Source: Bacteroidia bacterium
Lineage (GTDB): Bacteria; Bacteroidota; Bacteroidia; Bacteroidales; Prolixibacteraceae
Length of the DNA: 64,000 nt
Direction of reading: 5' to 3'
Assembly: GCA_026391295.1 (NCBI GenBank)
Contig: JAPLDS010000042.1
Span: forward strand, 65,684 to 129,683
The position numbers and the translations under genes were made by a program. Under the pieces are notes generated by a model that ran no database searches, had not been told where the DNA came from, and saw nothing but the letters and a program-made list of their open reading frames with translations. Positions 1 to 64,000 of this stretch are shown in pieces. Within the stretch, counting starts at the first letter, position 1, and every line of letters begins with the position of its first letter.

Positions 1-1785
1 TACTTTTCGCTCTCTCTCTCCTGCAAAAAGAGGGGCGATCAATAAATTATCGCCAACCATAAACTGATCTTTGATCTCTTTTCGAGTTGCTTTAGCATAA
101 GGATTATCTGTTGAACTTAACTTCCCTGCGACTATTTCAGGTGCCGAATAAAAACCAGCAAGGAGGTTCATGGCCCGCATAGGGGGTCTTCCATAAAAGG
201 AATACTCTGCAAAGCATGTATAAATATACGGTATCAATTGCATTCTTAGTTTTGCTACGTCGGCAACCTGTTTTTCAACTTCTGGAAACGACCAAGGCTT
301 GGTCCCATCAGACCAAGCATTAAGCATCGCCAAGGGGGAGAAGCAGACCGTCTGCATTCGACGAAGCCACTCTTCAGCTGTTGGAGAGCTCCGTACTTCG
401 GGAGTCCATAACACCCCGATAAATGAGCTGTTAATCAACGCAGTGATAAAATCACGATGACTGTAATAATCGTTATAAATCACATATGGATACGAAGATC
501 CACCGGCATTCGAAGCTCGTACCAATCCATAGGTTCTTCTATTTTGTTCTCGATAAAGCTGAGTCGTCATCTTCTGCATCATCACCCCATAAAGCTGGCG
601 CATCTGCTCAGCTGGGATGCCAGATGGAAACCTGGTCACATCAGACCAAAGCCAATTGTCGAAACCATCGTTCTCGTCCATTTTAAATCCACTAACGCCA
701 AGATCAAGTTCGTGCTGCTTTAGATGATCTCCAATGATTTTATTTGTCTGAGGCAGCCCATAATCAGGGATAAATCCATTCCAAACGGTATGAGAGGCGG
801 TGAATGGCTTTAACTTCTTAATAAGCTCTGATTCGGGAGAGATATACGGGTTCATCCAAAGATTCGTTTGGACACCTTGATCTTTCAGCTGAGCCATAAA
901 TTTTGCAGGATCAGGGAATCGCCCTTTATCCCATTCGTAGGTGCATGGATATGATTTACTTTGCCATCCTGGCTCAAGTCCAATAACGGACAAGGGGAAT
1001 TGATGTTGCTTAAACTCTTTTACCTCATTTAAAACTAGACTATCGGAATAAAGCGTGGGTGTGCGGTGCCAAAATCCTAACCCCCATTTAGGTGGCAAGG
1101 TTCCACCTCCATTGAAGAGGTTGAATCGACTGACTGCATCTAGTGGTGTAGGTCCTCCAAAAACTAAAATCTCGACTCCTTGTGCAGGTATCAAGACCGA
1201 GATATTGTCGGAATAAGGCTGTGCACTCCATGATTTATCGGTATTCCGATCACGAGCATCCATCGGCACTTTACTCGTGGCACTTACTGCGGTACCCACC
1301 CAAATATCGATATACCGTGCCGAGTTAATAAAGACTCCGTACCCTTTTGATGAGACATAAAATGGGACCGGTGCATGGCTTCGTCCGTTATCAGTACCTC
1401 CATAATGGTCCATATGAAGACGAAGAATCTTTCCGCGTTGCTCAACTGTTTTGAAGTTTAGACCAAGGCCAAAGATTTGCTCTCCTACTTCTAGCGGAAG
1501 CTGGAGATAGGTCTTTCCATCAAATATGGTCGCTTTAATCTCATTCTCCGACAACGGAAAAGAGAGGTCACCCATAGCGGTTAACGCATCAGTTTTTGGC
1601 TTGACCTGAGAGACTGAAGTTAGATTTATCTTTTCAGGCTGGCCAGCTTCAGCCGCCCAAACACCGGCTGATTTTTTTGTCCAATGCAGCGGAACATCTT
1701 GCGCATAAGTCTGAATGAAAGGAGATACTAACAAGATTAAAATTACAAGACGACGTAATCTAATCCATTTAATAGGGTTGATCAT
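1..1785 (-). CDS. glycoside hydrolase family 31 protein (alpha-glucosidase/alpha-xylosidase-like); N-terminal 595 codons only, C-terminus lies beyond the window start
   Basis: Absent from the ORF track because it has no stop codon in the window. Hand translation of the minus strand from the ATG (complement of 1783-1785) stays open to position 1. It gives MINPIKWIRLRRLVILILLVSPFIQTYAQD (signal peptide), then PPKWGLGFWHR, then LGVSGFKMDENDGF (GH31-type catalytic K-x-D-E region), then GVLWTPEVRS. Confidence 0.8.
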   Translation of the reverse strand, partial: MINPIKWIRLRRLVILILLVSPFIQTYAQDVPLHWTKKSAGVWAAEAGQPEKINLTSVSQVKPKTDALTAMGDLSFPLSENEIKATIFDGKTYLQLPLEVGEQIFGLGLNFKTVEQRGKILRLHMDHYGGTDNGRSHAPVPFYVSSKGYGVFINSARYIDIWVGTAVSATSKVPMDARDRNTDKSWSAQPYSDNISVLIPAQGVEILVFGGPTPLDAVSRFNLFNGGGTLPPKWGLGFWHRTPTLYSDSLVLNEVKEFKQHQFPLSVIGLEPGWQSKSYPCTYEWDKGRFPDPAKFMAQLKDQGVQTNLWMNPYISPESELIKKLKPFTASHTVWNGFIPDYGLPQTNKIIGDHLKQHELDLGVSGFKMDENDGFDNWLWSDVTRFPSGIPAEQMRQLYGVMMQKMTTQLYREQNRRTYGLVRASNAGGSSYPYVIYNDYYSHRDFITALINSSFIGVLWTPEVRSSPTAEEWLRRMQTVCFSPLAMLNAWSDGTKPWSFPEVEKQVADVAKLRMQLIPYIYTCFAEYSFYGRPPMRAMNLLAGFYSAPEIVAGKLSSTDNPYAKATRKEIKDQFMVGDNLLIAPLFAGERERKV

Positions 1786-1812
1786 AGGTGGTTATTTAGG
1801 TTAATAGGTTAC

Positions 1813-1869
1813 AAAAGAGCCATGATTAAAATATCACCATTCAAAATGAGAATATCGCAATCATGGCTC
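1813..1869 (-). terminator. hairpin downstream of the RND operon (11-bp perfect stem, about 31-nt loop, short T-run on the minus strand)
   Basis: gagccatgatt (1817-1827) pairs with aatcatggctc (1859-1869). On the minus strand the hairpin is followed by cttttgt. The loop is unusually large for an intrinsic terminator. Confidence 0.4.
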
Positions 1870-1909
1870 CAAATTTAGTTGTTAAAAAACAACTTATTTA
1901 ACAATCAAT

Positions 1910-4900
1910 TTAATTTTCGTTCATCATCTTGATTCTTCTCAAATTCCTTCTCCGTTTGAACTTCAAGCGGATGATATAATCAAGATAGTACAATGCTGGC
2001 ACAAGAATCAAGGTCAAGAATGTGGCAAAGCTAAGTCCAAAGATAATGGTCCAAGCCAAAGGTCCCCAGAAAGCCACATTGTCACCTCCAAAATAGATGT
2101 GAGGATTAAGCTCCGTGAACAACGTCACAAAATTGATGTTCATACCAACAGCCAACGGAACAAGTCCAAGCATGGTGGCAGTTGCAGTCAAGACAACTGG
2201 CGTGATACGTGTTCTTCCAGCCTGAATAATGGCATCACGCGTCTTTAATCCTCGCTGCTTCATCACATCACAGAATTCAACGATCAGAATCCCATTCCGA
2301 ACCACAATACCTCCTAAAGCGACAATCCCTAAACCAGTCATCATGATAACGAGATCCATTTTAAACAGCATCACCCCAAGCAGAACTCCTATGATACTAA
2401 ACAGTACCTCGCTTAGAATAATGATGGTCTTGCTGATCGATCCAAACTGGGTGATCAGGATAAAGAAGATGATGCCGAGTGCAATAATCATGGCTTTCAT
2501 TAAGAACATAGAGGTCTCCTGCTGGTCCTCCTGCTCTCCAGTTAACTTAAATTCAGTCCCTTCATGCTTATTAAATTTCAACGCCTCCTTTTTAATCAAA
2601 GGGACAATATCATTTGCAGCATAACCTGAAAGAACGTTCGAATAAACCGTAATAACTCTTTTCTGATTAAGTCTTTTAATGCCGGCGTATGAAGTCTCAT
2701 ATTTTATCTTGGCTACCGTTGAGAGCGGAACGCTCTTCAGAAGACCCGTATTCATGTCCCGGTAGGTAATCTGCAAATTGATTAGCGAATTGATGTTATC
2801 CCGAGTAATTTTGTGATAACGCAAGGTTATTGGATATTCATCTTCGTCTTGCTTAAACTTAGATACTTCTTTGCCAAATAAGGCAGTCCGTATTTCCATT
2901 CCGATCTGTCCGGTGGAGATTCCCTGACGCATAGCGCGCTCCCGATCAATGTCAATAGTTATCTCCGGTGAGTTCATCTCAAAGTCGGCTTTAAGCTCCT
3001 CAACACCTGGAATCCGCAGTGAGTCGAGATACACCTTAAACGCAAAAGCATCAGATACTAAATTCTCCAAATTCTGACTAGTGACCTCGATGTTGATTGG
3101 CTTACCTGTCGGAGGACCATTACTATTCTTGTTCACAGTAATCTCTGCACCAGGGATACGACCCACACCTTCTCTGATCATATTCATATATTTAGTGGTA
3201 GAGATTCCTGTTGTACGCCTTTTGTTCTCGATGAAATTAACCGAAACTTTTCCTTTATTAAACGCGTTACCTGTCGAAGCAAATCCTTGCTCTTCGGCCC
3301 CAATGGTAACATTAGAAATAATCGACTCAACATCTGCGTTATTCCGTCCTAGCACCTTATAGACCCTGGTCTCCGCAATTTTTGTAACACTATCAGTTAC
3401 TATTTGATCGGTACCTCCTGGCATCTTAATATAGACATACACGTTATTCGGATCATTCTCCGGGAAGAACAAAACTTTTGGCTTAACAATGCCAACAAGA
3501 AATAGGGTAAAGAAGAACAATGCCACCATAGAGGCAAGCATCCACACAGCCCGATTCCCTTTTAGGACCTTTCGGATAGTTCTTTCATAAGCATCCATTA
3601 ACGAAGGCCATAATCTCTCCTGAAACCCTAAGATCCAAAAACGAATCGCATAGTTGTAGGCCACAATAAGTATTATGGCAATCACGAGGAAGTTAGCCAA
3701 TCCATAAGATTTTGAGGTATAGCAGACCAATGAAACTCCGAATGCACCAATTAAATACTTCCGCATCTTACGCCATGACTTCTGGTTATCAACTTCGGCA
3801 TCATATTCGTGTTGCATAAAGGAGACCGCAAAAACTGGATTAAAGATATAAGCCACAAACAAGGAGGCAAATAGCGTAATGATTAAAGTCACTGGCAAGT
3901 AATGCATAAACTGCCCAACGATTCCTGGCCAGAATGCAAGTGGGAAGAATGGTGCCAAGGTTGTTAAAGTACCCGATAGGATCGGAAGAAAAACCTCACC
4001 AGCAGCCATCTTAGCGGCCACTTTAATATCTGGATTATTCCGATGCAATCGATGGGTGTTCTCTATGACGACAATTGCATCATCTACCACAATCCCAAGG
4101 GCAAAAATAAACCCAAACATCACAATCATGTTCATGGTAAATCCGATACCTGGCAGGACTAAATAAGCCACTGCCATCGATAGTGGAACCGAAAGACCCA
4201 CAAAGAATGAGTTGGTGAAGCCCATAAAAAACATCAATACAATCGTTACTAGAATAAATCCAATGATGATGGTATTATTAAGCTCTTCAAGGGTATTGCG
4301 TGTCAACAAACTCTGATCCCCCGTAACAGAAAGGGTAAGATCCGTAGGGAAAACTTTTCCTTTTAGTTCATTGTCAATAATATCTTTAATATGATCCGAA
4401 GCATCTAAAAGGTTTGCTCCACTCTTTTTTATCACATTCAAGGTGATCACATTATTGCCATCTAAACGAGCAAAACTCTCTTGCTCTTTAAAATCATCCT
4501 TAATATCAGCTAAGTCACTCAAGCGAATAAAAGCACCGCTAGACGAATGAATAATTATGTCTCTTAAGGCTTGCACTGTTTGGAATTGCCCTTTTAAGCG
4601 AACCGTATTTTTGGTCCCATTGGTGGTGATTATACCTCCAGAAATGGTAATATTTTCCCCTGCTACGGCTCTTTCAATATCGCTAAACGTAACTTTTGCA
4701 GCCTGCATCTTAAAGATGTCGGCCTCAATCTGTATCTCGCGTTCCAAGGCACCAACTATATCGACACGAGTGATCTCTTTTATTCCTTCAAACTTATCCT
4801 GTGCCACATCGGCATATTTCTTAAGCTTATCCAGACTATAGTTCCCTACGATGTTGATATACATAACCGGAAATTCCGATAAGTCGATATCCAGAACTTG

Positions 4901-5311
4901 AGGCTGATCAGGCAAATCATTTGGAAGATCGGGCTTCGACTTATCAACGGCATCGCGCACACGCTGCTTGGCATCAGAGATCGACACATTAGGATCAAAC
5001 TCAACAATGATGGAAGAGAAATCGGGAACCGAATTACTCGTTACCTTCTTCACATCAGCAATTGACTTCAACTGCTTTTCAATCGGACGAGAGACTAAGT
5101 TCTCCATATCCTCAGGTGAAGTGCCTGGATAAGGCGTGTTCACCACGATATAAGGGATAATTACTTGAGGAAATTGCTCCTTTGGAATTAACAAGTAATT
5201 CATCAAACCCAGAAGTGAGATCAGAAAAGCAAGGACGTAAATACTCGTCTTGTTATCGATCGCCCAACTGGTTGGAAGAAATTCTTTGATTTTATGTTTA
5301 TCTATTGACAT
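1910..5311 (-). CDS. efflux RND transporter permease subunit (AcrB/HAE family), 1133 aa
   Basis: 12-TM RND architecture with two large periplasmic loops. Typical motifs include GIVVDDAIVVIEN and LGGIVVRNGILIVEF. It is the last gene of a TetR/TolC/MFP/RND operon. ATG start verified. Confidence 0.95.
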   Translation of the reverse strand: MSIDKHKIKEFLPTSWAIDNKTSIYVLAFLISLLGLMNYLLIPKEQFPQVIIPYIVVNTPYPGTSPEDMENLVSRPIEKQLKSIADVKKVTSNSVPDFSSIIVEFDPNVSISDAKQRVRDAVDKSKPDLPNDLPDQPQVLDIDLSEFPVMYINIVGNYSLDKLKKYADVAQDKFEGIKEITRVDIVGALEREIQIEADIFKMQAAKVTFSDIERAVAGENITISGGIITTNGTKNTVRLKGQFQTVQALRDIIIHSSSGAFIRLSDLADIKDDFKEQESFARLDGNNVITLNVIKKSGANLLDASDHIKDIIDNELKGKVFPTDLTLSVTGDQSLLTRNTLEELNNTIIIGFILVTIVLMFFMGFTNSFFVGLSVPLSMAVAYLVLPGIGFTMNMIVMFGFIFALGIVVDDAIVVIENTHRLHRNNPDIKVAAKMAAGEVFLPILSGTLTTLAPFFPLAFWPGIVGQFMHYLPVTLIITLFASLFVAYIFNPVFAVSFMQHEYDAEVDNQKSWRKMRKYLIGAFGVSLVCYTSKSYGLANFLVIAIILIVAYNYAIRFWILGFQERLWPSLMDAYERTIRKVLKGNRAVWMLASMVALFFFTLFLVGIVKPKVLFFPENDPNNVYVYIKMPGGTDQIVTDSVTKIAETRVYKVLGRNNADVESIISNVTIGAEEQGFASTGNAFNKGKVSVNFIENKRRTTGISTTKYMNMIREGVGRIPGAEITVNKNSNGPPTGKPINIEVTSQNLENLVSDAFAFKVYLDSLRIPGVEELKADFEMNSPEITIDIDRERAMRQGISTGQIGMEIRTALFGKEVSKFKQDEDEYPITLRYHKITRDNINSLINLQITYRDMNTGLLKSVPLSTVAKIKYETSYAGIKRLNQKRVITVYSNVLSGYAANDIVPLIKKEALKFNKHEGTEFKLTGEQEDQQETSMFLMKAMIIALGIIFFILITQFGSISKTIIILSEVLFSIIGVLLGVMLFKMDLVIMMTGLGIVALGGIVVRNGILIVEFCDVMKQRGLKTRDAIIQAGRTRITPVVLTATATMLGLVPLAVGMNINFVTLFTELNPHIYFGGDNVAFWGPLAWTIIFGLSFATFLTLILVPALYYLDYIIRLKFKRRRNLRRIKMMNEN

Positions 5312-5330
5312 ATCTTAATGTTGATGATGG

Positions 5331-6443
5331 TTAAAAGGAAATTAGGGATCCTTCGTTTAAGCTTTGAAATCCGGCTGTGATGATCTTATCGCCAGCAGAT
5401 ATTCCTTCAAGGATTTCAGTAGTTCCATTGTAGTCCATCCCAAGTTTTACTGGGCGTCGTGTTGCAATGCTCTGATTATTCTTTTGGGTTACGATGTAAA
5501 TATATTTGCCATCTTTATTGTTCTGAACAAAGTTAACTGGAACACAAATAGCCTTTTCATTGGTGTAATCGTTAATTTTGACGTACGCAATCATATTGGC
5601 TCTCAATTTAACCTCCCGAGATTGAATCTTGCACTCAATTTGAAAAGTACGGTTAGTAGGATCAATAAAATTACTTGCAAAAAATAGCTTCGTCTCAATC
5701 TCTGATCCTAAATCTGGAAAACGAACGATTGCCTTATTCCCATTCTGAATTCTTGAAGCATAGTTCTCTGAAACCTCTGCTTTTACCTTTGCAACATTCA
5801 TGTTGATAACCCGAATAGCAGAGGTCGGCAAGCCCGGACTAGCCATCTGACCCACTTTTAATGGATTACTCTCTACCGTTCCAGCGATTGGAGAAATAAC
5901 TCTCGCCATGTCAATCTGACCTTGAAGCGTCTTCAGTCTATTTTCAAGTGCCTCTTTATTTGTCTTGGCTTGCAAAAACTGTATCTCACTGCCGATATTC
6001 TTTTCCCATAACGCTTTTTGCTTCAAAAAAAGATTGCTAACTAAATCATATTGAGTCTTAATCTCATCAAGCGTTTGTTTGAGCACGGCCGCATCCAACT
6101 CGGCCAAAACTTGACCTTTTTTCACATTGGTTCCTTCAGTAACATAGACTGCTGTCACAATTCCAGGCACTTGAGGGCTAACAGCAACATTCTGATCCCC
6201 GTCAACGACACCCTGAACTTCAACATAATGACTAAATACACTTTCTGATACAGAAAGCACTTTTACTGGAAATGATTTAACTTCAGCTGAAGCGGGATTC
6301 ACTTCTGCCTCAATTTTTGCAATCTGCTTGTTTAAGGCATCACGCTGAGCTTTTAGCTGCTCTAAATTTCCTTTGGGATCGGTTGGTTGACTGCAAGCAA
6401 CTAAGGCTGCAGCAAGAACAAATACGTAGATACTATTTTTCAT
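5331..6443 (-). CDS. efflux RND transporter periplasmic adaptor subunit (HlyD/MFP family lipoprotein)
   Basis: Lipoprotein signal MKNSIYVFVLAAALVACSQ, a coiled-coil hairpin, and barrel-sandwich motifs (VKKGQVLAELD, SPIAGTV). Lies between the TolC-like and RND genes. Confidence 0.9.
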   Translation of the reverse strand: MKNSIYVFVLAAALVACSQPTDPKGNLEQLKAQRDALNKQIAKIEAEVNPASAEVKSFPVKVLSVSESVFSHYVEVQGVVDGDQNVAVSPQVPGIVTAVYVTEGTNVKKGQVLAELDAAVLKQTLDEIKTQYDLVSNLFLKQKALWEKNIGSEIQFLQAKTNKEALENRLKTLQGQIDMARVISPIAGTVESNPLKVGQMASPGLPTSAIRVINMNVAKVKAEVSENYASRIQNGNKAIVRFPDLGSEIETKLFFASNFIDPTNRTFQIECKIQSREVKLRANMIAYVKINDYTNEKAICVPVNFVQNNKDGKYIYIVTQKNNQSIATRRPVKLGMDYNGTTEILEGISAGDKIITAGFQSLNEGSLISF

Positions 6444-6452
6444 ATGATTGAT

Positions 6453-7793
6453 TTATTTAAGTTTCGTTGAATTGACATTGTATAATTTTTCCAATTTAGT
6501 TCTAGCACCCACCACATCGTATATTCCTTGATAGTAATTGGTTAAACTATTTAAATATTGATTTTGAATGGTCATCAGCTCCATACTTGAGGAGACGCCT
6601 TGTTTGTATTTTTCCAGAGTTCGTAGGTAAATATTATCTGATAGCTCCTTGCTTTTTTTCTGGATCTGAAATTTCTCCAGTTTTGTGTGAAGGTCGTTCT
6701 GGCACTGAGCAGCCTGCATCAGCAAAGTATTGCCGATGTATAATTTATTGTTAGTCGCCTTTTCATAGGTCAAACGTTTCTGGTAAACGGCAGCCATCCG
6801 CTGTCCACTGCTAAAGATTGGGATACTTAAATTAACACCAACAACGTTCTTTGGGGCAAAATCAAATATGGGAGTCTTCCATTTTTCTTGGTGGTTGTAA
6901 AAGGCATTAATCGTTGGGAAATAATTAGAGATCTCTCTCTTTAAGTCATATTGAGCTAGGAGTTCATTGGTAGAAAGCAACTTATAATCAACGCTCTTCT
7001 CAATAATAAATGGCTCTTTGACTAAGGCATTAAGTTTTACCAGTTGAGGTTCTTCCATCCGCAACGGATCCGAGAGAACAAAATTGGTCTTTTCAGCTAG
7101 CCCCATTTCAATCTTCAATAGACGCTTGCCCATCTCTAGGTTATTATCAATCTGGGAGATCGCATTCGCGATGGTATTGGCTGTTAATTCCAACTGCTCA
7201 ACATCGGTCTTCTCCACAAAACCTTGCTTGTGCATCTCTGTAATATCGGATAGGGTCTTGGTCACATTAACAAGATTTGATTGCAAGACTTTACGACTCT
7301 CTTGTCCAACAAGGACCATAAAATAGGTGTTCGTGACCGATTCGGTAATGTCAAGTATCGATTTTTCTAACGACTCTTCCGAAAGATTGTAATAGACCTT
7401 CGAGGCTTTTAATCCAATCAGATAAGCGCCATTAAAGATCAGCTGCGATACGGTAAGATCGTACACAATATTTTGTTTAACGCCTAACTCAATAACAGCA
7501 TCAGATGCTGCCTTTGGATCAAAGTTCGAAGCAGGCAAAGTTGGCACAGATGGAATATAATTATATTTCGCTGTTCCATCCACATGAGGCATCCCGATAG
7601 CTAAGGTTTCCCAAATTTTCTTTTGAGCCATCTTTAGATCAAGCTGTGAATTTTTAATGTTGAGGTTGTTCTCCTGCGCAATTTTAATCGCTTCACTTAA
7701 TGAATAGCGAAGTGTGTCTTGTGCTTTCCCCCCATTCAGTACCCCCAACATTAGAAGTACGATGAGGATAATCGGTTTTTTCTGCAATAACAT
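6453..7793 (-). CDS. TolC family outer-membrane efflux protein
   Basis: Signal peptide, two repeated OEP-type halves, and its position in the efflux operon. Confidence 0.88.
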   Translation of the reverse strand: MLLQKKPIILIVLLMLGVLNGGKAQDTLRYSLSEAIKIAQENNLNIKNSQLDLKMAQKKIWETLAIGMPHVDGTAKYNYIPSVPTLPASNFDPKAASDAVIELGVKQNIVYDLTVSQLIFNGAYLIGLKASKVYYNLSEESLEKSILDITESVTNTYFMVLVGQESRKVLQSNLVNVTKTLSDITEMHKQGFVEKTDVEQLELTANTIANAISQIDNNLEMGKRLLKIEMGLAEKTNFVLSDPLRMEEPQLVKLNALVKEPFIIEKSVDYKLLSTNELLAQYDLKREISNYFPTINAFYNHQEKWKTPIFDFAPKNVVGVNLSIPIFSSGQRMAAVYQKRLTYEKATNNKLYIGNTLLMQAAQCQNDLHTKLEKFQIQKKSKELSDNIYLRTLEKYKQGVSSSMELMTIQNQYLNSLTNYYQGIYDVVGARTKLEKLYNVNSTKLK

Positions 7794-7806
7794 CCTAGTC
7801 CAATTT

Positions 7807-8463
7807 TTAGTTTCTACTCTTATTTAGTAATTCTGTAATCTCATTTTTTCTAGCTTCAAAATAGGCAACGCCTGCAGCGGTAGATATTGCTCTGATATGT
7901 TGTTCAAACATGATTTTAAACAACTCATCAAAAGATAAATCAGCCCCTTTGCAATAGTCCGAATTGTGAATTTCAACTAGATAATTCATGTAAATAGCGA
8001 TGATAGCATCTGCATTAAGGTCGCTTCGATAAAGTCCCTCTTTTGTGCCATTATCAAGATTTAGACGCATGGATAAGGCCACATGAGCCATTTTCTTCTC
8101 CTGGTATTCCAGAAAAAGTGGCTCATAGTATTTCCTAAGTTCAAATAAAATAATGGGATTAAATCGCTTCATCTCTTCGTAAACCATCAAGCTGACCTTG
8201 AAAAGTTTCTCGATGGCGTTTACCTCCTGAGCGCTAATAGAACGAACTACTTCAACCCACCGTTTTTGTTCGTATTCAAAAATCCGTGCAATCAAATCCT
8301 CTTTGCTCTTCACAAATCGATAGAGCGTTTTCTTAGAGATACCTAGCTTGTGACTGATATCATCCATATTTAAATTCTTAATCCCGAACTCAAAAAACAA
8401 TACCTTGATCTGCTCGAGCATCGGCTCAAACTTCTGGTTCAATAGATCTGTTTCTTCATCCAT
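7807..8463 (-). CDS. TetR/AcrR family transcriptional regulator (first gene of the efflux operon)
   Basis: N-terminal HTH FGIKNLNMDDISHKLGISKKTLYRFVKSKEDLI. The ORF-track start at 8475 is a TTG, so I use the ATG at 8461-8463 (MDEETDLL). Confidence 0.88.
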   Translation of the reverse strand: MDEETDLLNQKFEPMLEQIKVLFFEFGIKNLNMDDISHKLGISKKTLYRFVKSKEDLIARIFEYEQKRWVEVVRSISAQEVNAIEKLFKVSLMVYEEMKRFNPIILFELRKYYEPLFLEYQEKKMAHVALSMRLNLDNGTKEGLYRSDLNADAIIAIYMNYLVEIHNSDYCKGADLSFDELFKIMFEQHIRAISTAAGVAYFEARKNEITELLNKSRN

Positions 8464-8487
8464 TTTGCAATTCAATTATTTGAGTTG

Positions 8488-8495
8488 CAAAACTA
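8488..8495 (-). promoter_or_regulatory. candidate -7 promoter box for the tetR-efflux operon
   Basis: The plus strand reads CAAAACTA, which is TAGTTTTG on the minus strand. This matches the Bacteroidetes -7 consensus TAnnTTTG, 25 nt upstream of the tetR ATG. Confidence 0.3.
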
Positions 8496-8543
8496 AGAAA
8501 CAATTTACACAATAATCGTTTCCAATGTGTTAAATTTGCCTTA

Positions 8544-8558
8544 ATTCTTTTAAAGAAT
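8544..8558. promoter_or_regulatory. 15-bp palindrome ATTCTTT-t-AAAGAAT, candidate TetR operator
   Basis: 7-bp perfect arms around one central base, in the divergent tetR / small-ORF intergenic region. The size and symmetry are typical of TetR-family operators. Confidence 0.25.
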
Positions 8559-8580
8559 AGGTTATCCTATTATATTATCC

Positions 8581-8588
8581 TACTTTTG
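8581..8588 (+). promoter_or_regulatory. candidate -7 promoter box (TACTTTTG)
   Basis: Matches TAnnTTTG, 50 nt upstream of the ATG at 8638. Confidence 0.35.
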
Positions 8589-8637
8589 CAGTCAGCTTTA
8601 GCACAAAGTTGACTTTATTCGACAACAAACTTAAGCC

Positions 8638-9030
8638 ATGTCTAAAACAAGTGCCTATGCCCTTATTCAACTCGTTGTATTGGTCTTTTACCTCCTAAGA
8701 CCAATCATGCCTTATGTCGAATATTCTGTTCAGAAAGCCTACATTGTAAAGAATCTTTGTATTAATAGAGACAAGCCAAACAGTAGCTGTGAGGGGAAGT
8801 GCTATTTAGAAAAACAGGTCAAGAAGAGTGTGGAGTCGGATGAATTACCAGACAAGTCTACAAATCAAAAAATTCAGAATAAAGAGGTTAAAGATTTTAT
8901 AGGTACTCATATTACAGTACCACAAGCCACCGAATGCGAGATTGTCTTACTCGTTTTATCAGAAGAAAAGACCACAACCCCATTTCTCCCATCCCTTTTT
9001 GTCCCTCCTCAAGAGCAAATTCTCATTTAG
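8638..9030 (+). CDS. small membrane protein of unknown function with a C-x8-C-x3-C motif
   Basis: 130 aa. N-terminal TM helix AYALIQLVVLVFYLLRPIMPYV, then NLCINRDKPNSSCEGKCYLEKQ. Has its own promoter box and sits directly upstream of the TonB-dependent receptor. Confidence 0.6.
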   Translation: MSKTSAYALIQLVVLVFYLLRPIMPYVEYSVQKAYIVKNLCINRDKPNSSCEGKCYLEKQVKKSVESDELPDKSTNQKIQNKEVKDFIGTHITVPQATECEIVLLVLSEEKTTTPFLPSLFVPPQEQILI

Positions 9031-9195
9031 TCATTACGATTCTTAGTTGAAGTTCCAATATTAGCTGGAACTACTTCATCGTACACTTTTGTTCAAGATC
9101 AACCAAAGATTGAACTTGGAACGATGCGTATCATACGTGCGAAATGCAACCCATTTGATGCGCCAAATAAATTATTTTACATAAATATCACACCA

Positions 9196-11502
9196 ATGAG
9201 AAAATATATTTTATTCTGTACATTCATAATTATCAGCCATTTTCAATCTATAGCACAGCAAAGCACTTCAACAAAGGGCAAGATCTTTGATGCGATAACG
9301 AAGGAGCCAATCGCAGGAGCTCTCATCTATGCTAGTCCAACAAATAAAACAATTAGTAAAGAGAATGGGGTATTCATCCTTTCTGCTCCTGGAAACTCAA
9401 TTTCAATTGAGGCCAAAGGATACGAAGCAAAAAAAACGATTAAGCTCAGCGCAGAAGGGAATGACATCGAATTAGTGCCAACGCAAAATTTATTGGAGCA
9501 AGTTGTTGTTAGTTCAAATAGAACGAGTGAAAAAAGATGTGAAGCCCCTATAGCCATTGCATCAATCAGCAAACAACTACTTGATGAAACAAAAGCGCAA
9601 AGAATGGACCAATTATTGAATAAAGTGAGCGGTGTATTTATGGCTAGTTTAGGCAATGAACAGCACATGATGAGTATTCGCCAGCCGATGACCACTAAGA
9701 GTGTATTTCTCTATTTAGAGGACGGAATACCGATTAGAACCACGGGGGTATACAACCACAATGCATTATTGGAGATGAATTTAGCATCGGCCAAGAGTAT
9801 CGAAATTATAAAAGGTCCATCATCGGCCTTTTATGGAGGCGAGGCCATTGCTGGTGCCGTGAATGTAATTACACAATCGGCTCCTGCCTATACCAGTGGC
9901 TCGATTAGTACCCAAATGAATGGCACTGGATACAAGAAAACAGATCTGCAAATTGGATCAACTTTAGGGAAGTGGGGCCTATTAGCAAGTGGCTATTACG
10001 CCACAAGAAAGGACGGACCGATAGAGCATAGCGATTTCAATAAATCGGCTTTCTCGCTAAGATCTGATTACAAACCTAACAGTTCTCTTACTTGGACCAA
10101 TACGATTGCCTATGTTGACTATTATAGCGACATGACTGGTGCGTTGGATAGTATTAAATATGCGCAGAAGAATTTCAGTTCCTTACAATCATTCACCTAT
10201 CGATCGGTGAATGCCTTAAGGATTAAGTCAATTTTATCGAAAACATGGAATGATAAAAGCAGTTCCTCGTTATCATTCTTATTTCGGGATAATTCGGTTA
10301 AACAAAATCCTTCTTACACAATAGCTAGTACGGGCTCAAAAACTCCAACTCTATTTAAAGGTCAATTAAACAATAACTCCTTTAATACCAATTCAATCAT
10401 TGCTCAGCACACCCAGAAATTTGATTGGTTAAACAGCAAGCTGATTGCTGGCGCAAGTTTAGATTACAGTCCTCAAACCTATTTCGCTCAGTTTATATCA
10501 ATAACGAAAGACTTAAGCCTGAATAAATATGTGAGCTATAGCAAGCCTGCAAAAGATTCAATCCTAAGTAATTATCAGACCAACATTGTTAATGTTGCAA
10601 CGTATATAGATTATGAGATAACTCCTTTGAAAAACTTGAAGATTGTAACGGCAGTTCGATATGATGCTTTTAAATATGATTTTAATAACAGCTTAAAAGC
10701 AGGGGCCTCTACAGGAGCTCCCTCATCGATAACCACTTTCGAACGACTAACACCTAAAATCGGCTTTACCTATAATTACCAAGGGTTAGGAATTTACGGA
10801 AACTATTCTGAGGGATATGTTCCACCACAGATTACCGAATTATTTAATAGCGTGGTCGTTCCCTATCTTCAGCCACAAACATTTAAAAATTATGAAATTG
10901 GTGGCTGGGTTTCGGTAAGCGAAAGTAAATTTTATGCAGACTGGAGTATTTATAAATTAGATGGAACCAACGAGATCATTTCTGTTAAGCTACCCGACCT
11001 AAGCACTGCGAATCAGAATGCAGGAAAAACAAGTCATAAAGGGGTTGAATATGGTCTTAATTATCGCCCAGACAGCGAATGGTTATTCCGAATTAGTGGC
11101 ACTAATGCCAAACACACCTATGTCGACAATGTAGTTAAAGGCATAAATTACAATGGGAAAGAGATCAGTGGAGCGCCTCATTTTATTGCTAATGCTGAAC
11201 TTACTTATAAACCAGCTGCAATTAAAGGCCTGCGAATAAGCACTGAATGGCAACATCAAGCCAAGTATTATACGGACGATTTAAACAATTATACCTATCC
11301 AGGATTTGATATATATTCGATCAGAATGGGTTATCAACTAAAGAAAGTCGAAGTATGGATCAATGCTTTAAATATTTTCGATAACTATTATGCCGTATAC
11401 GCCACTAAAAGCTCAACTAGCAAGGGCAGCTCATCCTATGCCTACAACATGGGTGATCCTCGCGAAGTGACACTAGGACTTGCCTATCGATTTGGGAAAT
11501 AG
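9196..11502 (+). CDS. TonB-dependent receptor with N-terminal carboxypeptidase-regulatory-like domain
   Basis: Signal peptide MRKYILFCTFIIISHFQSIAQQ at the internal ATG 9196; the track start at 9124 adds an unlikely 24-aa extension. It has a CarbopepD-like fold (GKIFDAITKEPIAGALIY), a plug domain (IEIIKGPSSAFYGGEAIAGAVNVIT) and a long beta-barrel. Confidence 0.9.
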   Translation: MRKYILFCTFIIISHFQSIAQQSTSTKGKIFDAITKEPIAGALIYASPTNKTISKENGVFILSAPGNSISIEAKGYEAKKTIKLSAEGNDIELVPTQNLLEQVVVSSNRTSEKRCEAPIAIASISKQLLDETKAQRMDQLLNKVSGVFMASLGNEQHMMSIRQPMTTKSVFLYLEDGIPIRTTGVYNHNALLEMNLASAKSIEIIKGPSSAFYGGEAIAGAVNVITQSAPAYTSGSISTQMNGTGYKKTDLQIGSTLGKWGLLASGYYATRKDGPIEHSDFNKSAFSLRSDYKPNSSLTWTNTIAYVDYYSDMTGALDSIKYAQKNFSSLQSFTYRSVNALRIKSILSKTWNDKSSSSLSFLFRDNSVKQNPSYTIASTGSKTPTLFKGQLNNNSFNTNSIIAQHTQKFDWLNSKLIAGASLDYSPQTYFAQFISITKDLSLNKYVSYSKPAKDSILSNYQTNIVNVATYIDYEITPLKNLKIVTAVRYDAFKYDFNNSLKAGASTGAPSSITTFERLTPKIGFTYNYQGLGIYGNYSEGYVPPQITELFNSVVVPYLQPQTFKNYEIGGWVSVSESKFYADWSIYKLDGTNEIISVKLPDLSTANQNAGKTSHKGVEYGLNYRPDSEWLFRISGTNAKHTYVDNVVKGINYNGKEISGAPHFIANAELTYKPAAIKGLRISTEWQHQAKYYTDDLNNYTYPGFDIYSIRMGYQLKKVEVWINALNIFDNYYAVYATKSSTSKGSSSYAYNMGDPREVTLGLAYRFGK

Positions 11503-11523
11503 GATTCAATTCTATATTTATTT

Positions 11524-11556
11524 GCCGGGGACCCCTATTCTAATAAGGTCCCCGGC
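11524..11556 (+). terminator. GC-rich hairpin between the TonB receptor and PepSY genes (attenuator or RNA-stability element; no T-run)
   Basis: gccggggacc (11524-11533) pairs perfectly with ggtccccggc (11547-11556) around a 13-nt loop. Confidence 0.4.
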
Positions 11557-11597
11557 ATAAACAAGTAAAACATTCAACTGATTTATCTAAAAAGCAT

Positions 11598-13193
11598 ATG
11601 AAACTTAAACAAGTATATAAATTTCATCGTAAGGCCTCTATAATTATTGCTATTCCTGTCCTCTTATGGGCATTAAGTGGATTTATGCACCCAATTATGT
11701 CGACTATCCGACCTCAAGTTGCAACTCAGTTTAATGGTTCGAACGCCATAGATGGGAAGGCTATAAAAACCTCTCTAGCACAAGCATTAATCCTAAACAA
11801 TATTTCAAGTTTCAAAAACCTACGCTTCGTTAAAATTGAGGAGTACTGGTTTTATCAAATACAATTAGTCGAGTCAGAGAACCTTATTTATCTTAGTGTC
11901 TTAAATGGGAAAAAGTTAATAGATGGTGATCAACTTTATGCTCAATATCTCGCCCGAATTTTTCTTGAAGGTGGCGCAAAAATGGGAAAATCCCAGCCTT
12001 TAAATACTCCAGTGAGTGAAAATGCAGAAGCAATAATAGATTGTTGTGAAGTAACTACAACAGCTGTTTTAAACTCTAAATCTGGAGCAAAAATAAAATC
12101 GATTTCCCCCTTAAAAAATTTCGATGATGAATATCGAAGCATAAATAAGCTGCTCCCAGTTTATAAAATAGCTTTTGATCGAAAAGATAGCATTAAAATA
12201 TTTGTTGAAACTAGCCAAGATCGGTTTGCTTTCGCAGTAGATCATAAACGTGCGCTCTTCTCTAAATTTTTTACGCTGTTGCATAACTGGGAATGGTTAA
12301 ATTTTCTTGGAAACGGAAGGTTGCTTATTGAGTTATTCTTCGTCGGATTGGCATTTTTGGCCTCTTGCTTCGGAATTTACCTATTCTTTTCTACCCAATC
12401 AAAAAGAGTAAAGGAGAATGACCTTGTACGCACGAGAAGGAATCACAGGTACAGCGCAATAACAATTGCCCTATTTACTTTAATGTTTAGCTTTAGTGGC
12501 TTTTACCATGCCTTAGGAAAATTTGAGAAAGACACACGAGATCAATTTTATTCAAAAGCCACCTTCCAAACAAATGATATCAATTTAAATTTTGACTCCA
12601 TTCAGAATCTAATTCAGAAACCGATTGCAAACCTCTCTTTAGTAAAAATCAAAGAAGATATCTACTACCAAATTACACTGAAAAGTCAAAAACCATTTGG
12701 CAAGACAAAACCGAATGACTTAATGAAAGAGATGAACGTTCCGCGGCCTGTTATTGAGTATGTAAATGCCAAAGACTTTTCGATACTTGAAGATGGAGAT
12801 AAAAGCTATGCTCATTATTTATCAAATACCTTTAGTGGCCAATCAGAAGAATCGATCGTTTCAGATACACTAATCACTAAATTTGCAGGGGAATATGGCT
12901 TTGTAAATAAACGATTGCCCGTATGGAGAGTTTCCTATTCAACAAATGAGCATGACACATATTATGTGGAAACCTCCAGCGGTAAACTCGCCGCAAGAAT
13001 TAATGATGTAACCTTACGTGAAGCAACGAGCTTTAATTTCTTACATAAGCATCATTTTATGGATTTTGCAGGTAAAGAAGTGCGCGATTTTAGCACGATG
13101 TTTTGGGCAATGGCACAAATTATTCTGGTGGTAATTGGACTGATATTAGTCTATAAAACAAATAAGATTCGCAACCAAAACGCTAAAAAATAA
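11598..13193 (+). CDS. PepSY-associated TM helix domain protein (PiuB-like)
   Basis: N-terminal FHRKASIIIAIPVLLWALSGFMHP motif, internal and C-terminal TM helices, and a position downstream of a TonB-dependent receptor, as is usual for this family. Confidence 0.8.
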   Translation: MKLKQVYKFHRKASIIIAIPVLLWALSGFMHPIMSTIRPQVATQFNGSNAIDGKAIKTSLAQALILNNISSFKNLRFVKIEEYWFYQIQLVESENLIYLSVLNGKKLIDGDQLYAQYLARIFLEGGAKMGKSQPLNTPVSENAEAIIDCCEVTTTAVLNSKSGAKIKSISPLKNFDDEYRSINKLLPVYKIAFDRKDSIKIFVETSQDRFAFAVDHKRALFSKFFTLLHNWEWLNFLGNGRLLIELFFVGLAFLASCFGIYLFFSTQSKRVKENDLVRTRRNHRYSAITIALFTLMFSFSGFYHALGKFEKDTRDQFYSKATFQTNDINLNFDSIQNLIQKPIANLSLVKIKEDIYYQITLKSQKPFGKTKPNDLMKEMNVPRPVIEYVNAKDFSILEDGDKSYAHYLSNTFSGQSEESIVSDTLITKFAGEYGFVNKRLPVWRVSYSTNEHDTYYVETSSGKLAARINDVTLREATSFNFLHKHHFMDFAGKEVRDFSTMFWAMAQIILVVIGLILVYKTNKIRNQNAKK

Positions 13194-13239
13194 TTATAAA
13201 TACCATCTTTGTCTTGAAATCCTCATTCTATTAATCGCG

Positions 13240-13707
13240 ATGAAAAAAACCAATGCTGTGCGAATTTTAGATCAACTTAAGATCAGTTATACACTGCTAG
13301 AATATCAGGTTGACGAATCAGATTTAAGCGCAATACTTTTGGCTGAAACCGCGGGAATACCAATCGAATTAGTCTATAAAACATTGGTTTTAGAAAGTGA
13401 TAAACATGGGCACCTGGTTTGTATTGTGCCTGGCGCGGAAGAGATCGATCTGAAGAAAGCGGCAATCGCCAGTACGAATAAAAAAGTGGCCATGCTAAAA
13501 ATGAAAGACTTAGAACCATTGACAGGATATATTCGAGGAGGCTGCTCACCCTTGGGATTGAAAAAACCTTTCCCAATTCTACTAGATAATTCCGCACTTG
13601 CCTTGGGAAAAATCTACATCAGCGCAGGAATGCGGGGGATGCAAATTTGCCTGTCACCTTCAGATTTGATTATGGCATGCAACGCTAAAATTGCAGCTCT
13701 TATTTAA
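13240..13707 (+). CDS. ybaK: Cys-tRNA(Pro)/Cys-tRNA(Cys) deacylase YbaK
   Basis: 155 aa. MKKTNAVRILDQLKISY, KTLV, and GYIRGGCSPLG are typical of YbaK/EbsC. Confidence 0.88.
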   Translation: MKKTNAVRILDQLKISYTLLEYQVDESDLSAILLAETAGIPIELVYKTLVLESDKHGHLVCIVPGAEEIDLKKAAIASTNKKVAMLKMKDLEPLTGYIRGGCSPLGLKKPFPILLDNSALALGKIYISAGMRGMQICLSPSDLIMACNAKIAALI

Positions 13708-13723
13708 TTGAAAGTCATATTAA

Positions 13724-13795
13724 TTTAGAATAAACAAATAAGCTTTTTTATCGCCTTGAGATTGGGCTGGAAAAGTTATATTTGTTTATTCTAAA
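13724..13795. repeat. 17-bp perfect inverted repeat with a 38-bp spacer (extendable to a roughly 24-bp stem)
   Basis: tttagaataaacaaata (13724-13740) is the exact reverse complement of tatttgtttattctaaa (13779-13795). The adjacent agctttt (13741-13747) pairs with aaaagtt (13771-13777), leaving one bulged base. Confidence 0.85.
13777..13784 (+). promoter_or_regulatory. candidate -7 promoter box (TATATTTG) overlapping the right arm of the inverted repeat
   Basis: Matches TAnnTTTG, 22 nt upstream of the ATG at 13806. Confidence 0.35.
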
Positions 13796-13805
13796 ACTAG
13801 CACTT

Positions 13806-14711
13806 ATGACAACTTCCCGACGGACCTTTTTAAAAAATAGTGCCTTGCTGCTTGCAGGCACTTCAATGCTCTCTAAGGGAGCTTTTGCAACCTCTGCAAA
13901 GAATAAAACATTGGGCATCCAACTATACTCGGTTCGGGATGATATGCGAGCTGATCCTATCGGAACACTCACTCAACTTGCAAAAATTGGCTATAAACAT
14001 CTTGAACATGCCAACTATGTCGACCGCAAATTCTATGGTTATCATGCCAAAGAATTTAAGAAGATACTTGATGATTTAGATCTTAAGATGGTCGCCGGTC
14101 ATACCGCAATGAGTGTTGATCATTATGATTATATAAAAAAGGATTTCACCGATGCGTGGAAATATACTATTGAGGATGCTGCAGTCTTAAATCAAAAATA
14201 TGTGATCAGTCCATCCATGCCCCAAACTATTCGAGGGAGTTACGACGCCATGGCCAATTTCTTAGACCTGTTTAATCTATCTGGAGAACTTTGTCGTAAA
14301 TCTGGAATGAAATTCGGTTACCATAACCACTCATTCGAATTCATTCTAAAGCTTAATGGCAAGAAAGTATTCGACCTATTTATGGAACGAACAGATCAAA
14401 AATTGGTTTCTATGCAATTGGATATTGGCAATATGTTTATCGCAGAGGCAAAGGCCATTGATGTGCTAACACAGTACCCGGGTCGATTCGAGTTGATGCA
14501 CGTCAAAGATGAAATCGCCGTTAATACACCAGAGAAATTAGAGAGCGCGGTTCTTGGAACTGGAATTATTCCGGTTAAAGAAATTATCGATCTTGGTCGC
14601 GCAAAAGGAAATACCAGCATCTTTATCGTTGAGCAGGAATCGTATCAGAATATGTCAGCCATGGAGAGCGTTCGGAAAGATTACGATGTGATGAAAGGCT
14701 GGGGGTACTAA
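13806..14711 (+). CDS. Tat-exported sugar phosphate isomerase/epimerase family protein (xylose isomerase-like TIM barrel)
   Basis: Twin-arginine signal MTTSRRTFLKNSALLLAGTSMLSKGAFA. Family motifs are LGIQLYSVRD, GYHNHSFEF and FIVEQE. The track start at 13782 is a TTG inside the inverted repeat, so I use ATG 13806. Confidence 0.85.
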   Translation: MTTSRRTFLKNSALLLAGTSMLSKGAFATSAKNKTLGIQLYSVRDDMRADPIGTLTQLAKIGYKHLEHANYVDRKFYGYHAKEFKKILDDLDLKMVAGHTAMSVDHYDYIKKDFTDAWKYTIEDAAVLNQKYVISPSMPQTIRGSYDAMANFLDLFNLSGELCRKSGMKFGYHNHSFEFILKLNGKKVFDLFMERTDQKLVSMQLDIGNMFIAEAKAIDVLTQYPGRFELMHVKDEIAVNTPEKLESAVLGTGIIPVKEIIDLGRAKGNTSIFIVEQESYQNMSAMESVRKDYDVMKGWGY

Positions 14712-14740
14712 TTTTAAGCTAGAATAAAGCTTTTGGAACT

Positions 14741-15508
14741 ATGCTTATTGTAATCTCACCATCGAAAACACTTGAGTTAAATGGGCATATTCCTGCACTA
14801 GATTTTGCACAACCAATTTTCCCCAAAGAGGCTGAACTGCTGATCAAGCTCTTGCGAAAGTTATCCGTTGATCAACTCATCGAATTGATGGATGTTAGTC
14901 CGAAGTTAGCTCAACTAAATCAAGAGCGATTTTATACTTGGCGACCAGAATTCTCCATAGGAAATTCTCACCCTGCCATCTTTGCTTTTCGAGGAGAGGT
15001 GTATAACGGAATTGATGCAGATACGCTATCACTCGAGGATTTAAAAATGGGCAATGATCAGCTTCGAATACTTTCGGGCCTTTATGGTGTGATCCGACCG
15101 CTTGATTTAATTCGACCTTATCGGTTAGAGATGGGTACTAGTTTTAAAGTTGGGAAACACTCGAATTTATACCCTTACTGGCATCAAAAAATAACCACTC
15201 AAATCCGTGAAGATCTAGACCGTACAAATACCAATATGCTCGTCAATCTAGCCTCTATTGAATATTTTAAGGTGCTGGATCAAAAAAAGCTAAAGGCAGA
15301 GATTATTACTCCCGAATTTCGCGAAGGCAAAAATGGAACCTATAAAATGGTCACGATCTTTGCAAAGAAAGCACGTGGACTCATGACTCGTTATATCCTT
15401 CAAAATAAAATTACGGAAGAAGAGGAGATCAATACTTTTAACCTCGCTGGCTATTGCTTTAATCCGCACCTATCTCAAAAAGGGAAGCCTGTATTTACAA
15501 GAGGTTAA
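14741..15508 (+). CDS. yaaA: peroxide stress protein YaaA (UPF0246/DUF328)
   Basis: MLIVISPSKTL, FRGEVY, LSGLYGVIRPLDLIRPYRLEM and KKARG are characteristic of YaaA. Confidence 0.9.
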   Translation: MLIVISPSKTLELNGHIPALDFAQPIFPKEAELLIKLLRKLSVDQLIELMDVSPKLAQLNQERFYTWRPEFSIGNSHPAIFAFRGEVYNGIDADTLSLEDLKMGNDQLRILSGLYGVIRPLDLIRPYRLEMGTSFKVGKHSNLYPYWHQKITTQIREDLDRTNTNMLVNLASIEYFKVLDQKKLKAEIITPEFREGKNGTYKMVTIFAKKARGLMTRYILQNKITEEEEINTFNLAGYCFNPHLSQKGKPVFTRG

Positions 15509-15510
15509 GA

Positions 15511-16887
15511 TCACGTCGTAAAAGGAGCCCTCATCTCCCGGTGATACAATTTATTCGCCTCTAAGTCACCAACAACCTCTCCAGATTTTGGATTCCAAGT
15601 AACTTTCCGTCCCGTGCGAATAGCGATATCGCCCATATGACTAATGGTGTCAGATATTACAGCTTCATCAAGAGGACATAACTCCGGTTCTTTCTCCTGT
15701 ATGACGGATATAAATCGACGACCCATCAAATTGTTTTCGCTGTTTATTGTCCCATTTTTATTCCTAACGAAGTTGTTAAGCTTATGGTCAATCTCTGGAA
15801 TATTCGACTGAACCGAAGAACGACTAAGTGAAATCCACCCTTTGGTTCCATAAAATGTGGTGCCGTTTGATTCCTTAATCGTACGATGATTTAACATATC
15901 CTTCGCCGCTACATCGCTACTTACAAAATGAACCTCCAACCCATTTTCATAGTTGCAATTTAGATCCCAAGAAAGGATATTGTTATACAAACCACCTGCA
16001 GGCCAAAAGTCGCCATTTCCTTGGCATGAATAGATGCCGTTAACTTTTTCTTTTAAGATCCAGACCAAGATATCCAAAGGATGAGCCCCCCAGCCCGCCA
16101 AAAATCCAATGCTATAATCATTGGTAAACCATGAGCTATTGTTGGTAACCCGATCAGGGCAATAAGGATGCAAAGGGGCAGGACCGCTCCAGCGATCAAA
16201 ATCGAAATCTGCTGGAACTGGAACTTCATTGCACACTGGCGAGGGGACATCATTCTTTCCTGGCGCCCAAACATCAACATGACTGATCTCCCCAATGGCG
16301 CCACTCCGAATTAGATCATACCCAAGTTGCATATGTTCGAATGAACGTTGTTGGGTGCCATAATGAAACTTTATGTTATTATCCTTAAGCTCTTTGGCAA
16401 GAACTACATTTTGGGCATAGCTCAATCCAAGTGGTTTAGCAAGCATAACATGTTTGCCAGCTCTTGCCGCTTTAATCGCAGCTAGCAAATGCCAATGATC
16501 AGGCGTAACAATATGTACTGCATCAATATCCTTGCGAGCAATCAACTCATCCATATCCAAGAAAGAGATACATTTATCAGAAGTAAAGTTCGTCTCTTTA
16601 TAAAATTGATTAATCTTCTGGGCTGCAAATTCTCGCCGATCTTTAAATGTATCGCAGACTGCTCTATTCATAACCTCTTTGAGAGGGAGGAAATAGCTCA
16701 TAAGCTCGCCATAACCTCGAGAACCAACACCAATATGGCCGACAACAACTCGATCATTTGCCCCTTTCCAATTCGAGCATGATCCTAAAACTGTTGGCAA
16801 GACTGCGGCTCCTAAAAGCCCTTTTGCCGAACGCATTACAAAATCCCTACGAGAAATCTCTTTAAGCAACGTCTTCTTGTTCTCCAT
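15511..16887 (-). CDS. Tat-exported Gfo/Idh/MocA family oxidoreductase (lipoprotein-type signal)
   Basis: Signal ISRRDFVMRSAKGLLGAAVLPTVLGSC. Rossmann region VVVGHIGVGSRG, then VTPDHWH and MLAKPL. 458 aa. Confidence 0.9.
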   Translation of the reverse strand: MENKKTLLKEISRRDFVMRSAKGLLGAAVLPTVLGSCSNWKGANDRVVVGHIGVGSRGYGELMSYFLPLKEVMNRAVCDTFKDRREFAAQKINQFYKETNFTSDKCISFLDMDELIARKDIDAVHIVTPDHWHLLAAIKAARAGKHVMLAKPLGLSYAQNVVLAKELKDNNIKFHYGTQQRSFEHMQLGYDLIRSGAIGEISHVDVWAPGKNDVPSPVCNEVPVPADFDFDRWSGPAPLHPYCPDRVTNNSSWFTNDYSIGFLAGWGAHPLDILVWILKEKVNGIYSCQGNGDFWPAGGLYNNILSWDLNCNYENGLEVHFVSSDVAAKDMLNHRTIKESNGTTFYGTKGWISLSRSSVQSNIPEIDHKLNNFVRNKNGTINSENNLMGRRFISVIQEKEPELCPLDEAVISDTISHMGDIAIRTGRKVTWNPKSGEVVGDLEANKLYHREMRAPFTT

Positions 16888-16898
16888 AATGGTTAGTT

Positions 16899-18611
16899 TT
16901 AATGATGGATATAGTTTAGATATTTTTCTTGAAAGTCATCTTTTGAAATTAGCCCAGGCAAAATCCAAATTCGATATTTAAGGTTAACCTTCTCCCCCTT
17001 TTGCAACTCTAAAGAGTGGTCAAATAATGCCGCAGGACTATAGTAATAAAATGGGATCTGAGGATCGCGAATGACATACCAACTTGTTGAAGGAGTGGAA
17101 AATTTGGGATCTGTAAGAATTAGCATCCCAACCTTTTTACCAACCACATTGGCAAATCCCATATAGATCCAATTGCTTTTATTTAAGTGCAAACTATCGG
17201 CTGAAGCCAGAATTTCAGGAGCGGTAAAATCCTGGTTAAACCGAGCCGATACTCCTGCATATCCACCCCATGATTGACCGTGAGGTTCGCCTTGCAATGG
17301 AGTTCTGTCTAGCAATACATGATCCTCTAACGCGGTAAAGACATGACTTTCATCGATATAATATCGACCGTCTGACATTGGCTTAGAGATAAAAACCCGA
17401 CGATCTTCGGTCAATACATCTTTCCCATCATGCGGATGATAACGAATATCAAGTTGAATATCTGCCGTAAAGTCGCGATTCAATTTCTGCTTGATATGGG
17501 TGATAACCGTTGAACCCTCTGCTTGATAACTATTTTTAGGAGTGCTAAATTTCTTATCGTATTCCCAATAATTAACCCCATTAATATATTTCCAGGAAAA
17601 CCAGAGTCCTAAATGCCACGGATGATCAACTGGAGAAACACAGGTAAGAGCAGTCTCATTGGCCATTAAGGGATGGAAATAAGGCTTTCCAAAGCGATTA
17701 TTAAAATTAAATTGCCAAACTATTTCCGAATGATTGATTAAAGCAAGGGTGGTATCTGTCTTAGTCCACCTCAATTTTGAATCTGCTGTTACTTGTTTTA
17801 TCTTTAAATCGGAGGGGACCTCAACAGTCACATCTCTTCCAGCACACCATTGGGCTGCCCGAAGCAATAAAGTTTTCAATCCTGAGTTTAGCAACGCACG
17901 CTCATCATGGCCAAATGCCGTGTAAAAACACCTCCCTTTCCCCATTTGGCCAACAAAAATAGCTGGCTCCAAAATTGGATGTCCATCCTTCTCAATTATC
18001 GCCTTGACCATCCCTAACACTGTCGCCTTAGAAGAGACATCCGTGTTTTCCCAGATCTCATCCATCAAATAAAAGCTCGCTAATCCTTTCGTAATCGGGT
18101 GATTTTGATCTAGATTAAAAGCATAGCCTTTTGTGCGTGGACCATGTTTAGTCGTTTTGCCCCATCTGCCAATGCCTATATCGTGATAGTCATTCCAAGA
18201 ATAAAACGAGCATGCTCCTGCATGAAAAGCGATAAATCCACCTCCCTCCTTGACATAACGAAGTAGATCGTTCTCCCATTTAAAAGAGAGTCGGGAGCTG
18301 GTGTCGGGCCAAGCATTCCAATTGCTAATGACTAAATTATATCGACTTAAAGTAGCATAAGTAAGGGTGTCGGGCTTTTCCGTCAAGGTGACATCCGCAA
18401 GTTTTGAATCTTCTAAAATGCGCACAATAGCAGGCGTAGTCTTTTGCCATTCGTGATTATTCTGACCGCTAAGTACGAGCACACGAAAAAAGCTCTCTTT
18501 AGAGCTTATAGAAGAAAAATCATTTGCTTTCGAGGAATGCGCTAAAACAAAATTACAAAATAGGAGTAACAGAATTTTAGCAAAACGATTCAGATTGAAT
18601 CTGCTATACAT
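16899..18611 (-). CDS. secreted fusion protein: ThuA-like domain plus PmoA-like (DUF6807-type) domain
   Basis: Sec signal MYSRFNLNRFAKILLLLFCNFVLAHS. ThuA motifs are FRVLVLSGQNNHEWQKTTP, GGGFIAFHAGACSF and FGHDERAL. The C-terminal half has KPYFHPLMA and SPVDHPWHLGLWFSWKYINGVNYWE, which I recall as the PmoA-like family found beside Gfo/Idh/MocA genes. It sits 11 bp upstream of the Gfo gene. Confidence 0.75.
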   Translation of the reverse strand: MYSRFNLNRFAKILLLLFCNFVLAHSSKANDFSSISSKESFFRVLVLSGQNNHEWQKTTPAIVRILEDSKLADVTLTEKPDTLTYATLSRYNLVISNWNAWPDTSSRLSFKWENDLLRYVKEGGGFIAFHAGACSFYSWNDYHDIGIGRWGKTTKHGPRTKGYAFNLDQNHPITKGLASFYLMDEIWENTDVSSKATVLGMVKAIIEKDGHPILEPAIFVGQMGKGRCFYTAFGHDERALLNSGLKTLLLRAAQWCAGRDVTVEVPSDLKIKQVTADSKLRWTKTDTTLALINHSEIVWQFNFNNRFGKPYFHPLMANETALTCVSPVDHPWHLGLWFSWKYINGVNYWEYDKKFSTPKNSYQAEGSTVITHIKQKLNRDFTADIQLDIRYHPHDGKDVLTEDRRVFISKPMSDGRYYIDESHVFTALEDHVLLDRTPLQGEPHGQSWGGYAGVSARFNQDFTAPEILASADSLHLNKSNWIYMGFANVVGKKVGMLILTDPKFSTPSTSWYVIRDPQIPFYYYSPAALFDHSLELQKGEKVNLKYRIWILPGLISKDDFQEKYLNYIHH

Positions 18612-18663
18612 AAGGAAACGGTATTAAATTTAGTTCAAAACCTTGGCCTTACTCTATCTCCTT

Positions 18664-18671
18664 CAAAGGTA
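18664..18671 (-). promoter_or_regulatory. candidate -7 box for the ThuA-PmoA/Gfo operon
   Basis: The plus strand reads CAAAGGTA, which is TACCTTTG on the minus strand, 53 nt upstream of the ATG at 18611. Confidence 0.35.
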
Positions 18672-18705
18672 TGAAATGTTTTTTGATACTTGTGTTTGAT
18701 AGTAT

Positions 18706-18713
18706 TATCTTTG
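18706..18713 (+). promoter_or_regulatory. candidate -7 box (TATCTTTG) for metG
   Basis: Matches TAnnTTTG, 43 nt upstream of ATG 18756. A TTTG lies about 20 nt further upstream. Confidence 0.4.
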
Positions 18714-18755
18714 TGCCATAATAATAGGGATTTAGCCTAATTTAGATTCAATTTA

Positions 18756-20789
18756 ATGAAGCATTTTAAAAGAACGTTGATTACCTCAGCATTACCTTAT
18801 GCGAATGGCCCAGTTCACATTGGTCATCTAGCAGGGGTTTATGTACCTGCCGATATCTATGCCCGTTTTCTTCGTCTAAATGGAGAAGAAGTCGCATTTA
18901 TTGGAGGATCTGATGAGCACGGCGTTCCCATTACTCTTAAAGCAAAAAAAGAAGGCGTTTCCCCACAAGATGTTGTCGACAAATACCATGGAATGATCAA
19001 AGACTCTTTCGAGAAATTCGGAATATCTTTCGATGTTTATTCCCGTACTAGCTCGAAAGTTCATCATGAAACAGCATCAGAAATATTCAGAACGTTATAC
19101 GATAAAGGCGCATTCATCGAACAGACCTCTGAACAGTTTTACGACGAAGAAGCAAATCAATTTCTAGCCGATCGATATATCACGGGTACTTGTCCGAGAT
19201 GCAACTATGAAAAAGCATACGGTGATCAATGCGAAAGTTGTGGCAGCACGCTTAATGCCACCGACCTCATTGACCCAAAATCTGTTCTTAGTGGCAATAA
19301 GCCACTTATGAAGCAGACCAAGCACTGGTTTCTTCCGCTGGATCAATACGAGCCTTGGCTTCGCGAGTGGATCTTGGAGAATCATAAAGAGTGGAAGCCA
19401 AATGTATATGGTCAATGTAAATCATGGATTGATGGAGGTTTAAACCCAAGAGCCGTCACCCGCGACCTTGACTGGGGAATACCAGTACCTGTTGAAGGTG
19501 CAGAAGGCAAAGTCCTTTATGTTTGGTTTGATGCCCCCATAGGATATATTTCGGCTACCAAAGAATGGACCCCAGACTGGGAAAAATGGTGGAAAGATTC
19601 AGATACGAAAATGGTCCATTTTATTGGGAAAGATAATATCGTGTTTCACTGCATCATCTTCCCGGCAGTTTTAAAGGCAGAAGGATCTTATATCTTACCT
19701 GAAAATGTACCTGCGAATGAATTTCTTAATCTCGAAGGGGATAAGATTTCTACCTCTCGCAACTGGGCTGTTTGGTTGCATGAGTATCTCCTTGATTTCC
19801 CAGGGAAGGAAGATGTGTTGAAATATACGCTAACAGCCAATGCTCCTGAGACCAAAGACAATGACTTCACTTGGAAAGATTTTCAAACCAGAAATAATAG
19901 CGAGCTAGTAGCCATATTTGGCAATTTCGTCAATAGAGCCTTAGTGCTTACTGAAAAATATTACAACGGTATAGTCCCTGAAAAAGGAGAATTAACAGAG
20001 TATGACACGCAGACTTTAGCGGAGATTATAACGCTTAAAGCAGCTGTAACGCATGCAATAGAAACCTATCACTTCCGTGAAGCATTAAAGAATGCGATGG
20101 AATTGGCTCGATTAGGGAATAAATATTTAGCCGATATGGAACCCTGGAAAGTCGTTAAGACAGATCCGGAAAGGGTAAAAACGATTATGCATACGGCTCT
20201 TCAGATTACTGCTAATCTTACGATCGTCTTTGAGCCTTTCTTGCCTTTCACGACCAATAAGCTTCGCGGATTTTTAAATCTTAGCCCATTAAATTGGAGC
20301 GAACTTGGACGTACAGACTTAATTAAGGCTGGCCATAAGATCAATACTCCTGAACTATTATTTGAAAAAATAGAAGACGATGCCATCCAAGCCCAGGTAG
20401 ATAAACTGCTAGCAACCAAGAAAACTAATGAACTTGAAGAAGCGATGACCAATCCAGCGAAGCCTAATATTGAATACGAAGATTTTGCGAAGCTAGATAT
20501 TCGCATTGGAACCATTATCGCTGCCGAAAAGGTAGCCAAAACAAAAAAACTTTTAAAGCTGACCATTGATACAGGTCTAGACAAACGAACTGTTGTATCA
20601 GGGATTGCGGAATATTTCGAGCCTGAGAAAATTATCGGACAACAAGTCTCGATCTTAATAAATCTAGCTCCTAAAGAATTACGAGGAATTGAATCGCAGG
20701 GGATGATCTTAATGGCTGAGAATCCGGATGGATCACTGGAATTTGTCACCACACCAAATAAGACGAAAGAGGGATCTGAAGTACGCTAA
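18756..20789 (+). CDS. metG: methionine--tRNA ligase
   Basis: HIGH motif ([10 protein letters not shown]), zinc knuckle ([18 protein letters not shown]), KMSKS-type region (KISTSRN) and a C-terminal tRNA-binding (EMAP-like) domain. Confidence 0.97.
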
Positions 20790-20816
20790 ATATATTAATC
20801 AGTAGATTTAAAGCAT

Positions 20817-20852
20817 AAAAAACCCCCGCAGAAATTAATCTGCGGGGTTTTT
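20817..20852. terminator. bidirectional rho-independent terminator between metG and the small convergent gene
   Basis: An A-run (20817-20822), then stem ccccgcaga (20824-20832), a 6-nt loop, stem tctgcgggg (20839-20847), and a T-run (20848-20852). Confidence 0.85.
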
Positions 20853-20867
20853 ATATTCTGTTGCAAA

Positions 20868-21068
20868 TTATTTCTTTGCAGGAGCAACTTTTTTAGTCGC
20901 TTTTTTTGCAGCAGGAGCAGGCGCAGCAGCAGCTGGTTTAGCAGCAGGTTTCGCAGCAGCTGCAGCAGCTGGAGCTTTCTTAGCTGGTTTCTTAGCAGCA
21001 TCCTGAGCGTTAACAGAGATCAAACCCAATACAAATACAAAACTTAGTAAAGCAATAACTTTTTTCAT
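20868..21068 (-). CDS. small secreted Ala/Lys/Pro-rich low-complexity protein (66 aa)
   Basis: Signal peptide MKKVIALLSFVFVLGLISVNAQD, followed only by AAKKPAKKAPAAAAAAKPAAKPAAAAPAPAAKKATKKVAPAKK. It has its own -7 box upstream and the strong terminator downstream. Confidence 0.6.
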   Translation of the reverse strand: MKKVIALLSFVFVLGLISVNAQDAAKKPAKKAPAAAAAAKPAAKPAAAAPAPAAKKATKKVAPAKK

Positions 21069-21094
21069 AATGAGATTTTTTATTAATTAATGAT

Positions 21095-21102
21095 CAAATA
21101 TA
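21095..21102 (-). promoter_or_regulatory. candidate -7 box for the 66-aa gene
   Basis: The plus strand reads CAAATATA, which is TATATTTG on the minus strand, 27 nt upstream of the ATG at 21068. Confidence 0.4.
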
Positions 21103-21132
21103 CCGCCCCTAGAATGAAGAAATCGTGAAGAT

Positions 21133-22479
21133 TTAGGACAAATGAGATACATTAACATCTGTTAACGCAAATTGCACTTTAAATGTAGTCCCTACGCCTA
21201 GTTCAGACCTAACATCAATAGACCCTTGATGAAACAAAACGATGCTTTTTACAATCGAAAGTCCTAATCCATACCCTTCTCCCGTTAATGGATCTGCCCG
21301 TTTAAAGCGATCAAAGATCTTTGGAATTTGATCTTGCTCAATACCAATGCCGGAGTCAGTAATTTCAATATTAAAATTCGGTCCATTGTTAAAACAAGAA
21401 ACCTTAATCTCCCCATTATCCTTGTTATATTTTATGGCATTCGAGATCAAATTAAAAAGTAATATATAGACCAATGATTTGTTTACCTTTCCAACTATCA
21501 ACCCAGCAGGGATCGCATTTTCAATCGTAATATTTCGCATCTGAGCTCTATCTTCTATGTTTAGAATTATCTCTTCAATGAGCTCTCTTAAATTCAAGGT
21601 CTCATCTTTAGCAAACTGATCATTTTCAATACGCGCAATCAGTAAAAGTGCCTTGATGATCTGCTGTAGCCGATTTAAATGCTCCTGTTGCTCGAGAATA
21701 TCCGTAATAAAATGCTCCGGTAAATCATTGGACAACAATAAGTTTTCAAGCTTACTTTGCATAACCGATATAGGTGTAAATAATTCATGAGAGACATTCG
21801 CGGTAAAGCGTTGTTGGTTCTTTAGGCTCTCTGAAACTTTATGCATCAGCTCATTAAGCGCATTGTTAAGCGAGACAAAATCAGAGGTGGAACTAGTTAG
21901 ATCAGAAAAATCGAACGTCTCAGGATCGGTAATGGTTTTTAGTTTTCCAAGAATCATTTTATTAAGTGGGGTCAGCAGATATTTATTGATTCCAATATCA
22001 ACCAATATCGTAATCAAAAGAACCAACAAGATGATCGAAATTGAGATGTTCTTAATCATCTTGTTAAGTGAATTAATAAGCTGAACACTCTTACCAATCT
22101 CTAAAACATAGTGCTGATTATTAATTTCAAATCGATAATTTAAGATCCTAAAATCAAATTCTTCGTCCTCAATTTCACGGGCCTCATTAGAGAAGACAAG
22201 CTTTTCGCCATTTTTTGAAGGATCAATATCTATGGAGATGTACTCATCCTTAAGCATGTTGTAACTCGCATAAACACTGTCGCGCTCAATATTTAAAAAT
22301 GAGTTAATCCCAATCTTTTCAACAATTGAGAGAGTTTTGTCTTTCATCTTGATCAAATCTCTGTCGGTATGTTTCACTGCTTGATTATCTATAACTTGTT
22401 GCATCAATATAAAAAGCAAGATAAAGATCACGATCTTAGAGATCGCTCCAATCAAAGCCAATTTTAGTTCAAGTCTCAT
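21133..22479 (-). CDS. two-component sensor histidine kinase
   Basis: Two TM helices flank a periplasmic domain. H-box FTANVSHELFTPIS, N box (NAIKYN) and G boxes (DSGIGI, GYGLGLSIV). Confidence 0.92.
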   Translation of the reverse strand: MRLELKLALIGAISKIVIFILLFILMQQVIDNQAVKHTDRDLIKMKDKTLSIVEKIGINSFLNIERDSVYASYNMLKDEYISIDIDPSKNGEKLVFSNEAREIEDEEFDFRILNYRFEINNQHYVLEIGKSVQLINSLNKMIKNISISIILLVLLITILVDIGINKYLLTPLNKMILGKLKTITDPETFDFSDLTSSTSDFVSLNNALNELMHKVSESLKNQQRFTANVSHELFTPISVMQSKLENLLLSNDLPEHFITDILEQQEHLNRLQQIIKALLLIARIENDQFAKDETLNLRELIEEIILNIEDRAQMRNITIENAIPAGLIVGKVNKSLVYILLFNLISNAIKYNKDNGEIKVSCFNNGPNFNIEITDSGIGIEQDQIPKIFDRFKRADPLTGEGYGLGLSIVKSIVLFHQGSIDVRSELGVGTTFKVQFALTDVNVSHLS

Positions 22480-22524
22480 CGTGAATATTATAACGCTTTA
22501 GTGCGGAATGCAGTATTTGATCAT

Positions 22525-22532
22525 CAAAGATA
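22525..22532 (-). promoter_or_regulatory. candidate -7 box for the histidine kinase gene
   Basis: The plus strand reads CAAAGATA, which is TATCTTTG on the minus strand, 46 nt upstream of the ATG at 22479. Confidence 0.35.
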
Positions 22533-22603
22533 ATGTTCTATCCTATTTGCGCTAAGGATCGCATAAGAAACTTTAAAAATTGTGAGATCTCCATTTTTTC
22601 TTG

Positions 22604-22611
22604 TAGGTTTG
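22604..22611 (+). promoter_or_regulatory. candidate -7 box (TAGGTTTG) for the response regulator gene
   Basis: Matches TAnnTTTG, 29 nt upstream of ATG 22641. An ATTG lies 21 nt upstream. Confidence 0.35.
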
Positions 22612-22640
22612 ATCCACTAAGATTATCTAAAAGTTGAACA

Positions 22641-23330
22641 ATGCATGTACTAATTGTAGAAGACGAGATTCAACTACTCAAAGAAGTTAAAAGCTATCTT
22701 GAAAAGGAGGGATTCATCTGCGATGAGGCCAGCACAGGAATGGTAGCTTCAGATAAGCTCTTTTCAAATAATTATGACTTATTATTACTTGACCTAGGCT
22801 TACCCGATTATGATGGAATTGACTTGCTTAAGGAGACTGTAGCCAACTCTAAAAATACAGCAGTCATAATCTTGTCAGCCCGAAGTGCCATAGAGGATCG
22901 GATAAAAGGGCTGAATTTTGGAGCAGACGATTACCTCCCCAAACCATTCTCCTTATTGGAATTAAAATCGCGAATTATGGCCGTGATGAGACGCAAACAT
23001 GGCATACGGGCGAATATTCTGAAAGTAAATAAGCTGCAAGTTGATTTAGATAAACGTATTGTTACTTGCGAAGGGAATCCCATCGCACTAACCAGGAAAG
23101 AATATGATATTTTAAGTTTTCTAATCTTAAACAAAAATAGGGTTGTGACCCGACTGCAGATCTCCGAACATATCTGGGGAGATATAATTGAAGAGAATTA
23201 CAACTCAAATTACATCGATGTGCATATTAAAAACCTGCGAAAAAAACTAGCCGAGTATATAGAAGGAGAATTCTTAGAGACAGTAAGAGGGATCGGATTT
23301 CAATTCAATGAATTCAATAACCCACTTTAA
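22641..23330 (+). CDS. OmpR/PhoB-type response regulator
   Basis: Receiver domain (MHVLIVEDE, LLLLDLGLPDYDG, LPKPF) plus a winged-helix trans_reg_C domain (LTRKEYDILSFL, ETVRGIGF). Confidence 0.95.
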   Translation: MHVLIVEDEIQLLKEVKSYLEKEGFICDEASTGMVASDKLFSNNYDLLLLDLGLPDYDGIDLLKETVANSKNTAVIILSARSAIEDRIKGLNFGADDYLPKPFSLLELKSRIMAVMRRKHGIRANILKVNKLQVDLDKRIVTCEGNPIALTRKEYDILSFLILNKNRVVTRLQISEHIWGDIIEENYNSNYIDVHIKNLRKKLAEYIEGEFLETVRGIGFQFNEFNNPL

Positions 23331-23333
23331 ATA

Positions 23334-23352
23334 AACTTGTGAGACACAAGTT
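23334..23352. terminator. short hairpin between convergent genes
   Basis: aacttgtg (23334-23341), loop aga, then cacaagtt (23345-23352). The minus-strand side is followed by ttattt. There is no strong T-run on the plus side. Confidence 0.4.
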
Positions 23353-23362
23353 GGAAGGTATT

Positions 23363-24589
23363 TCAATCTCGCTCTTCGATTAAAAAGCGATCTGAGATAT
23401 ATTTAACTGGCAACCAGGCAGCAAAAAAGCCAATCAAAATAACCGAACAAAATACAAGCAAGATATCAAGGGGGATAATCTGCATCGGGTAAGCATCAAT
23501 TATAAAAGAACCGCCCCCTTGCAATTTGACAAACCCATAAGAGATCTGCGCTTGACAAATTGCCAGTCCGAATAACGTTCCCACCGCAGCACCAATCAAT
23601 GAGACTGACCACCCTTCAAAGAGAAAGATATTTCGAATTAAGCTTTTGTTGGCACCCATGCTCTGCAAAATAGAGATATCCTCTTTCTTATCAAGAATTA
23701 GCATGGTTAAAGAACCAACAATATTAAAGGAAGCAATAATTAAGATCAGAATTAAAATTAGATAAACAGCATATTTCTCACCCTGCATGGTCTTATACAA
23801 GTATTCATGCTGTTCATATCTATTTTTTACTACAAATCCAGGACCTAGAAGAGTTGAAATTCTTTTCTGCGCTTCAGCACTACTGACCCCCGATTTTAAC
23901 TTTATTTCAACTGCCGTCACTTTTTCTCCCATCTCAAAAAGATGACGAGCAAATGAAATTGGAACTAGCACGTATTTTGAATCTAATTCTTGCTGGACTG
24001 AAAATATGGCGGAAGGAAATATGGTGGCTTGATTAAAATTATCTTGGATCGATAGAGCTGATTTTCTCCCTTTTTGTGGAACATAAAGACTAATCGGATT
24101 AACTCCTTTAATGCCCGCAGATAGGGCATAAGCCACGCCCTGTCCCATAACTGCAAACGAATGATCGTTTTCCTTGAGCTTAAAATTTCCCTCAACAAGC
24201 ATGGTGTCAAGTCCAGTCATTTGGGCATACTCATCGCTGACACCTTTTATGGTCGCTAAAACCTGTCGAGACTCATATCGAAGAAGAGCATTTTCTTCAA
24301 TAATTTCAGAAAAATATGCTACGTCTGGGAACTTTCGAACTGTTTCAAAGCGCTGATTATTCAGTTCAAAACTCTTCCCTTCGGCTACAGTTATCCGCAA
24401 ATCAGCATCGAAAGAGGAGAACAAAGACTTTATCAAACCGTCGAAACCATTAAATCCGGACAAGCCTATAATTAAACCCATCGTTCCAATAGCCATGCCT
24501 GCAGCAGAGATTGCAGAGATGACATTGATCAGGTTAGCTCTCTTTTTAGCAAAGAGATATCTTTTTGCTATGTAAAAAGACAGGTTCAA
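23363..24589 (-). CDS. FtsX-like ABC transporter permease (LolC/LolE-like)
   Basis: N-terminal FYIAKRYLFAKKR, a MacB-type periplasmic domain, and a C-terminal FtsX 4-TM region (ILQSMGA). The start codon is apparently TTG (complement of 24587-24589). Confidence 0.85.
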   Translation of the reverse strand: MNLSFYIAKRYLFAKKRANLINVISAISAAGMAIGTMGLIIGLSGFNGFDGLIKSLFSSFDADLRITVAEGKSFELNNQRFETVRKFPDVAYFSEIIEENALLRYESRQVLATIKGVSDEYAQMTGLDTMLVEGNFKLKENDHSFAVMGQGVAYALSAGIKGVNPISLYVPQKGRKSALSIQDNFNQATIFPSAIFSVQQELDSKYVLVPISFARHLFEMGEKVTAVEIKLKSGVSSAEAQKRISTLLGPGFVVKNRYEQHEYLYKTMQGEKYAVYLILILILIIASFNIVGSLTMLILDKKEDISILQSMGANKSLIRNIFLFEGWSVSLIGAAVGTLFGLAICQAQISYGFVKLQGGGSFIIDAYPMQIIPLDILLVFCSVILIGFFAAWLPVKYISDRFLIEERD

Positions 24590-24606
24590 AATTTGAGAAT
24601 TAGGTC

Positions 24607-25431
24607 TTACTTTTTATACGCCTTTACCAAAAGGCCAGTACCGGTAACGTTTTTGGAATTTACATCAATTGCATTAAAAAGGGCGCAAAAAAGGAATGTT
24701 AATAGGTAATAAAATGGCAAAAGAACAAAGAAGGCTTTCGATTTCCCAAGCATTAAGATCGGATATTTCATCGATAACTTCCAGGAGAAAGACCCTATTT
24801 TTCCATAGGTGTAACGAGCCTCAACAACAGAAAATCCAGCCCGTTTAAGCTTATCCGTAATATCTTGAATACCATACCCGTCACGCACATGCTCTCCGAT
24901 AAAACCATTTACAGCATCCTCCTCATGATCGTGCGTATCAGATCCACCTTGATCAGATGGGGTAGAGATCAAAAGCATGCCATTATTCGAAAGCGATTTA
25001 TACAGATTACTAAAAACAAGTTCATCCTCTTCGATATGTTCCATAACATCTACCGAAAGAATAAGATCGTATTTGTGTGGTTCATTAAACGTTGTAAGGT
25101 CAGCATATTCAAATACAACTCTATCTTGCAATCCAATAGCCTGGAAAAACTGATTGCAATCAGCTATCTGCTCCTCTTTTACATCAACGCCTTTAATTGT
25201 CGAACCTTTAAAGGTTCGACTCATCTTATAGCTGTACTGGCCAAATCCAGAACCAGCATCTAATATTTTAATTTGTCGCGTCGGATCAATATTTCTAATA
25301 TGCCGCAATTCCTTGTGAACATGCCATGCCCTTAGCAATAAGAGATCAAGCAACGAATAGAATGTTTTGCGCAAAAATGGGGTCCGGTTAAACACATTCC
25401 CCAATCGCCTTTTTATCGGATCATACTCCAT
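24607..25431 (-). CDS. class I SAM-dependent methyltransferase with hydrophobic C-terminal tail
   Basis: Motif I ILDAGSGFGQYS and post-I DVKEEQ. C-terminal hydrophobic segment AFFVLLPFYYLLTFLFCALF. Confidence 0.85.
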   Translation of the reverse strand: MEYDPIKRRLGNVFNRTPFLRKTFYSLLDLLLLRAWHVHKELRHIRNIDPTRQIKILDAGSGFGQYSYKMSRTFKGSTIKGVDVKEEQIADCNQFFQAIGLQDRVVFEYADLTTFNEPHKYDLILSVDVMEHIEEDELVFSNLYKSLSNNGMLLISTPSDQGGSDTHDHEEDAVNGFIGEHVRDGYGIQDITDKLKRAGFSVVEARYTYGKIGSFSWKLSMKYPILMLGKSKAFFVLLPFYYLLTFLFCALFNAIDVNSKNVTGTGLLVKAYKK

Positions 25432-25462
25432 AACACAATGCTCTAAATATTCTACAAGAGGA

Positions 25463-25804
25463 CTACTTTAAAAGGTTATCTATTTTTTCGATGTAATCAA
25501 GGCTGTCATCAAGATAAAATTCTAATTCTGGAACATGGCGTAACTGAAATCGAACGATATTCCCTAATTCGCCTCTTAATTTGCTCTTCTGCAGTTTTAT
25601 ATCTGCCAAAACTAACTCAGCTCCTGCAGACGGGAAGATGCTTAAATAGCACCTAGCAATGGAGATATCTCGAGTGACTCGAACCGTGGTTAGAGAAAGT
25701 ATCCTCCCCTTTGCCAAAACCTGCGTATCGCGACGTAATAATTCGCTTAGCTCCTTCTGAATTAATCGTCCAATCTTATTCTGCCTTGTTGAATATTGTT
25801 CCAT
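25463..25804 (-). CDS. rbfA: 30S ribosome-binding factor RbfA
   Basis: 113 aa. RQNKIGRLIQKELSELL, VRVTRDISIARCYLS, VPELEFYLDDS. Confidence 0.9.
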   Translation of the reverse strand: MEQYSTRQNKIGRLIQKELSELLRRDTQVLAKGRILSLTTVRVTRDISIARCYLSIFPSAGAELVLADIKLQKSKLRGELGNIVRFQLRHVPELEFYLDDSLDYIEKIDNLLK

Positions 25805-25823
25805 TTAAACTCTAATTAAGTTG

Positions 25824-25831
25824 CAAATTTA
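25824..25831 (-). promoter_or_regulatory. candidate -7 box for rbfA
   Basis: The plus strand reads CAAATTTA, which is TAAATTTG on the minus strand, 20 nt upstream of the ATG at 25804. Confidence 0.35.
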
Positions 25832-25982
25832 AATAAAATCATCAGGTTCTGATTGGAATGACAATTATCTTTAACAAGCAATCGTACTAGAAATAACTAT
25901 TCTAACAGAATTAATAGGCTGCGTTACCTGCCACACCAATTAATAGAATCACTTTAAGGACAAAACATTCATTCCTTTTTAA

Positions 25983-25990
25983 TATCTTTG
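25983..25990 (+). promoter_or_regulatory. candidate -7 box (TATCTTTG) for the hexokinase-family gene
   Basis: Matches TAnnTTTG, 28 nt upstream of ATG 26019. Confidence 0.4.
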
Positions 25991-26018
25991 ACTAAACAGA
26001 AAATTTAAAACAACCGAT

Positions 26019-27227
26019 ATGAAGAAGAACGAATTCCGACTTAAATTGTCTCAATTAAAAGACATTGCTCTTAATCTTGGACAAAAGATAGAGACAGGTC
26101 TTAAAGAAGATAATACGGAAGTCAAAAGTATACCTACCTATATTCACCCATTGTCAACAGGTGCCGAAGGACAAGCCGTGGTACTAGATTGGGGAGGAAC
26201 AAATTACAGAGCTGCTGTAATCGATTTTAAAGATGGAAAGACTGCCATTACCCCAGAAAAAGGGGGGACTAAAGAGCTTTCAGCAGCTACAACGAAAGGA
26301 TTTACAAAGGGTGATCTTTTTAAAGCTCAAGCTGAATTTGTCAATGAGATAGAGCTACCGGCTAAGGCTCCAATTGGATATTGTTTTTCCTATCCAGCGA
26401 GCTGTTTGCCAAATGGAGATGCTGAATTACTTCAGTGGACCAAAGGAATGGACATCAAAGATATGGTTGGAAATCCAGTAGGACAACCATTATTAGATGT
26501 GCTAAATAAAAGTGGAAAGACTGTGTTTACTGGCATTAAAGTGATCAATGACACCGTTGCTTCCTTATTTGCTGGTTTAACGAATCCAAAATTTGACGCT
26601 TATATTGGGCTAATCGTTGGGACAGGAACAAATATGGCAGGATTTGTAGATGCTGATCATATCCCTAAGATAGACCCTAGTCTAAATTGGAAAGGGCTTA
26701 CGCCTGTAAATCTTGAGTCTGGAAATTTCAAGCCGCCTCATCTAACTAAATATGACGCTTTAGTAGACGAAAACTCTACGAATACGGGGGCACAGCTGTT
26801 TGAAAAAGCAGTCTCTGGACTCTATATTGGACAAATTTTAAAAGAAGTATTTCCAGAAGACGGGTTTGATGAAAATACAGACGGGAAAGCATTGACTGAT
26901 CTTATTAATCAGTCATCAACTGCAAAGATGAAACATGTGAAGGTAGCTAAAGCGATTTACAAAAGATCAGCAAAGCTAGTTGCAGCATCATTAGCAGGAT
27001 TAATTGACATGCTTGCAACACAAGATAAGTCAATACGCAAAGTTCGAATTACCGCGGAAGGAAGTCTATTCTGGAGTGAAGTTGCAGGCTGCAAAGACTA
27101 CAATAAAGTTGTGAAAAGCACCCTGAAGGAACTTTTGGCAGAGATGGGACATAAAAAAATAAAGATCAATATCGCCGAGATTGAGAGTGCAAATCTGATT
27201 GGATCAGGTATTGCAGCACTTTCGTAA
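26019..27227 (+). CDS. hexokinase family protein (eukaryote-type hexokinase fold, short form, 402 aa)
   Basis: VLDWGGTNYRAAVI resembles the hexokinase phosphate-1 motif LDLGGTNFR. INDTVASL and LIVGTGTNMAG resemble the GTGTNA motif. Confidence 0.75.
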   Translation: MKKNEFRLKLSQLKDIALNLGQKIETGLKEDNTEVKSIPTYIHPLSTGAEGQAVVLDWGGTNYRAAVIDFKDGKTAITPEKGGTKELSAATTKGFTKGDLFKAQAEFVNEIELPAKAPIGYCFSYPASCLPNGDAELLQWTKGMDIKDMVGNPVGQPLLDVLNKSGKTVFTGIKVINDTVASLFAGLTNPKFDAYIGLIVGTGTNMAGFVDADHIPKIDPSLNWKGLTPVNLESGNFKPPHLTKYDALVDENSTNTGAQLFEKAVSGLYIGQILKEVFPEDGFDENTDGKALTDLINQSSTAKMKHVKVAKAIYKRSAKLVAASLAGLIDMLATQDKSIRKVRITAEGSLFWSEVAGCKDYNKVVKSTLKELLAEMGHKKIKINIAEIESANLIGSGIAALS

Positions 27228-27250
27228 AGCTAAATACCTATAAAAATATA

Positions 27251-27285
27251 GGGGAAGTACTCATTCGTGCTTCCCCTACTTTATA
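27251..27285 (+). terminator. rho-independent terminator after the hexokinase-family gene
   Basis: ggggaagtac (27251-27260), loop tcattc, gtgcttcccc (27267-27276) with one G-U pair, followed by tactttata. Confidence 0.6.
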
Positions 27286-27356
27286 TAATCAAGGTTATAC
27301 AAATTTACTTATCAGTAGTTTGATCTTTAACTTCACAATCTTCCTAAATTAGCTTT

Positions 27357-27812
27357 ATGAGAGTTGTCCTTCAACGAGTCCTAGGAGCATCTGTAAGTGT
27401 AGATGGAACAGCGATATCATCTATCAAAAAAGGGATGCTAATTCTAGTAGGATTTGAAAATGATGACCTACAAGAAGATCTGGAATGGATGGTGAAAAAA
27501 ATTGCTCAAATCAGAATCTTTAATGATGAGCAGGGAGTTATGAACCTATCAATCCAAGAGGTTCAGGGAGAACTACTAGTGGTTAGTCAGTTTACACTGC
27601 ATGCCAAGACTAAAAAAGGAAATAGACCTTCGTATATCCAAGCAGCAAAGGCAGACTTTGCCATTCCGCTTTACGAAAAGTTTAAACAACTCTTGGGAAT
27701 AGAATTAGAACAAACTATTCAATCTGGTATCTTTGGCGCAGATATGAAGGTTCAATTAATCAACGATGGACCCGTTACGATTATCATTGATTCAAAAAAT
27801 AAAGATTTATGA
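27357..27812 (+). CDS. dtd: D-aminoacyl-tRNA deacylase
   Basis: MRVVLQRV, SQFTL, NDGPVTI. 151 aa. Its stop overlaps the next ATG (ATGA). Confidence 0.95.
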   Translation: MRVVLQRVLGASVSVDGTAISSIKKGMLILVGFENDDLQEDLEWMVKKIAQIRIFNDEQGVMNLSIQEVQGELLVVSQFTLHAKTKKGNRPSYIQAAKADFAIPLYEKFKQLLGIELEQTIQSGIFGADMKVQLINDGPVTIIIDSKNKDL

Positions 27813-28150
27813 ACGACGATATTACGCTAAAAAACGCACAAAATAGGGTTGATGAATGGATTGAAGAGTACGGCGTGCGCTATTTTAGCGAGTTAACAAA
27901 TATGGCAATCCTAACAGAAGAGGTGGGAGAAGTTGCCCGAATCATCGCTCGTACATATGGAGATCAATCGTTTAAAAAAGAAGACGCAGAAATAAATCTT
28001 GCCGATGAGCTTGCCGATGTATTATGGGTACTTATGTGCTTAGCCAATCAAACAGGGGTAGACTTAACGGATGCATTTCATAAAAACATTGCAAAGAAAA
28101 CAAATCGAGACAAGTTTCGTCATATCGAAAATGATAAACTTAGTCGCTAA
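27809..28150 (+). CDS. MazG-like nucleotide pyrophosphohydrolase
   Basis: EEVGEVARI and ELADVLWVL (the EExxE / ExxD metal motifs of the all-alpha NTP-PPase fold). 113 aa. Translationally coupled to dtd. Confidence 0.85.
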   Translation: MNDDITLKNAQNRVDEWIEEYGVRYFSELTNMAILTEEVGEVARIIARTYGDQSFKKEDAEINLADELADVLWVLMCLANQTGVDLTDAFHKNIAKKTNRDKFRHIENDKLSR

Positions 28151-28162
28151 AAATATAAAAAT

Positions 28163-29032
28163 ATGAATCTGAATTTTGAAAATCTAGAACAAGACTTCTT
28201 AACGGAGGAAGTACAGAAAATAGTATTAGAAATACTTGAAAAATCGCATGAGCTAAATAGTTTTGAGTGGTATACATTTATCTTATCCTGCATTGACCTG
28301 ACGAGTTTAAATGCCACGGATTCAGCTTCTCAGGGCGAAAAAATGGCTATCAAAGTATCTGAATTTAAACATAATTTTCCCCAGTTACCTAATGTAGCTG
28401 CTATCTGTGTCTATCCAACCTTGCTTGAACCTATTAAGAAAAATCTTCAGGCAAGAGAGGTCAAAATTGCCTCTGTTGCTGGAGGTTTTCCTTCGTCACA
28501 AACCTACTTAGATGTGAAGATTCTTGAGACCATGATGGCCATTGATAATGGGGCCAATGAGATCGATATCGTCCTTAATCTAGGCGACTTTTTACAAGAA
28601 GATTACGAGTCGGCAAAGCGTGAGATAAGCACCATTAAAAAAGCGATAGGCAACACGCACCTAAAAGTTATTTTAGAATCTGGGGCCTTAAAAAGCTATT
28701 CTAAAATTTGGAAAGCCTCGATGATATCCATGGAAGCGGGTGCTGATTTCATCAAAACCTCCACCGGAAAATTTGATCCTGCAGCAACCCCTGAAGCCGC
28801 TTGGATCATGTGCCGTGCCATTAAACTGTTTTACGAAAAAACCCAAATTAAAGTTGGCTTTAAAGCTGCGGGCGGAATTACAGAAACCAATGACGCGTTA
28901 GTATATCTGGCTATAGTTAAAGAAGTATTAGGCGACGAATGGCTAACCAAAGACCTATTTAGGATTGGAGCAAGTCGATTAGCAAATAATCTGCTAACCT
29001 CTATTATGAGAGAGAAAGTAAGCTATTTTTAA
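28163..29032 (+). CDS. deoC: deoxyribose-phosphate aldolase (long form)
   Basis: CIDLTSLN, EIDIVLN, and the FIKTSTGK Schiff-base lysine region. 289 aa. Confidence 0.88.
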   Translation: MNLNFENLEQDFLTEEVQKIVLEILEKSHELNSFEWYTFILSCIDLTSLNATDSASQGEKMAIKVSEFKHNFPQLPNVAAICVYPTLLEPIKKNLQAREVKIASVAGGFPSSQTYLDVKILETMMAIDNGANEIDIVLNLGDFLQEDYESAKREISTIKKAIGNTHLKVILESGALKSYSKIWKASMISMEAGADFIKTSTGKFDPAATPEAAWIMCRAIKLFYEKTQIKVGFKAAGGITETNDALVYLAIVKEVLGDEWLTKDLFRIGASRLANNLLTSIMREKVSYF

Positions 29033-29034
29033 GT

Positions 29035-30009
29035 TTAGCTTACTCGAGAAGAGATGTAGTCAACATAGCCGATAAGAGCCGATTTAATTGGGGAATCAGG
29101 ATAGCTATCTAATAGCGAAATGGCTTTAGCTGCATAATCTAGCATTACACCTTCGGCATGCTTAAAGCCATTATTCTGCTCAACAAAGTCTCGAACGATA
29201 TTCAAGTCTGAAGTGGACTTAACACGCTTCCGAACAATCTTTAAGATTCTAGATTTTTCAGATCGACCAACTTGATTAAGGGCATAAATTAAAGGAAGCG
29301 TTATTTTCTTTTCGTGCAGATCATTGCCTGTTGGCTTGCCTAAAAGATTCGACTTCTGATAATCAAAAAGATCATCTTTAATCTGAAATGCCATACCAGC
29401 ATATTCGCCAAATTGCCTCATTCGTGCAATAGCTTCTTCATCGGTTGTGACTGAACAAGTTCCTACAGCAGCACTAGTGGCTAATAAAGAGGCTGTTTTT
29501 TTACGTATTATCTCAAAATAGACCGCTTCGGTAATATCTAATTTTCGTGCCTTCTCAATTTGAAGTATCTCCCCTTCACTCATATCTTTTACCGCCGTAC
29601 TAATATGACCTAAGATATCATAATCGCGGTGATCAATAGACCATAAAAGCCCTTTCGCAAGGATATAGTCGCCGACCAAAACGGCAATTTTATTTCGCCA
29701 AACCGCATTAATTGAGAAAAACCCACGTCGCTGTGAAGAGTCATCAACAACATCATCATGAACAAGGGTGGCTGTATGCAGGAGCTCAATCGTTAAAGCC
29801 GCATGGTAGGAACGCTCATTAAAATCACCATTTAACTTGGCAGCTAAAAAAACAAGAATAGGTCGCATTTGCTTCCCCTTTCGCCTTAAAATATAATTGA
29901 TAATCGTACTCAAAAGAGGCAAATCACTCTTTGTCGCCTTTTGAAAAAATGGCTCAAAGTTTATTAGCTCTTGCTGAATCGGCGCGGTGATTTGATCCTT
30001 AGATGACAT
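29035..30009 (-). CDS. polyprenyl diphosphate synthase (trans-IPPS, long-chain type)
   Basis: FARM LVHDDVVDD and SARM FQIKDDLFD. 324 aa. Confidence 0.9.
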   Translation of the reverse strand: MSSKDQITAPIQQELINFEPFFQKATKSDLPLLSTIINYILRRKGKQMRPILVFLAAKLNGDFNERSYHAALTIELLHTATLVHDDVVDDSSQRRGFFSINAVWRNKIAVLVGDYILAKGLLWSIDHRDYDILGHISTAVKDMSEGEILQIEKARKLDITEAVYFEIIRKKTASLLATSAAVGTCSVTTDEEAIARMRQFGEYAGMAFQIKDDLFDYQKSNLLGKPTGNDLHEKKITLPLIYALNQVGRSEKSRILKIVRKRVKSTSDLNIVRDFVEQNNGFKHAEGVMLDYAAKAISLLDSYPDSPIKSALIGYVDYISSRVS

Positions 30010-30385
30010 CGGTCTTAAATTGTATGCTTTTCGAATCTAAATATGGCCAAAGGTAAGCAATAATTTTACTTCAGAACGATCGCATTTCAGCAGATAGAAG
30101 CTATAAAATCGAACATAAAGCCATTTGATACATCAGTTTAGCAAGAGACAAAAGATGAAATAGAATAAAATCTATTCCGATCATAGGGCATCTCATCAAA
30201 GGCCTAACTATGAATTTACAAATCGAGCCAAACTAAAAACTTAATATTCAATGCACTAGAAAATTAGAAATTTCATTTGAAGGCGCTCGAATAAGATTTA
30301 AAACAAATAGGAAAAATCTCCAATCAGAAGGGAAAGAGATCCTCAATAACCAAAGTTTTTATCTCATTATTTAGACATTTTTGCG

Positions 30386-30393
30386 TAGTTTTG
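30386..30393 (+). promoter_or_regulatory. candidate -7 box (TAGTTTTG) for polA
   Basis: Matches TAnnTTTG, 27 nt upstream of ATG 30421. Confidence 0.35.
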
Positions 30394-30420
30394 ATTCTTT
30401 CTTAATTATCCCTTTTCACC

Positions 30421-33195
30421 ATGAACCGACTGTTTCTCCTCGATGCATATGCATTAATTTACCGTTCCTATTTTGCATTTATTAATGCCCCACGTATAAA
30501 TTCTAAAGGACTTAATACGTCCGCTATGTTTGGATTTGTTAATACGCTTGAGCAACTTCTAAAGACGGAGAAGCCGACACATATTGCGATTGCATTCGAT
30601 ATGAAAGGGCCGACATTTCGGCACGACATGTTTCCAGACTATAAAGCTAATCGCGACGAAATGCCTGAGGATTTGAGAAAGTCGATACCCTATATCCGAG
30701 ATATTATAAAAGGATATCAAATTCCAATCCTAGAAAAGGCGGGCTTTGAGGCCGATGATGTTATTGGCACGCTTGCAAAAGTGGCCGAGAAAAAGGGATT
30801 TCAAGTTTTTATGGTCACACCAGATAAAGATTATGCCCAATTAGTCTCTCCTAATATCTTTATGTACAAACCCAAACGAATGGGTAATGAGATGGAGATA
30901 CTGGGGGTGGAACAGGTCTGTGAGAATTTTCAGATTCAAAATCCATTACAAGTTATTGACATCCTAGGCCTGATGGGCGATGCATCAGATAATATTCCAG
31001 GTTGCCCTGGCATTGGTCCCAAAACGGCGATGAAACTTGTGGGAGAATTTGGAGGAATTGATGGCGTATACCAAAATTTAGAGCAGCTAAAAGGAAAACA
31101 AAAAGAGAGCCTCGCAACATTCGAAGAACAAGTACGCCTATCTCGTAAATTAGCAGAGATTATACTAGATGTCCCAGTTGAGTTTAATCAGGAGGACTTG
31201 CTTCTTTCGATTCCCGACACGGCTAAATTACGGGAGCTATTTCTAGAGCTTGAGTTCCGGACAATGGCTGAAAAATTGGGATCTGCAGCAGCAAAGCCGA
31301 TCGAAGCAGCCCCACTGGCCTTTGCACAAGGGACACTTTTCAGTGAAGTTGAACAAACACTTCCAGAATCATACTCCGAACAATCGAATCTTAATTCTAC
31401 CGATCATCACTATGTTTTAATTAATTCGGAAGAAAAAATTAAGGAGTTGGTCGGAACGCTAAGTCTACAAAAAGCTTTCTGCTTCGATACCGAAACAACC
31501 GGACTAGATACCCAATTAGACCAACTTGTTGGATTGTCTTTCTCCTTCAAAGCCAAGGAGGGGTATTATGTGCCAATACCATTCGAACAAGATGAAGCTC
31601 TAAAGCGAGTAAGCCTGTTCAAAGAGCTTTTTGCAACGGCAGATATTCTGAAAATTGGTCAGAATATGAAATTTGATATTCTAATGCTCACCCGCTACGG
31701 CATAGAGATCAAAGGTGAATATTTCGATACCATGGTGGCCCATTATCTAATCCAACCTGATCTTCGCCATAACCTAGATTATCTTAGTGATGTTTACCTG
31801 AACTATAAAAAAGTTGCCACTGAGGAGCTTATCGGGAAACGAGGGAAAAATCAGCTCTCGATGCGCGATGTTGAGCTCGAGCAAATCAAAGAGTATGCTT
31901 GTGAAGATGCCGATATAACTTTTCAATTAAAAAAGATTCTGGATCAAGAACTCTCTAGCGCGAATTTAAAAGAGCTCTTTGCAACTGTTGAGATGCCGTT
32001 ATTAAAAGTCTTGGTGCAGATGGAGATTTCAGGCTTGACTATTGATCCTAAGGCACTCGATGACTACGCTATTATCTTGCGAGAGCAAATTAATGAACTT
32101 GAAAATGCAATCATCGAATTAGCCGGAGAACCGTTTAATATTTCATCACCTAAACAACTTGGAACCATTCTTTTTGAAAAATTACTTCTTGATCCGAAAG
32201 CGAAGAAAACTAAAACCAAGCAGTATTCTACCGGGGAAGAGATCCTAGTTAATCTTCAAGATAAGCATCCAATAGTCAATAAAATATTGGAGTATCGAGG
32301 TTTAAAAAAATTACTCTCTACCTATGTCGAGGCCTTACCTAAATTAATAAATCCTAAAACAGGTAAAATACACTCCTCCTTTAATCAAACTATTGCTGCC
32401 ACCGGACGACTAAGTTCTACCAATCCGAATTTACAGAATATCCCTATTCGAGACGAAAGTGGACGTGAGATCAGAAAGGCTTTTATCCCTAGCGATAGTG
32501 ATCACTTATTTTTATCGGCCGATTATTCACAAATCGAATTGCGGATTATGGCTGCCGTCTCGGGCGACAAGGTGATGACTGACGCCTTTCAAAATGGGGA
32601 AGATATTCATGCTGCTACGGCCGCGAAGATCTTTGATGTCAAACTGACGGATGTAACTTCAGAAATGCGGCGAAAAGCAAAAACGGCCAACTTTGGAATT
32701 CTATATGGAATTTCGGCGTTTGGTCTATCGCAAAGGCTTCAAATCTCGCGAGCAGAAGCCAAAAAGCTAATCGATGATTATTATGCCAACTTCTCAACCA
32801 TCAAAAACTACATGGATACTCAACTTGATCTGGCGAGAGAGAGAGGTTTTGTGGAAACAATTATGGGTCGTAAACGTTATCTTAGTGACATTAATTCAGC
32901 AAACGCCACCATTCGATCTTTCGCAGAAAGAAATGCTATAAATGCACCAATCCAAGGCTCTGCTGCAGACATCATCAAAGTAGCGATGATCAATATTTAC
33001 AAGCGATTCGAAGAGCAAAACCTCAGTTCTAGAATGATTCTTCAGGTACACGATGAGTTAAATTTCGACGTCTTAAAAACCGAGTTAGAAGTGGTTAAAG
33101 AGATTATAAAGACTGAAATGGAACAGGCTATTAAATTAACGGTACCGCTTGAGATCGAACTCAAAGCCGCGGAAAATTGGCTCCTTGCCCATTGA
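30421..33195 (+). CDS. polA: DNA polymerase I
   Basis: 5'-3' exonuclease domain (LLDAYALIYRSYFA), 3'-5' exonuclease domain (FCFDTETTGLD), and polymerase motifs A (LSADYSQIELR), B (RRKAKTANFGILYG) and C (LQVHDEL). Confidence 0.97.
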   Translation: MNRLFLLDAYALIYRSYFAFINAPRINSKGLNTSAMFGFVNTLEQLLKTEKPTHIAIAFDMKGPTFRHDMFPDYKANRDEMPEDLRKSIPYIRDIIKGYQIPILEKAGFEADDVIGTLAKVAEKKGFQVFMVTPDKDYAQLVSPNIFMYKPKRMGNEMEILGVEQVCENFQIQNPLQVIDILGLMGDASDNIPGCPGIGPKTAMKLVGEFGGIDGVYQNLEQLKGKQKESLATFEEQVRLSRKLAEIILDVPVEFNQEDLLLSIPDTAKLRELFLELEFRTMAEKLGSAAAKPIEAAPLAFAQGTLFSEVEQTLPESYSEQSNLNSTDHHYVLINSEEKIKELVGTLSLQKAFCFDTETTGLDTQLDQLVGLSFSFKAKEGYYVPIPFEQDEALKRVSLFKELFATADILKIGQNMKFDILMLTRYGIEIKGEYFDTMVAHYLIQPDLRHNLDYLSDVYLNYKKVATEELIGKRGKNQLSMRDVELEQIKEYACEDADITFQLKKILDQELSSANLKELFATVEMPLLKVLVQMEISGLTIDPKALDDYAIILREQINELENAIIELAGEPFNISSPKQLGTILFEKLLLDPKAKKTKTKQYSTGEEILVNLQDKHPIVNKILEYRGLKKLLSTYVEALPKLINPKTGKIHSSFNQTIAATGRLSSTNPNLQNIPIRDESGREIRKAFIPSDSDHLFLSADYSQIELRIMAAVSGDKVMTDAFQNGEDIHAATAAKIFDVKLTDVTSEMRRKAKTANFGILYGISAFGLSQRLQISRAEAKKLIDDYYANFSTIKNYMDTQLDLARERGFVETIMGRKRYLSDINSANATIRSFAERNAINAPIQGSAADIIKVAMINIYKRFEEQNLSSRMILQVHDELNFDVLKTELEVVKEIIKTEMEQAIKLTVPLEIELKAAENWLLAH

Positions 33196-33260
33196 TCTGC
33201 TCATTTTATTTAATGTTTTAAAACATAAAAATGCCGTATTGGATAAAATAAAAAAACCAC

Positions 33261-33268
33261 TATGTTTG
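33261..33268 (+). promoter_or_regulatory. candidate -7 box (TATGTTTG) with a -33-like ATTG 19 nt upstream; promoter of the cytochrome/Gfo/ThuA operon
   Basis: Matches TAnnTTTG. ATTG at 33238-33241 gives a 19-nt spacer, as in the Bacteroides consensus promoter. Confidence 0.4.
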
Positions 33269-33286
33269 CAGAACGGATCAGAACGG
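33269..33286 (+). promoter_or_regulatory. two tandem copies of CAGAACGG spaced exactly 10 bp, directly abutting the -7 box (candidate operator)
   Basis: cagaacgg occurs at 33269-33276 and 33279-33286. Confidence 0.35.
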
Positions 33287-33376
33287 CTAAAAACATCCTA
33301 ATTTATTGGCCAAATGAGCTGTGAATGGGATCAAGTTCTATAAAAAAATAAAATAAGTAAAATAAATTTAACGCAA

Positions 33377-33384
33377 CAGAACGG
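33377..33384 (+). promoter_or_regulatory. third copy of CAGAACGG, 41 nt upstream of the start codon
   Basis: cagaacgg at 33377-33384. Copies 1 and 3 share a ninth base (CAGAACGGA). Confidence 0.3.
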
Positions 33385-33425
33385 AATCGACTGCTTGTGT
33401 TTTTAAAATACAACACCCTAAATAC

Positions 33426-34967
33426 ATGAATATCAAAAATCTTATAGATCGAATGATGCAAGGGTCAAGAACACCTTTGTGGTTGATCATCTTTGGCGTC
33501 CTCATAGGTCTAATTGCCATTGGAACGATTAACACGGTGTCAGATAAAACCTCAACGGATACCTATTGCATGTCGTGTCACGTGCACCCATGGGCCGAGC
33601 AAACTTGGCGTTTGTCGCCGCACAACTTTAACCGCACCGGGATAACAGTTCACTGTGTGGATTGCCATCTTCCGCCCAAAGGTGAAGGCTATCTGTTAGC
33701 AAAAGCAAAACATGGTGCTAAAGATGTGTACGGCTACCTATTTAAAGATAGTGCTAAAATTAATTGGGCAGACAAACGATTATTGGAGAATGCAAAAACA
33801 TTCACCTATGAAGCATCTTGTATTAAATGTCACTCCAATCTTTTCCCTGTGACCCTTTCGGTAAATGGCAGCAATGCCCATATGCAATATAAAAATTCGA
33901 AGGAAGATCCTAAGCCAACATGTATCAGCTGCCACCTTAACGTAGGCCATTATGACAAGAATGTCAAGCACGAACATGACACAAATTTTGGTGTTGATGC
34001 TGCCGCAAGTCAAGAGAAATTTGCCAGCTCGACAAAGGTTACCAAATTTGAAAACTTCACAGAAAAGATTCCTGGAACCACGGTTGCATTTGACATGGTT
34101 GCGATCCCTGAAGGGACATTCAACATGGGAAGCCCAGATAACGAGCCACTTCGGAAATCAGATGAAGGACCCGTTCGAAAAGTGAAGCTTTCAAAATTCT
34201 GGATGGGAAAAATTGAAGTCTCTTGGAATGAATACCTAGCCTTCTTTATGGCTACAGCCTCTCAAGGAAGAACCGAAGGACAAGTACTAACCAATAAAAA
34301 AGTTGATGCCATTACTGGTCCAACCCCACCTTGGGGTGCTCCTGATCAAGGATGGGGCAAAGGATCTAGACCTGCAATCACCATGTCATGGCGTTCTGCA
34401 AATACATATTGCCAATGGCTGTCTCAGGTTACTGGTAAAAAATATCGCCTTCCAACAGAAGCGGAATGGGAATATGCTTGTCGAGGAAATACGACAACTC
34501 CATATTTCTTTGAAGGCGATCCATCAAAATTCACCTCCAATGGTCTTCTGAAGAAAATATTTGGTCCCGATACAACAAAAATTAATTCGTATATTGTGTA
34601 TAAAGAAAATGGGGCTTCTAAAACAATGGATCCAAATTCAGTAAAAGCAAACCCATTTGGACTAAAGAACATGACGGGTAATATTGCAGAGTTTTGCTCT
34701 GATTATTATGCGCCTGATGCTTATAAAGGAGGAACTGGACTAGTGGTAAATCCACAAGGACCCGAATCAGGTCAAGAACATGTGATCAGAGGAGGTTCCT
34801 TTAAAAGCGATGCGAAGGATGTTCGAAGCGCAGCAAGAGATTTTACCAAGACAAAAGCTTGGTTATCAACCGATCCTCAGATGCCGAAAAGCGTTTGGTG
34901 GTATTCCGATTGTGTAGACAATGGGTTTAGGATTGTATGTGAAGCAGATAGTATTTCAGGTCAATAA
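33426..34967 (+). CDS. membrane-anchored tetrahaem cytochrome c (NapC/NirT/NrfH type) fused to an FGE-sulfatase (SUMF1-like) domain
   Basis: TM helix LWLIIFGVLIGLIAIGTINTV. Four CxxCH motifs: CMSCH (33567-33581), CVDCH, CIKCH and CISCH. The C-terminal domain has FDMVAIPEGTFNMGSP, PTEAEWEYACRG, NPFGLKNMTGNIAEFCSD and IRGGSF. Confidence 0.85.
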   Translation: MNIKNLIDRMMQGSRTPLWLIIFGVLIGLIAIGTINTVSDKTSTDTYCMSCHVHPWAEQTWRLSPHNFNRTGITVHCVDCHLPPKGEGYLLAKAKHGAKDVYGYLFKDSAKINWADKRLLENAKTFTYEASCIKCHSNLFPVTLSVNGSNAHMQYKNSKEDPKPTCISCHLNVGHYDKNVKHEHDTNFGVDAAASQEKFASSTKVTKFENFTEKIPGTTVAFDMVAIPEGTFNMGSPDNEPLRKSDEGPVRKVKLSKFWMGKIEVSWNEYLAFFMATASQGRTEGQVLTNKKVDAITGPTPPWGAPDQGWGKGSRPAITMSWRSANTYCQWLSQVTGKKYRLPTEAEWEYACRGNTTTPYFFEGDPSKFTSNGLLKKIFGPDTTKINSYIVYKENGASKTMDPNSVKANPFGLKNMTGNIAEFCSDYYAPDAYKGGTGLVVNPQGPESGQEHVIRGGSFKSDAKDVRSAARDFTKTKAWLSTDPQMPKSVWWYSDCVDNGFRIVCEADSISGQ

Positions 34968-34979
34968 AAGTATATTACA

Positions 34980-36332
34980 ATGAAAAACGATTTAAAGAAT
35001 ATCAACAGAAGGAAATTTTTAGGTGCAAGCGTTTTAGCGGGCATTGGAGCAGCTAGCGCAAGTGCGATCCTCTCCTCTTGCGGTCCAAAAAAGCTAGATA
35101 ATTTAGCTTTAGGCTTGCCTCCAATTTTAAAAGGTGCCCCTAAAGGTAAAAAGCTCCGTGCAGGTCTTGTTGGAGCTGGAAACCGTGGAACAGGAGCAGC
35201 CATTAACTTTATCAGCGCTGGGCCTGACCTAGAGATTGTTGCAATCGCAGATGTTTTTCAAGATAAGATTGATAATTGTCGTAAACGATTTGCATCCTTC
35301 GACTTACCTATTCCAGCCGAAAATTGCTTCGTTGGATTTGATGGCTACAAAAAGTTAATGGCGATGCCTGATATTGATGTGGTAATCCTTGCTACTCCTC
35401 CACAATTTCGTCCTGAACATTTTGCTGAAGCGATCTTAAATAAAAAACATTGCTTTATCGAAAAACCGGTCTGCGTAGATCCTGTAGGTGCGCGACTAAT
35501 GATTGCCACATCTAAAAAAGCTGATGCACTCGGACTTTGCGTCGTAACCGGGACTCAACGACGACATCAAGAAGATTATATTGAGACGTACAAACAAGTT
35601 ATGAATGGTGCTATCGGTAAGATCGTTTCAGCCAAAGCATTCTGGAATCAAGAGCATGTTTGGTTTAGAACTCGTGAAGAGGGATGGAACGACATGGAAT
35701 ATATGATCCGAAATTGGAATAACTTTAGCTGGCTTTGTGGTGACTTTATCCTTGACACACACGTACACAATATCGATGTCATCAATTGGTTTATGGGTAA
35801 ACCACCAGAAAAAGCAATTGGCTATGGCGGTCGTGCACGCAGAGTCACTGGAGATCAATACGACTTTTTTAGCGTCGACTACGACTACGGGAATGGCGTA
35901 AGTTCTCATAGCATGTGTCGCGAATTAGATAGCTGTACTAATGGAACTGGCGAAGTAATCAATGGCACAGAAGGCTATACAAACTGTGTCAACACAATTT
36001 GGAATTTAGATGGAACAGTTAAATGGAAATTTGATTACCCAAAAGACGACAATGGAAATGCGATGACCACGTTAAAAATTTCGCCTTATGTGCAGGAACA
36101 TATGCACCTAGTATATGCCATCCGAACAGGTAATACTGTGAATCAAGCAGAAACTACTGCTATTTCAACGCTTACTGCAATCATGGGACGAACAGCCGCT
36201 TATACTGGTCAATTAATCACTTGGGAGGCGATGATGAAGTCAGATATGGATCTAGGACCGAAAAAAATAGAGTTCGGACCAGTGGATATGGTATTTCAGA
36301 CACCGATTCCTGGAACTGATCCGCACGTTTAA
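34980..36332 (+). CDS. Tat-exported Gfo/Idh/MocA family oxidoreductase (lipoprotein-type signal)
   Basis: NRRKFLGASVLAGIGAASASAILSSC. Rossmann region LRAGLVGAGNRG, then ATPPQFRPEH and IEKPV. 450 aa. Confidence 0.9.
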   Translation: MKNDLKNINRRKFLGASVLAGIGAASASAILSSCGPKKLDNLALGLPPILKGAPKGKKLRAGLVGAGNRGTGAAINFISAGPDLEIVAIADVFQDKIDNCRKRFASFDLPIPAENCFVGFDGYKKLMAMPDIDVVILATPPQFRPEHFAEAILNKKHCFIEKPVCVDPVGARLMIATSKKADALGLCVVTGTQRRHQEDYIETYKQVMNGAIGKIVSAKAFWNQEHVWFRTREEGWNDMEYMIRNWNNFSWLCGDFILDTHVHNIDVINWFMGKPPEKAIGYGGRARRVTGDQYDFFSVDYDYGNGVSSHSMCRELDSCTNGTGEVINGTEGYTNCVNTIWNLDGTVKWKFDYPKDDNGNAMTTLKISPYVQEHMHLVYAIRTGNTVNQAETTAISTLTAIMGRTAAYTGQLITWEAMMKSDMDLGPKKIEFGPVDMVFQTPIPGTDPHV

Positions 36333-36367
36333 TACCATTAACCGATTAACAACTAAAATCAACTGAC

Positions 36368-37684
36368 ATGTTAGACAAATCTACCAGAAGAGATTTTCTG
36401 AGACAATCAACGGCCATTGGAACTGGTGCTATCATTTTGCCTCAATTGATTCCCTCAACAGCATTAGGCATGGGCGGGAAAGTTGCCCCTAGCGATCGAA
36501 TTGTGATGGGATGTATCGGAACAGGATCTCAGGGTACTGGAAACCTTCGCGAATTCTTAAAAAATCACCTCGACAGAGTGCAGTTTATTGCAATCTGCGA
36601 CGTCGATGCAAAGCATGCAGCAAATGCAAAAGGAGTGATCGACACCGCAAATAAAAATAGCGACTGCAAAGCTTATGGCGACTACCGTGAGTTCCTTGAA
36701 AAAGAAAAACTTGACGGAGTATCAATTGCTTTACCTGACCACTGGCATGGCTTGATCTATACTGCAGCAGCAAATAAAAAATTAGACGTTTATGGCGAAA
36801 AGCCTTTGGCACGTACAATTCATGACGGACAAGCCATTGTTAGCGCAGCCAAAAGAAACAATATTGTTTGGCAGACTGGCAGCTGGCAACGATCTCGTGA
36901 AAACTTCAGACGTGGTGCTGAACTAGCCGTAAATGGCCGAGTTGGAAAAGTTACACGCGTTGAAGTAGGTCTTCCAAACGGAAACAGAGGCGTTGGAACA
37001 CCTCCAATTAAAGAGGTTCCAGCTGAACTTAACTGGGAAATGTGGCTAGGTCCAGCATTGAAAGTCCCTTACCGTGGTATTAGCCACTGGGACTGGCGTT
37101 GGATCTTAGACTACTCTGGGGGACAACTTACAGACTGGTCGGGTCACCATATTGATATCGCACAATGGGGTATTGGAATGGAACGCTCTGGCCCTATTGA
37201 GATCGCAGGAGAAGCTGTATATCCAACCGATGGAATCTACAATGCTCCTGTTGAGTATGATTTTCTTTGTAAATATGCCAATGGTATTGAGATGCGCGTA
37301 GCCAATGAGGCTCGTATTGAAAAAGGTGCCGGAGCAACTTGGTATGGCGATAAAGGCTGGATCCATGTCAACAGAGGGAATACACTAACTGCTTCTGACC
37401 CAAAAATTCTTGAAGAAGTTATCGCCGATAATGAGATTCACCTCTATAAAAGCACAGACCATATTGGAAACTTCTTGGACTGCGTAAAATCACGCGGCGA
37501 AACTGTAGCACCTGTTGATATCGCACATCGCTCAATATCTGTCGGACTACTTGGAGAAATTGCAATGTCTACCGGACAAAAAATTCAATGGGACCCCGTA
37601 AAACAAGAGATCATTGGAAACCCAAAAGCGAGCCGTTTGCTAACTCGTCCATACCGTCAACCTTGGAATGTACCAACCATTTAA
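36368..37684 (+). CDS. Tat-exported Gfo/Idh/MocA family oxidoreductase
   Basis: STRRDFLRQSTAIGTGAII. Rossmann region VMGCIGTGSQG, then LPDHWH and GEKPL. 438 aa. Confidence 0.9.
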   Translation: MLDKSTRRDFLRQSTAIGTGAIILPQLIPSTALGMGGKVAPSDRIVMGCIGTGSQGTGNLREFLKNHLDRVQFIAICDVDAKHAANAKGVIDTANKNSDCKAYGDYREFLEKEKLDGVSIALPDHWHGLIYTAAANKKLDVYGEKPLARTIHDGQAIVSAAKRNNIVWQTGSWQRSRENFRRGAELAVNGRVGKVTRVEVGLPNGNRGVGTPPIKEVPAELNWEMWLGPALKVPYRGISHWDWRWILDYSGGQLTDWSGHHIDIAQWGIGMERSGPIEIAGEAVYPTDGIYNAPVEYDFLCKYANGIEMRVANEARIEKGAGATWYGDKGWIHVNRGNTLTASDPKILEEVIADNEIHLYKSTDHIGNFLDCVKSRGETVAPVDIAHRSISVGLLGEIAMSTGQKIQWDPVKQEIIGNPKASRLLTRPYRQPWNVPTI

Positions 37685-37696
37685 TCTAAAACTGTA

Positions 37697-38908
37697 ATGA
37701 AAAAATTAGTTAAATATCTATTTGTATTCGTCGCATTAGTCGTTGTATTGACTTCGTGCACTGGCGGGGCTTCATACAAAGCATTAATTATCACAGGGCA
37801 AAATAACCATAATTGGAAATCTAGTTCCCCGATCCTAAAAGAGGTGCTTTTGCAAACCGGCTTATTTACTGCTGAGATTGCAAAAAGCCCGGAAAAGGGA
37901 GGCGATATGAACTCCTTTAATCCCGATTTCTCGAAGTATAACGTAGTCATTATTGATTACAATGGAGAATCTTGGTCTGAAAAAACCAAGGCTGCATTCG
38001 TTGAATATGTAAAGAATGGTGGAGGCGTAGTCTCTTATCATGCTGGAGATAATTCATTCCCTGATTGGAAAGAATACAACGAAATGATCGGCCTAGGCGG
38101 ATGGGGAGGCAGGTCTCAAAAAGATGGACCTTATGTTTACTTCAAAGGTGATAAAATGGTCATCGACACTGCAGCAGGAAGTGGAGGAGCTCATGGTAAA
38201 AGACATGAATTCGAAATCAAAGCTCGCAATGTTGAACATCCAATCTTAAAAGGGCTTCCTCAACGATGGATACATGGAACCGATGAATTGTACGCTAAGC
38301 TGCGTGGACCAGGTAAAAATATGGAAATCATCGCAACTGCATATTCAGACACAGCGAAGGGTGGTACAGGCAGAAGCGAACCGATCCTAATGGTTATCAA
38401 CTACGGTAAAGGAAGAATATTCCATACGACCTTAGGTCATCCTGATAAAGAAGGGGGTCCAGCGTTACAATGTGTTGGATTCATAACTACCTTCCAAAGA
38501 GGTGCTGAATGGGCTGCATCAGGAAAAGTAACACAAAAAATACCGTATGATTTCCCAACCGCTGCAGGTTCATCATACCGCCTTGACTACAAAGAACTGA
38601 CGCTAGAAGAGGATCTTAATAAAATATCACAGTACGATATCACAAAGAGCACAAAATACTTTACCGACTTACAAACTCGTATTCGCAAAGAATCAAAAAC
38701 AGCTGATGACTTTGCAAAATTCGAAAAAGCAATGGTAAAAGTACTTGAGAATTCAAGCGCTAGTGATGACGGCAAAAAATTACTTCTTCGCGAACTAAGC
38801 TGGATGGGATCAGACATTAGTGTCTCAGCAATTAAAGAACTTGCGAAGAATCCAAATCTAAAAGATGAGGCGGAGTTTGCATTAGCTCGCCTAAGTCCTT
38901 CAAAATAA
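37697..38908 (+). CDS. ThuA-like domain lipoprotein with C-terminal HEAT-like repeat tail
   Basis: Lipobox VVLTSC. ThuA motifs are YKALIITGQNNHNWKSSSP, GGGVVSYHAGDNSF and TTLGHPD. The helical tail is LLLRELSWMGSDISVSAIKELAKNPNLKDEAEFALARL. Confidence 0.8.
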   Translation: MKKLVKYLFVFVALVVVLTSCTGGASYKALIITGQNNHNWKSSSPILKEVLLQTGLFTAEIAKSPEKGGDMNSFNPDFSKYNVVIIDYNGESWSEKTKAAFVEYVKNGGGVVSYHAGDNSFPDWKEYNEMIGLGGWGGRSQKDGPYVYFKGDKMVIDTAAGSGGAHGKRHEFEIKARNVEHPILKGLPQRWIHGTDELYAKLRGPGKNMEIIATAYSDTAKGGTGRSEPILMVINYGKGRIFHTTLGHPDKEGGPALQCVGFITTFQRGAEWAASGKVTQKIPYDFPTAAGSSYRLDYKELTLEEDLNKISQYDITKSTKYFTDLQTRIRKESKTADDFAKFEKAMVKVLENSSASDDGKKLLLRELSWMGSDISVSAIKELAKNPNLKDEAEFALARLSPSK

Positions 38909-38974
38909 TCTGATACAGACGAGACGAGAAACTAGACTTTAGTTTTAATAATCGTATAAATTTTACTAAAATAG

Positions 38975-39003
38975 CCTCAGTTTTTTACTGGGGTTATTTT
39001 ATT
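38975..39003 (+). terminator. rho-independent terminator of the cytochrome/Gfo/ThuA operon
   Basis: cctcag (38975-38980), 7-nt loop, ctgggg (38988-38993) with one G-U pair, followed by ttattttattt. Confidence 0.6.
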
Positions 39004-39062
39004 TATATCCGAAGATATTAATGTAAATTTACCCCTAATTGCCGACCTAACTATTTAAGGAT

Positions 39063-39991
39063 ATGCTTTCAATTGTCATCCCAATCTACAACGAAGAGAA
39101 GCTGATCGCCGAATTGGTGAAAAGAACTCATGCTGCATTAACAACATTCACCTCTAATTTTGAGATCATTGTTGTTGACGATGGCAGTGAAGATGATAGC
39201 TTAAAACACTTGCATGCATCTCCGGTGCAATCTCCCGAAAAATCGTCGCCCTATCTCGAAATTTTGGCCACCAAGCGGCCTACACAGCCGGACTAGAATA
39301 TGCCTCAGGCGAGTTCATTGGCATGATGGATGGGGACATGCAAGATCCACCTGAATTATTTGCAGAGATGTATCGCAAAATTCAGGAGGAAGGATTTGAT
39401 GTGATCAGTGCAAAAAGAACTGGTCGCAAAGGGAGTAACAGCCGCAACCTTCTAACCTTTATATTTCATCGCATTTTTAGGAATATCGCTGTGCTAAAGA
39501 ATATGGAAAATACCGGCAACTTTTCCATGATGACCAGGGAGGCCCTAACAGCCTTACTGTCCTTAAAAGAGAAGATCAGGTACCTGCCAGGACTTCGAAC
39601 ATTTATTGGATTTAAACAAGGCTATGTTGAATTTATTCGCGAAGATAGACTCAGCGGAGAGCCTAAAATGAGCTTGTCGAAGCTTTTCACACTTGCTGCC
39701 GATGCGATCTTCTCGTTCTCGAAACTGCCCATTCGGATGTGCTTAATTCTTGGACTGATCGGAACCTTCGTGTTTATGTGTGCGGGGGCGTATGTACTAT
39801 TTGCTAAAATAATGGGATTTGCCATTGCTGGATGGCCCTCAACAATGCTCAGCATCTACTTCTTAGGATCTATTCAACTGGTAGCACTCGGAATAGTTGG
39901 AGAATATGTCTATCGTATTTATAAAGAATCACAGGAGAGACCACTCTATTTTGTGAAGAAAATCTATGATGGAACTTCAGTGAAAAAATGA
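39063..39991 (+). pseudogene. GT2 polyprenol-phosphate glycosyltransferase (GtrB/ArnC/DPM1-like), interrupted by a -1 frameshift at an A5 tract
   Basis: ORF 39063-39296 gives LSIVIPIYNEEK and IIVVDDGSEDDS. The next frame continues IVALSRNFGHQAAYTAGLEYASGEFIGMMDGDMQDPPE and runs to two C-terminal TM helices. The frames overlap only in 39200-39296. One extra A in the run 39238-39242 would restore a single 309-codon ORF. Confidence 0.8.
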
Positions 39992-42048
39992 TTCAGAAAA
40001 ATCTGAAATACCTATTTCTCGGCTTATCAGCTCTTCTGCTAATTTTTATGCTAAAGAGCTCAGCTGATGCTGGGATATCAGGAGACGAATACCTCCATTA
40101 CGATCAGTCGAAAGCCGTTTATAACTATTTTGCCACCCTTGGCAAAGACTCTTCCGCGGTCAATACCCCTACTACTCATCTCAAATATTACGGTCAATCA
40201 TTCGATAATGCTACAACAATTTTAATCAAATGGTTCAATATCAAAGAGGTCTTTTTATTTCGTCATATAGCCTGTGCTTTAGCTGGTTGGCTGACCGTTC
40301 TTATAACAGCCCTATTTGCCATATGGCTTTCTGGATATGGATCCGCAATCCTTGTGATTTTACTCTTTGCAGCTTCTCCAACTTTCCTTGGGCACGCGCA
40401 AAACAACCTAAAAGATATACCTTTTGCACTAAGTTATATCGCAGCCTTGTTTTTTATGTCCCGCTTTCTGCTTCATCGAATTAGACGCAAGGAGGTAATT
40501 CTGCTAATTGCAAGTATCGCCTTCTCGATAAGTATACGATCTGGCGGACTCATCCTAATCTGTTTTCTATTCCTATTCCTGGCTGTCTCATACTTCTATG
40601 ATCTTCAACAAAACAAACAAATCGATTATAGGGCCTTTAAGGAGCGGTTTATCTATGCAATAGGCATAAGTCTGCTCTCGCTCTTGTTTAGTATCGTTTT
40701 ATGGCCCTATGCGCTTCATAATCCATTCCATAATATCTGGGAATCATATAAGGTGATGACCCAATTCCCGACCACGGTTATGCAGATCTTTGAAGGAAAA
40801 TCAGAATGGTCGGATTTAATGCCTTGGTACTATTTGCCAAAATACATGATTATTACCATTCCATTAATCGTCTTAACAGGTATTTTGGGATTTCTTATTC
40901 TTGCCCGGAAAATCGTGGATAAAAGCAATCTCCTCACCTATGGTATTATCCTCTTTTCGATCTTGTTTCCCATCGTATTTGTAATCTATGAGCATTCAAA
41001 TCTATATGGATCTTGGCGACATTTCACGTTTGTCTATCCGTCGCTCATCTTACTGGCTTCAATCGGCCTTTTAAATGCCTATGCAAGGATAAAGCACTAC
41101 TTCATAAAAATAGCATTTGCGTTAGCATTCATCGGATTATCATGGCATCCAATTCAATATATGGTGAAAAATCATCCCTACCTATACCTGTATTACAATC
41201 CCATAGTTGGTGGACTGCATGGTGCATATGGGAATTATGAAACAGATTACTACTACCATTCCATGCGTGAAGGATCGACCTGGCTTAACGAATATCTGCA
41301 AAAGAATAAGGAGGTAGGTCCTTTGAAAATAGCCTCTAATTTCTCCGTAAGCTGGTACTTCCGTGATCAACCATTGATATCAACATACTATTGCCAATAT
41401 GATGCAAGAAGTCAGTATGATTGGGACTATATGGTTGTTGCCAACAGTTATGTCTCTGCAAACCTATTGCAAACCAAAGTCTGGCCCCCAAAAGAAGCAA
41501 TACATACGATATATGCAGATGGAATTCCAATCTGCACAGTTCTAAAAAGAGCGACCAAGCTCGACTTTTACGGAACTGAATTGTTAAAAAAAGGAAATTT
41601 TGTCGAATCGGCTAAAATATTTGCTGATGCGCTAAAAATAAATGCACAAGATGAATTAATCTTTTATAATTTTGCCTCGGCTTTAGCGGGTCAAGGCAAG
41701 TTAGATAGTGCAAAAATAGCGCTTCACTCAGCCCTGGCCATCAACCCTCGATACGAGCCTGTCTTGATGTATCTTGGAAATATAGCAGTAGAGCAAAATA
41801 AACCAGAAGAGGCAGAGCGTTATTATAAACCATTATTAGGATATAACCCTAAATATTCGGAGGCCTATGTAAGCCTTGCAAATATTAGAATGAAAACTAA
41901 TTTGGCTGAAGCAAGAAGTTTATTGAAAGATTGTTTAATTCTGGACCCTAGATATATCCCAGCTGTTAGAGCATTGGCTGAGACCTATCGGAAGTCAAAT
42001 CCAGAAGTGGCAAAGAAGTATGATGAGTTAGCAAATTCTTATAAATAA
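39988..42048 (+). CDS. GT-C fold membrane glycosyltransferase (ArnT/PMT-like) with C-terminal TPR repeats
   Basis: Roughly a dozen TM helices by eye, with an acidic first-loop motif (SGDEYLHYD). At least four C-terminal TPR-like repeats (AKIFADALKINAQDE, ALAINPRYEPVLMYLGN, NPKYSEAYVSLANI). Its ATG overlaps the GT2 stop (ATGA). Confidence 0.78.
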   Translation: MIQKNLKYLFLGLSALLLIFMLKSSADAGISGDEYLHYDQSKAVYNYFATLGKDSSAVNTPTTHLKYYGQSFDNATTILIKWFNIKEVFLFRHIACALAGWLTVLITALFAIWLSGYGSAILVILLFAASPTFLGHAQNNLKDIPFALSYIAALFFMSRFLLHRIRRKEVILLIASIAFSISIRSGGLILICFLFLFLAVSYFYDLQQNKQIDYRAFKERFIYAIGISLLSLLFSIVLWPYALHNPFHNIWESYKVMTQFPTTVMQIFEGKSEWSDLMPWYYLPKYMIITIPLIVLTGILGFLILARKIVDKSNLLTYGIILFSILFPIVFVIYEHSNLYGSWRHFTFVYPSLILLASIGLLNAYARIKHYFIKIAFALAFIGLSWHPIQYMVKNHPYLYLYYNPIVGGLHGAYGNYETDYYYHSMREGSTWLNEYLQKNKEVGPLKIASNFSVSWYFRDQPLISTYYCQYDARSQYDWDYMVVANSYVSANLLQTKVWPPKEAIHTIYADGIPICTVLKRATKLDFYGTELLKKGNFVESAKIFADALKINAQDELIFYNFASALAGQGKLDSAKIALHSALAINPRYEPVLMYLGNIAVEQNKPEEAERYYKPLLGYNPKYSEAYVSLANIRMKTNLAEARSLLKDCLILDPRYIPAVRALAETYRKSNPEVAKKYDELANSYK

Positions 42049-42063
42049 ATTAATAATTAGAGT

Positions 42064-42315
42064 ATGAAAAAGTCAATCTTAATGTTTACAATGACAGGAG
42101 TTTTATTCCTGGGTAGTTTAGGTCTTGCACTGGCACAGCCAGCTACTAAAAAAGACTCAGTTAATGCAGATAAAGCAGCAAAACCTGTTTTCTACAATGC
42201 AGCAGCTGAAGAAGAAAAACCAAAATCTGAAGGTGGTTCAAATATCGCTTTAATTGGTGGCGCAGTTGTTGTTCTTGGAGCTGCAATTTATTTTCTGACT
42301 AAGAAAAAGAAATAA
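42064..42315 (+). CDS. small exported protein with low-complexity region and C-terminal TM anchor plus poly-Lys tail (83 aa)
   Basis: Signal MKKSILMFTMTGVLFLGSLGLALAQ, then PATKKDSVNADKAAKPVFYNAAAEEEKPKSEGGSN, then IALIGGAVVVLGAAIYFLTKKKK. It starts 15 nt after the GT-C gene and is followed by a strong terminator. Confidence 0.55.
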   Translation: MKKSILMFTMTGVLFLGSLGLALAQPATKKDSVNADKAAKPVFYNAAAEEEKPKSEGGSNIALIGGAVVVLGAAIYFLTKKKK

Positions 42316-42336
42316 ATAACCTGAATAACCTACAAC

Positions 42337-42371
42337 AAAAAGAATCGACTGTATTACAGTCGATTCTTTTT
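42337..42371. terminator. bidirectional rho-independent terminator
   Basis: An A-run, then agaatcgactg (42341-42351), loop tatta, cagtcgattct (42357-42367), then a T-run. It lies between convergent genes. Confidence 0.85.
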
Positions 42372-42403
42372 GTTTAATGCAGCCTTCTAGTAGAGGTCCT
42401 CAA

Positions 42404-43081
42404 TCAGAACGTTAGCTCTAACATATTTTTATAAACCCGGTCGGCACCCGAATCCCATAATACTTGATCATCAAGAATTCCGGTATTTACAGCAATGGTA
42501 AAAATACCAGCTCCCTTTGCCGACTGAATACCAAGAGGTGCATTCTCAATAACAACAACTTCATGACTAGCCAGTCCCGACCTTTTAAGTGCCATCAGGT
42601 AGGGCTCAGGATGCGGTTTCCCATGCTGAACATCCTGTCCGTTAATAATCCTTGATTTATCAACATAGCCCGAGAAATCCTCTAATAATGCATTTAAAAA
42701 CTTATCCTGCGAAGAACCAGTAACCACCCAAATAGATACCGACTTTTCAGAAAGTTCTTTCATTAAAGCTAGTGCCCCATCAAAAGCGACCGCATCCGGA
42801 AAGTCGGCAATTATCTCTGTCTTTTTAAAATAGATCTGCTCTATTTCTTGTTCTGTTGCATCTCTATTTTTTTCTTGCTGAAAAACTAAATTAATCGTTG
42901 ACTGAGCCGTTCGTCCTTCATTTCGATAGACCATCTCCGGAGAAAAATCAAAACCAAAAAAGTGAAAAGCTAGGTTCCACGCATCAGCATGAGCACCCAT
43001 TGAATCATAAAGTACTCCATCCATATCAAAAAATACCCCCTTAATAGGATCCGGCAAAACAGGCAAGCCATTGTTAATCAT
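42404..43081 (-). CDS. HAD-IA family hydrolase (beta-phosphoglucomutase-like)
   Basis: Motif I FFDMDGVLYDS, motif II VVTGS, motif III/IV KPHPEPY and VIENAPLGIQSAKGAG. Confidence 0.85.
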   Translation of the reverse strand: MINNGLPVLPDPIKGVFFDMDGVLYDSMGAHADAWNLAFHFFGFDFSPEMVYRNEGRTAQSTINLVFQQEKNRDATEQEIEQIYFKKTEIIADFPDAVAFDGALALMKELSEKSVSIWVVTGSSQDKFLNALLEDFSGYVDKSRIINGQDVQHGKPHPEPYLMALKRSGLASHEVVVIENAPLGIQSAKGAGIFTIAVNTGILDDQVLWDSGADRVYKNMLELTF

Positions 43082-43273
43082 AACTTTATATGCTAAATGC
43101 GACTATTGAAATATACAAATTGTAAATATTAACTTTAAACTCTGATAATAAGCTTGCGAAGTTCTCAAAAAAAATCACAATTCAAGATCAAAAAATCGAT
43201 CTCGATTGTTATTTAAGAAATAGTATTATCTCCTATTTCACATAGAGGACAAGGAGGATTACAACAAAATAGA

Positions 43274-46200
43274 ATGACCACGAAAAGCAACATAAGAGAA
43301 ATATTAGAAAATCGTATCCTCGTTCTAGACGGAGCCATGGGGACGATGATTCAACGAGTAAAATTAACGGAAGAGGACTTCCGTGGTGAAAAATTTAAAA
43401 ATTGGAACTCTCCACTTAAAGGAGACAACGACTTACTATCGATCACCATGCCATCAGTAATTCAAGAAATTCATGAACTTTTTCTTGAAGCTGGCGCTGA
43501 TATACTCTCTACAAATACTTTTAACGCTACCCGGATCTCACAAGCCGATTATGGCCTAGAAGATCATGTTTACGAACTCAACAAGCAATCGGCACAAATT
43601 GCAAAAGCGGCCGCTAATAAATATTCGACAACTGAAAAGCCTCGCTTCGTAGCAGGAGCCGTTGGGCCAACAAATAAAACCTGTTCAATGTCGCCGGATG
43701 TCAACGACGCTGGTTTTAGGGCCGTAACTTTTAATGAAATGAAATCGTCGTATGTCGAACAAGTTGAAGGACTTTTAGATGGAGGCGTCGACCTATTGCT
43801 TGTCGAAACGATCTTTGACACACTCAATGCCAAAGCGGCAATGATGGCGATTGAAGAGACACTAGAGCAGCGGAATATCGTTCTTGACGTAATGATTTCT
43901 GGTACTATTACTGATGCTAGCGGAAGAACTTTATCTGGACAAACAGTCGAAGCATTTCTGAACTCCGTTTCTCATATTAATCTGCTTACCATTGGTCTAA
44001 ACTGTTCGTTAGGAGCCAAAGAGATGCGTCCTTATCTCGAAGAACTTAGTCGGAAAGCACCATTTTATATTAGTGCACATCCAAATGCCGGACTTCCAAA
44101 TCAATTTGGAGAGTACGACGAGACACCCAAAATGATGGGTGGTTTCGTGCAAGACTTCTTTGATCAAAAAATGGTCAATATTATCGGTGGATGCTGCGGA
44201 ACAACACCTGAACATATCAAAGAGTTAGCACAAATGGCAAGTGTCGCAACTCCTCATCAGCCATTTACACCCATCATTGCAACTCGACTTAGTGGATTAG
44301 AGCCACTAACGGTTGATAAAACCACAAACTTTATCAATATCGGAGAACGATGTAATGTATCAGGATCGATAAAGTTTGCCCGACTTATTCGCGAAGAAAA
44401 ATATGAAGAAGCTTTAGCCATTGCTAGAGAAATGGTTGAAGGAGGCGCCCAAGTTATCGATGTTAACATGGATGATGCCATGCTTGATGCCGAGAAAGAG
44501 ATGGTGAAATTTCTTCACCTGGTGATGTCGGAACCTGACATTGCACGATTACCTGTTATGGTTGACTCTTCAAAATGGACGGTCATTGAAGCCGGACTTC
44601 AATGCCTTCAAGGAAAAGCAATTGTTAACTCTATTAGTCTTAAAGAGGGCGAAGAATTTTTCAAAGCCTGCGCCAATAAAATAAAAAAATATGGTGCCGC
44701 TGCAGTTATTATGGCTTTCGATGAGCAAGGACAAGCGGCCACATTTGAAGAACGGATCCGTATCTGTGAACGTGCATACCGAATCTTAGTCGACGAAGTA
44801 GGCTTTCCAGCACAAGATATTATTTTTGACCCCAATGTTTTAACAGTTGGAACAGGGATAGAAGAGCATAACAATTACGCTCTTGACTTTATAAAAGCTA
44901 CCAAATGGATCAAAGAAAATCTTCCATACGCTAAGGTTAGTGGCGGAATTTCAAATGTCTCATTCTCCTTTAGAGGAAACAATACCATCCGAGAAGCTTT
45001 TCATTCTGTATTCCTTTACCATGCCATTGGTGCAGGTCTGGATATGGGTATTGTCAATCCTGGAATGCTTCAAATCTATGATGAAATACCGAAAGATTTA
45101 CTAGAATATGTTGAAGATGTGATCCTCAACCGAAGACCTGATTCTACAGAACGACTGCTTGCCTTTTCAGAAAATATCGCTGCAAAAGGTAAGAAAGAAG
45201 AAAAAACAGAGGAGTGGAGACTTCAAGATGTTAAAGAAAGGATTCAACATGCCTTAGTAAAAGGGATTACAGACTATATCGAAGAAGATATTACTGAATT
45301 ACTCCCTGAATACAATAGTGCAATTCGAGTTATCGAAGAGCCTTTGATGGACGGCATGAACCGAGTGGGCGATCTTTTCGGAAGCGGAAAGATGTTTCTT
45401 CCTCAGGTTATTAAGTCGGCACGTGTCATGAAAAAGGCAGTTGCGTTTCTGCAGCCGTTTATCGAACAAGATAAACTAGACCTGAAACAAGCGCCTACAA
45501 TCAAAAAGAAAATTCTCCTTGCCACCGTAAAAGGCGACGTACATGATATTGGAAAAAACATCGTAGGCGTAGTGCTAGCATGCAATAATTACGAGGTTCT
45601 TGATCTAGGAGTTATGGTTCCAGCAGATAAAATTTTAGACAAAGCCATAGAAGAAAAAGTCGATATTATTGGTCTAAGTGGACTGATAACTCCATCCTTG
45701 GAAGAGATGGCTCATGTGGCAAAAGAGATGCAACGCAGAGCGTTTACAATACCTCTAATGATTGGTGGTGCCACAACTTCTAAAATACATACTGCAGTTA
45801 AGATAGAGCCAGAGTATAGCAATACCGTCGTTTATGTAAAAGATGCCTCGCGTGCTGTTCAGGTGGTCGCAAATCTGCTCGTCAGAGATCCCGATTTTAT
45901 TCAATCAACTCAAAATGAATATATCGAGCTTCGGGCGATGCATAGTGCAAAAAAACCGAAAGAGTACCTCTCTCTGGCAAGCGCTAGAAGCAATGCCTTT
46001 AATCCAAACTGGGACTCTTCAATGGTTTATAAGCCATTAAAGATTGGCATTCAAACGTTCAATGACTATCCCCTTGAGGAGCTAAGAGAGCATATCGATT
46101 GGACCTTCTTCTTTATTGCATGGGAATTTAGAGGTAAGTTTCCGACCATTTTTGATGATCCCAAACAAGGAGCTGAGGTTAAGAAACTTTATGATGAGGC

Positions 46201-46942
46201 AAATCTATTCTTAGATGAGATCATCGCAAAGAAAATGATTACGGCCAAAGGAATTATTGGACTCTGGCCCGCAAACAGCGTTGGCGACGATATTGAGCTT
46301 TATAGCGATGAAAATAGAGATACCCTTCAAGGGACTTTTCATCACCTTAGACAGCAACAAAAACGTGGAGAAAATCTCCCGAATTACTGCCTAAGTGATT
46401 TTGTAGCCCCTAAAAGTTCGGGGGTATCAGATTACTGCGGAGGGTTTGCTGTAACAGCAGGAATAGGAATTGCTGAATGGATTGAGAAATTCAAATCAGA
46501 AGGAGATGATTATCATGCCATCCTCTTAGAATCATTAGCTGATCGATTGGCTGAGGCTTTTGCAGAACGAATTCATGAACGAGTGCGCAAAGAGTTCTGG
46601 GGCTATGCACCTGATGAAAATTTGACGCCTATGGATTTGATAAATTGCAAATATCAAGGAATTAGGCCAGCAGCTGGATATCCTGCATGCCCGGAACATT
46701 CGGAGAAAAAAGTATTATTCGATCTATTAGGCGCGACAGAAAAAGTGGATATCCATCTGACCGAGCACTTCTCTATGTATCCTACCGCATCAGTTTGTGG
46801 ACAATACTTTGCCCATAAAAATGCAGTGTATTTCGGATTAGAGCGGATTGAAAAGGATCAAGTAGAAGATTTTGCTCGACGTAAAAATGTTGCTACTGAA
46901 TATATCGAGAAGTTCTTGCCGTCGAATTTAAGCTATAAATAG
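43274..46942 (+). CDS. metH: cobalamin-dependent methionine synthase
   Basis: 1222 aa. Contains the homocysteine S-methyltransferase, pterin-binding, B12-binding ([12 protein letters not shown]) and AdoMet activation domains. Confidence 0.97.
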
Positions 46943-46945
46943 GCT

Positions 46946-47317
46946 TTAAGAAATTTCGTCAACCACTTGTCTCAAGAAGTCACGAGTCAAATAATCCTGA
47001 TCAATTAACACACCATCCCATATTACGATGTCCAAATCAATCGTACGAGGTCCAAACTTAGGGGCTGTTCGATCACGTTTTAGTTTGTCTTCAATTGCTT
47101 TAAGATACAGTTGAAAATCAGATTGACTTGAAGCTGTTCTAATTTTTATAGCCCCATTCAAAAAATCTGGTTGATCAAGGATGCCCAATGGCGCTGTATT
47201 GATCCATTTAGATAGTTGCAAAACTTCATGCTCTGAGCTGATTAACGCTATCGCATCTTCAAAATTCTGCTGAGCATTGATATTCGACCCTAGTCCAATG
47301 ATACATTCATGCTTCAT
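46946..47317 (-). CDS. folK: 2-amino-4-hydroxy-6-hydroxymethyldihydropteridine diphosphokinase-like protein (short, 123 aa)
   Basis: IGLGSNI, WINTAPLG, DQPDFLNGA and GPRTIDLDIVIWDG match HPPK motifs. It overlaps the upstream folB-like gene by 4 bp. It seems to lack the C-terminal part of canonical HPPK. Confidence 0.75.
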   Translation of the reverse strand: MKHECIIGLGSNINAQQNFEDAIALISSEHEVLQLSKWINTAPLGILDQPDFLNGAIKIRTASSQSDFQLYLKAIEDKLKRDRTAPKFGPRTIDLDIVIWDGVLIDQDYLTRDFLRQVVDEIS

Positions 47318-47667
47318 TTTCGATACCCCTCTAATTCAACAGAGACAGATTCTGAAAATCGCAAAGCACCTGGCTTATCAACCTCAACTTTCGCGCGAAT
47401 AACACGATGATCTTGAAGGATCAATGTTAATACCTCATGGGCTAATCGCTCCAAAAGATTATACTTGCTTTCTGAGACTAAGGAGATAATCTGTTTCGTT
47501 ATCGTCTTGTAATTATAAATTCCATCCTCTTGATCAGAAAGGATCGCTGCTGAAATATCAACCTCAATCTCAACATTGACAACGACATCTTGCAGGTTAA
47601 TCCTCTCTTCGGGATTAAAACCAATAATAGTTGGGATTAATAAATCTTTGATTCGAATAATAGCCAT
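47314..47667 (-). CDS. folB: dihydroneopterin aldolase family protein (FolB/FolX-type)
   Basis: 117 aa. IIGFNPEERINLQDVVVNVEI and YNLLERLAHEV match the tunnelling-fold DHNA family. Coupled to folK. Confidence 0.78.
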   Translation of the reverse strand: MAIIRIKDLLIPTIIGFNPEERINLQDVVVNVEIEVDISAAILSDQEDGIYNYKTITKQIISLVSESKYNLLERLAHEVLTLILQDHRVIRAKVEVDKPGALRFSESVSVELEGYRK

Positions 47668-47705
47668 ATTTTTCTTTTCGATTACGTATTAAAACTCGAT
47701 GATAT

Positions 47706-48425
47706 CTAAATTAAATGCTCTCCTCCATCACAGAAGATTACCTGACCAGTTAAGTCTTGATTATCTAAAATAAAATCCAAACTTTTAAGGATCGCCAAAA
47801 GACCTGATGGAGTTTTCATTGGAGTTTTTTGAGCTATTTGATCAAGATAAGTATCGTCTTTATCCTCCGGTGGAAGAACGGCTCCAGGGGCAATCCCATT
47901 GACTCGGATAGTTGGTGCAAGTTCTAAAGCTGCCATTTTGGTTAAGTCCGTCAATACTTTTTTCGACAATGAATAAGCCATAAAATCACCCTTATTCTTT
48001 GTAACCCGAGTATCTAATAAATTAACGATTAATCCCTGCTTTGTAGTATTTGCAAAATCACGTATCAGAATAAATGGAGCGATGTAATTAACCATGGTAT
48101 GCTGTAAGATTAAATCATTGCTACTGCTCTTGAGTGTTGCAGAATTAAAAAGTGAAGCATTGTTAATCAGCAGATCAACAGAGCCCATCTTATCAACCAC
48201 ATTCGAGACAAGTTCACTGGTCATTTCTGCAGCGTTAAGATCAACTTTAAATGAAGAAAAGCGCTGAGATGGATACAGAGTCTTCAATTCTAATTCAAGC
48301 TCCGAAATCGTCTCTTTTGAGCTATTGTAATGAATGGCTATATCCCATCCGCTTTTAGCTAGATGAAAAGCCATCGCTCGACCAATTCTTTTAGCTCCGC
48401 CAGTAATCAACGCAACTTTATTCAT
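47706..48425 (-). CDS. SDR family oxidoreductase (pteridine reductase / FolM-like by context)
   Basis: ALITGGAKRIGRAMAFHL (TGxxxRIG), NNAS, YSLSKK (YxxxK) and RVNGIAPG. Lies adjacent to folB/folK. Confidence 0.8.
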   Translation of the reverse strand: MNKVALITGGAKRIGRAMAFHLAKSGWDIAIHYNSSKETISELELELKTLYPSQRFSSFKVDLNAAEMTSELVSNVVDKMGSVDLLINNASLFNSATLKSSSNDLILQHTMVNYIAPFILIRDFANTTKQGLIVNLLDTRVTKNKGDFMAYSLSKKVLTDLTKMAALELAPTIRVNGIAPGAVLPPEDKDDTYLDQIAQKTPMKTPSGLLAILKSLDFILDNQDLTGQVIFCDGGEHLI

Positions 48426-48468
48426 AATGCATGTTTTTATTAAATTTAAAGTAATCTATGAAGGATTA

Positions 48469-48496
48469 CAAAAAAAGGATGCTCGAAAGAGCATCC
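48469..48496 (-). terminator. rho-independent terminator after the YceI-family gene
   Basis: On the minus strand: ggatgctc, loop tttc, gagcatcc, followed by ttttttt (plus-strand A-run 48469-48476). Confidence 0.75.
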
Positions 48497-48521
48497 CTTT
48501 AATGATTAAAAAATGCAATCC

Positions 48522-49166
48522 TTAAATTTTCTTCGCTAGGATACTAAATGCAAGGGTAAAAGTATCCTCAATAGCTTTGTCTGCAATTCCTTGAAAGAAG
48601 CTAGCCGAACCATACTTGATTCCGTAAAGAGTACGATTCACTGTAATCACACCTGAGGCACTTATTTGAGGACCGTCTTTAGTGACTTTTGCAGTGAAGG
48701 CAACCGGCTGAGTGATCCCTTTTATTGTAAGATCAGCAATAATTCTATAGTCATCACCTGAAATTGGAGCAACTGATTTAATCGTCATGGTAGATTCAGG
48801 AAATTTTGCAACACCGAAAAAATCATCTGAGGTTAAATGGCCAATCAATTTCTTGTTGTAACCCGCATCAGTAAGATCTTCACAAATGATTGTTTTCATG
48901 TCAATAACAAATGATCCAGCCGAGATTACCCCTTTTTTAGCCGTGATAGTTCCGCTAGCAAAAGAGATCGTTCCATTGTGTTTTCCAGTAACTTTCTTCG
49001 CTTCCCATTTAACCTTACTTGCAGACTTGTCTAATGCAAAATCTCCTGCGAAAGCAGACGTGCCTAGGCCAACAAGAACGATAAATGCAAATAGTAAAAC
49101 TTTGATTTGAGCAATCATAGAGCGACCAGTGCTAACGTTTTCTGATTGAGAGTTGTTATTCTTCAT
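48522..49166 (-). CDS. YceI family (polyisoprenoid-binding) protein
   Basis: SKVKWEAKKVTGKHNGTISF, and a lipocalin-like beta-barrel pattern with HLTSDDFFGVAKFP. An N-terminal TM or signal segment is present. Confidence 0.82.
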   Translation of the reverse strand: MKNNNSQSENVSTGRSMIAQIKVLLFAFIVLVGLGTSAFAGDFALDKSASKVKWEAKKVTGKHNGTISFASGTITAKKGVISAGSFVIDMKTIICEDLTDAGYNKKLIGHLTSDDFFGVAKFPESTMTIKSVAPISGDDYRIIADLTIKGITQPVAFTAKVTKDGPQISASGVITVNRTLYGIKYGSASFFQGIADKAIEDTFTLAFSILAKKI

Positions 49167-49298
49167 AAGTTGTCTAATTTTTTGTTTAATAGTTTAACAT
49201 TGAAATGGATAGAATTGTTTAACAAAACTAATTTAATTTCATTACAAATTTTGTCGTATCTTTAAAAGTACCATCAGGGAGAGTCAAAATCATCAATT

Positions 49299-50009
49299 AT
49301 GAAAAAATTCGATGAATCTTTAGACGAAATTACCCTTTCTAGTTTTCGATTCTTTAAATCTTTAAGTGAAAATGAACTTAATAGTTTAAACTATGAGAAA
49401 ACATGCTCCTTTATTAAAAAAGGGACAATTCTTTATAATGAAGGAAGTCGGCTTACAGGCTTTTATTGCATCATAAAAGGAATCATAAAAATCTATAAAA
49501 CAGGCCATGATGATAAAGAGCAGATTATTCGCTTTGCAAAAAAAGGGGATATCATCGCGTATCGCTCTCTGCTAAGTCAGGAAGTAGCTAGTACTTCCTC
49601 AAAAATTATTGAAGACGCCATTGTATGTCATGTTCCCTATAAAACCCTTTTAGCACTTATAGATAAGAATCCTGCGTTTGCAATTACTTTGCTTCGAATT
49701 GTTTGTGCAGAACTAAAAGATGCCAATAGTTACATTACAGATATCGCGCAAAAATCCGTTCGCGAAAGACTAGCTGAAGTATTGCTATTATTAAAAGATA
49801 GCTTTGAGTTAGACTCGGAGAAAATAATTCAAATCTCATTAACCAGAGAAGAGCTTGCAAACACGGTAGGCACAGCTACCGAATCTATCATTCGACTTCT
49901 GTCAGAATTTAATCAAAACAAACTCATTGAACTAAGCGGACGGAGAATAAAAATCATAAATCTTCCAGGACTAATAAAAATTGCCAATATTTATCCGCAC
50001 CTGAAATAG
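49299..50009 (+). CDS. Crp/Fnr family transcriptional regulator
   Basis: cNMP-binding beta-roll (GTILYNEGSRLTGFYCIIKGIIKIY) plus a C-terminal HTH (LTREELANTVGTATESIIRLLSEF). Confidence 0.9.
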   Translation: MKKFDESLDEITLSSFRFFKSLSENELNSLNYEKTCSFIKKGTILYNEGSRLTGFYCIIKGIIKIYKTGHDDKEQIIRFAKKGDIIAYRSLLSQEVASTSSKIIEDAIVCHVPYKTLLALIDKNPAFAITLLRIVCAELKDANSYITDIAQKSVRERLAEVLLLLKDSFELDSEKIIQISLTREELANTVGTATESIIRLLSEFNQNKLIELSGRRIKIINLPGLIKIANIYPHLK

Positions 50010-50033
50010 TATTAGGCGTTTGTCGGTCCATAC

Positions 50034-51254
50034 TTACATCCGATGCAACCACGCTTCTGGGTCAAGCTTTGTGTTTTCGTGCCATAACTGAAATTTAAGC
50101 ACGCACTTATTTTCATCATTCTGATCGGTATACACACTGCCAATATCTTCCTTCCCCTCTACATGCTGTCCTGCCTTAACAAACACCTCGCTCAAATTGG
50201 AATAAACTGTAAGATAACTTCCATGTCGAATGATGACAGCAATATTTCCGCCAGGAATGGCAACAACTTTTGTAACCTCCCCTTTAAATATCGAGCGCAC
50301 TTTAGCATGAGCCTGGGTAGTTATGTCGACGCCAGCATTTCTTACCGTGACATATTTTAGGACCGCATGCGGATGCTCGCCAAAATGATCTGTTATTAAT
50401 CCCCGCTGAACAGGCCAAGGAAACTTGCCGCGATTATTCGAAAATCCACCCGATAAAGCCTTGTCTTCCGAAGGCAAAACTACACTTTTATCACTCGTCG
50501 ATTTATGAGCCACTTTCTTTGCTTCATCAGAAATTACTCGCTCAATCTCCTGTTGCAAGCGAAGCTCGGCCCTACGTTGACTATCTAATTTTTTCCCTAA
50601 GTCTTTCTCCTTCTGATGAAGTTCTGTATAAACACTTTTTTGTTGTTTTTTCTGCCTTTCAATAATTTTAGTCTGCTTAACCTTCGATACCAAAAGCAGC
50701 TGTTTATCATCCTTGCGCTTATTGAAGTCAACTAATTGGTCAGATATTGCTTGTTTATAAGCGACAATTTTCTCAGCTTGCTTGCGTCGATAATCCGCAT
50801 ATTGCTTTAAGTAAATAAAACGCTTGTAGGCTTGATTAAAGTCCTGCGCCGATAAGATAAATAGAAGCTGATTACTATTATCTTCATTCCGATCGGCATA
50901 CCTAACCATTGAAGCATACTTACTCTTTACCGTTTGAAGTGTTTGATTTAGCGAATCGATGCGACCAGAATTTTGCTGAATGGAGGAATCTAAATATCCA
51001 ATCTCGCCAGTAATATTATTAATCAATGCATCTTGCAACTTGATCTGTTTCTCCAAGACAGATAACCGATTTAGTGAGGCTTTTGACCTGCTATTCGTCT
51101 CTTTTAAAAGGCTATTTATATATTCTATCTCAGATGCTGTCTTCTCCTTGCGTTTTCTAAGCTCTTCAAGTGATTGGCCATAAGCTTGAGCTCCCAAAAG
51201 GATTATCCCTACGAGAAAAAGCAGACTAAAATATCGCGAAATAGAATAATTCAT
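50034..51254 (-). CDS. M23 family peptidase with N-terminal coiled coil (EnvC-like murein hydrolase activator)
   Basis: Signal peptide, a long coiled-coil region, and a C-terminal LytM-type domain (NAGVDI, GNIAVIIRHGSYLTVYSNL, LKFQLWHE). Confidence 0.85.
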   Translation of the reverse strand: MNYSISRYFSLLFLVGIILLGAQAYGQSLEELRKRKEKTASEIEYINSLLKETNSRSKASLNRLSVLEKQIKLQDALINNITGEIGYLDSSIQQNSGRIDSLNQTLQTVKSKYASMVRYADRNEDNSNQLLFILSAQDFNQAYKRFIYLKQYADYRRKQAEKIVAYKQAISDQLVDFNKRKDDKQLLLVSKVKQTKIIERQKKQQKSVYTELHQKEKDLGKKLDSQRRAELRLQQEIERVISDEAKKVAHKSTSDKSVVLPSEDKALSGGFSNNRGKFPWPVQRGLITDHFGEHPHAVLKYVTVRNAGVDITTQAHAKVRSIFKGEVTKVVAIPGGNIAVIIRHGSYLTVYSNLSEVFVKAGQHVEGKEDIGSVYTDQNDENKCVLKFQLWHENTKLDPEAWLHRM

Positions 51255-51274
51255 TACTAAGATCTTGAGTTTGA

Positions 51275-52153
51275 TTATTCGATTAGCTTGGCTTTATACT
51301 TAGGCGAAACAGAAAATCCGAAATTCTTTTCGTCGTTCAAACTAACCTTAGATAATTCGATGGCTAATTTAACTTTTTTCTGCCCCAATAGCTCTATTTC
51401 CATTAGCCCCGGAAACCATTGCTCCGTAACCTTTTCATATCTTGAAAACTCTAACCTCACACCATTATCGCTATTAAGATCCTTAAAAAGCATCCGTTTA
51501 ACAACAAATGAATCGGCATCAATATAAATATCTTGTTTGATAATATGCTCTACATCCAGCTTATTTCGATATCGTTCCAAAGCCACCTCATTCTTGTTGA
51601 TTCGCTTTAGTTTACTCGAGCGAATGGAAGAAATTTTATACATCCGATCTTCTATCTCGCAGGCATAGTCTCTAAAATCATTCTCGCGACTATCCTGTCG
51701 AACGGAAAATAATTGATTGCTCAAAAGCGCTTCTAAAACACTATAGTCAACCTCTAAACCCAAAAGCTTACTGAGGTAGGTATTTGCACCCACGAATAAC
51801 TCCTGATCAATAAAATAGGCCAACTTAAAAGAATCTTGCGACACCTCTAATTTACCCACTGGAATAGAGAGTTTCTGAGCATACATTTGAATGACACTAT
51901 CTCTCCTAATTTTATAGGATCCTCGAATGGAAGTCTCCTTGCCCTCATTGTCGAGTGTAAAATTGACTTTCCTGACAGTCAGAGTTTCGTAATTCAACGA
52001 CTTATCATTAACAAGCTTAATAACCCTTCCCCTGCTTAAGTGTTTTATCTTCTTGGGTGCAGCAACCTTTTCGATATGCTTGCAACCAAATAGCAAAAAG
52101 CTCAAGATAAATGCAGTCGTAAAATAAGAAACAACCTTTTTAAAGTGCCTCAT
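51275..52153 (-). CDS. lipoprotein of unknown function (DUF4292-like by architecture and synteny)
   Basis: The ATG at 52151-52153 gives MRHFKKVVSYFTTAFILSFLLFGC (lipobox). The track start at 52204 is a TTG extension. The conserved Bacteroidetes neighbourhood is TPR protein / this gene / M23 peptidase. Confidence 0.55.
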   Translation of the reverse strand: MRHFKKVVSYFTTAFILSFLLFGCKHIEKVAAPKKIKHLSRGRVIKLVNDKSLNYETLTVRKVNFTLDNEGKETSIRGSYKIRRDSVIQMYAQKLSIPVGKLEVSQDSFKLAYFIDQELFVGANTYLSKLLGLEVDYSVLEALLSNQLFSVRQDSRENDFRDYACEIEDRMYKISSIRSSKLKRINKNEVALERYRNKLDVEHIIKQDIYIDADSFVVKRMLFKDLNSDNGVRLEFSRYEKVTEQWFPGLMEIELLGQKKVKLAIELSKVSLNDEKNFGFSVSPKYKAKLIE

Positions 52154-52157
52154 ACGT

Positions 52158-53834
52158 TTAGTCTTCTTCCTCCAAAAAATACAAAATATCGCCATAATGC
52201 TCAATCAAAACAGCTGTATCTTCTGTCGTTTTTGACAGCGCTGTCTCCATGTAAAATTTTGCCAATTGATAATCCTTTTTCATAAAAAATATCCAAGCAT
52301 AGGTGTCTAGATACGTTGCATTATTTGGATTGTTCTGAACCACTTTAGCACTTAATTTTTCAGCAACTGCAAGTCTTTCACCTCGAATTGAAAGGTAATA
52401 TGCATAATTATTTAATGCCATATAATTCTCTGGATCTAAGGACACCACCTTATCAAAAACATCAAATGCCTCATTATAGCGTTTTAAATAATAGAAAGCT
52501 TCTGCTCTATACGTATATAATTGTGATAAAATCTTAGGATCATTCTTCACATGAACCAGGCCTGAATCAATGACAGACAACAGCTCCGTATATTTTTTCT
52601 GTTGAATTAAACCAACAGATTTTAAGATATAAATCATGGGCTGCTCGGGGAAGTAGCTCAATGCCTTTTGGCTCTCCTCATTCATCGCATTCCAATCCAT
52701 CAAATCATTATTAAAAAGAAGCAAATGCTCCCAATAGGGATAATTATCCTTTTTAAACATCAGAATTTTCCGCATCTGGTCCCTGGCTGCCACTATTTGC
52801 TTCCTATTTTGATAATAATCAACAAGAAAAGTTAGCGGACGCTCGTCCTTCGGATGTGCCTTAATTAAGGACTGAATCAATTGGAGCTGCCTTGGCTCAG
52901 AGAGGATTGATCCACCAGCCTTTAAGATGCCCATATACATTTGTGCCTTAGGCTCCAATTCAAGATCGCTATTTAAAAAAGCCAAGTTAAGATGCTCGAA
53001 GCACTTCGCCGAATCATTGGCCTCCAAATAAAAATCCGCAATAGAAAGATGCACAAAGCCATCGGTTGGATCTAATTCAACAACACGATTGTAATTTTCA
53101 AGCGCTTTTACTCGATCCTTATCGGCTAGATACAACTCAGCTAACAATCCATAATACTTAGAAACTGAAGGATAGGCTTTAATTAATTTTTCAAGCTCGG
53201 CATAAGCAGCTGGCTTGTTCCCCATTTGAAGATATACTTGCTGTCTTCCGAGTGCTATAGGTTCAGAATAACCCAATTTCTTCTCCAATGAATTGTAAAA
53301 GCTTAATGCCTGATCTGACTTGCCAGCCATGGCGATTAACGCACCTTGATAGAACGAAAATTCAGGATTTGTGGGGACTAATTTTGAAAGTACTTCATAT
53401 TGTTCAGCTGCCTTTTCATAGAGTTTATTTTGTTGGTAGACCTTAACTAGCAACAAACGATAATATTGATTCTCGGGATTAAATTGAACAGCTTTCTCAA
53501 GCAAAAACATCGAGCTCTGATAATCATCTTTTGAGACGTGAATATTGGCCATCTCATACAACGTAGCCGAAGAGCGAGCATCAACCTCCAAGCATCTTGA
53601 AAATAACTTGATCGCCTCATCAACATTCCCCATTGACTTTTGCTTCAACCCCTCAATAAAAAGATACTCAAATTCTTTTCTACTCTCAGGAGAGAGTTTA
53701 AGTTCCAAGGTGTCTGTATTAACAATCTTAGGCTCAACGGAACCAACAGCTTTCTTTGAAACTTGGCAGGAAAATATAGAACTAAAGCCTATTAGTATTA
53801 TGAAAAAAACGACTACTTGGTTCTTTTTTGCCAT
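52158..53834 (-). CDS. tetratricopeptide repeat protein (secreted)
   Basis: Signal peptide followed by many TPR units along 558 aa (for example AIKLFSRCLEVDARSSATLYEMANIH and AFDVFDKVVSLDPENYMALNNYAYYL). Confidence 0.85.
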   Translation of the reverse strand: MAKKNQVVVFFIILIGFSSIFSCQVSKKAVGSVEPKIVNTDTLELKLSPESRKEFEYLFIEGLKQKSMGNVDEAIKLFSRCLEVDARSSATLYEMANIHVSKDDYQSSMFLLEKAVQFNPENQYYRLLLVKVYQQNKLYEKAAEQYEVLSKLVPTNPEFSFYQGALIAMAGKSDQALSFYNSLEKKLGYSEPIALGRQQVYLQMGNKPAAYAELEKLIKAYPSVSKYYGLLAELYLADKDRVKALENYNRVVELDPTDGFVHLSIADFYLEANDSAKCFEHLNLAFLNSDLELEPKAQMYMGILKAGGSILSEPRQLQLIQSLIKAHPKDERPLTFLVDYYQNRKQIVAARDQMRKILMFKKDNYPYWEHLLLFNNDLMDWNAMNEESQKALSYFPEQPMIYILKSVGLIQQKKYTELLSVIDSGLVHVKNDPKILSQLYTYRAEAFYYLKRYNEAFDVFDKVVSLDPENYMALNNYAYYLSIRGERLAVAEKLSAKVVQNNPNNATYLDTYAWIFFMKKDYQLAKFYMETALSKTTEDTAVLIEHYGDILYFLEEED

Positions 53835-53872
53835 TCGTATAATTTTACTGCGCGATTAGGTTAAGATGAAAA

Positions 53873-54310
53873 TTAATGCTTGCCCGTATGACCAAAGCCA
53901 CCTTCACCCCGCGAAGTATTTTGCAAAACTTCAGCAACTTCCCAGGTAACCACTTCGTGAGCAGCAACAACCATCTGTGCAATGCGCTCACCATGCTGAA
54001 TTACAAAATCTTCATTCGAAAGATTGATCATAATCACCATAATCTCACCGCGATAGTCTGCATCAATAGTGCCTGGAGAATTGAGCACCGTAACCCCCTT
54101 CTTGATTGCCAGGCCACTTCTAGGTCGCACCTGTGCTTCGTAACCAATGGGTAATTCAATAGATAAACCGGTCGGAATTAATTTACGCTCCAATGGCCTT
54201 AGGATAACTTCTTCAGAAAGATTAGCTCGCAAATCCATCCCTGCCGCATGCTCAGTGCCATACTCGGGTAATTCGTTTGAAGAGTTATTAATTATTTTAA
54301 TTTTCATCAT
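53873..54310 (-). CDS. dut: dUTP diphosphatase
   Basis: [25 protein letters not shown] and FGHTG. The track start at 54316 is a TTG, so I use the ATG at 54308-54310. Confidence 0.95.
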
Positions 54311-54450
54311 GCTCAATTATATTGTGATACGATTTGAAAAAGTTTGCCTAAGGTGATCTTAATTTTTTATCCTATCCCCTTTTATTTAGAGCCATTGTGG
54401 CGATATTTTCAGTCTGCTAAGATAGTAAACATTCCGTTCCCTTCTCCATT

Positions 54451-55941
54451 TTATCCTTTTTCACGCCGAAACAAACGCCTCAAATCTGACTGTTCTTTAA
54501 ACCAAATAAATAAGAAAAACAGACTCAATAAGAACGTATTAAATGCAATTCTTAATATAGTACCAGGAATAACAAAGACTCTTTGTATAAGATATAGAAT
54601 AACTGCTACAGCTAAATAAGAACCCAATGTTTTCAAATCATACTTGACTGGAAAATATTTCTGCCCAACAATATAGGATGTCACGGTCATAACCAGGGAG
54701 GCGGCAAAAAAGGCATATCCACATGCCATATAGCCATAAGTAGGAACGAGCAGCCAATTTAAAAGGATGGTGATGATGGCACCAACGATCGCAAATCTTG
54801 CTCCAAAATGAGTCTGATCAGTGAGTTTATACCACAAAGACTGAGTATAGAATATTCCGAGAAATAAATTGCCCATCAATAACCAAGGTACAACTTTAAT
54901 CCCTTCGTGATATCCCGATGTTGTTGACCCAATAAAGAATTTAAGTACATCCATATAAAACATAACCCCTAGAAAAATCAACAAACCCAGGATTACAAAA
55001 TACTTCATAATTACTGCATATACGCGTTTCGAATCTTCATTCTTGTAATGCGAGAAAAGAAATGGCTCAAAAGAAAATCGGAATGCCTGAATAAATAAAG
55101 CCATCAGTATAGCCAATTTTCCACTTGCAGAATAGACACCTAATTCAAAAATTGGATTCGCTGAATTCACAAGCAGCTTAGGCAATAAAATTTTATCAAT
55201 ATTTAAATTGACCATACCTGCCAATCCAATAACCAAAATTGGCCAACCATACTTCAGCATCTTCCGAAGTAAGCCCCAATCAAAATTGGATTTCTTTAGT
55301 TTTAAGTCTGGTAAAAATAGAGCAAGAGTAACTGCGGATGCCACTAAATAAGATAAAAATGCATACCCAATTCCTATATTCGGATTATAGACATATCGGA
55401 TTAATGAATCCGGATTTGCCTGCAAAAGCTTCGGACATAAATAAATCCAAAATAAATTAAGCGCGATGCTTAAAGCAATATTAATGCTCTTTAAAACGGC
55501 AAATCTGACAGGCTTAGATTCTAAGCGTAATCTGGCAAATGGGATAGACGACAAGGCATCTAATGCAACAGTTATACCCATCCAGACTACATAATTTTCA
55601 TGTCCAGAATAGCTTATCCAACTCGAAATAGAGGTAGCAAAACCTAAGACTGCCAAGACAAATAATAGAGCAGTAAAACCAAGAGAGACCATGGTTGTCG
55701 TATAAACCTTATCTGGATTATCACTCTTTCCAGCAAACCTGAAATAGGATGTCTCCATTCCATAGGTTAAGACAACTTGCAAAAAAGCCACATAAGCCAA
55801 TATATTGCTTAAAATACCAAACTCGGCCGGTAAAAACATCCAGGCATATAAAGGGGTAAGCCACCAATTTAAAAACCTGCCAATTATACTCGGCACGCCA
55901 TAAATAACTGTCTCACTAGCAAGCTTCTTAAATACGCTCAA
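54451..55941 (-). CDS. oligosaccharide/polysaccharide flippase family protein (Wzx/MOP superfamily)
   Basis: About 14 TM helices across 496 aa, with a MOP-type N-terminus FKKLASETVIYGVPSIIGRFLNWWLTPLY. The apparent start codon is TTG. Confidence 0.8.
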   Translation of the reverse strand: MSVFKKLASETVIYGVPSIIGRFLNWWLTPLYAWMFLPAEFGILSNILAYVAFLQVVLTYGMETSYFRFAGKSDNPDKVYTTTMVSLGFTALLFVLAVLGFATSISSWISYSGHENYVVWMGITVALDALSSIPFARLRLESKPVRFAVLKSINIALSIALNLFWIYLCPKLLQANPDSLIRYVYNPNIGIGYAFLSYLVASAVTLALFLPDLKLKKSNFDWGLLRKMLKYGWPILVIGLAGMVNLNIDKILLPKLLVNSANPIFELGVYSASGKLAILMALFIQAFRFSFEPFLFSHYKNEDSKRVYAVIMKYFVILGLLIFLGVMFYMDVLKFFIGSTTSGYHEGIKVVPWLLMGNLFLGIFYTQSLWYKLTDQTHFGARFAIVGAIITILLNWLLVPTYGYMACGYAFFAASLVMTVTSYIVGQKYFPVKYDLKTLGSYLAVAVILYLIQRVFVIPGTILRIAFNTFLLSLFFLFIWFKEQSDLRRLFRREKG

Positions 55942-56137
55942 AATCGCTAAATTTAAAAGTAGAATACAAATATAATCCTTTAGAGTATTCGGGTAACATT
56001 AAAATCTAGTCAACCCATTTATTGTTCCACGTGAAGCATCGTGAACTAGAACAAACACCATTATTGATATCCAACGATTTTTACTAATTTTCGACCGTTC
56101 AATTTTAACACCTAAATCGATCATTTTAGCTTTGATT

Positions 56138-57214
56138 ATGAGAAAACTAGTAGTTTTAATCTTCTGTTTATTCCACACATCATTTCTATTCGTGAATTGT
56201 GCGCACTCCTCAAAAAGAAGTAGACCACCAGTAACAGCCATAAAACTTTTGTCTAAAAATAAAAAAATCACCTTAGGTGCGGAATTTGAAATTGAGTTAA
56301 AAACAAAAATTAAAGATGGATCATTCCGAAATACCGAAGTATTTTTAGATGGTAAGTCACTGCTTATTAGTGATAAAATAGATTTTAATGCTCAAATAAA
56401 AACTTCAGAGCTAGGAGTCGGAACCCATGTTATCAAGGCCATTTCAACCACAAATGAAGGAATAGCTGGTGAAAACTTCAGTGAGTTTTTACTTCTTTCT
56501 GATGTAAAACCACTAAAATACGACTATAAAATTATTCGAACTTATCCTCACAATCCCGACTATTTTACCGAAGGTCTTGAGTTTAACAATGGGTATCTAT
56601 ATGAGGGGACCGGACAAGAAGGGAGTTCTGCTATTTATAAGGTAGATCTTTTAACATCTAAGGTTTTAAAATCATATAAAATTGAAGATCAATATTTTGG
56701 CGAAGGAATTACTATCTTAAATAATAAACTATATCAGCTTACCTACAAATCTCAACTAGGCTTCGTTCGAGACCTGAACACCTTTGATGTTCTTAAAACT
56801 TGGAATTACAAAAATCTGCAAGGTTGGGGTTTAACCAATGATGGAAGCTCAATAATTATGAGTGATGGTACCGAATTTATCTATTTTATTGATCCACAAA
56901 ATTTTAGCGTGAATAAAAAAATACAGGTCTGTAACCAAAATGAGACTATTAAAAATATAAATGAGTTAGAGTATATAAATGGAGAAATCTGGGCAAATAT
57001 TTGGATGACTGACACGGTAATTAAAATCGATCCTAAATCAGGAAAAGTATTAGCCGAAATAGATCTTAGTGGTATTTTACCAACTAGCCTTTCGAATCAA
57101 AAGAATCCAGCCGATGTACTAAATGGAATTGCTTTTGATAAATCAAAAAACAAAATTGTTGTTACTGGTAAATACTGGCCTAAATTATTTGAAATTCAAT
57201 TAGTTAAACATTAA
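56138..57214 (+). CDS. glutaminyl-peptide cyclotransferase (beta-propeller type) with N-terminal Ig-like domain; lipoprotein
   Basis: MRKLVVLIFCLFHTSFLFVNC lipobox. The propeller-type QC region has YPHNPDYFTEGLEF, YEGTGQEGSS, FGEGITI, GWGLTNDG and LNGIAFD. The track start at 56132 is a TTG. Confidence 0.82.
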   Translation: MRKLVVLIFCLFHTSFLFVNCAHSSKRSRPPVTAIKLLSKNKKITLGAEFEIELKTKIKDGSFRNTEVFLDGKSLLISDKIDFNAQIKTSELGVGTHVIKAISTTNEGIAGENFSEFLLLSDVKPLKYDYKIIRTYPHNPDYFTEGLEFNNGYLYEGTGQEGSSAIYKVDLLTSKVLKSYKIEDQYFGEGITILNNKLYQLTYKSQLGFVRDLNTFDVLKTWNYKNLQGWGLTNDGSSIIMSDGTEFIYFIDPQNFSVNKKIQVCNQNETIKNINELEYINGEIWANIWMTDTVIKIDPKSGKVLAEIDLSGILPTSLSNQKNPADVLNGIAFDKSKNKIVVTGKYWPKLFEIQLVKH

Positions 57215-57225
57215 ATTTAAACTAA

Positions 57226-58245
57226 TTAGAATAACGTTTGTTCGCCCGATCTGTTTGGAGTTCTGCCCAAATGTGTATAGGCTAATTCAGTTGCCTCCCG
57301 TCCCCGAGGTGTACGTTTCAAAAAGCCCTCTTTAATCAAAAACGGTTCATATACCTCTTCTATAGTTCCTGAATCCTCCCCTACCGCAGTAGCAATAGTC
57401 GTTATTCCAATTGGCCCACCTTTGAATTTATCGATAATAGTACTTAAAATACGATTGTCCATTTCATCCAATCCATATTTATCAATATTCAAAGCTTCTA
57501 AGGCATACTTTGTAATCTCAATATCGATTGTTCCATTCCCTTTAACCATGGCAAAATCACGCACTCGTCGCAATAATGCATTGACAATTCTTGGAGTTCC
57601 TCTGCTTCGTCTGGCAATTTCAAGCGCAGCATCTTCATAAATTACAACATCCAATATCTTAGCCGACCTTTTTACGATGGTCGTTAAAATGGTAATATCA
57701 TAATATTCTAGATGACAATTAATTCCAAATCTTGCACGCAAGGGAGCTGTTAATAAACCACTTCTTGTAGTCGCACCAATTAGAGTAAAATGATTTAAAT
57801 CCAATTGAATAGATCTTGCACTTGGACCCTTATCAATCATAATATCAATACGATAATCCTCCATGGCAGAATATAAATACTCCTCCACAACAGGACTTAA
57901 TCGATGAATTTCATCAATAAAAAGAACATCATTAGGTTCCAAATTAGTTAGAACACCTGCTAAATCGCCCGGCTTATCTAATACTGGTCCTGAAGTAAGT
58001 TTAAGATTAACCCCTAATTCATTAGCCAAAATATTAGATAATGTTGTTTTACCTAATCCAGGAGGACCATGCAAAAGAACATGATCCAAAGATTCACTTC
58101 GCATAACGGCAGCTTGAACAAAAATCTTTAGATTTTCAACAATTTTGTTTTGTCCACTAAAATCTGAAAAACGTAGTGGTCTTAATTTATTATCAAAATC
58201 AGTATCTTCTTGAGCGCTTCCTCTTATATCAATAAAATCATCCAT
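57226..58245 (-). CDS. ruvB: Holliday junction branch migration DNA helicase RuvB
   Basis: [12 protein letters not shown], Walker [10 protein letters not shown], Walker B LFIDEIHR and [15 protein letters not shown]. The track start at 58251 is a GTG, so I use the ATG at 58243-58245. Confidence 0.97.
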
Positions 58246-58277
58246 GATCACTAAAATCTATTAATCAATTTATATTT

Positions 58278-58664
58278 TTAAGCTAAAGTGCTTATTGCTT
58301 CTTTAAAAGAATCAAGATTAAATGGTTTAGGCAATAAATTATCCATCCCCACTTCAAGGTATTTTTGACTATTATTTTGAGCTATATTAGCAGTTATTCC
58401 CAAAATAGGTGTTCTTCTTTTTTCAGGATGTTTTAATTCAAAAGTTCTAATTTTTTTGGTTGCCTTATAACCATCCAAGAGAGGCATTTGAATATCTATT
58501 AAAATTAAATCAAATTCAGCAGCTAAGAAAAATTTATAACCTTCTAAACCATTTGTGGCAATAGAAATTTGACAATTATTCTTTTCTAAAATAATTTTAA
58601 TAACTCGTTGATTTATAATATTATCCTCGATCAGTAAAACAGCTAATTTATCATCTAATAGCAT
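58278..58664 (-). CDS. stand-alone response-regulator receiver domain protein (CheY-like)
   Basis: From the ATG at 58662-58664: MLLDDKLAVLLIEDN, DLILIDIQMPLLDG, ILGITAN and LPKPF. The track start at 58727 is a TTG extension. The gene is very AT-rich; the two 60-nt lines I hand-counted inside the gene had 15% and 30% GC. Confidence 0.8.
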   Translation of the reverse strand: MLLDDKLAVLLIEDNIINQRVIKIILEKNNCQISIATNGLEGYKFFLAAEFDLILIDIQMPLLDGYKATKKIRTFELKHPEKRRTPILGITANIAQNNSQKYLEVGMDNLLPKPFNLDSFKEAISTLA

Positions 58665-58888
58665 AAATAGTATATTTGAAGCTGTATTTATAGCACACAA
58701 ATTTAAACCATATAATTCAATCCACAACTTACCAATCTTCCAAGTTTAAACAGTTATTATTATTATTACTTTATTTAAAAGTTAAAATCTATTTCTAATA
58801 ATAGCCTGTTAATATCGTTTATAACTTTATCACTTATTTCTTGTTTAATCTATAAGGAATAGTTCTAAACGGGTTATTCAAAACTATG

Positions 58889-59132
58889 AACATCCTATTG
58901 TCTTAATTTGTTGTCTTTTATAGTGCTATTAACGAATGGTTAATAGTTATCTTTGTTTTTTAATTTATATAAATATTTAGTCGTCAAACTTGAAAAATTG
59001 GACTCATTAATTGTTTTAATTTTTCATAAGTTCATTTAGGATTTTTCATTTTTATTCTTACTAACTAGACTTTCATCTTAAGGCTAATTAGAGTAATAAA
59101 AAGTTATTAAGTCCAAACCACAATAGGATGTT
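58889..59132. repeat. 13-bp perfect inverted repeat bracketing a 218-bp AT-rich segment
   Basis: aacatcctattgt (58889-58901) is the exact reverse complement of acaataggatgtt (59120-59132). It lies inside the 549-bp gene-free gap 58665-59213. Confidence 0.8.
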
Positions 59133-59213
59133 AATAACTATAGATTAGAATAATTTTATTAAATAAATACTTAAAAATCAAAAGGTTAATTTGATTTAAA
59201 ATATATAGCTATC

Positions 59214-59651
59214 ATGAAAACTATCGGTTTAGCCTCTGATCATGCAGGGTTTGATTTAAAAATTCATATTAAAAACTATCTCATTAAATTGGGCTATTCT
59301 GTAATTGATTTTGGTTGCAATTCAGATCAAAGTTGTGATTATGCTGATTTTGCTCATTTATTAGGAACCGCTTTTGATAAACAAGAAATTAATCAAGGCT
59401 TCGTATTTTGCGGTACTGGTAATGGAATAAATATGACTGTTAACAAACACCAGTCAATTCGTTCGGCCTTATGCTGGAATAAAAATGTAGTAGAATTGGC
59501 TAGACATCATAATGATGCTAATGTTTGTGCTTTGCCAGCTCGGTTAATAAGTGAAGACGAGGCAGTAGCTATTGTCGATATATTCTTAAATGAGCCTTTT
59601 GATGGGGGTCGTCATGCTGTACGAATCGAAAAAATCCCAATAAAGAATTAA
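59214..59651 (+). CDS. rpiB: ribose 5-phosphate isomerase B
   Basis: IGLASDHAGFDLK, CGTGNGINMTVNK and RHHNDANV. 145 aa. Confidence 0.93.
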   Translation: MKTIGLASDHAGFDLKIHIKNYLIKLGYSVIDFGCNSDQSCDYADFAHLLGTAFDKQEINQGFVFCGTGNGINMTVNKHQSIRSALCWNKNVVELARHHNDANVCALPARLISEDEAVAIVDIFLNEPFDGGRHAVRIEKIPIKN

Positions 59652-59684
59652 TCCCCTTTTAACACACATACCTTAATATCTTCA

Positions 59685-60815
59685 ATGTCAGGCATTTATT
59701 TTCATATTCCCTATTGTAGAACTAAATGCCATTATTGCGATTTCTATGCTAGCAATAATATAAAGACTATCAATCAGTTAGTTAATGCTGAAATAGAAGA
59801 ACTCTATTTGCGTCGAAGTTATTTAGAGGATGAGGAAGTTCAAACAATTTATTTTGGTGGCGGCACCCCCTCTGTTTTATCTATTTCCCACATAAATGAC
59901 CTTTTGAGTACTGTAAGGAAAAATTTCAATGTCTCTGTAGACTGCGAAATATCTCTTGAAGCTAATCCGGAGGATCTAACTGAGCTTTATTTGAAACAGC
60001 TTTATGAGGTTGGTATTAATAGGCTAAGTATAGGTATTCAAAGTTTTGATGAAGATATTTTAGTCTATCTTGGTCGCCGACATGGCACTGAAATGCTCTC
60101 TAACATGATCGAAACCGCACAAAATATAGGATTTAAAAATATTTCACTCGATCTTATTTACGGTATTCCTGGATTAACATTAGAGCGGTATACTGAATCA
60201 ATAAAAGCGGTCCTTAAATTAGGTGTTCAACATATTTCAGCCTATGCCCTAACGATTGAGAAAAAAACGTATTTCTATAAGTTATTAATAACAAATAGAT
60301 TAAAAGAGGTCGCCGACGAAGAGGTGTTGGATCATTTTAATGCTACGATTGATTTATTAGCATTGAATGGCTTCTCTCATTACGAGGTTAGTAGTTTTTC
60401 AAAACCCGGATTTCAGTCTAGGCACAATTCATCGTATTGGCAGGGTAAAAATTACTTAGGTGTGGGACCCGCAGCTCACAGTTTTAATGGCAAAAGCAGA
60501 CAATGGAACATTAGTAGTACAAAGAATTACATCCTAAATATTGCCAATGGCTCCTCCTATTTTGAAGTCGAAATACTAAATGAAATAGATAAATACAACG
60601 AGTATGTATTGTTGGGTCTTCGGACAGCCAATGGCATTTCTAAGAATTTTATAGTGGATAGTTTCGACAAGAAAATTGTGGCTTATTTTTCAAAAGAGAT
60701 ATCAAAACTCGATAAAGATGAGTTCATTTTGCAAGATGGAGATCAAATTTGTCTCTCTCGGAAGGGTATTTTAATGTCTGATTTTATCATTCGAAAGCTT
60801 TTTTATGTCCCTTGA
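59685..60815 (+). CDS. hemW: radical SAM family haem chaperone HemW (HemN-like, oxygen-independent coproporphyrinogen oxidase family)
   Basis: IYFHIPYCRTKCHYCDF (CxxxCxxC), YFGGGTPS, and a C-terminal HemN_C-like domain. Confidence 0.9.
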   Translation: MSGIYFHIPYCRTKCHYCDFYASNNIKTINQLVNAEIEELYLRRSYLEDEEVQTIYFGGGTPSVLSISHINDLLSTVRKNFNVSVDCEISLEANPEDLTELYLKQLYEVGINRLSIGIQSFDEDILVYLGRRHGTEMLSNMIETAQNIGFKNISLDLIYGIPGLTLERYTESIKAVLKLGVQHISAYALTIEKKTYFYKLLITNRLKEVADEEVLDHFNATIDLLALNGFSHYEVSSFSKPGFQSRHNSSYWQGKNYLGVGPAAHSFNGKSRQWNISSTKNYILNIANGSSYFEVEILNEIDKYNEYVLLGLRTANGISKNFIVDSFDKKIVAYFSKEISKLDKDEFILQDGDQICLSRKGILMSDFIIRKLFYVP

Positions 60816-60920
60816 AAATTTTAAAAGTCTTATTAATAATTAATTACAACTTATTTTTTATTTGCATCTTTGTGGTTTATACGGTTTTGAAGCGGTATAG
60901 GATTAATTTATTGGATAAGC

Positions 60921-61346
60921 ATGGCTATTTATTTTAAACAAGAAGGAGTTAAAAGACCTGCTATTTCTGCAAGGAAGCTAGCGGTTTGGCTCACAGGAGT
61001 TACTCATCGATATGATAAGAAACTGGGTTCGTTGAACTATATTTTTTGTGACGACGAGTACCTCTTAGCCATCAATAAGCAATACCTAAACCACGATTAT
61101 TATACCGATATTATAACTTTTGATTATTCAGAGGGAAATAAAGTCTCTGGAGATTTATTTATAAGTATTGACCGTGTTAAGGAAAATGCGATTTTATTCA
61201 AGGTCTCTTTTGAGGATGAATTGTATCGCGTATTAGTTCATGGTCTTTTGCACCTTATTGGTTTTTCAGATAAGAGTGCCGATTCTAAAAAGGTGATGAG
61301 AGCTTTGGAGGATGAGTTTATTTTGATTTATAAGAATTCATTATAA
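60921..61346 (+). CDS. ybeY: rRNA maturation RNase YbeY
   Basis: TDIITFDY and the zinc motif HGLLHLIGFSD. 141 aa. Its stop overlaps the mnmG ATG (TAATG). Confidence 0.92.
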   Translation: MAIYFKQEGVKRPAISARKLAVWLTGVTHRYDKKLGSLNYIFCDDEYLLAINKQYLNHDYYTDIITFDYSEGNKVSGDLFISIDRVKENAILFKVSFEDELYRVLVHGLLHLIGFSDKSADSKKVMRALEDEFILIYKNSL

Positions 61347-63229
61347 TGGATGTTTTAAACGAATATGATATTATTGTTGTCGGTGGTGGTCATGCTGGCT
61401 GCGAAGCTGCTTTAGCGGCTGCTCGATTGGGATCCAAAGTTTTATTGATCTCTATGGATCTGAATAGGATGGCTCAGATGAGCTGCAATCCTGCTGTTGG
61501 AGGTATCGCTAAAGGACAGATTACTAGAGAAATAGATGCACTTGGTGGGAATATGGGGATAGCTACAGATAGCTCCTCTATCCAGTTTAGAATGTTAAAC
61601 CTCTCGAAAGGTCCGGCAATGTGGAGTCCACGGTCGCAATGTGATAAGATTAAATTCTCTGCGGCATGGAAAGCAGTTTTAGAGGAGGAGAAGAATCTCG
61701 ATTTTTGGCAAGGAACGGTTGTAGAATTGGTTTTTGATGGAGATTCGATCTGTGGTGTATTGACTGAAGTTGGTGTTACCTTTAAGGCAAAGGCGGTTAT
61801 TATAACCAGTGGAACCTTTTTAAATGGATTGATGCATTTCGGTACCTCAAAGGTTAAGGGTGGAAGAATATCTGAGCCTGCATCTAAGGGAATTACGGAG
61901 CAATTGGTTTCTAAGGGCTTTTTGGCTGGCAGGATGAAAACTGGAACTCCAGTTCGGATCGACAAGAGAACGATCGATTTTGACCGTCTAATTCGTCAGG
62001 ATGGCGATGAAGTAACGAATCAATTTAGCTTCCTTCCAAAGTCAAGTGAAGAGCTCCCTAAGCTCCCTTGCTATATTACTTATACGAATGCAAAAGTTCA
62101 TGCTATAATCGAAACTGGGTTCAAGGATAGTCCACTTTTTGATGGGACGATCCAAGGGTTAGGCCCGCGCTATTGTCCAAGCATCGAAACTAAATTAATT
62201 ACGTTCGCCGACAAGGATCAACATCAATTGTATTTGGAACCTGAGGGTGTTGATTCATTAGAGTACTATTTGAACGGGTTCTCCTCTTCCTTAAGTTGGA
62301 GGGTTCAAAACGACGCTATACATGCAATTCCAGGATTAGAGAATTCTAAAATTATGAAGCCGGGATATGCGATCGAATACGATTATTTTATACCAACTCA
62401 GCTAAATCATACGTTAGAGACGAAATTAGTCCATAATTTATTCTTTGCTGGGCAAATTAATGGTACCACTGGATACGAAGAGGCAGGTGCTCAGGGGATT
62501 ATGGCTGGAATTAATGCACATCTTAAGATTCGTAATCTAGATCCATTGGTTCTTTCTCGTAGCGAGGCCTATATCGGGGTATTAATTGATGATTTAGTTA
62601 CCAAGGGTGTTGATGAGCCCTATCGAATGTTTACCTCTCGGGCTGAATATCGGTTACTCTTAAGGCAAGACAATGCCGATGAGCGCCTCACTCCTATTGG
62701 ACATAGAATTGGATTGGCGACTGATGAGCGATACGATCGTCTTATTCGTAAGATGGCATTAAAAGAAAACCTGGTTAGCTTTTGCCAGAACTTCTCTGTT
62801 AAGCCCGATTTAATTAATGAATTTTTGGGCTCGAAGGGTTCTAGTCTCTTACGACAAAACATAAAATTAGATGCTCTTATCAAGCGTCCTCATATTGATA
62901 TTTTCGACCTTGTAGCCGTTATTAAACCTCTTCAAGATATTCATGACTCGTTGGGGCTATCGTTGCAACGCGAAGTGTTTGAGTCGGCTGAAATTCTAAT
63001 TAAATATTCCGGGTATATTGAACGTGAAAATATAGTTGCAGAAAAATTACAACGATTAGAAAACGTTCAGATATTGGAGAAATTTAATTATCAATTGATC
63101 GAGTCGCTGTCAACGGAGGCTCGTCAGAAATTGGAAAAGGTTAAGCCAAAAACGATTGGTCAGGCCGCTCGAATTCCCGGGGTCTCTCCTAGTGATATTA
63201 ATGTGCTTTTGGTTCTGATGGGTAGATGA
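61346..63229 (+). CDS. mnmG: tRNA uridine-5-carboxymethylaminomethyl(34) synthesis enzyme MnmG
   Basis: YDIIVVGGGHAGCEAA, SCNPAVGGIAKG, GPRYCPSIE, FFAGQINGTTGYEEA and GQAARIPGVSPSDI. Confidence 0.97.
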   Translation: MDVLNEYDIIVVGGGHAGCEAALAAARLGSKVLLISMDLNRMAQMSCNPAVGGIAKGQITREIDALGGNMGIATDSSSIQFRMLNLSKGPAMWSPRSQCDKIKFSAAWKAVLEEEKNLDFWQGTVVELVFDGDSICGVLTEVGVTFKAKAVIITSGTFLNGLMHFGTSKVKGGRISEPASKGITEQLVSKGFLAGRMKTGTPVRIDKRTIDFDRLIRQDGDEVTNQFSFLPKSSEELPKLPCYITYTNAKVHAIIETGFKDSPLFDGTIQGLGPRYCPSIETKLITFADKDQHQLYLEPEGVDSLEYYLNGFSSSLSWRVQNDAIHAIPGLENSKIMKPGYAIEYDYFIPTQLNHTLETKLVHNLFFAGQINGTTGYEEAGAQGIMAGINAHLKIRNLDPLVLSRSEAYIGVLIDDLVTKGVDEPYRMFTSRAEYRLLLRQDNADERLTPIGHRIGLATDERYDRLIRKMALKENLVSFCQNFSVKPDLINEFLGSKGSSLLRQNIKLDALIKRPHIDIFDLVAVIKPLQDIHDSLGLSLQREVFESAEILIKYSGYIERENIVAEKLQRLENVQILEKFNYQLIESLSTEARQKLEKVKPKTIGQAARIPGVSPSDINVLLVLMGR

Positions 63230-63246
63230 TGTTCCACGTGGAACAT
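63229..63246. terminator. 18-bp perfect palindrome (ATGTTCCACGTGGAACAT) immediately after mnmG; a hairpin terminator or a protein-binding site
   Basis: Self-complementary about a CACGTG core and followed by tttgaattttt. It overlaps the last base of the mnmG stop codon. Confidence 0.45.
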
Positions 63247-63272
63247 TTTGAATTTTTCTAAAATTATAATTT

Positions 63273-63797
63273 ATGGATCTTGCTTTTGTAAAGCTGTCGG
63301 TTCGCAATATTCACGATTATCCAAAGCCGGGAATTAATTTTAAAGATGTCTCTTCCGCCTATCGGGATAGCGAAATATTCCATTTTATTTCAACTTCGAT
63401 TGCCGATAATTATTTGAATCTGGGTATTACGAAGGTGCTAGGAATTGAGTCCAGGGGATTTATTCTGGGTGGAAGTTTAGCTGATCGATTAGGCGCTGGA
63501 TTTGTTCCAATTCGCAAATCAGGTAAATTACCTGCAGCTGTATTTTCCCAATCCTTCGATTTAGAATATGGGTCCGATACGTTGGAGATTCATCAAGATG
63601 CCTTGTCTTCAGATGACGTGGTTTTGATCCATGACGATATCTTGGCTACCGGCGGTACTATGGGAGCTGCGATAAGTCTTGTCCGCCGTTTTGGCATCTC
63701 CAACATCTATGTGAATGCTTTTATTGAACTTGATTTTTTAGGCGGCAAAGAGAGCTTAGATCCTGCAGTCCCTGTTTGGTCATTGATTCATTTTTAG
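63273..63797 (+). CDS. apt: adenine phosphoribosyltransferase
   Basis: YPKPGINFKD, GIESRGF and the PRPP-binding loop VVLIHDDILATGGT. Confidence 0.93.
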   Translation: MDLAFVKLSVRNIHDYPKPGINFKDVSSAYRDSEIFHFISTSIADNYLNLGITKVLGIESRGFILGGSLADRLGAGFVPIRKSGKLPAAVFSQSFDLEYGSDTLEIHQDALSSDDVVLIHDDILATGGTMGAAISLVRRFGISNIYVNAFIELDFLGGKESLDPAVPVWSLIHF

Positions 63798-63806
63798 ACC
63801 AGCGGT

Positions 63807-64000
63807 ATGAATTCTCCGAAATTATTCTCCGAACATCTGCGCGAATTGGTCACCTTGTTGCCTGAATTGCCAGGGGTTTATCAGTATTATAATTCGGAGG
63901 GAAAGATCATCTATGTTGGGAAGGCGAAAAATTTGCGCAAGCGCGTAGCCTCCTATTTCACCAAACATCACGACAGTCAAAAGACCGTTATTCTGGTTCG
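63807..64000 (+). CDS. uvrC: excinuclease ABC subunit C, N-terminal GIY-YIG part only (continues beyond the window end)
   Basis: Hand translation from ATG 63807 gives [51 protein letters not shown]. It is not in the ORF track because it has no stop codon in the window. Confidence 0.85.

Follow-up and report, generated by a model that had tools for sequence, protein, structure and literature searches.

A conserved FGE-like protein and exported Gfo/Idh/MocA dehydrogenase pair, with a candidate flavin link to the respiratory quinone pool

The window, which is the whole 64-kb stretch of DNA analysed, contains four genes encoding a cytochrome fused to a domain resembling formylglycine-generating enzyme (FGE), two Gfo/Idh/MocA proteins (GfoA and GfoB), and a ThuA-domain protein (Table 1). 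The conserved core of this locus is the FGE-like protein and GfoA, not the four-gene system. For this pair it is proposed, with a probability of roughly one in two, that GfoA oxidises a sugar outside the cytoplasm with NAD(P) as cofactor and is wired to the respiratory quinone pool via a flavinylated cytochrome-FGE protein. No published description of the cytochrome-FGE-like/GfoA arrangement was found in the literature.

Table 1. Coordinates of the features within the window.
Feature	Position (nt)	Strand	Description or basis
Promoter-like box TATGTTTG	33261..33268	+	Fits Bacteroidetes-type -7 consensus TAnnTTTG
Gene 1	33426-34967	+	513 aa; membrane-anchored tetrahaem NapC/NirT-type cytochrome fused to FGE-like domain
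Gene 1 N-terminal TM helix, residues 18-38, LWLIIFGVLIGLIAIGTINTV	33477..33539	+	Predicted; hydrophobic stretch read from sequence, inside the PF03264 match
Gene 1 periplasmic tetrahaem module	33543..33980	+	Cytochrom_NNT match, four CxxCH
Gene 1 CxxCH motifs, residues 48, 77, 132, 166	33567-33581, 33654-33668, 33819-33833, 33921-33935	+	Sequence
Gene 1 FGE-like (SUMF1/PvdO-fold) domain	34092..34940	+	Pfam, AF2, Foldseek; without Cu-binding Cys pair
Gene 1 DAITGPT, residues 294-300	34305..34325	+	Candidate ApbE flavinylation site; Thr300 is the predicted FMN-phosphoester attachment residue
Gene 2, GfoA	34980-36332	+	450 aa; Tat-exported Gfo/Idh/MocA lipoprotein
GfoA Tat signal (RRKFL) and lipobox (LSSC), residues 1-34	34980-35081	+	Sequence
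Gene 3, GfoB	36368-37684	+	438 aa; Tat-exported Gfo/Idh/MocA oxidoreductase
Gene 4	37697-38908	+	403 aa; ThuA-domain lipoprotein
Intrinsic-terminator-like hairpin, 15 pairs, then T-run	38967..39001	+	3′ of gene 4

The four open reading frames, all on the plus strand, have exactly the coordinates given in the initial annotation, with intergenic gaps of 12, 35, and 12 bp. The set is far above chance, and its identical order is seen again in at least five other assemblies. The ORF check, Pfam, and motifs agree with the earlier domain calls, other than a HEAT-like tail, and with the export signals. Of that overall interpretation, the domains, the export, the non-FGE assignment, and the linkage of the fusion to Gfo genes stand, whereas the four-gene unit does not, the inert scaffold is probably wrong, and the HEAT-like tail is unsupported.

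Gene 1 had been read as a NapC/NirT-type protein with one transmembrane helix and four CxxCH motifs; this is borne out by the match of residues 18-176 to Cytochrom_NNT (PF03264; 103 bits, cut-off 24), by the motifs, and by a single hydrophobic helix. The tetrahaem module also matches NrfH structure 2j7a (5e-06), and the gene 1 architecture with four CxxCH is common to 120/120 closest homologues. Residues 223-473 match the Pfam FGE-sulfatase family (142 bits), FNMGSP, EAEWEYACRG, GLKNMTGNIAEF, and RGGSF are each found, and the domain ends in a clade-specific C-terminal signature, DPQMPKSVWW. The AF2 model of the domain (pLDDT 80.8, pTM 0.84) retrieved FGE with Foldseek at 2.9e-19. Ser461 occupies the position of the first Cu-binding Cys in true FGE (GGSFKS versus GGSFLC), and the next Cys, C496, is unconserved in the wider clade. 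The catalytic Cys pair is therefore missing, as had been reported, and the domain is not a true formylglycine-generating enzyme. Co-occurrence of the fusion with sulfatases, raised in the initial annotation as an alternative, was seen neither among the recurrent clade neighbours nor, in a 95%-identical relative, among the genes with a Pfam annotation up to 10 kb away.

For comparison, 38 loci of the FGE-like clade were set against 41 control loci with other FGE-family genes. In 25/38 clade loci, against 0/41 controls, a GfoA homologue is found no more than 1.5 kb from the FGE-like gene (Fisher p=2e-11), with the paired loci spread over at least five phyla, including Bacteroidota, Planctomycetota, Verrucomicrobiota, and Acidobacteriota. 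An adjacent GfoA is missing from 13/38 clade loci, and in L087 a PSCyt1-FGE gene stands alone. The expected proximity of the fusion to Gfo/Idh/MocA genes was found in 8/8 genome-scan loci of the NapC/NirT-FGE fusion with downstream DNA (the L008 copy is frameshifted) and in six further loci from exact protein look-up (L081-L084, L088-L089). GfoA has both the N- and C-terminal Pfam GFO_IDH_MocA domains and no curated equivalog, the best being IolG (70 bits, cut-off 355). In 23 GfoA homologues the twin-arginine RR is invariant and GxGxxG and EKP are conserved; within the homologue set the lipobox is present only where the partner is membrane-anchored. Physical contact between GfoA and the FGE-like protein is presumed in the relay proposed here.

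The four genes had been treated as a unit, however L081-L083, close relatives in which the flanks are the same, lack GfoB and ThuA. These two genes are an accessory pair, found in about six relatives and, in L085, alone in a glycoside-hydrolase locus. GfoB has GFO_IDH_MocA N-terminal and GFO_IDH_MocA_C2 C-terminal domains and the twin-arginine motif RRDFL; it matches structure 8tdf (3e-25), and its N-terminal half is similar to glycoside 3-dehydrogenases of the BT2158 type (BT_2158_fam 148 bits, cut-off 750). In gene 4, whose 403-aa architecture is widespread, a lipobox (LTSC, Cys21) precedes a ThuA domain (Pfam 88.8 bits), and residues 27-300 match ThuA-like structure 4e5v (5e-104). The tail (residues 290-403, 114 aa; nt 38564-38905) gave no Pfam hit at a cut-off as loose as E<=10, leaving the HEAT-like assignment unsupported. 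The analogy with ThuB/ThuA, drawn previously for the locus, holds for the accessory pair and not for the FGE-like/GfoA core; GfoB and ThuA resemble that glycoside-oxidising pair and would be separately mobile. They may be a periplasmic glycoside-oxidising pair placed into the transcription unit of this lineage, possibly sharing the electron outlet of gene 1 and GfoA.

The cytochrome part differs between clade members: some, including gene 1, have a tetrahaem module of the NapC/NirT type, others a PSCyt1 domain with one or two haems, and others none. The tetrahaem type is fused to the FGE-like domain in Bacteroidota, KSB1, and Acidobacteriota (L001-L009), and the PSCyt1 type in Verrucomicrobiota and Acidobacteriota (L015, L016, L018, L020, L024); one or two CxxCH occur in 21/120 of the best FGE-only-profile matches. 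These fusions of cytochromes onto one FGE-like domain arose independently, which is counted in favour of the electron relay proposed here.

The three neighbour families that recur most often are FGE-like, GfoA, and ApbE. The flavin transferase ApbE (PF02424, E=1e-73 to 1e-76) is within 6 kb in 13/38 clade loci and 0/41 control FGE loci (p=2e-5). In L024, GfoA, cyt-FGE, and ApbE form, in that order, a tight co-directional operon with a 14-bp overlap, and L018 has cyt-FGE followed by GfoA and then ApbE. The flavinylation motif was not found in GfoA (23 sequences), which suggests that ApbE acts on the FGE-like protein. No ApbE gene is present within the window or adjoins any Bacteroidota fusion locus among the clade loci scanned; the relay would have to depend on a housekeeping ApbE encoded elsewhere.

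The motif reported for ApbE targets reads D-x-x-[S/T]-G-A-[S/T], in which G-to-A or A-to-V substitutions still allow ~50% flavinylation (PMC12052999). At residues 294-300, 78/120 closest homologues have the canonical [ST]GAT (DAISGAT, DAITGAT, or DAVSGAT) and the remaining 42, including gene 1 of the window, have [ST]GPT. The window motif thus has Pro in place of the canonical Ala; the wider clade reads D[AG][VI][TS]xP[TS], with x-P-[T/S] in most members. To our knowledge, no x-P-[T/S] variant has ever been demonstrated to be flavinylated. The attachment-position Thr/Ser is kept in 38/38 clade loci, where the true FGE of T. curvata has Ala. The D-A-V portion is found already in true FGE, so the resemblance is partly inherited. 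The only low-confidence internal stretches of the otherwise confident AF2 model are residues 279-299, the presumably flexible loop in which the motif sits, and residues 483-491, the clade signature, which would fit a cofactor-dependent or mobile element. Given the ApbE linkage and the motif, the FGE-like domain probably carries a covalently attached flavin, for which FMN is the likely identity.

Genes 1 and 2 would then form a membrane-bound periplasmic dehydrogenase feeding the respiratory chain. GfoA, Tat-exported with its own nicotinamide cofactor, would oxidise a hydroxyl of a periplasmic sugar, glycoside, or cyclitol to a ketone, and hydride from its bound NAD(P)H would pass to an FMN that ApbE would have linked covalently to Thr300, on an exposed loop of gene 1's FGE-like domain. 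The flavin would split the electron pair into single electrons, and the N-terminal NapC/NirT module would carry these over its four c-type haems to menaquinone in the membrane. In other phyla, a soluble-type cytochrome c (PSCyt1), or no fused cytochrome, would replace the NapC/NirT anchor of the pair. The topology is coherent, with the haems, the FGE-like domain, GfoA (exported by Tat), and ApbE all placed outside the cytoplasm. Flavin can accept hydride from NAD(P)H, whereas haem cannot; the flavin would supply the two-electron to one-electron converter missing from the initial scheme. Transfer from NAD(P)H (~-320 mV) to menaquinone (~-74 mV) is downhill, and this is the probable direction of flow. 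Tat-exported Gfo enzymes, such as that of Zymomonas, keep tightly bound NADP (PMC8121099), and the NapC/NirT protein ImoA has been proposed to receive periplasmic electrons (PMC9600427). If correct, the FGE-like domain is a redox adaptor and a new kind of flavinylated domain, not an inert scaffold.

Sugar oxidation, suggested from the outset, is a plausible context: Tat-signal xylose-isomerase-like TIM barrels (AP_endonuc_2) follow GfoA in 6 loci, and one FGE-only member belongs to a PUL that also encodes a 3-keto-disaccharide hydrolase (3keto-disac_hyd), a GH109-like protein, GH20, and SusCD. The context is 3-keto-sugar-like.

That the FGE-like domain is instead a non-redox scaffold, docking or binding substrate and holding the Gfo dehydrogenases by the cytochrome for direct dehydrogenase-haem transfer, is unlikely. 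It would be comparable to the structural GldJ, GldK, and PorK; the GldK model gives gene 1 a score of 112 bits, the FGE-like domain matches PorK structures, and the missing Cys pair and conserved GfoA pairing are also compatible. However, a scaffold explains neither the specific ApbE linkage nor the conserved Thr/Ser-containing motif, both of which make the original docking proposal probably wrong. In addition, hydride from buried NAD(P)H cannot go to haem, and the invariant loop residues TPPWGAPDQGWGKG are unusually conserved for a mere tether.

It is rather improbable that the flow is reversed, with NapC/NirT oxidising menaquinol and passing electrons through the FGE-like domain to GfoA, which would reduce a periplasmic carbonyl, for example a 3-keto-sugar, as a respiratory or detoxifying reductase. 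Transfer from menaquinol to bound NAD(P)+ is strongly uphill, although NapC/NirT proteins usually act as quinol dehydrogenases, opposite to the relay, and the locus architecture does not fix the direction. NapC/NirT/NrfH/CymA proteins typically serve periplasmic reductases (CymA, PMC3340143), and domains flavinylated by ApbE often supply electrons to extracytosolic reductases (PMC8238504). Against this, the PSCyt1 class-I-type fusions look more like aerobic-chain donors than quinol-driven reductases, and the TIM barrels and 3-keto-disaccharide hydrolase fit keto-sugar production, not reductive removal.

A catalytic FGE-like domain is improbable. On the model of PvdO, implicated in dihydropyoverdine oxidation, it would act in the periplasm on a small molecule or peptide, as an oxidase or oxygenase dependent on metal or flavin, with the cytochrome as electron partner and GfoA performing an adjacent step without electron exchange. 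Gene 1 reaches 100 bits with the PvdO 'dihydropyoverdine dehydrogenase' model, PvdO is the top structural match by TM-score (0.65), true FGE requires an external reductant, and in four loci (L011, L012, L021, L058) the FGE-like gene has ApbE but no GfoA beside it. However, the Cu-binding pair is missing, the curated cut-offs of the models scored are unmet (500 for PvdO; EgtB 57 bits, cut-off 360), and the tight cross-phylum pairing with GfoA and translational coupling argue for a shared reaction.

Downstream of the set are a GT2 gene (polyprenyl-phosphate glycosyltransferase type) and a gene for a 686-aa multi-TM/TPR protein, the order cytFGE, GfoA, (GfoB, ThuA), GT2, TPR being kept in L002, L003, L081-L084, L088, and L089 with GT2 identity down to 50%; housekeeping genes form the flanks in the 95%-identical relative, where SusC/D and transporter genes are absent. 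Both observations would suit an envelope glycoconjugate pathway, in which the core pair, GT2, and TPR protein oxidise or epimerise a lipid-linked sugar at the periplasmic face by DprE1-like logic, with electrons to menaquinone, but this is very unlikely, given that the linkage is limited to one Bacteroidota lineage (missing from L004-L009 and all FGE-only loci), that a strong terminator-like hairpin lies between gene 4 and GT2, and that GT2 is frameshifted in the window where genes 1-4 are intact.

The previously proposed promoter-like box is the sole plus-strand TAnnTTTG match from polA to gene 1, however the consensus occurs in the window at chance frequency (72 observed, 71.8 expected) and the box is therefore without statistical weight. 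The hairpin and T-run reported after gene 4 were recovered, and are the strongest site of that type in the region.

The four co-directional genes of 33426-38908 were confirmed at their exact coordinates, with gaps of 12, 35, and 12 bp that match the 12-35 bp initially annotated. The hairpin and T-run reported downstream of gene 4 were also recovered; with 15 pairs followed by a T-run at 38967-39001, this is the best terminator-like site of the region, and it is the sole exception in a sigma-70 promoter and terminator scan in which counts otherwise equalled the shuffled expectation. The promoter-like box reported at 33261 (TATGTTTG) did not fare as well. It fits the Bacteroidetes -7 consensus TAnnTTTG, but this pattern is at chance frequency, occurring 72 times in the window against 71.8 expected. 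No riboswitch or leader RNA was found in 32900-39400 (Rfam, E<=1).

Genes of the cytFGE locus (window positions)
Feature	Position	Strand	Product and sequence features
Gene 1 (cytFGE)	33426-34967	+	513 aa; Cytochrom_NNT and FGE-sulfatase Pfam matches
Gene 2 (GfoA)	34980-36332	+	Gfo/Idh/MocA; RRKFL and LSSC lipobox
Gene 3 (GfoB)	36368-37684	+	Gfo/Idh/MocA; RRDFL
Gene 4 (ThuA)	37697-38908	+	ThuA-domain lipoprotein; LTSC

A genome scan using one genome per species returned 80 loci. Full-length cytochrome-FGE fusions are present in nine of these (Bacteroidia, Prolixibacteraceae, Draconibacterium, Porphyromonadaceae, KSB1, and Acidobacteriota), and about 29 further loci encode an FGE-like protein with the segment DPQxPKSxWW, for a clade total of 38. 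The control set was composed of 41 loci with more distant FGE-family genes. One locus, L047, was placed in neither group; although its sequence fits the signature pattern, a flavinylation-type motif, GfoA, and ApbE are all missing. The distance from the FGE-like gene to a GfoA homologue is at most 1.5 kb in 25 of the 38 clade loci and in none of the 41 controls (Fisher p=2e-11); the other 13 clade loci have no adjacent GfoA. The neighbourhood conservation that the initial annotation had proposed as a check is supported. When every ORF up to 5 kb from the FGE-like gene was clustered across loci L001-L037, the three commonest families were the FGE-like protein, GfoA, and a protein of about 310 aa; a Tat-signal xylose-isomerase-like TIM barrel was fourth, located after GfoA in six loci. 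The pair of FGE-only gene and GfoA is present in cultured genera, in Pedobacter sp. Hv1 (L019) and Eudoraea adriatica (L025). FGE-only members are also found in Dyadobacter, Parapedobacter, Pontibacter, and Flagellimonas; the one Parapedobacter-type locus looked at (L086) has no adjacent GfoA.

The presence of the GfoB-ThuA pair is variable. The order polA, cytFGE, GfoA, GfoB, ThuA, GT2, TPR protein is shared by a 95 %-identical relative and loci L084 and L088, and L001 has polA and all four genes, then another GfoB paralogue at the contig end. In L089, msrAB replaces polA ahead of cytFGE, GfoA, GfoB, ThuA, GT2, and the TPR protein, whereas L081 has msrAB, cytFGE, GfoA, and GT2 with GfoB-ThuA absent. 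The pair is likewise missing from L082 and L083, which have polA, cytFGE, GfoA, GT2, and TPR. It is found alone in L085 (6672-9212), a glycoside-hydrolase-rich locus containing GH106, GH43, DUF4838, GH2, CBM9, GHL10, and another Gfo gene. The operon in the window is therefore composed of a conserved two-gene core, the FGE-like gene and GfoA, and an accessory, separately mobile ThuB/ThuA-like pair, rather than being the single four-gene unit first proposed. The context in L085 points to GfoB-ThuA acting independently of the cytochrome-FGE protein, in the breakdown of plant or algal glycans. Where the two occur together, GfoB-ThuA may use the cytochrome of gene 1 as an outlet.

A single N-terminal hydrophobic helix and the four CxxCH motifs described for gene 1 are present, with the helix, a putative transmembrane segment, at residues 18-38 and the motifs at residues 48, 77, 132, and 166; all four motifs are kept in 120 of the 120 closest homologues. 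Cytochrom_NNT (NapC/NirT; PF03264) matches residues 18-176 with 103.3 bits against a cut-off of 24.1, and the isolated N-terminal part scores 106 bits. Gene 1 is below the equivalog cut-offs for NrfH (68.7 against 134.2), NapC/NirT (65 against 310.6), and TorC (66 against 478). By these profile scores, it belongs to PF03264 yet to no characterised subfamily of it. Cytochrome-FGE fusions are not uncommon: both Pfam domains recur in all of the best 120 database matches (66-99 % identity), which are about 511 residues long and carry only the labels 'SUMF1/EgtB/PvdO family nonheme iron enzyme' or 'formylglycine-generating enzyme'. An AF2 model of full-length gene 1, built from an 18-sequence alignment, was unusable (pLDDT 30, pTM 0.21).

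The FGE-sulfatase family matches residues 223-473 of gene 1 (141.6 bits). The AF2 model of this domain from a 65-sequence alignment (pLDDT 80.8, pTM 0.84) has the FGE/PvdO fold, and Foldseek matched it to human FGE (1y1h, 2.9e-19) and to PvdO (TM 0.65); the only internal stretches of low confidence are the motif loop (279-299) and the clade signature (483-491). True FGE has a catalytic, Cu(I)-binding Cys pair after the RGGS motif (GGSFLCHxSYC). In gene 1, GGSFKSDAKDV aligns to GGSFLC of T. curvata FGE, with Ser461 replacing the first Cu-binding Cys, and the next Cys (C496) is unconserved within the clade, therefore the initial observation that the Cys pair is missing holds. Sulfatases are absent from the recurrent neighbours (GfoA, ApbE, and the TIM barrel only) and from within 10 kb in the syntenic relative. 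With neither the catalytic residues nor the company of sulfatases, a true FGE serving sulfatases is ruled out, and the members of this clade have almost certainly been misannotated as formylglycine-generating or nonheme-iron enzymes.

The C-terminal segment DPQxPKSxWW is common to the fusions and the stand-alone FGE-like proteins. Clade members outside the full-length fusions are 33-45 % identical and are either secreted stand-alone proteins or have one or two haems fused; these haem domains are of the Planctomycete-type cytochrome c, PSCyt1. Fusions of the FGE-like domain with two unrelated c-type cytochrome types arose independently. A clade variant of about 722 aa has a 400-aa N-terminal extension before the FGE-like domain (L010, 4684-6855; proteins P0449, P0454, P0456, and P0470 from the profile search), and by sequence this extension looks FG-GAP/VCBS-like (DFDGDGHMD). 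Several loci from Planctomycetota and one from Methylococcaceae have tandem FGE-like duplicates (L023, 8091-10516; L028, 1394-3654; L041, three copies), and the Thr/Ser motif is kept in both copies of L023 and of L028. When the FGE-domain profile was searched against 1.84 billion representatives, the best 150 of 235,536 matches (E<=0.001) were mostly giant multi-FGE-repeat proteins; these giant FGE-sulfatase proteins (P0361-P0510) are up to 4448 aa long and contain up to 22 FGE-like repeats in tandem.

The recurrent neighbour of about 310 aa is ApbE, the FAD:protein FMN transferase (Pfam, E=1e-73 to 1e-76). It is located within 6 kb in 13 of the 38 clade loci, compared with 0 of the 41 controls (p=2e-5). 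The gene order is GfoA, cyt-FGE, ApbE in L024, where there is a 14-bp overlap, and cyt-FGE, GfoA, ApbE in L018; in L011, L012, L021, and L058, ApbE is near the FGE-like gene with no GfoA close by. A tblastn search for ApbE in the 64-kb window gave nothing better than E=0.27, and no ApbE adjoins any Bacteroidota fusion locus, therefore a housekeeping ApbE must be assumed for these. Among the NapC/NirT-fusion loci, ApbE is adjacent in L008 alone, which comes from an Acidobacteriota metagenome-assembled genome. There, both the GfoA downstream of the fusion (9762-10910) and the ApbE upstream (6948-7866) are split into several frames, through either assembly error or gene decay.

The residue that ApbE modifies with FMN is the final Thr/Ser of D-x-x-[S/T]-G-A-[S/T] in extracytoplasmic proteins; about 50 % modification remains after G-to-A and A-to-V changes in the motif, and published tolerance is of those two only (PMC12052999). 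Residues 294-300 of gene 1 are DAITGPT, with Pro at the Ala position of the canonical motif. Among the 120 closest homologues, 78 have DAISGAT, DAITGAT, or DAVSGAT and 42 have [ST]GPT, and the wider clade has D[AG][VI][TS]xP[TS], for example D-A-V-T-R-P-T/S. The Thr/Ser at the attachment position is kept in all 38 clade loci, even where other positions of the motif drift, while true FGE has DAVVPEA here, with Ala at the attachment site. The motif is C-terminal to the single transmembrane helix, on the side shared with the c-type haems, and FGE-only homologues begin with hydrophobic, signal-peptide-like N-termini. Together, motif and gene linkage suggest that the FGE-like domain is flavinylated, making gene 1 a candidate for a new class of ApbE substrate. 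Given the same linkage and conserved motif, the docking or substrate-binding role first suggested for the domain is probably wrong. GfoA as the target of ApbE is ruled out, as there is no flavinylation-type motif in any of 23 GfoA homologues and ApbE accompanies the FGE-like gene without GfoA.

The export signals and domains reported for genes 2 to 4, including the ThuA domain and lipoboxes, are present, apart from the tail of gene 4. Tat-type motifs, NRRKFLG in GfoA and TRRDFLR in GfoB, predict export; RR and F are invariant across the 23 GfoA homologues, and GfoB scores 17.3 against TIGR01409 (cut-off 16.7). The GfoA lipobox is found only in loci with a membrane-anchored partner, a distribution that fits a complex at the membrane surface. 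GfoA matches PF01408 and PF22725/PF02894, and at least 95 % conservation is seen among its homologues for G65-x-G67, E161-K162-P163, H263, and D266. Its nearest relatives are inositol dehydrogenases, far under the cut-off (70 bits against 355), with PDB matches at about 1e-10. GfoB matches PF01408 and PF19051, and its N-terminal half resembles the BT2158-type glycoside 3-dehydrogenases (8tdf, 3e-25). Against BT_2158_fam (NF058561), which has a cut-off of 750, GfoB reaches 148.5 bits over residues 6-273 only and GfoA 35.4. By profile, both are members of Gfo/Idh/MocA and not BT2158 equivalogs. GH109 identity was rejected for both, based on the absence of GH109 structures among the PDB matches at E<=0.001. 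Gene 4 contains ThuA (PF06283, 88.8 bits against 33.4), and the ThuA-like structure 4e5v matches residues 27-300 (5e-104). The 'HEAT-like' tail attributed to it was not supported, since residues 290-403 match no Pfam family, HEAT/ARM included, at E<=10.

In the proposed mechanism, GfoA would oxidise a periplasmic hydroxyl compound, the hydride would pass to FMN covalently bound at Thr300, and single electrons would then travel through the four haems to menaquinone. As a whole, this is given a probability of roughly 0.5. By sequence signals all of the parts are extracytoplasmic, and GfoA combines a Tat-type signal with a dinucleotide fold and EKP motif that are both intact. Haem does not accept hydride, while a flavin can, and the potential drop of about 250 mV from NAD(P)H to menaquinone makes the transfer favourable. 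Electron flow is likely to be towards menaquinone, as argued from thermodynamics and with the NapC/NirT protein ImoA as a precedent, for which acceptance of electrons from the periplasm has been proposed (PMC9600427). Tat-exported Gfo enzymes have tightly bound nicotinamide (PMC8121099). The TIM barrels that follow GfoA, and an FGE-only clade member within a PUL that has a 3-keto-disaccharide hydrolase, a GH109-like protein, GH20, and SusCD, point to keto-sugar chemistry. Periplasmic, cytochrome-linked sugar oxidation, as first outlined, appears right, although the genes assigned to the conserved unit were wrong, as probably was the role of the FGE-like domain. A broader proposal, to which we would give slightly less than an even chance, is that the FGE-like clade represents ApbE substrates of a class not recognised before, each a covalently flavinylated adaptor that makes Tat-exported, cofactor-retaining Gfo enzymes respiratory through quinone (NapC/NirT) or cytochrome c (PSCyt1) outlets and is widespread in Bacteroidota, Planctomycetota, Verrucomicrobiota, and Acidobacteriota.

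The N-terminal helix and four CxxCH motifs of gene 1 are as in NapC, NirT, NrfH, CymA, and ImoA, with a weak match to NrfH (2j7a), and from this family likeness electron exchange between gene 1 and the menaquinone pool is expected. It differs from the family in its C-terminal FGE-like fusion, in a partner that would be an NAD(P) dehydrogenase rather than a molybdo- or haem reductase, and in a likely direction of quinone reduction. Its FGE-like domain shares a fold with FGE (SUMF1), PvdO, GldJ/GldK/PorK, the EgtB C-domain, and ToxD, and PvdO and PorK are likewise periplasmic. Unlike these relatives, the clade combines the loss of the Cu-binding Cys pair with a Thr/Ser flavinylation-type motif, DPQxPKSxWW, and linkage to GfoA and ApbE. 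The known ApbE-flavinylated extracytosolic electron-transfer proteins include NqrC, RnfG, NosR, PplA, the FMN_bind domains of UrdA/FrdA, DUF2271, and DUF3570 (Meheust et al., 2021, PMC8238504). The clade resembles them in extracytoplasmic location and interchange of cytochromes, and also in a candidate motif of the same type, apbE in some of the clusters, and a proposed tie of a redox enzyme to the respiratory chain; however, the carrier fold is FGE-like rather than FMN_bind, DUF2271, or DUF3570, and Pro replaces Ala in the motif of most members.

GfoA shares predicted twin-arginine export, a Rossmann domain, and EKP with the Zymomonas glucose-fructose oxidoreductase and Bacteroides BT2158, enzymes of periplasmic sugar oxidation. 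Their bound cofactor is thought to be re-oxidised with a second sugar (PMC8121099), whereas a flavin and cytochrome outlet is proposed for GfoA. GfoB and gene 4 form a Gfo/Idh/MocA and ThuA gene pair, as do ThuA/ThuB of rhizobia and Agrobacterium, but both have export signals, gene 4 has an extra 114-aa tail, and the pair is accessory to the core. ThuB/ThuA and LacABC form 3-keto-disaccharides and are described as cytochrome-c-dependent (PMC8121099). If the locus does encode a periplasmic dehydrogenase that feeds the respiratory chain, as proposed, its functional analogues are the LacABC glucoside 3-dehydrogenase, which is FAD-based and has no sequence kinship, and the quinoprotein dehydrogenases together with their partner cytochromes c.

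FGE, sulfatase, and Gfo do not appear in the main text of the 2021 survey on flavinylation (PMC8238504), its 2024 follow-up, or a 2025 review. No literature linking FGE-like proteins with ApbE, Gfo/Idh/MocA, or NapC/NirT was found in full-text searches that reached few subscription journals. Exported Gfo enzymes keep NAD(P) bound, which raises the question of how it is re-oxidised; for BT2158, the authors proposed only 'another as yet unidentified sugar' (PMC8121099). If the proposed mechanism is true, a flavin and haem relay to quinone would be a second answer, one in which the oxidation of sugars or glycosides in the periplasm conserves energy directly. The FGE/SUMF1 fold would be added to those known for flavinylated electron carriers, an explanation might follow for part of the 'orphan' apbE genes of the 2021 survey, and a function would be provided for a very large family, with thousands of 90 %-identity clusters now named 'formylglycine-generating enzyme' or 'SUMF1/EgtB/PvdO nonheme iron enzyme'.

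GT2 and TPR genes always follow cytFGE-GfoA(-GfoB-ThuA) in the window (39063-42048) and in L002, L003, L081-L084, L088, and L089, down to 50 % GT2 identity; this linkage is seen in one Bacteroidota lineage and not in other lineages. The GT2 is of the polyprenyl-phosphate glycosyltransferase type and the TPR protein has 686-689 aa and multiple transmembrane segments. They may have a functional link with the core, such as lipid-linked sugar modification. In the window, a frameshift at about 39215-39240 interrupts the GT2 gene (39063-39991), with the N-terminal 50-odd residues in one frame (MLSIVIPIYNEE...) and the remainder (…KIVALSRNFGHQAAY…MMDGDMQDPPE…) in another, while in relatives it is intact at 309-311 aa; it is either a pseudogene or the result of a sequencing error. 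About 9 kb past the operon, SDR and YceI-like genes are located on the minus strand (47706-49166; Pfam from the syntenic relative). A YceI-domain gene (9074-9616) is also present between the FGE-like gene and ApbE in L012, where the next ORF has an SDR-like GGGSGIG N-terminus by sequence. YceI proteins bind isoprenoid quinones, therefore YceI might be a carrier for stand-alone FGE-like flavoproteins, or its presence may be a coincidence. The G+C content of the window is 0.288 at 58001-60000, compared with 0.34-0.43 in the rest.
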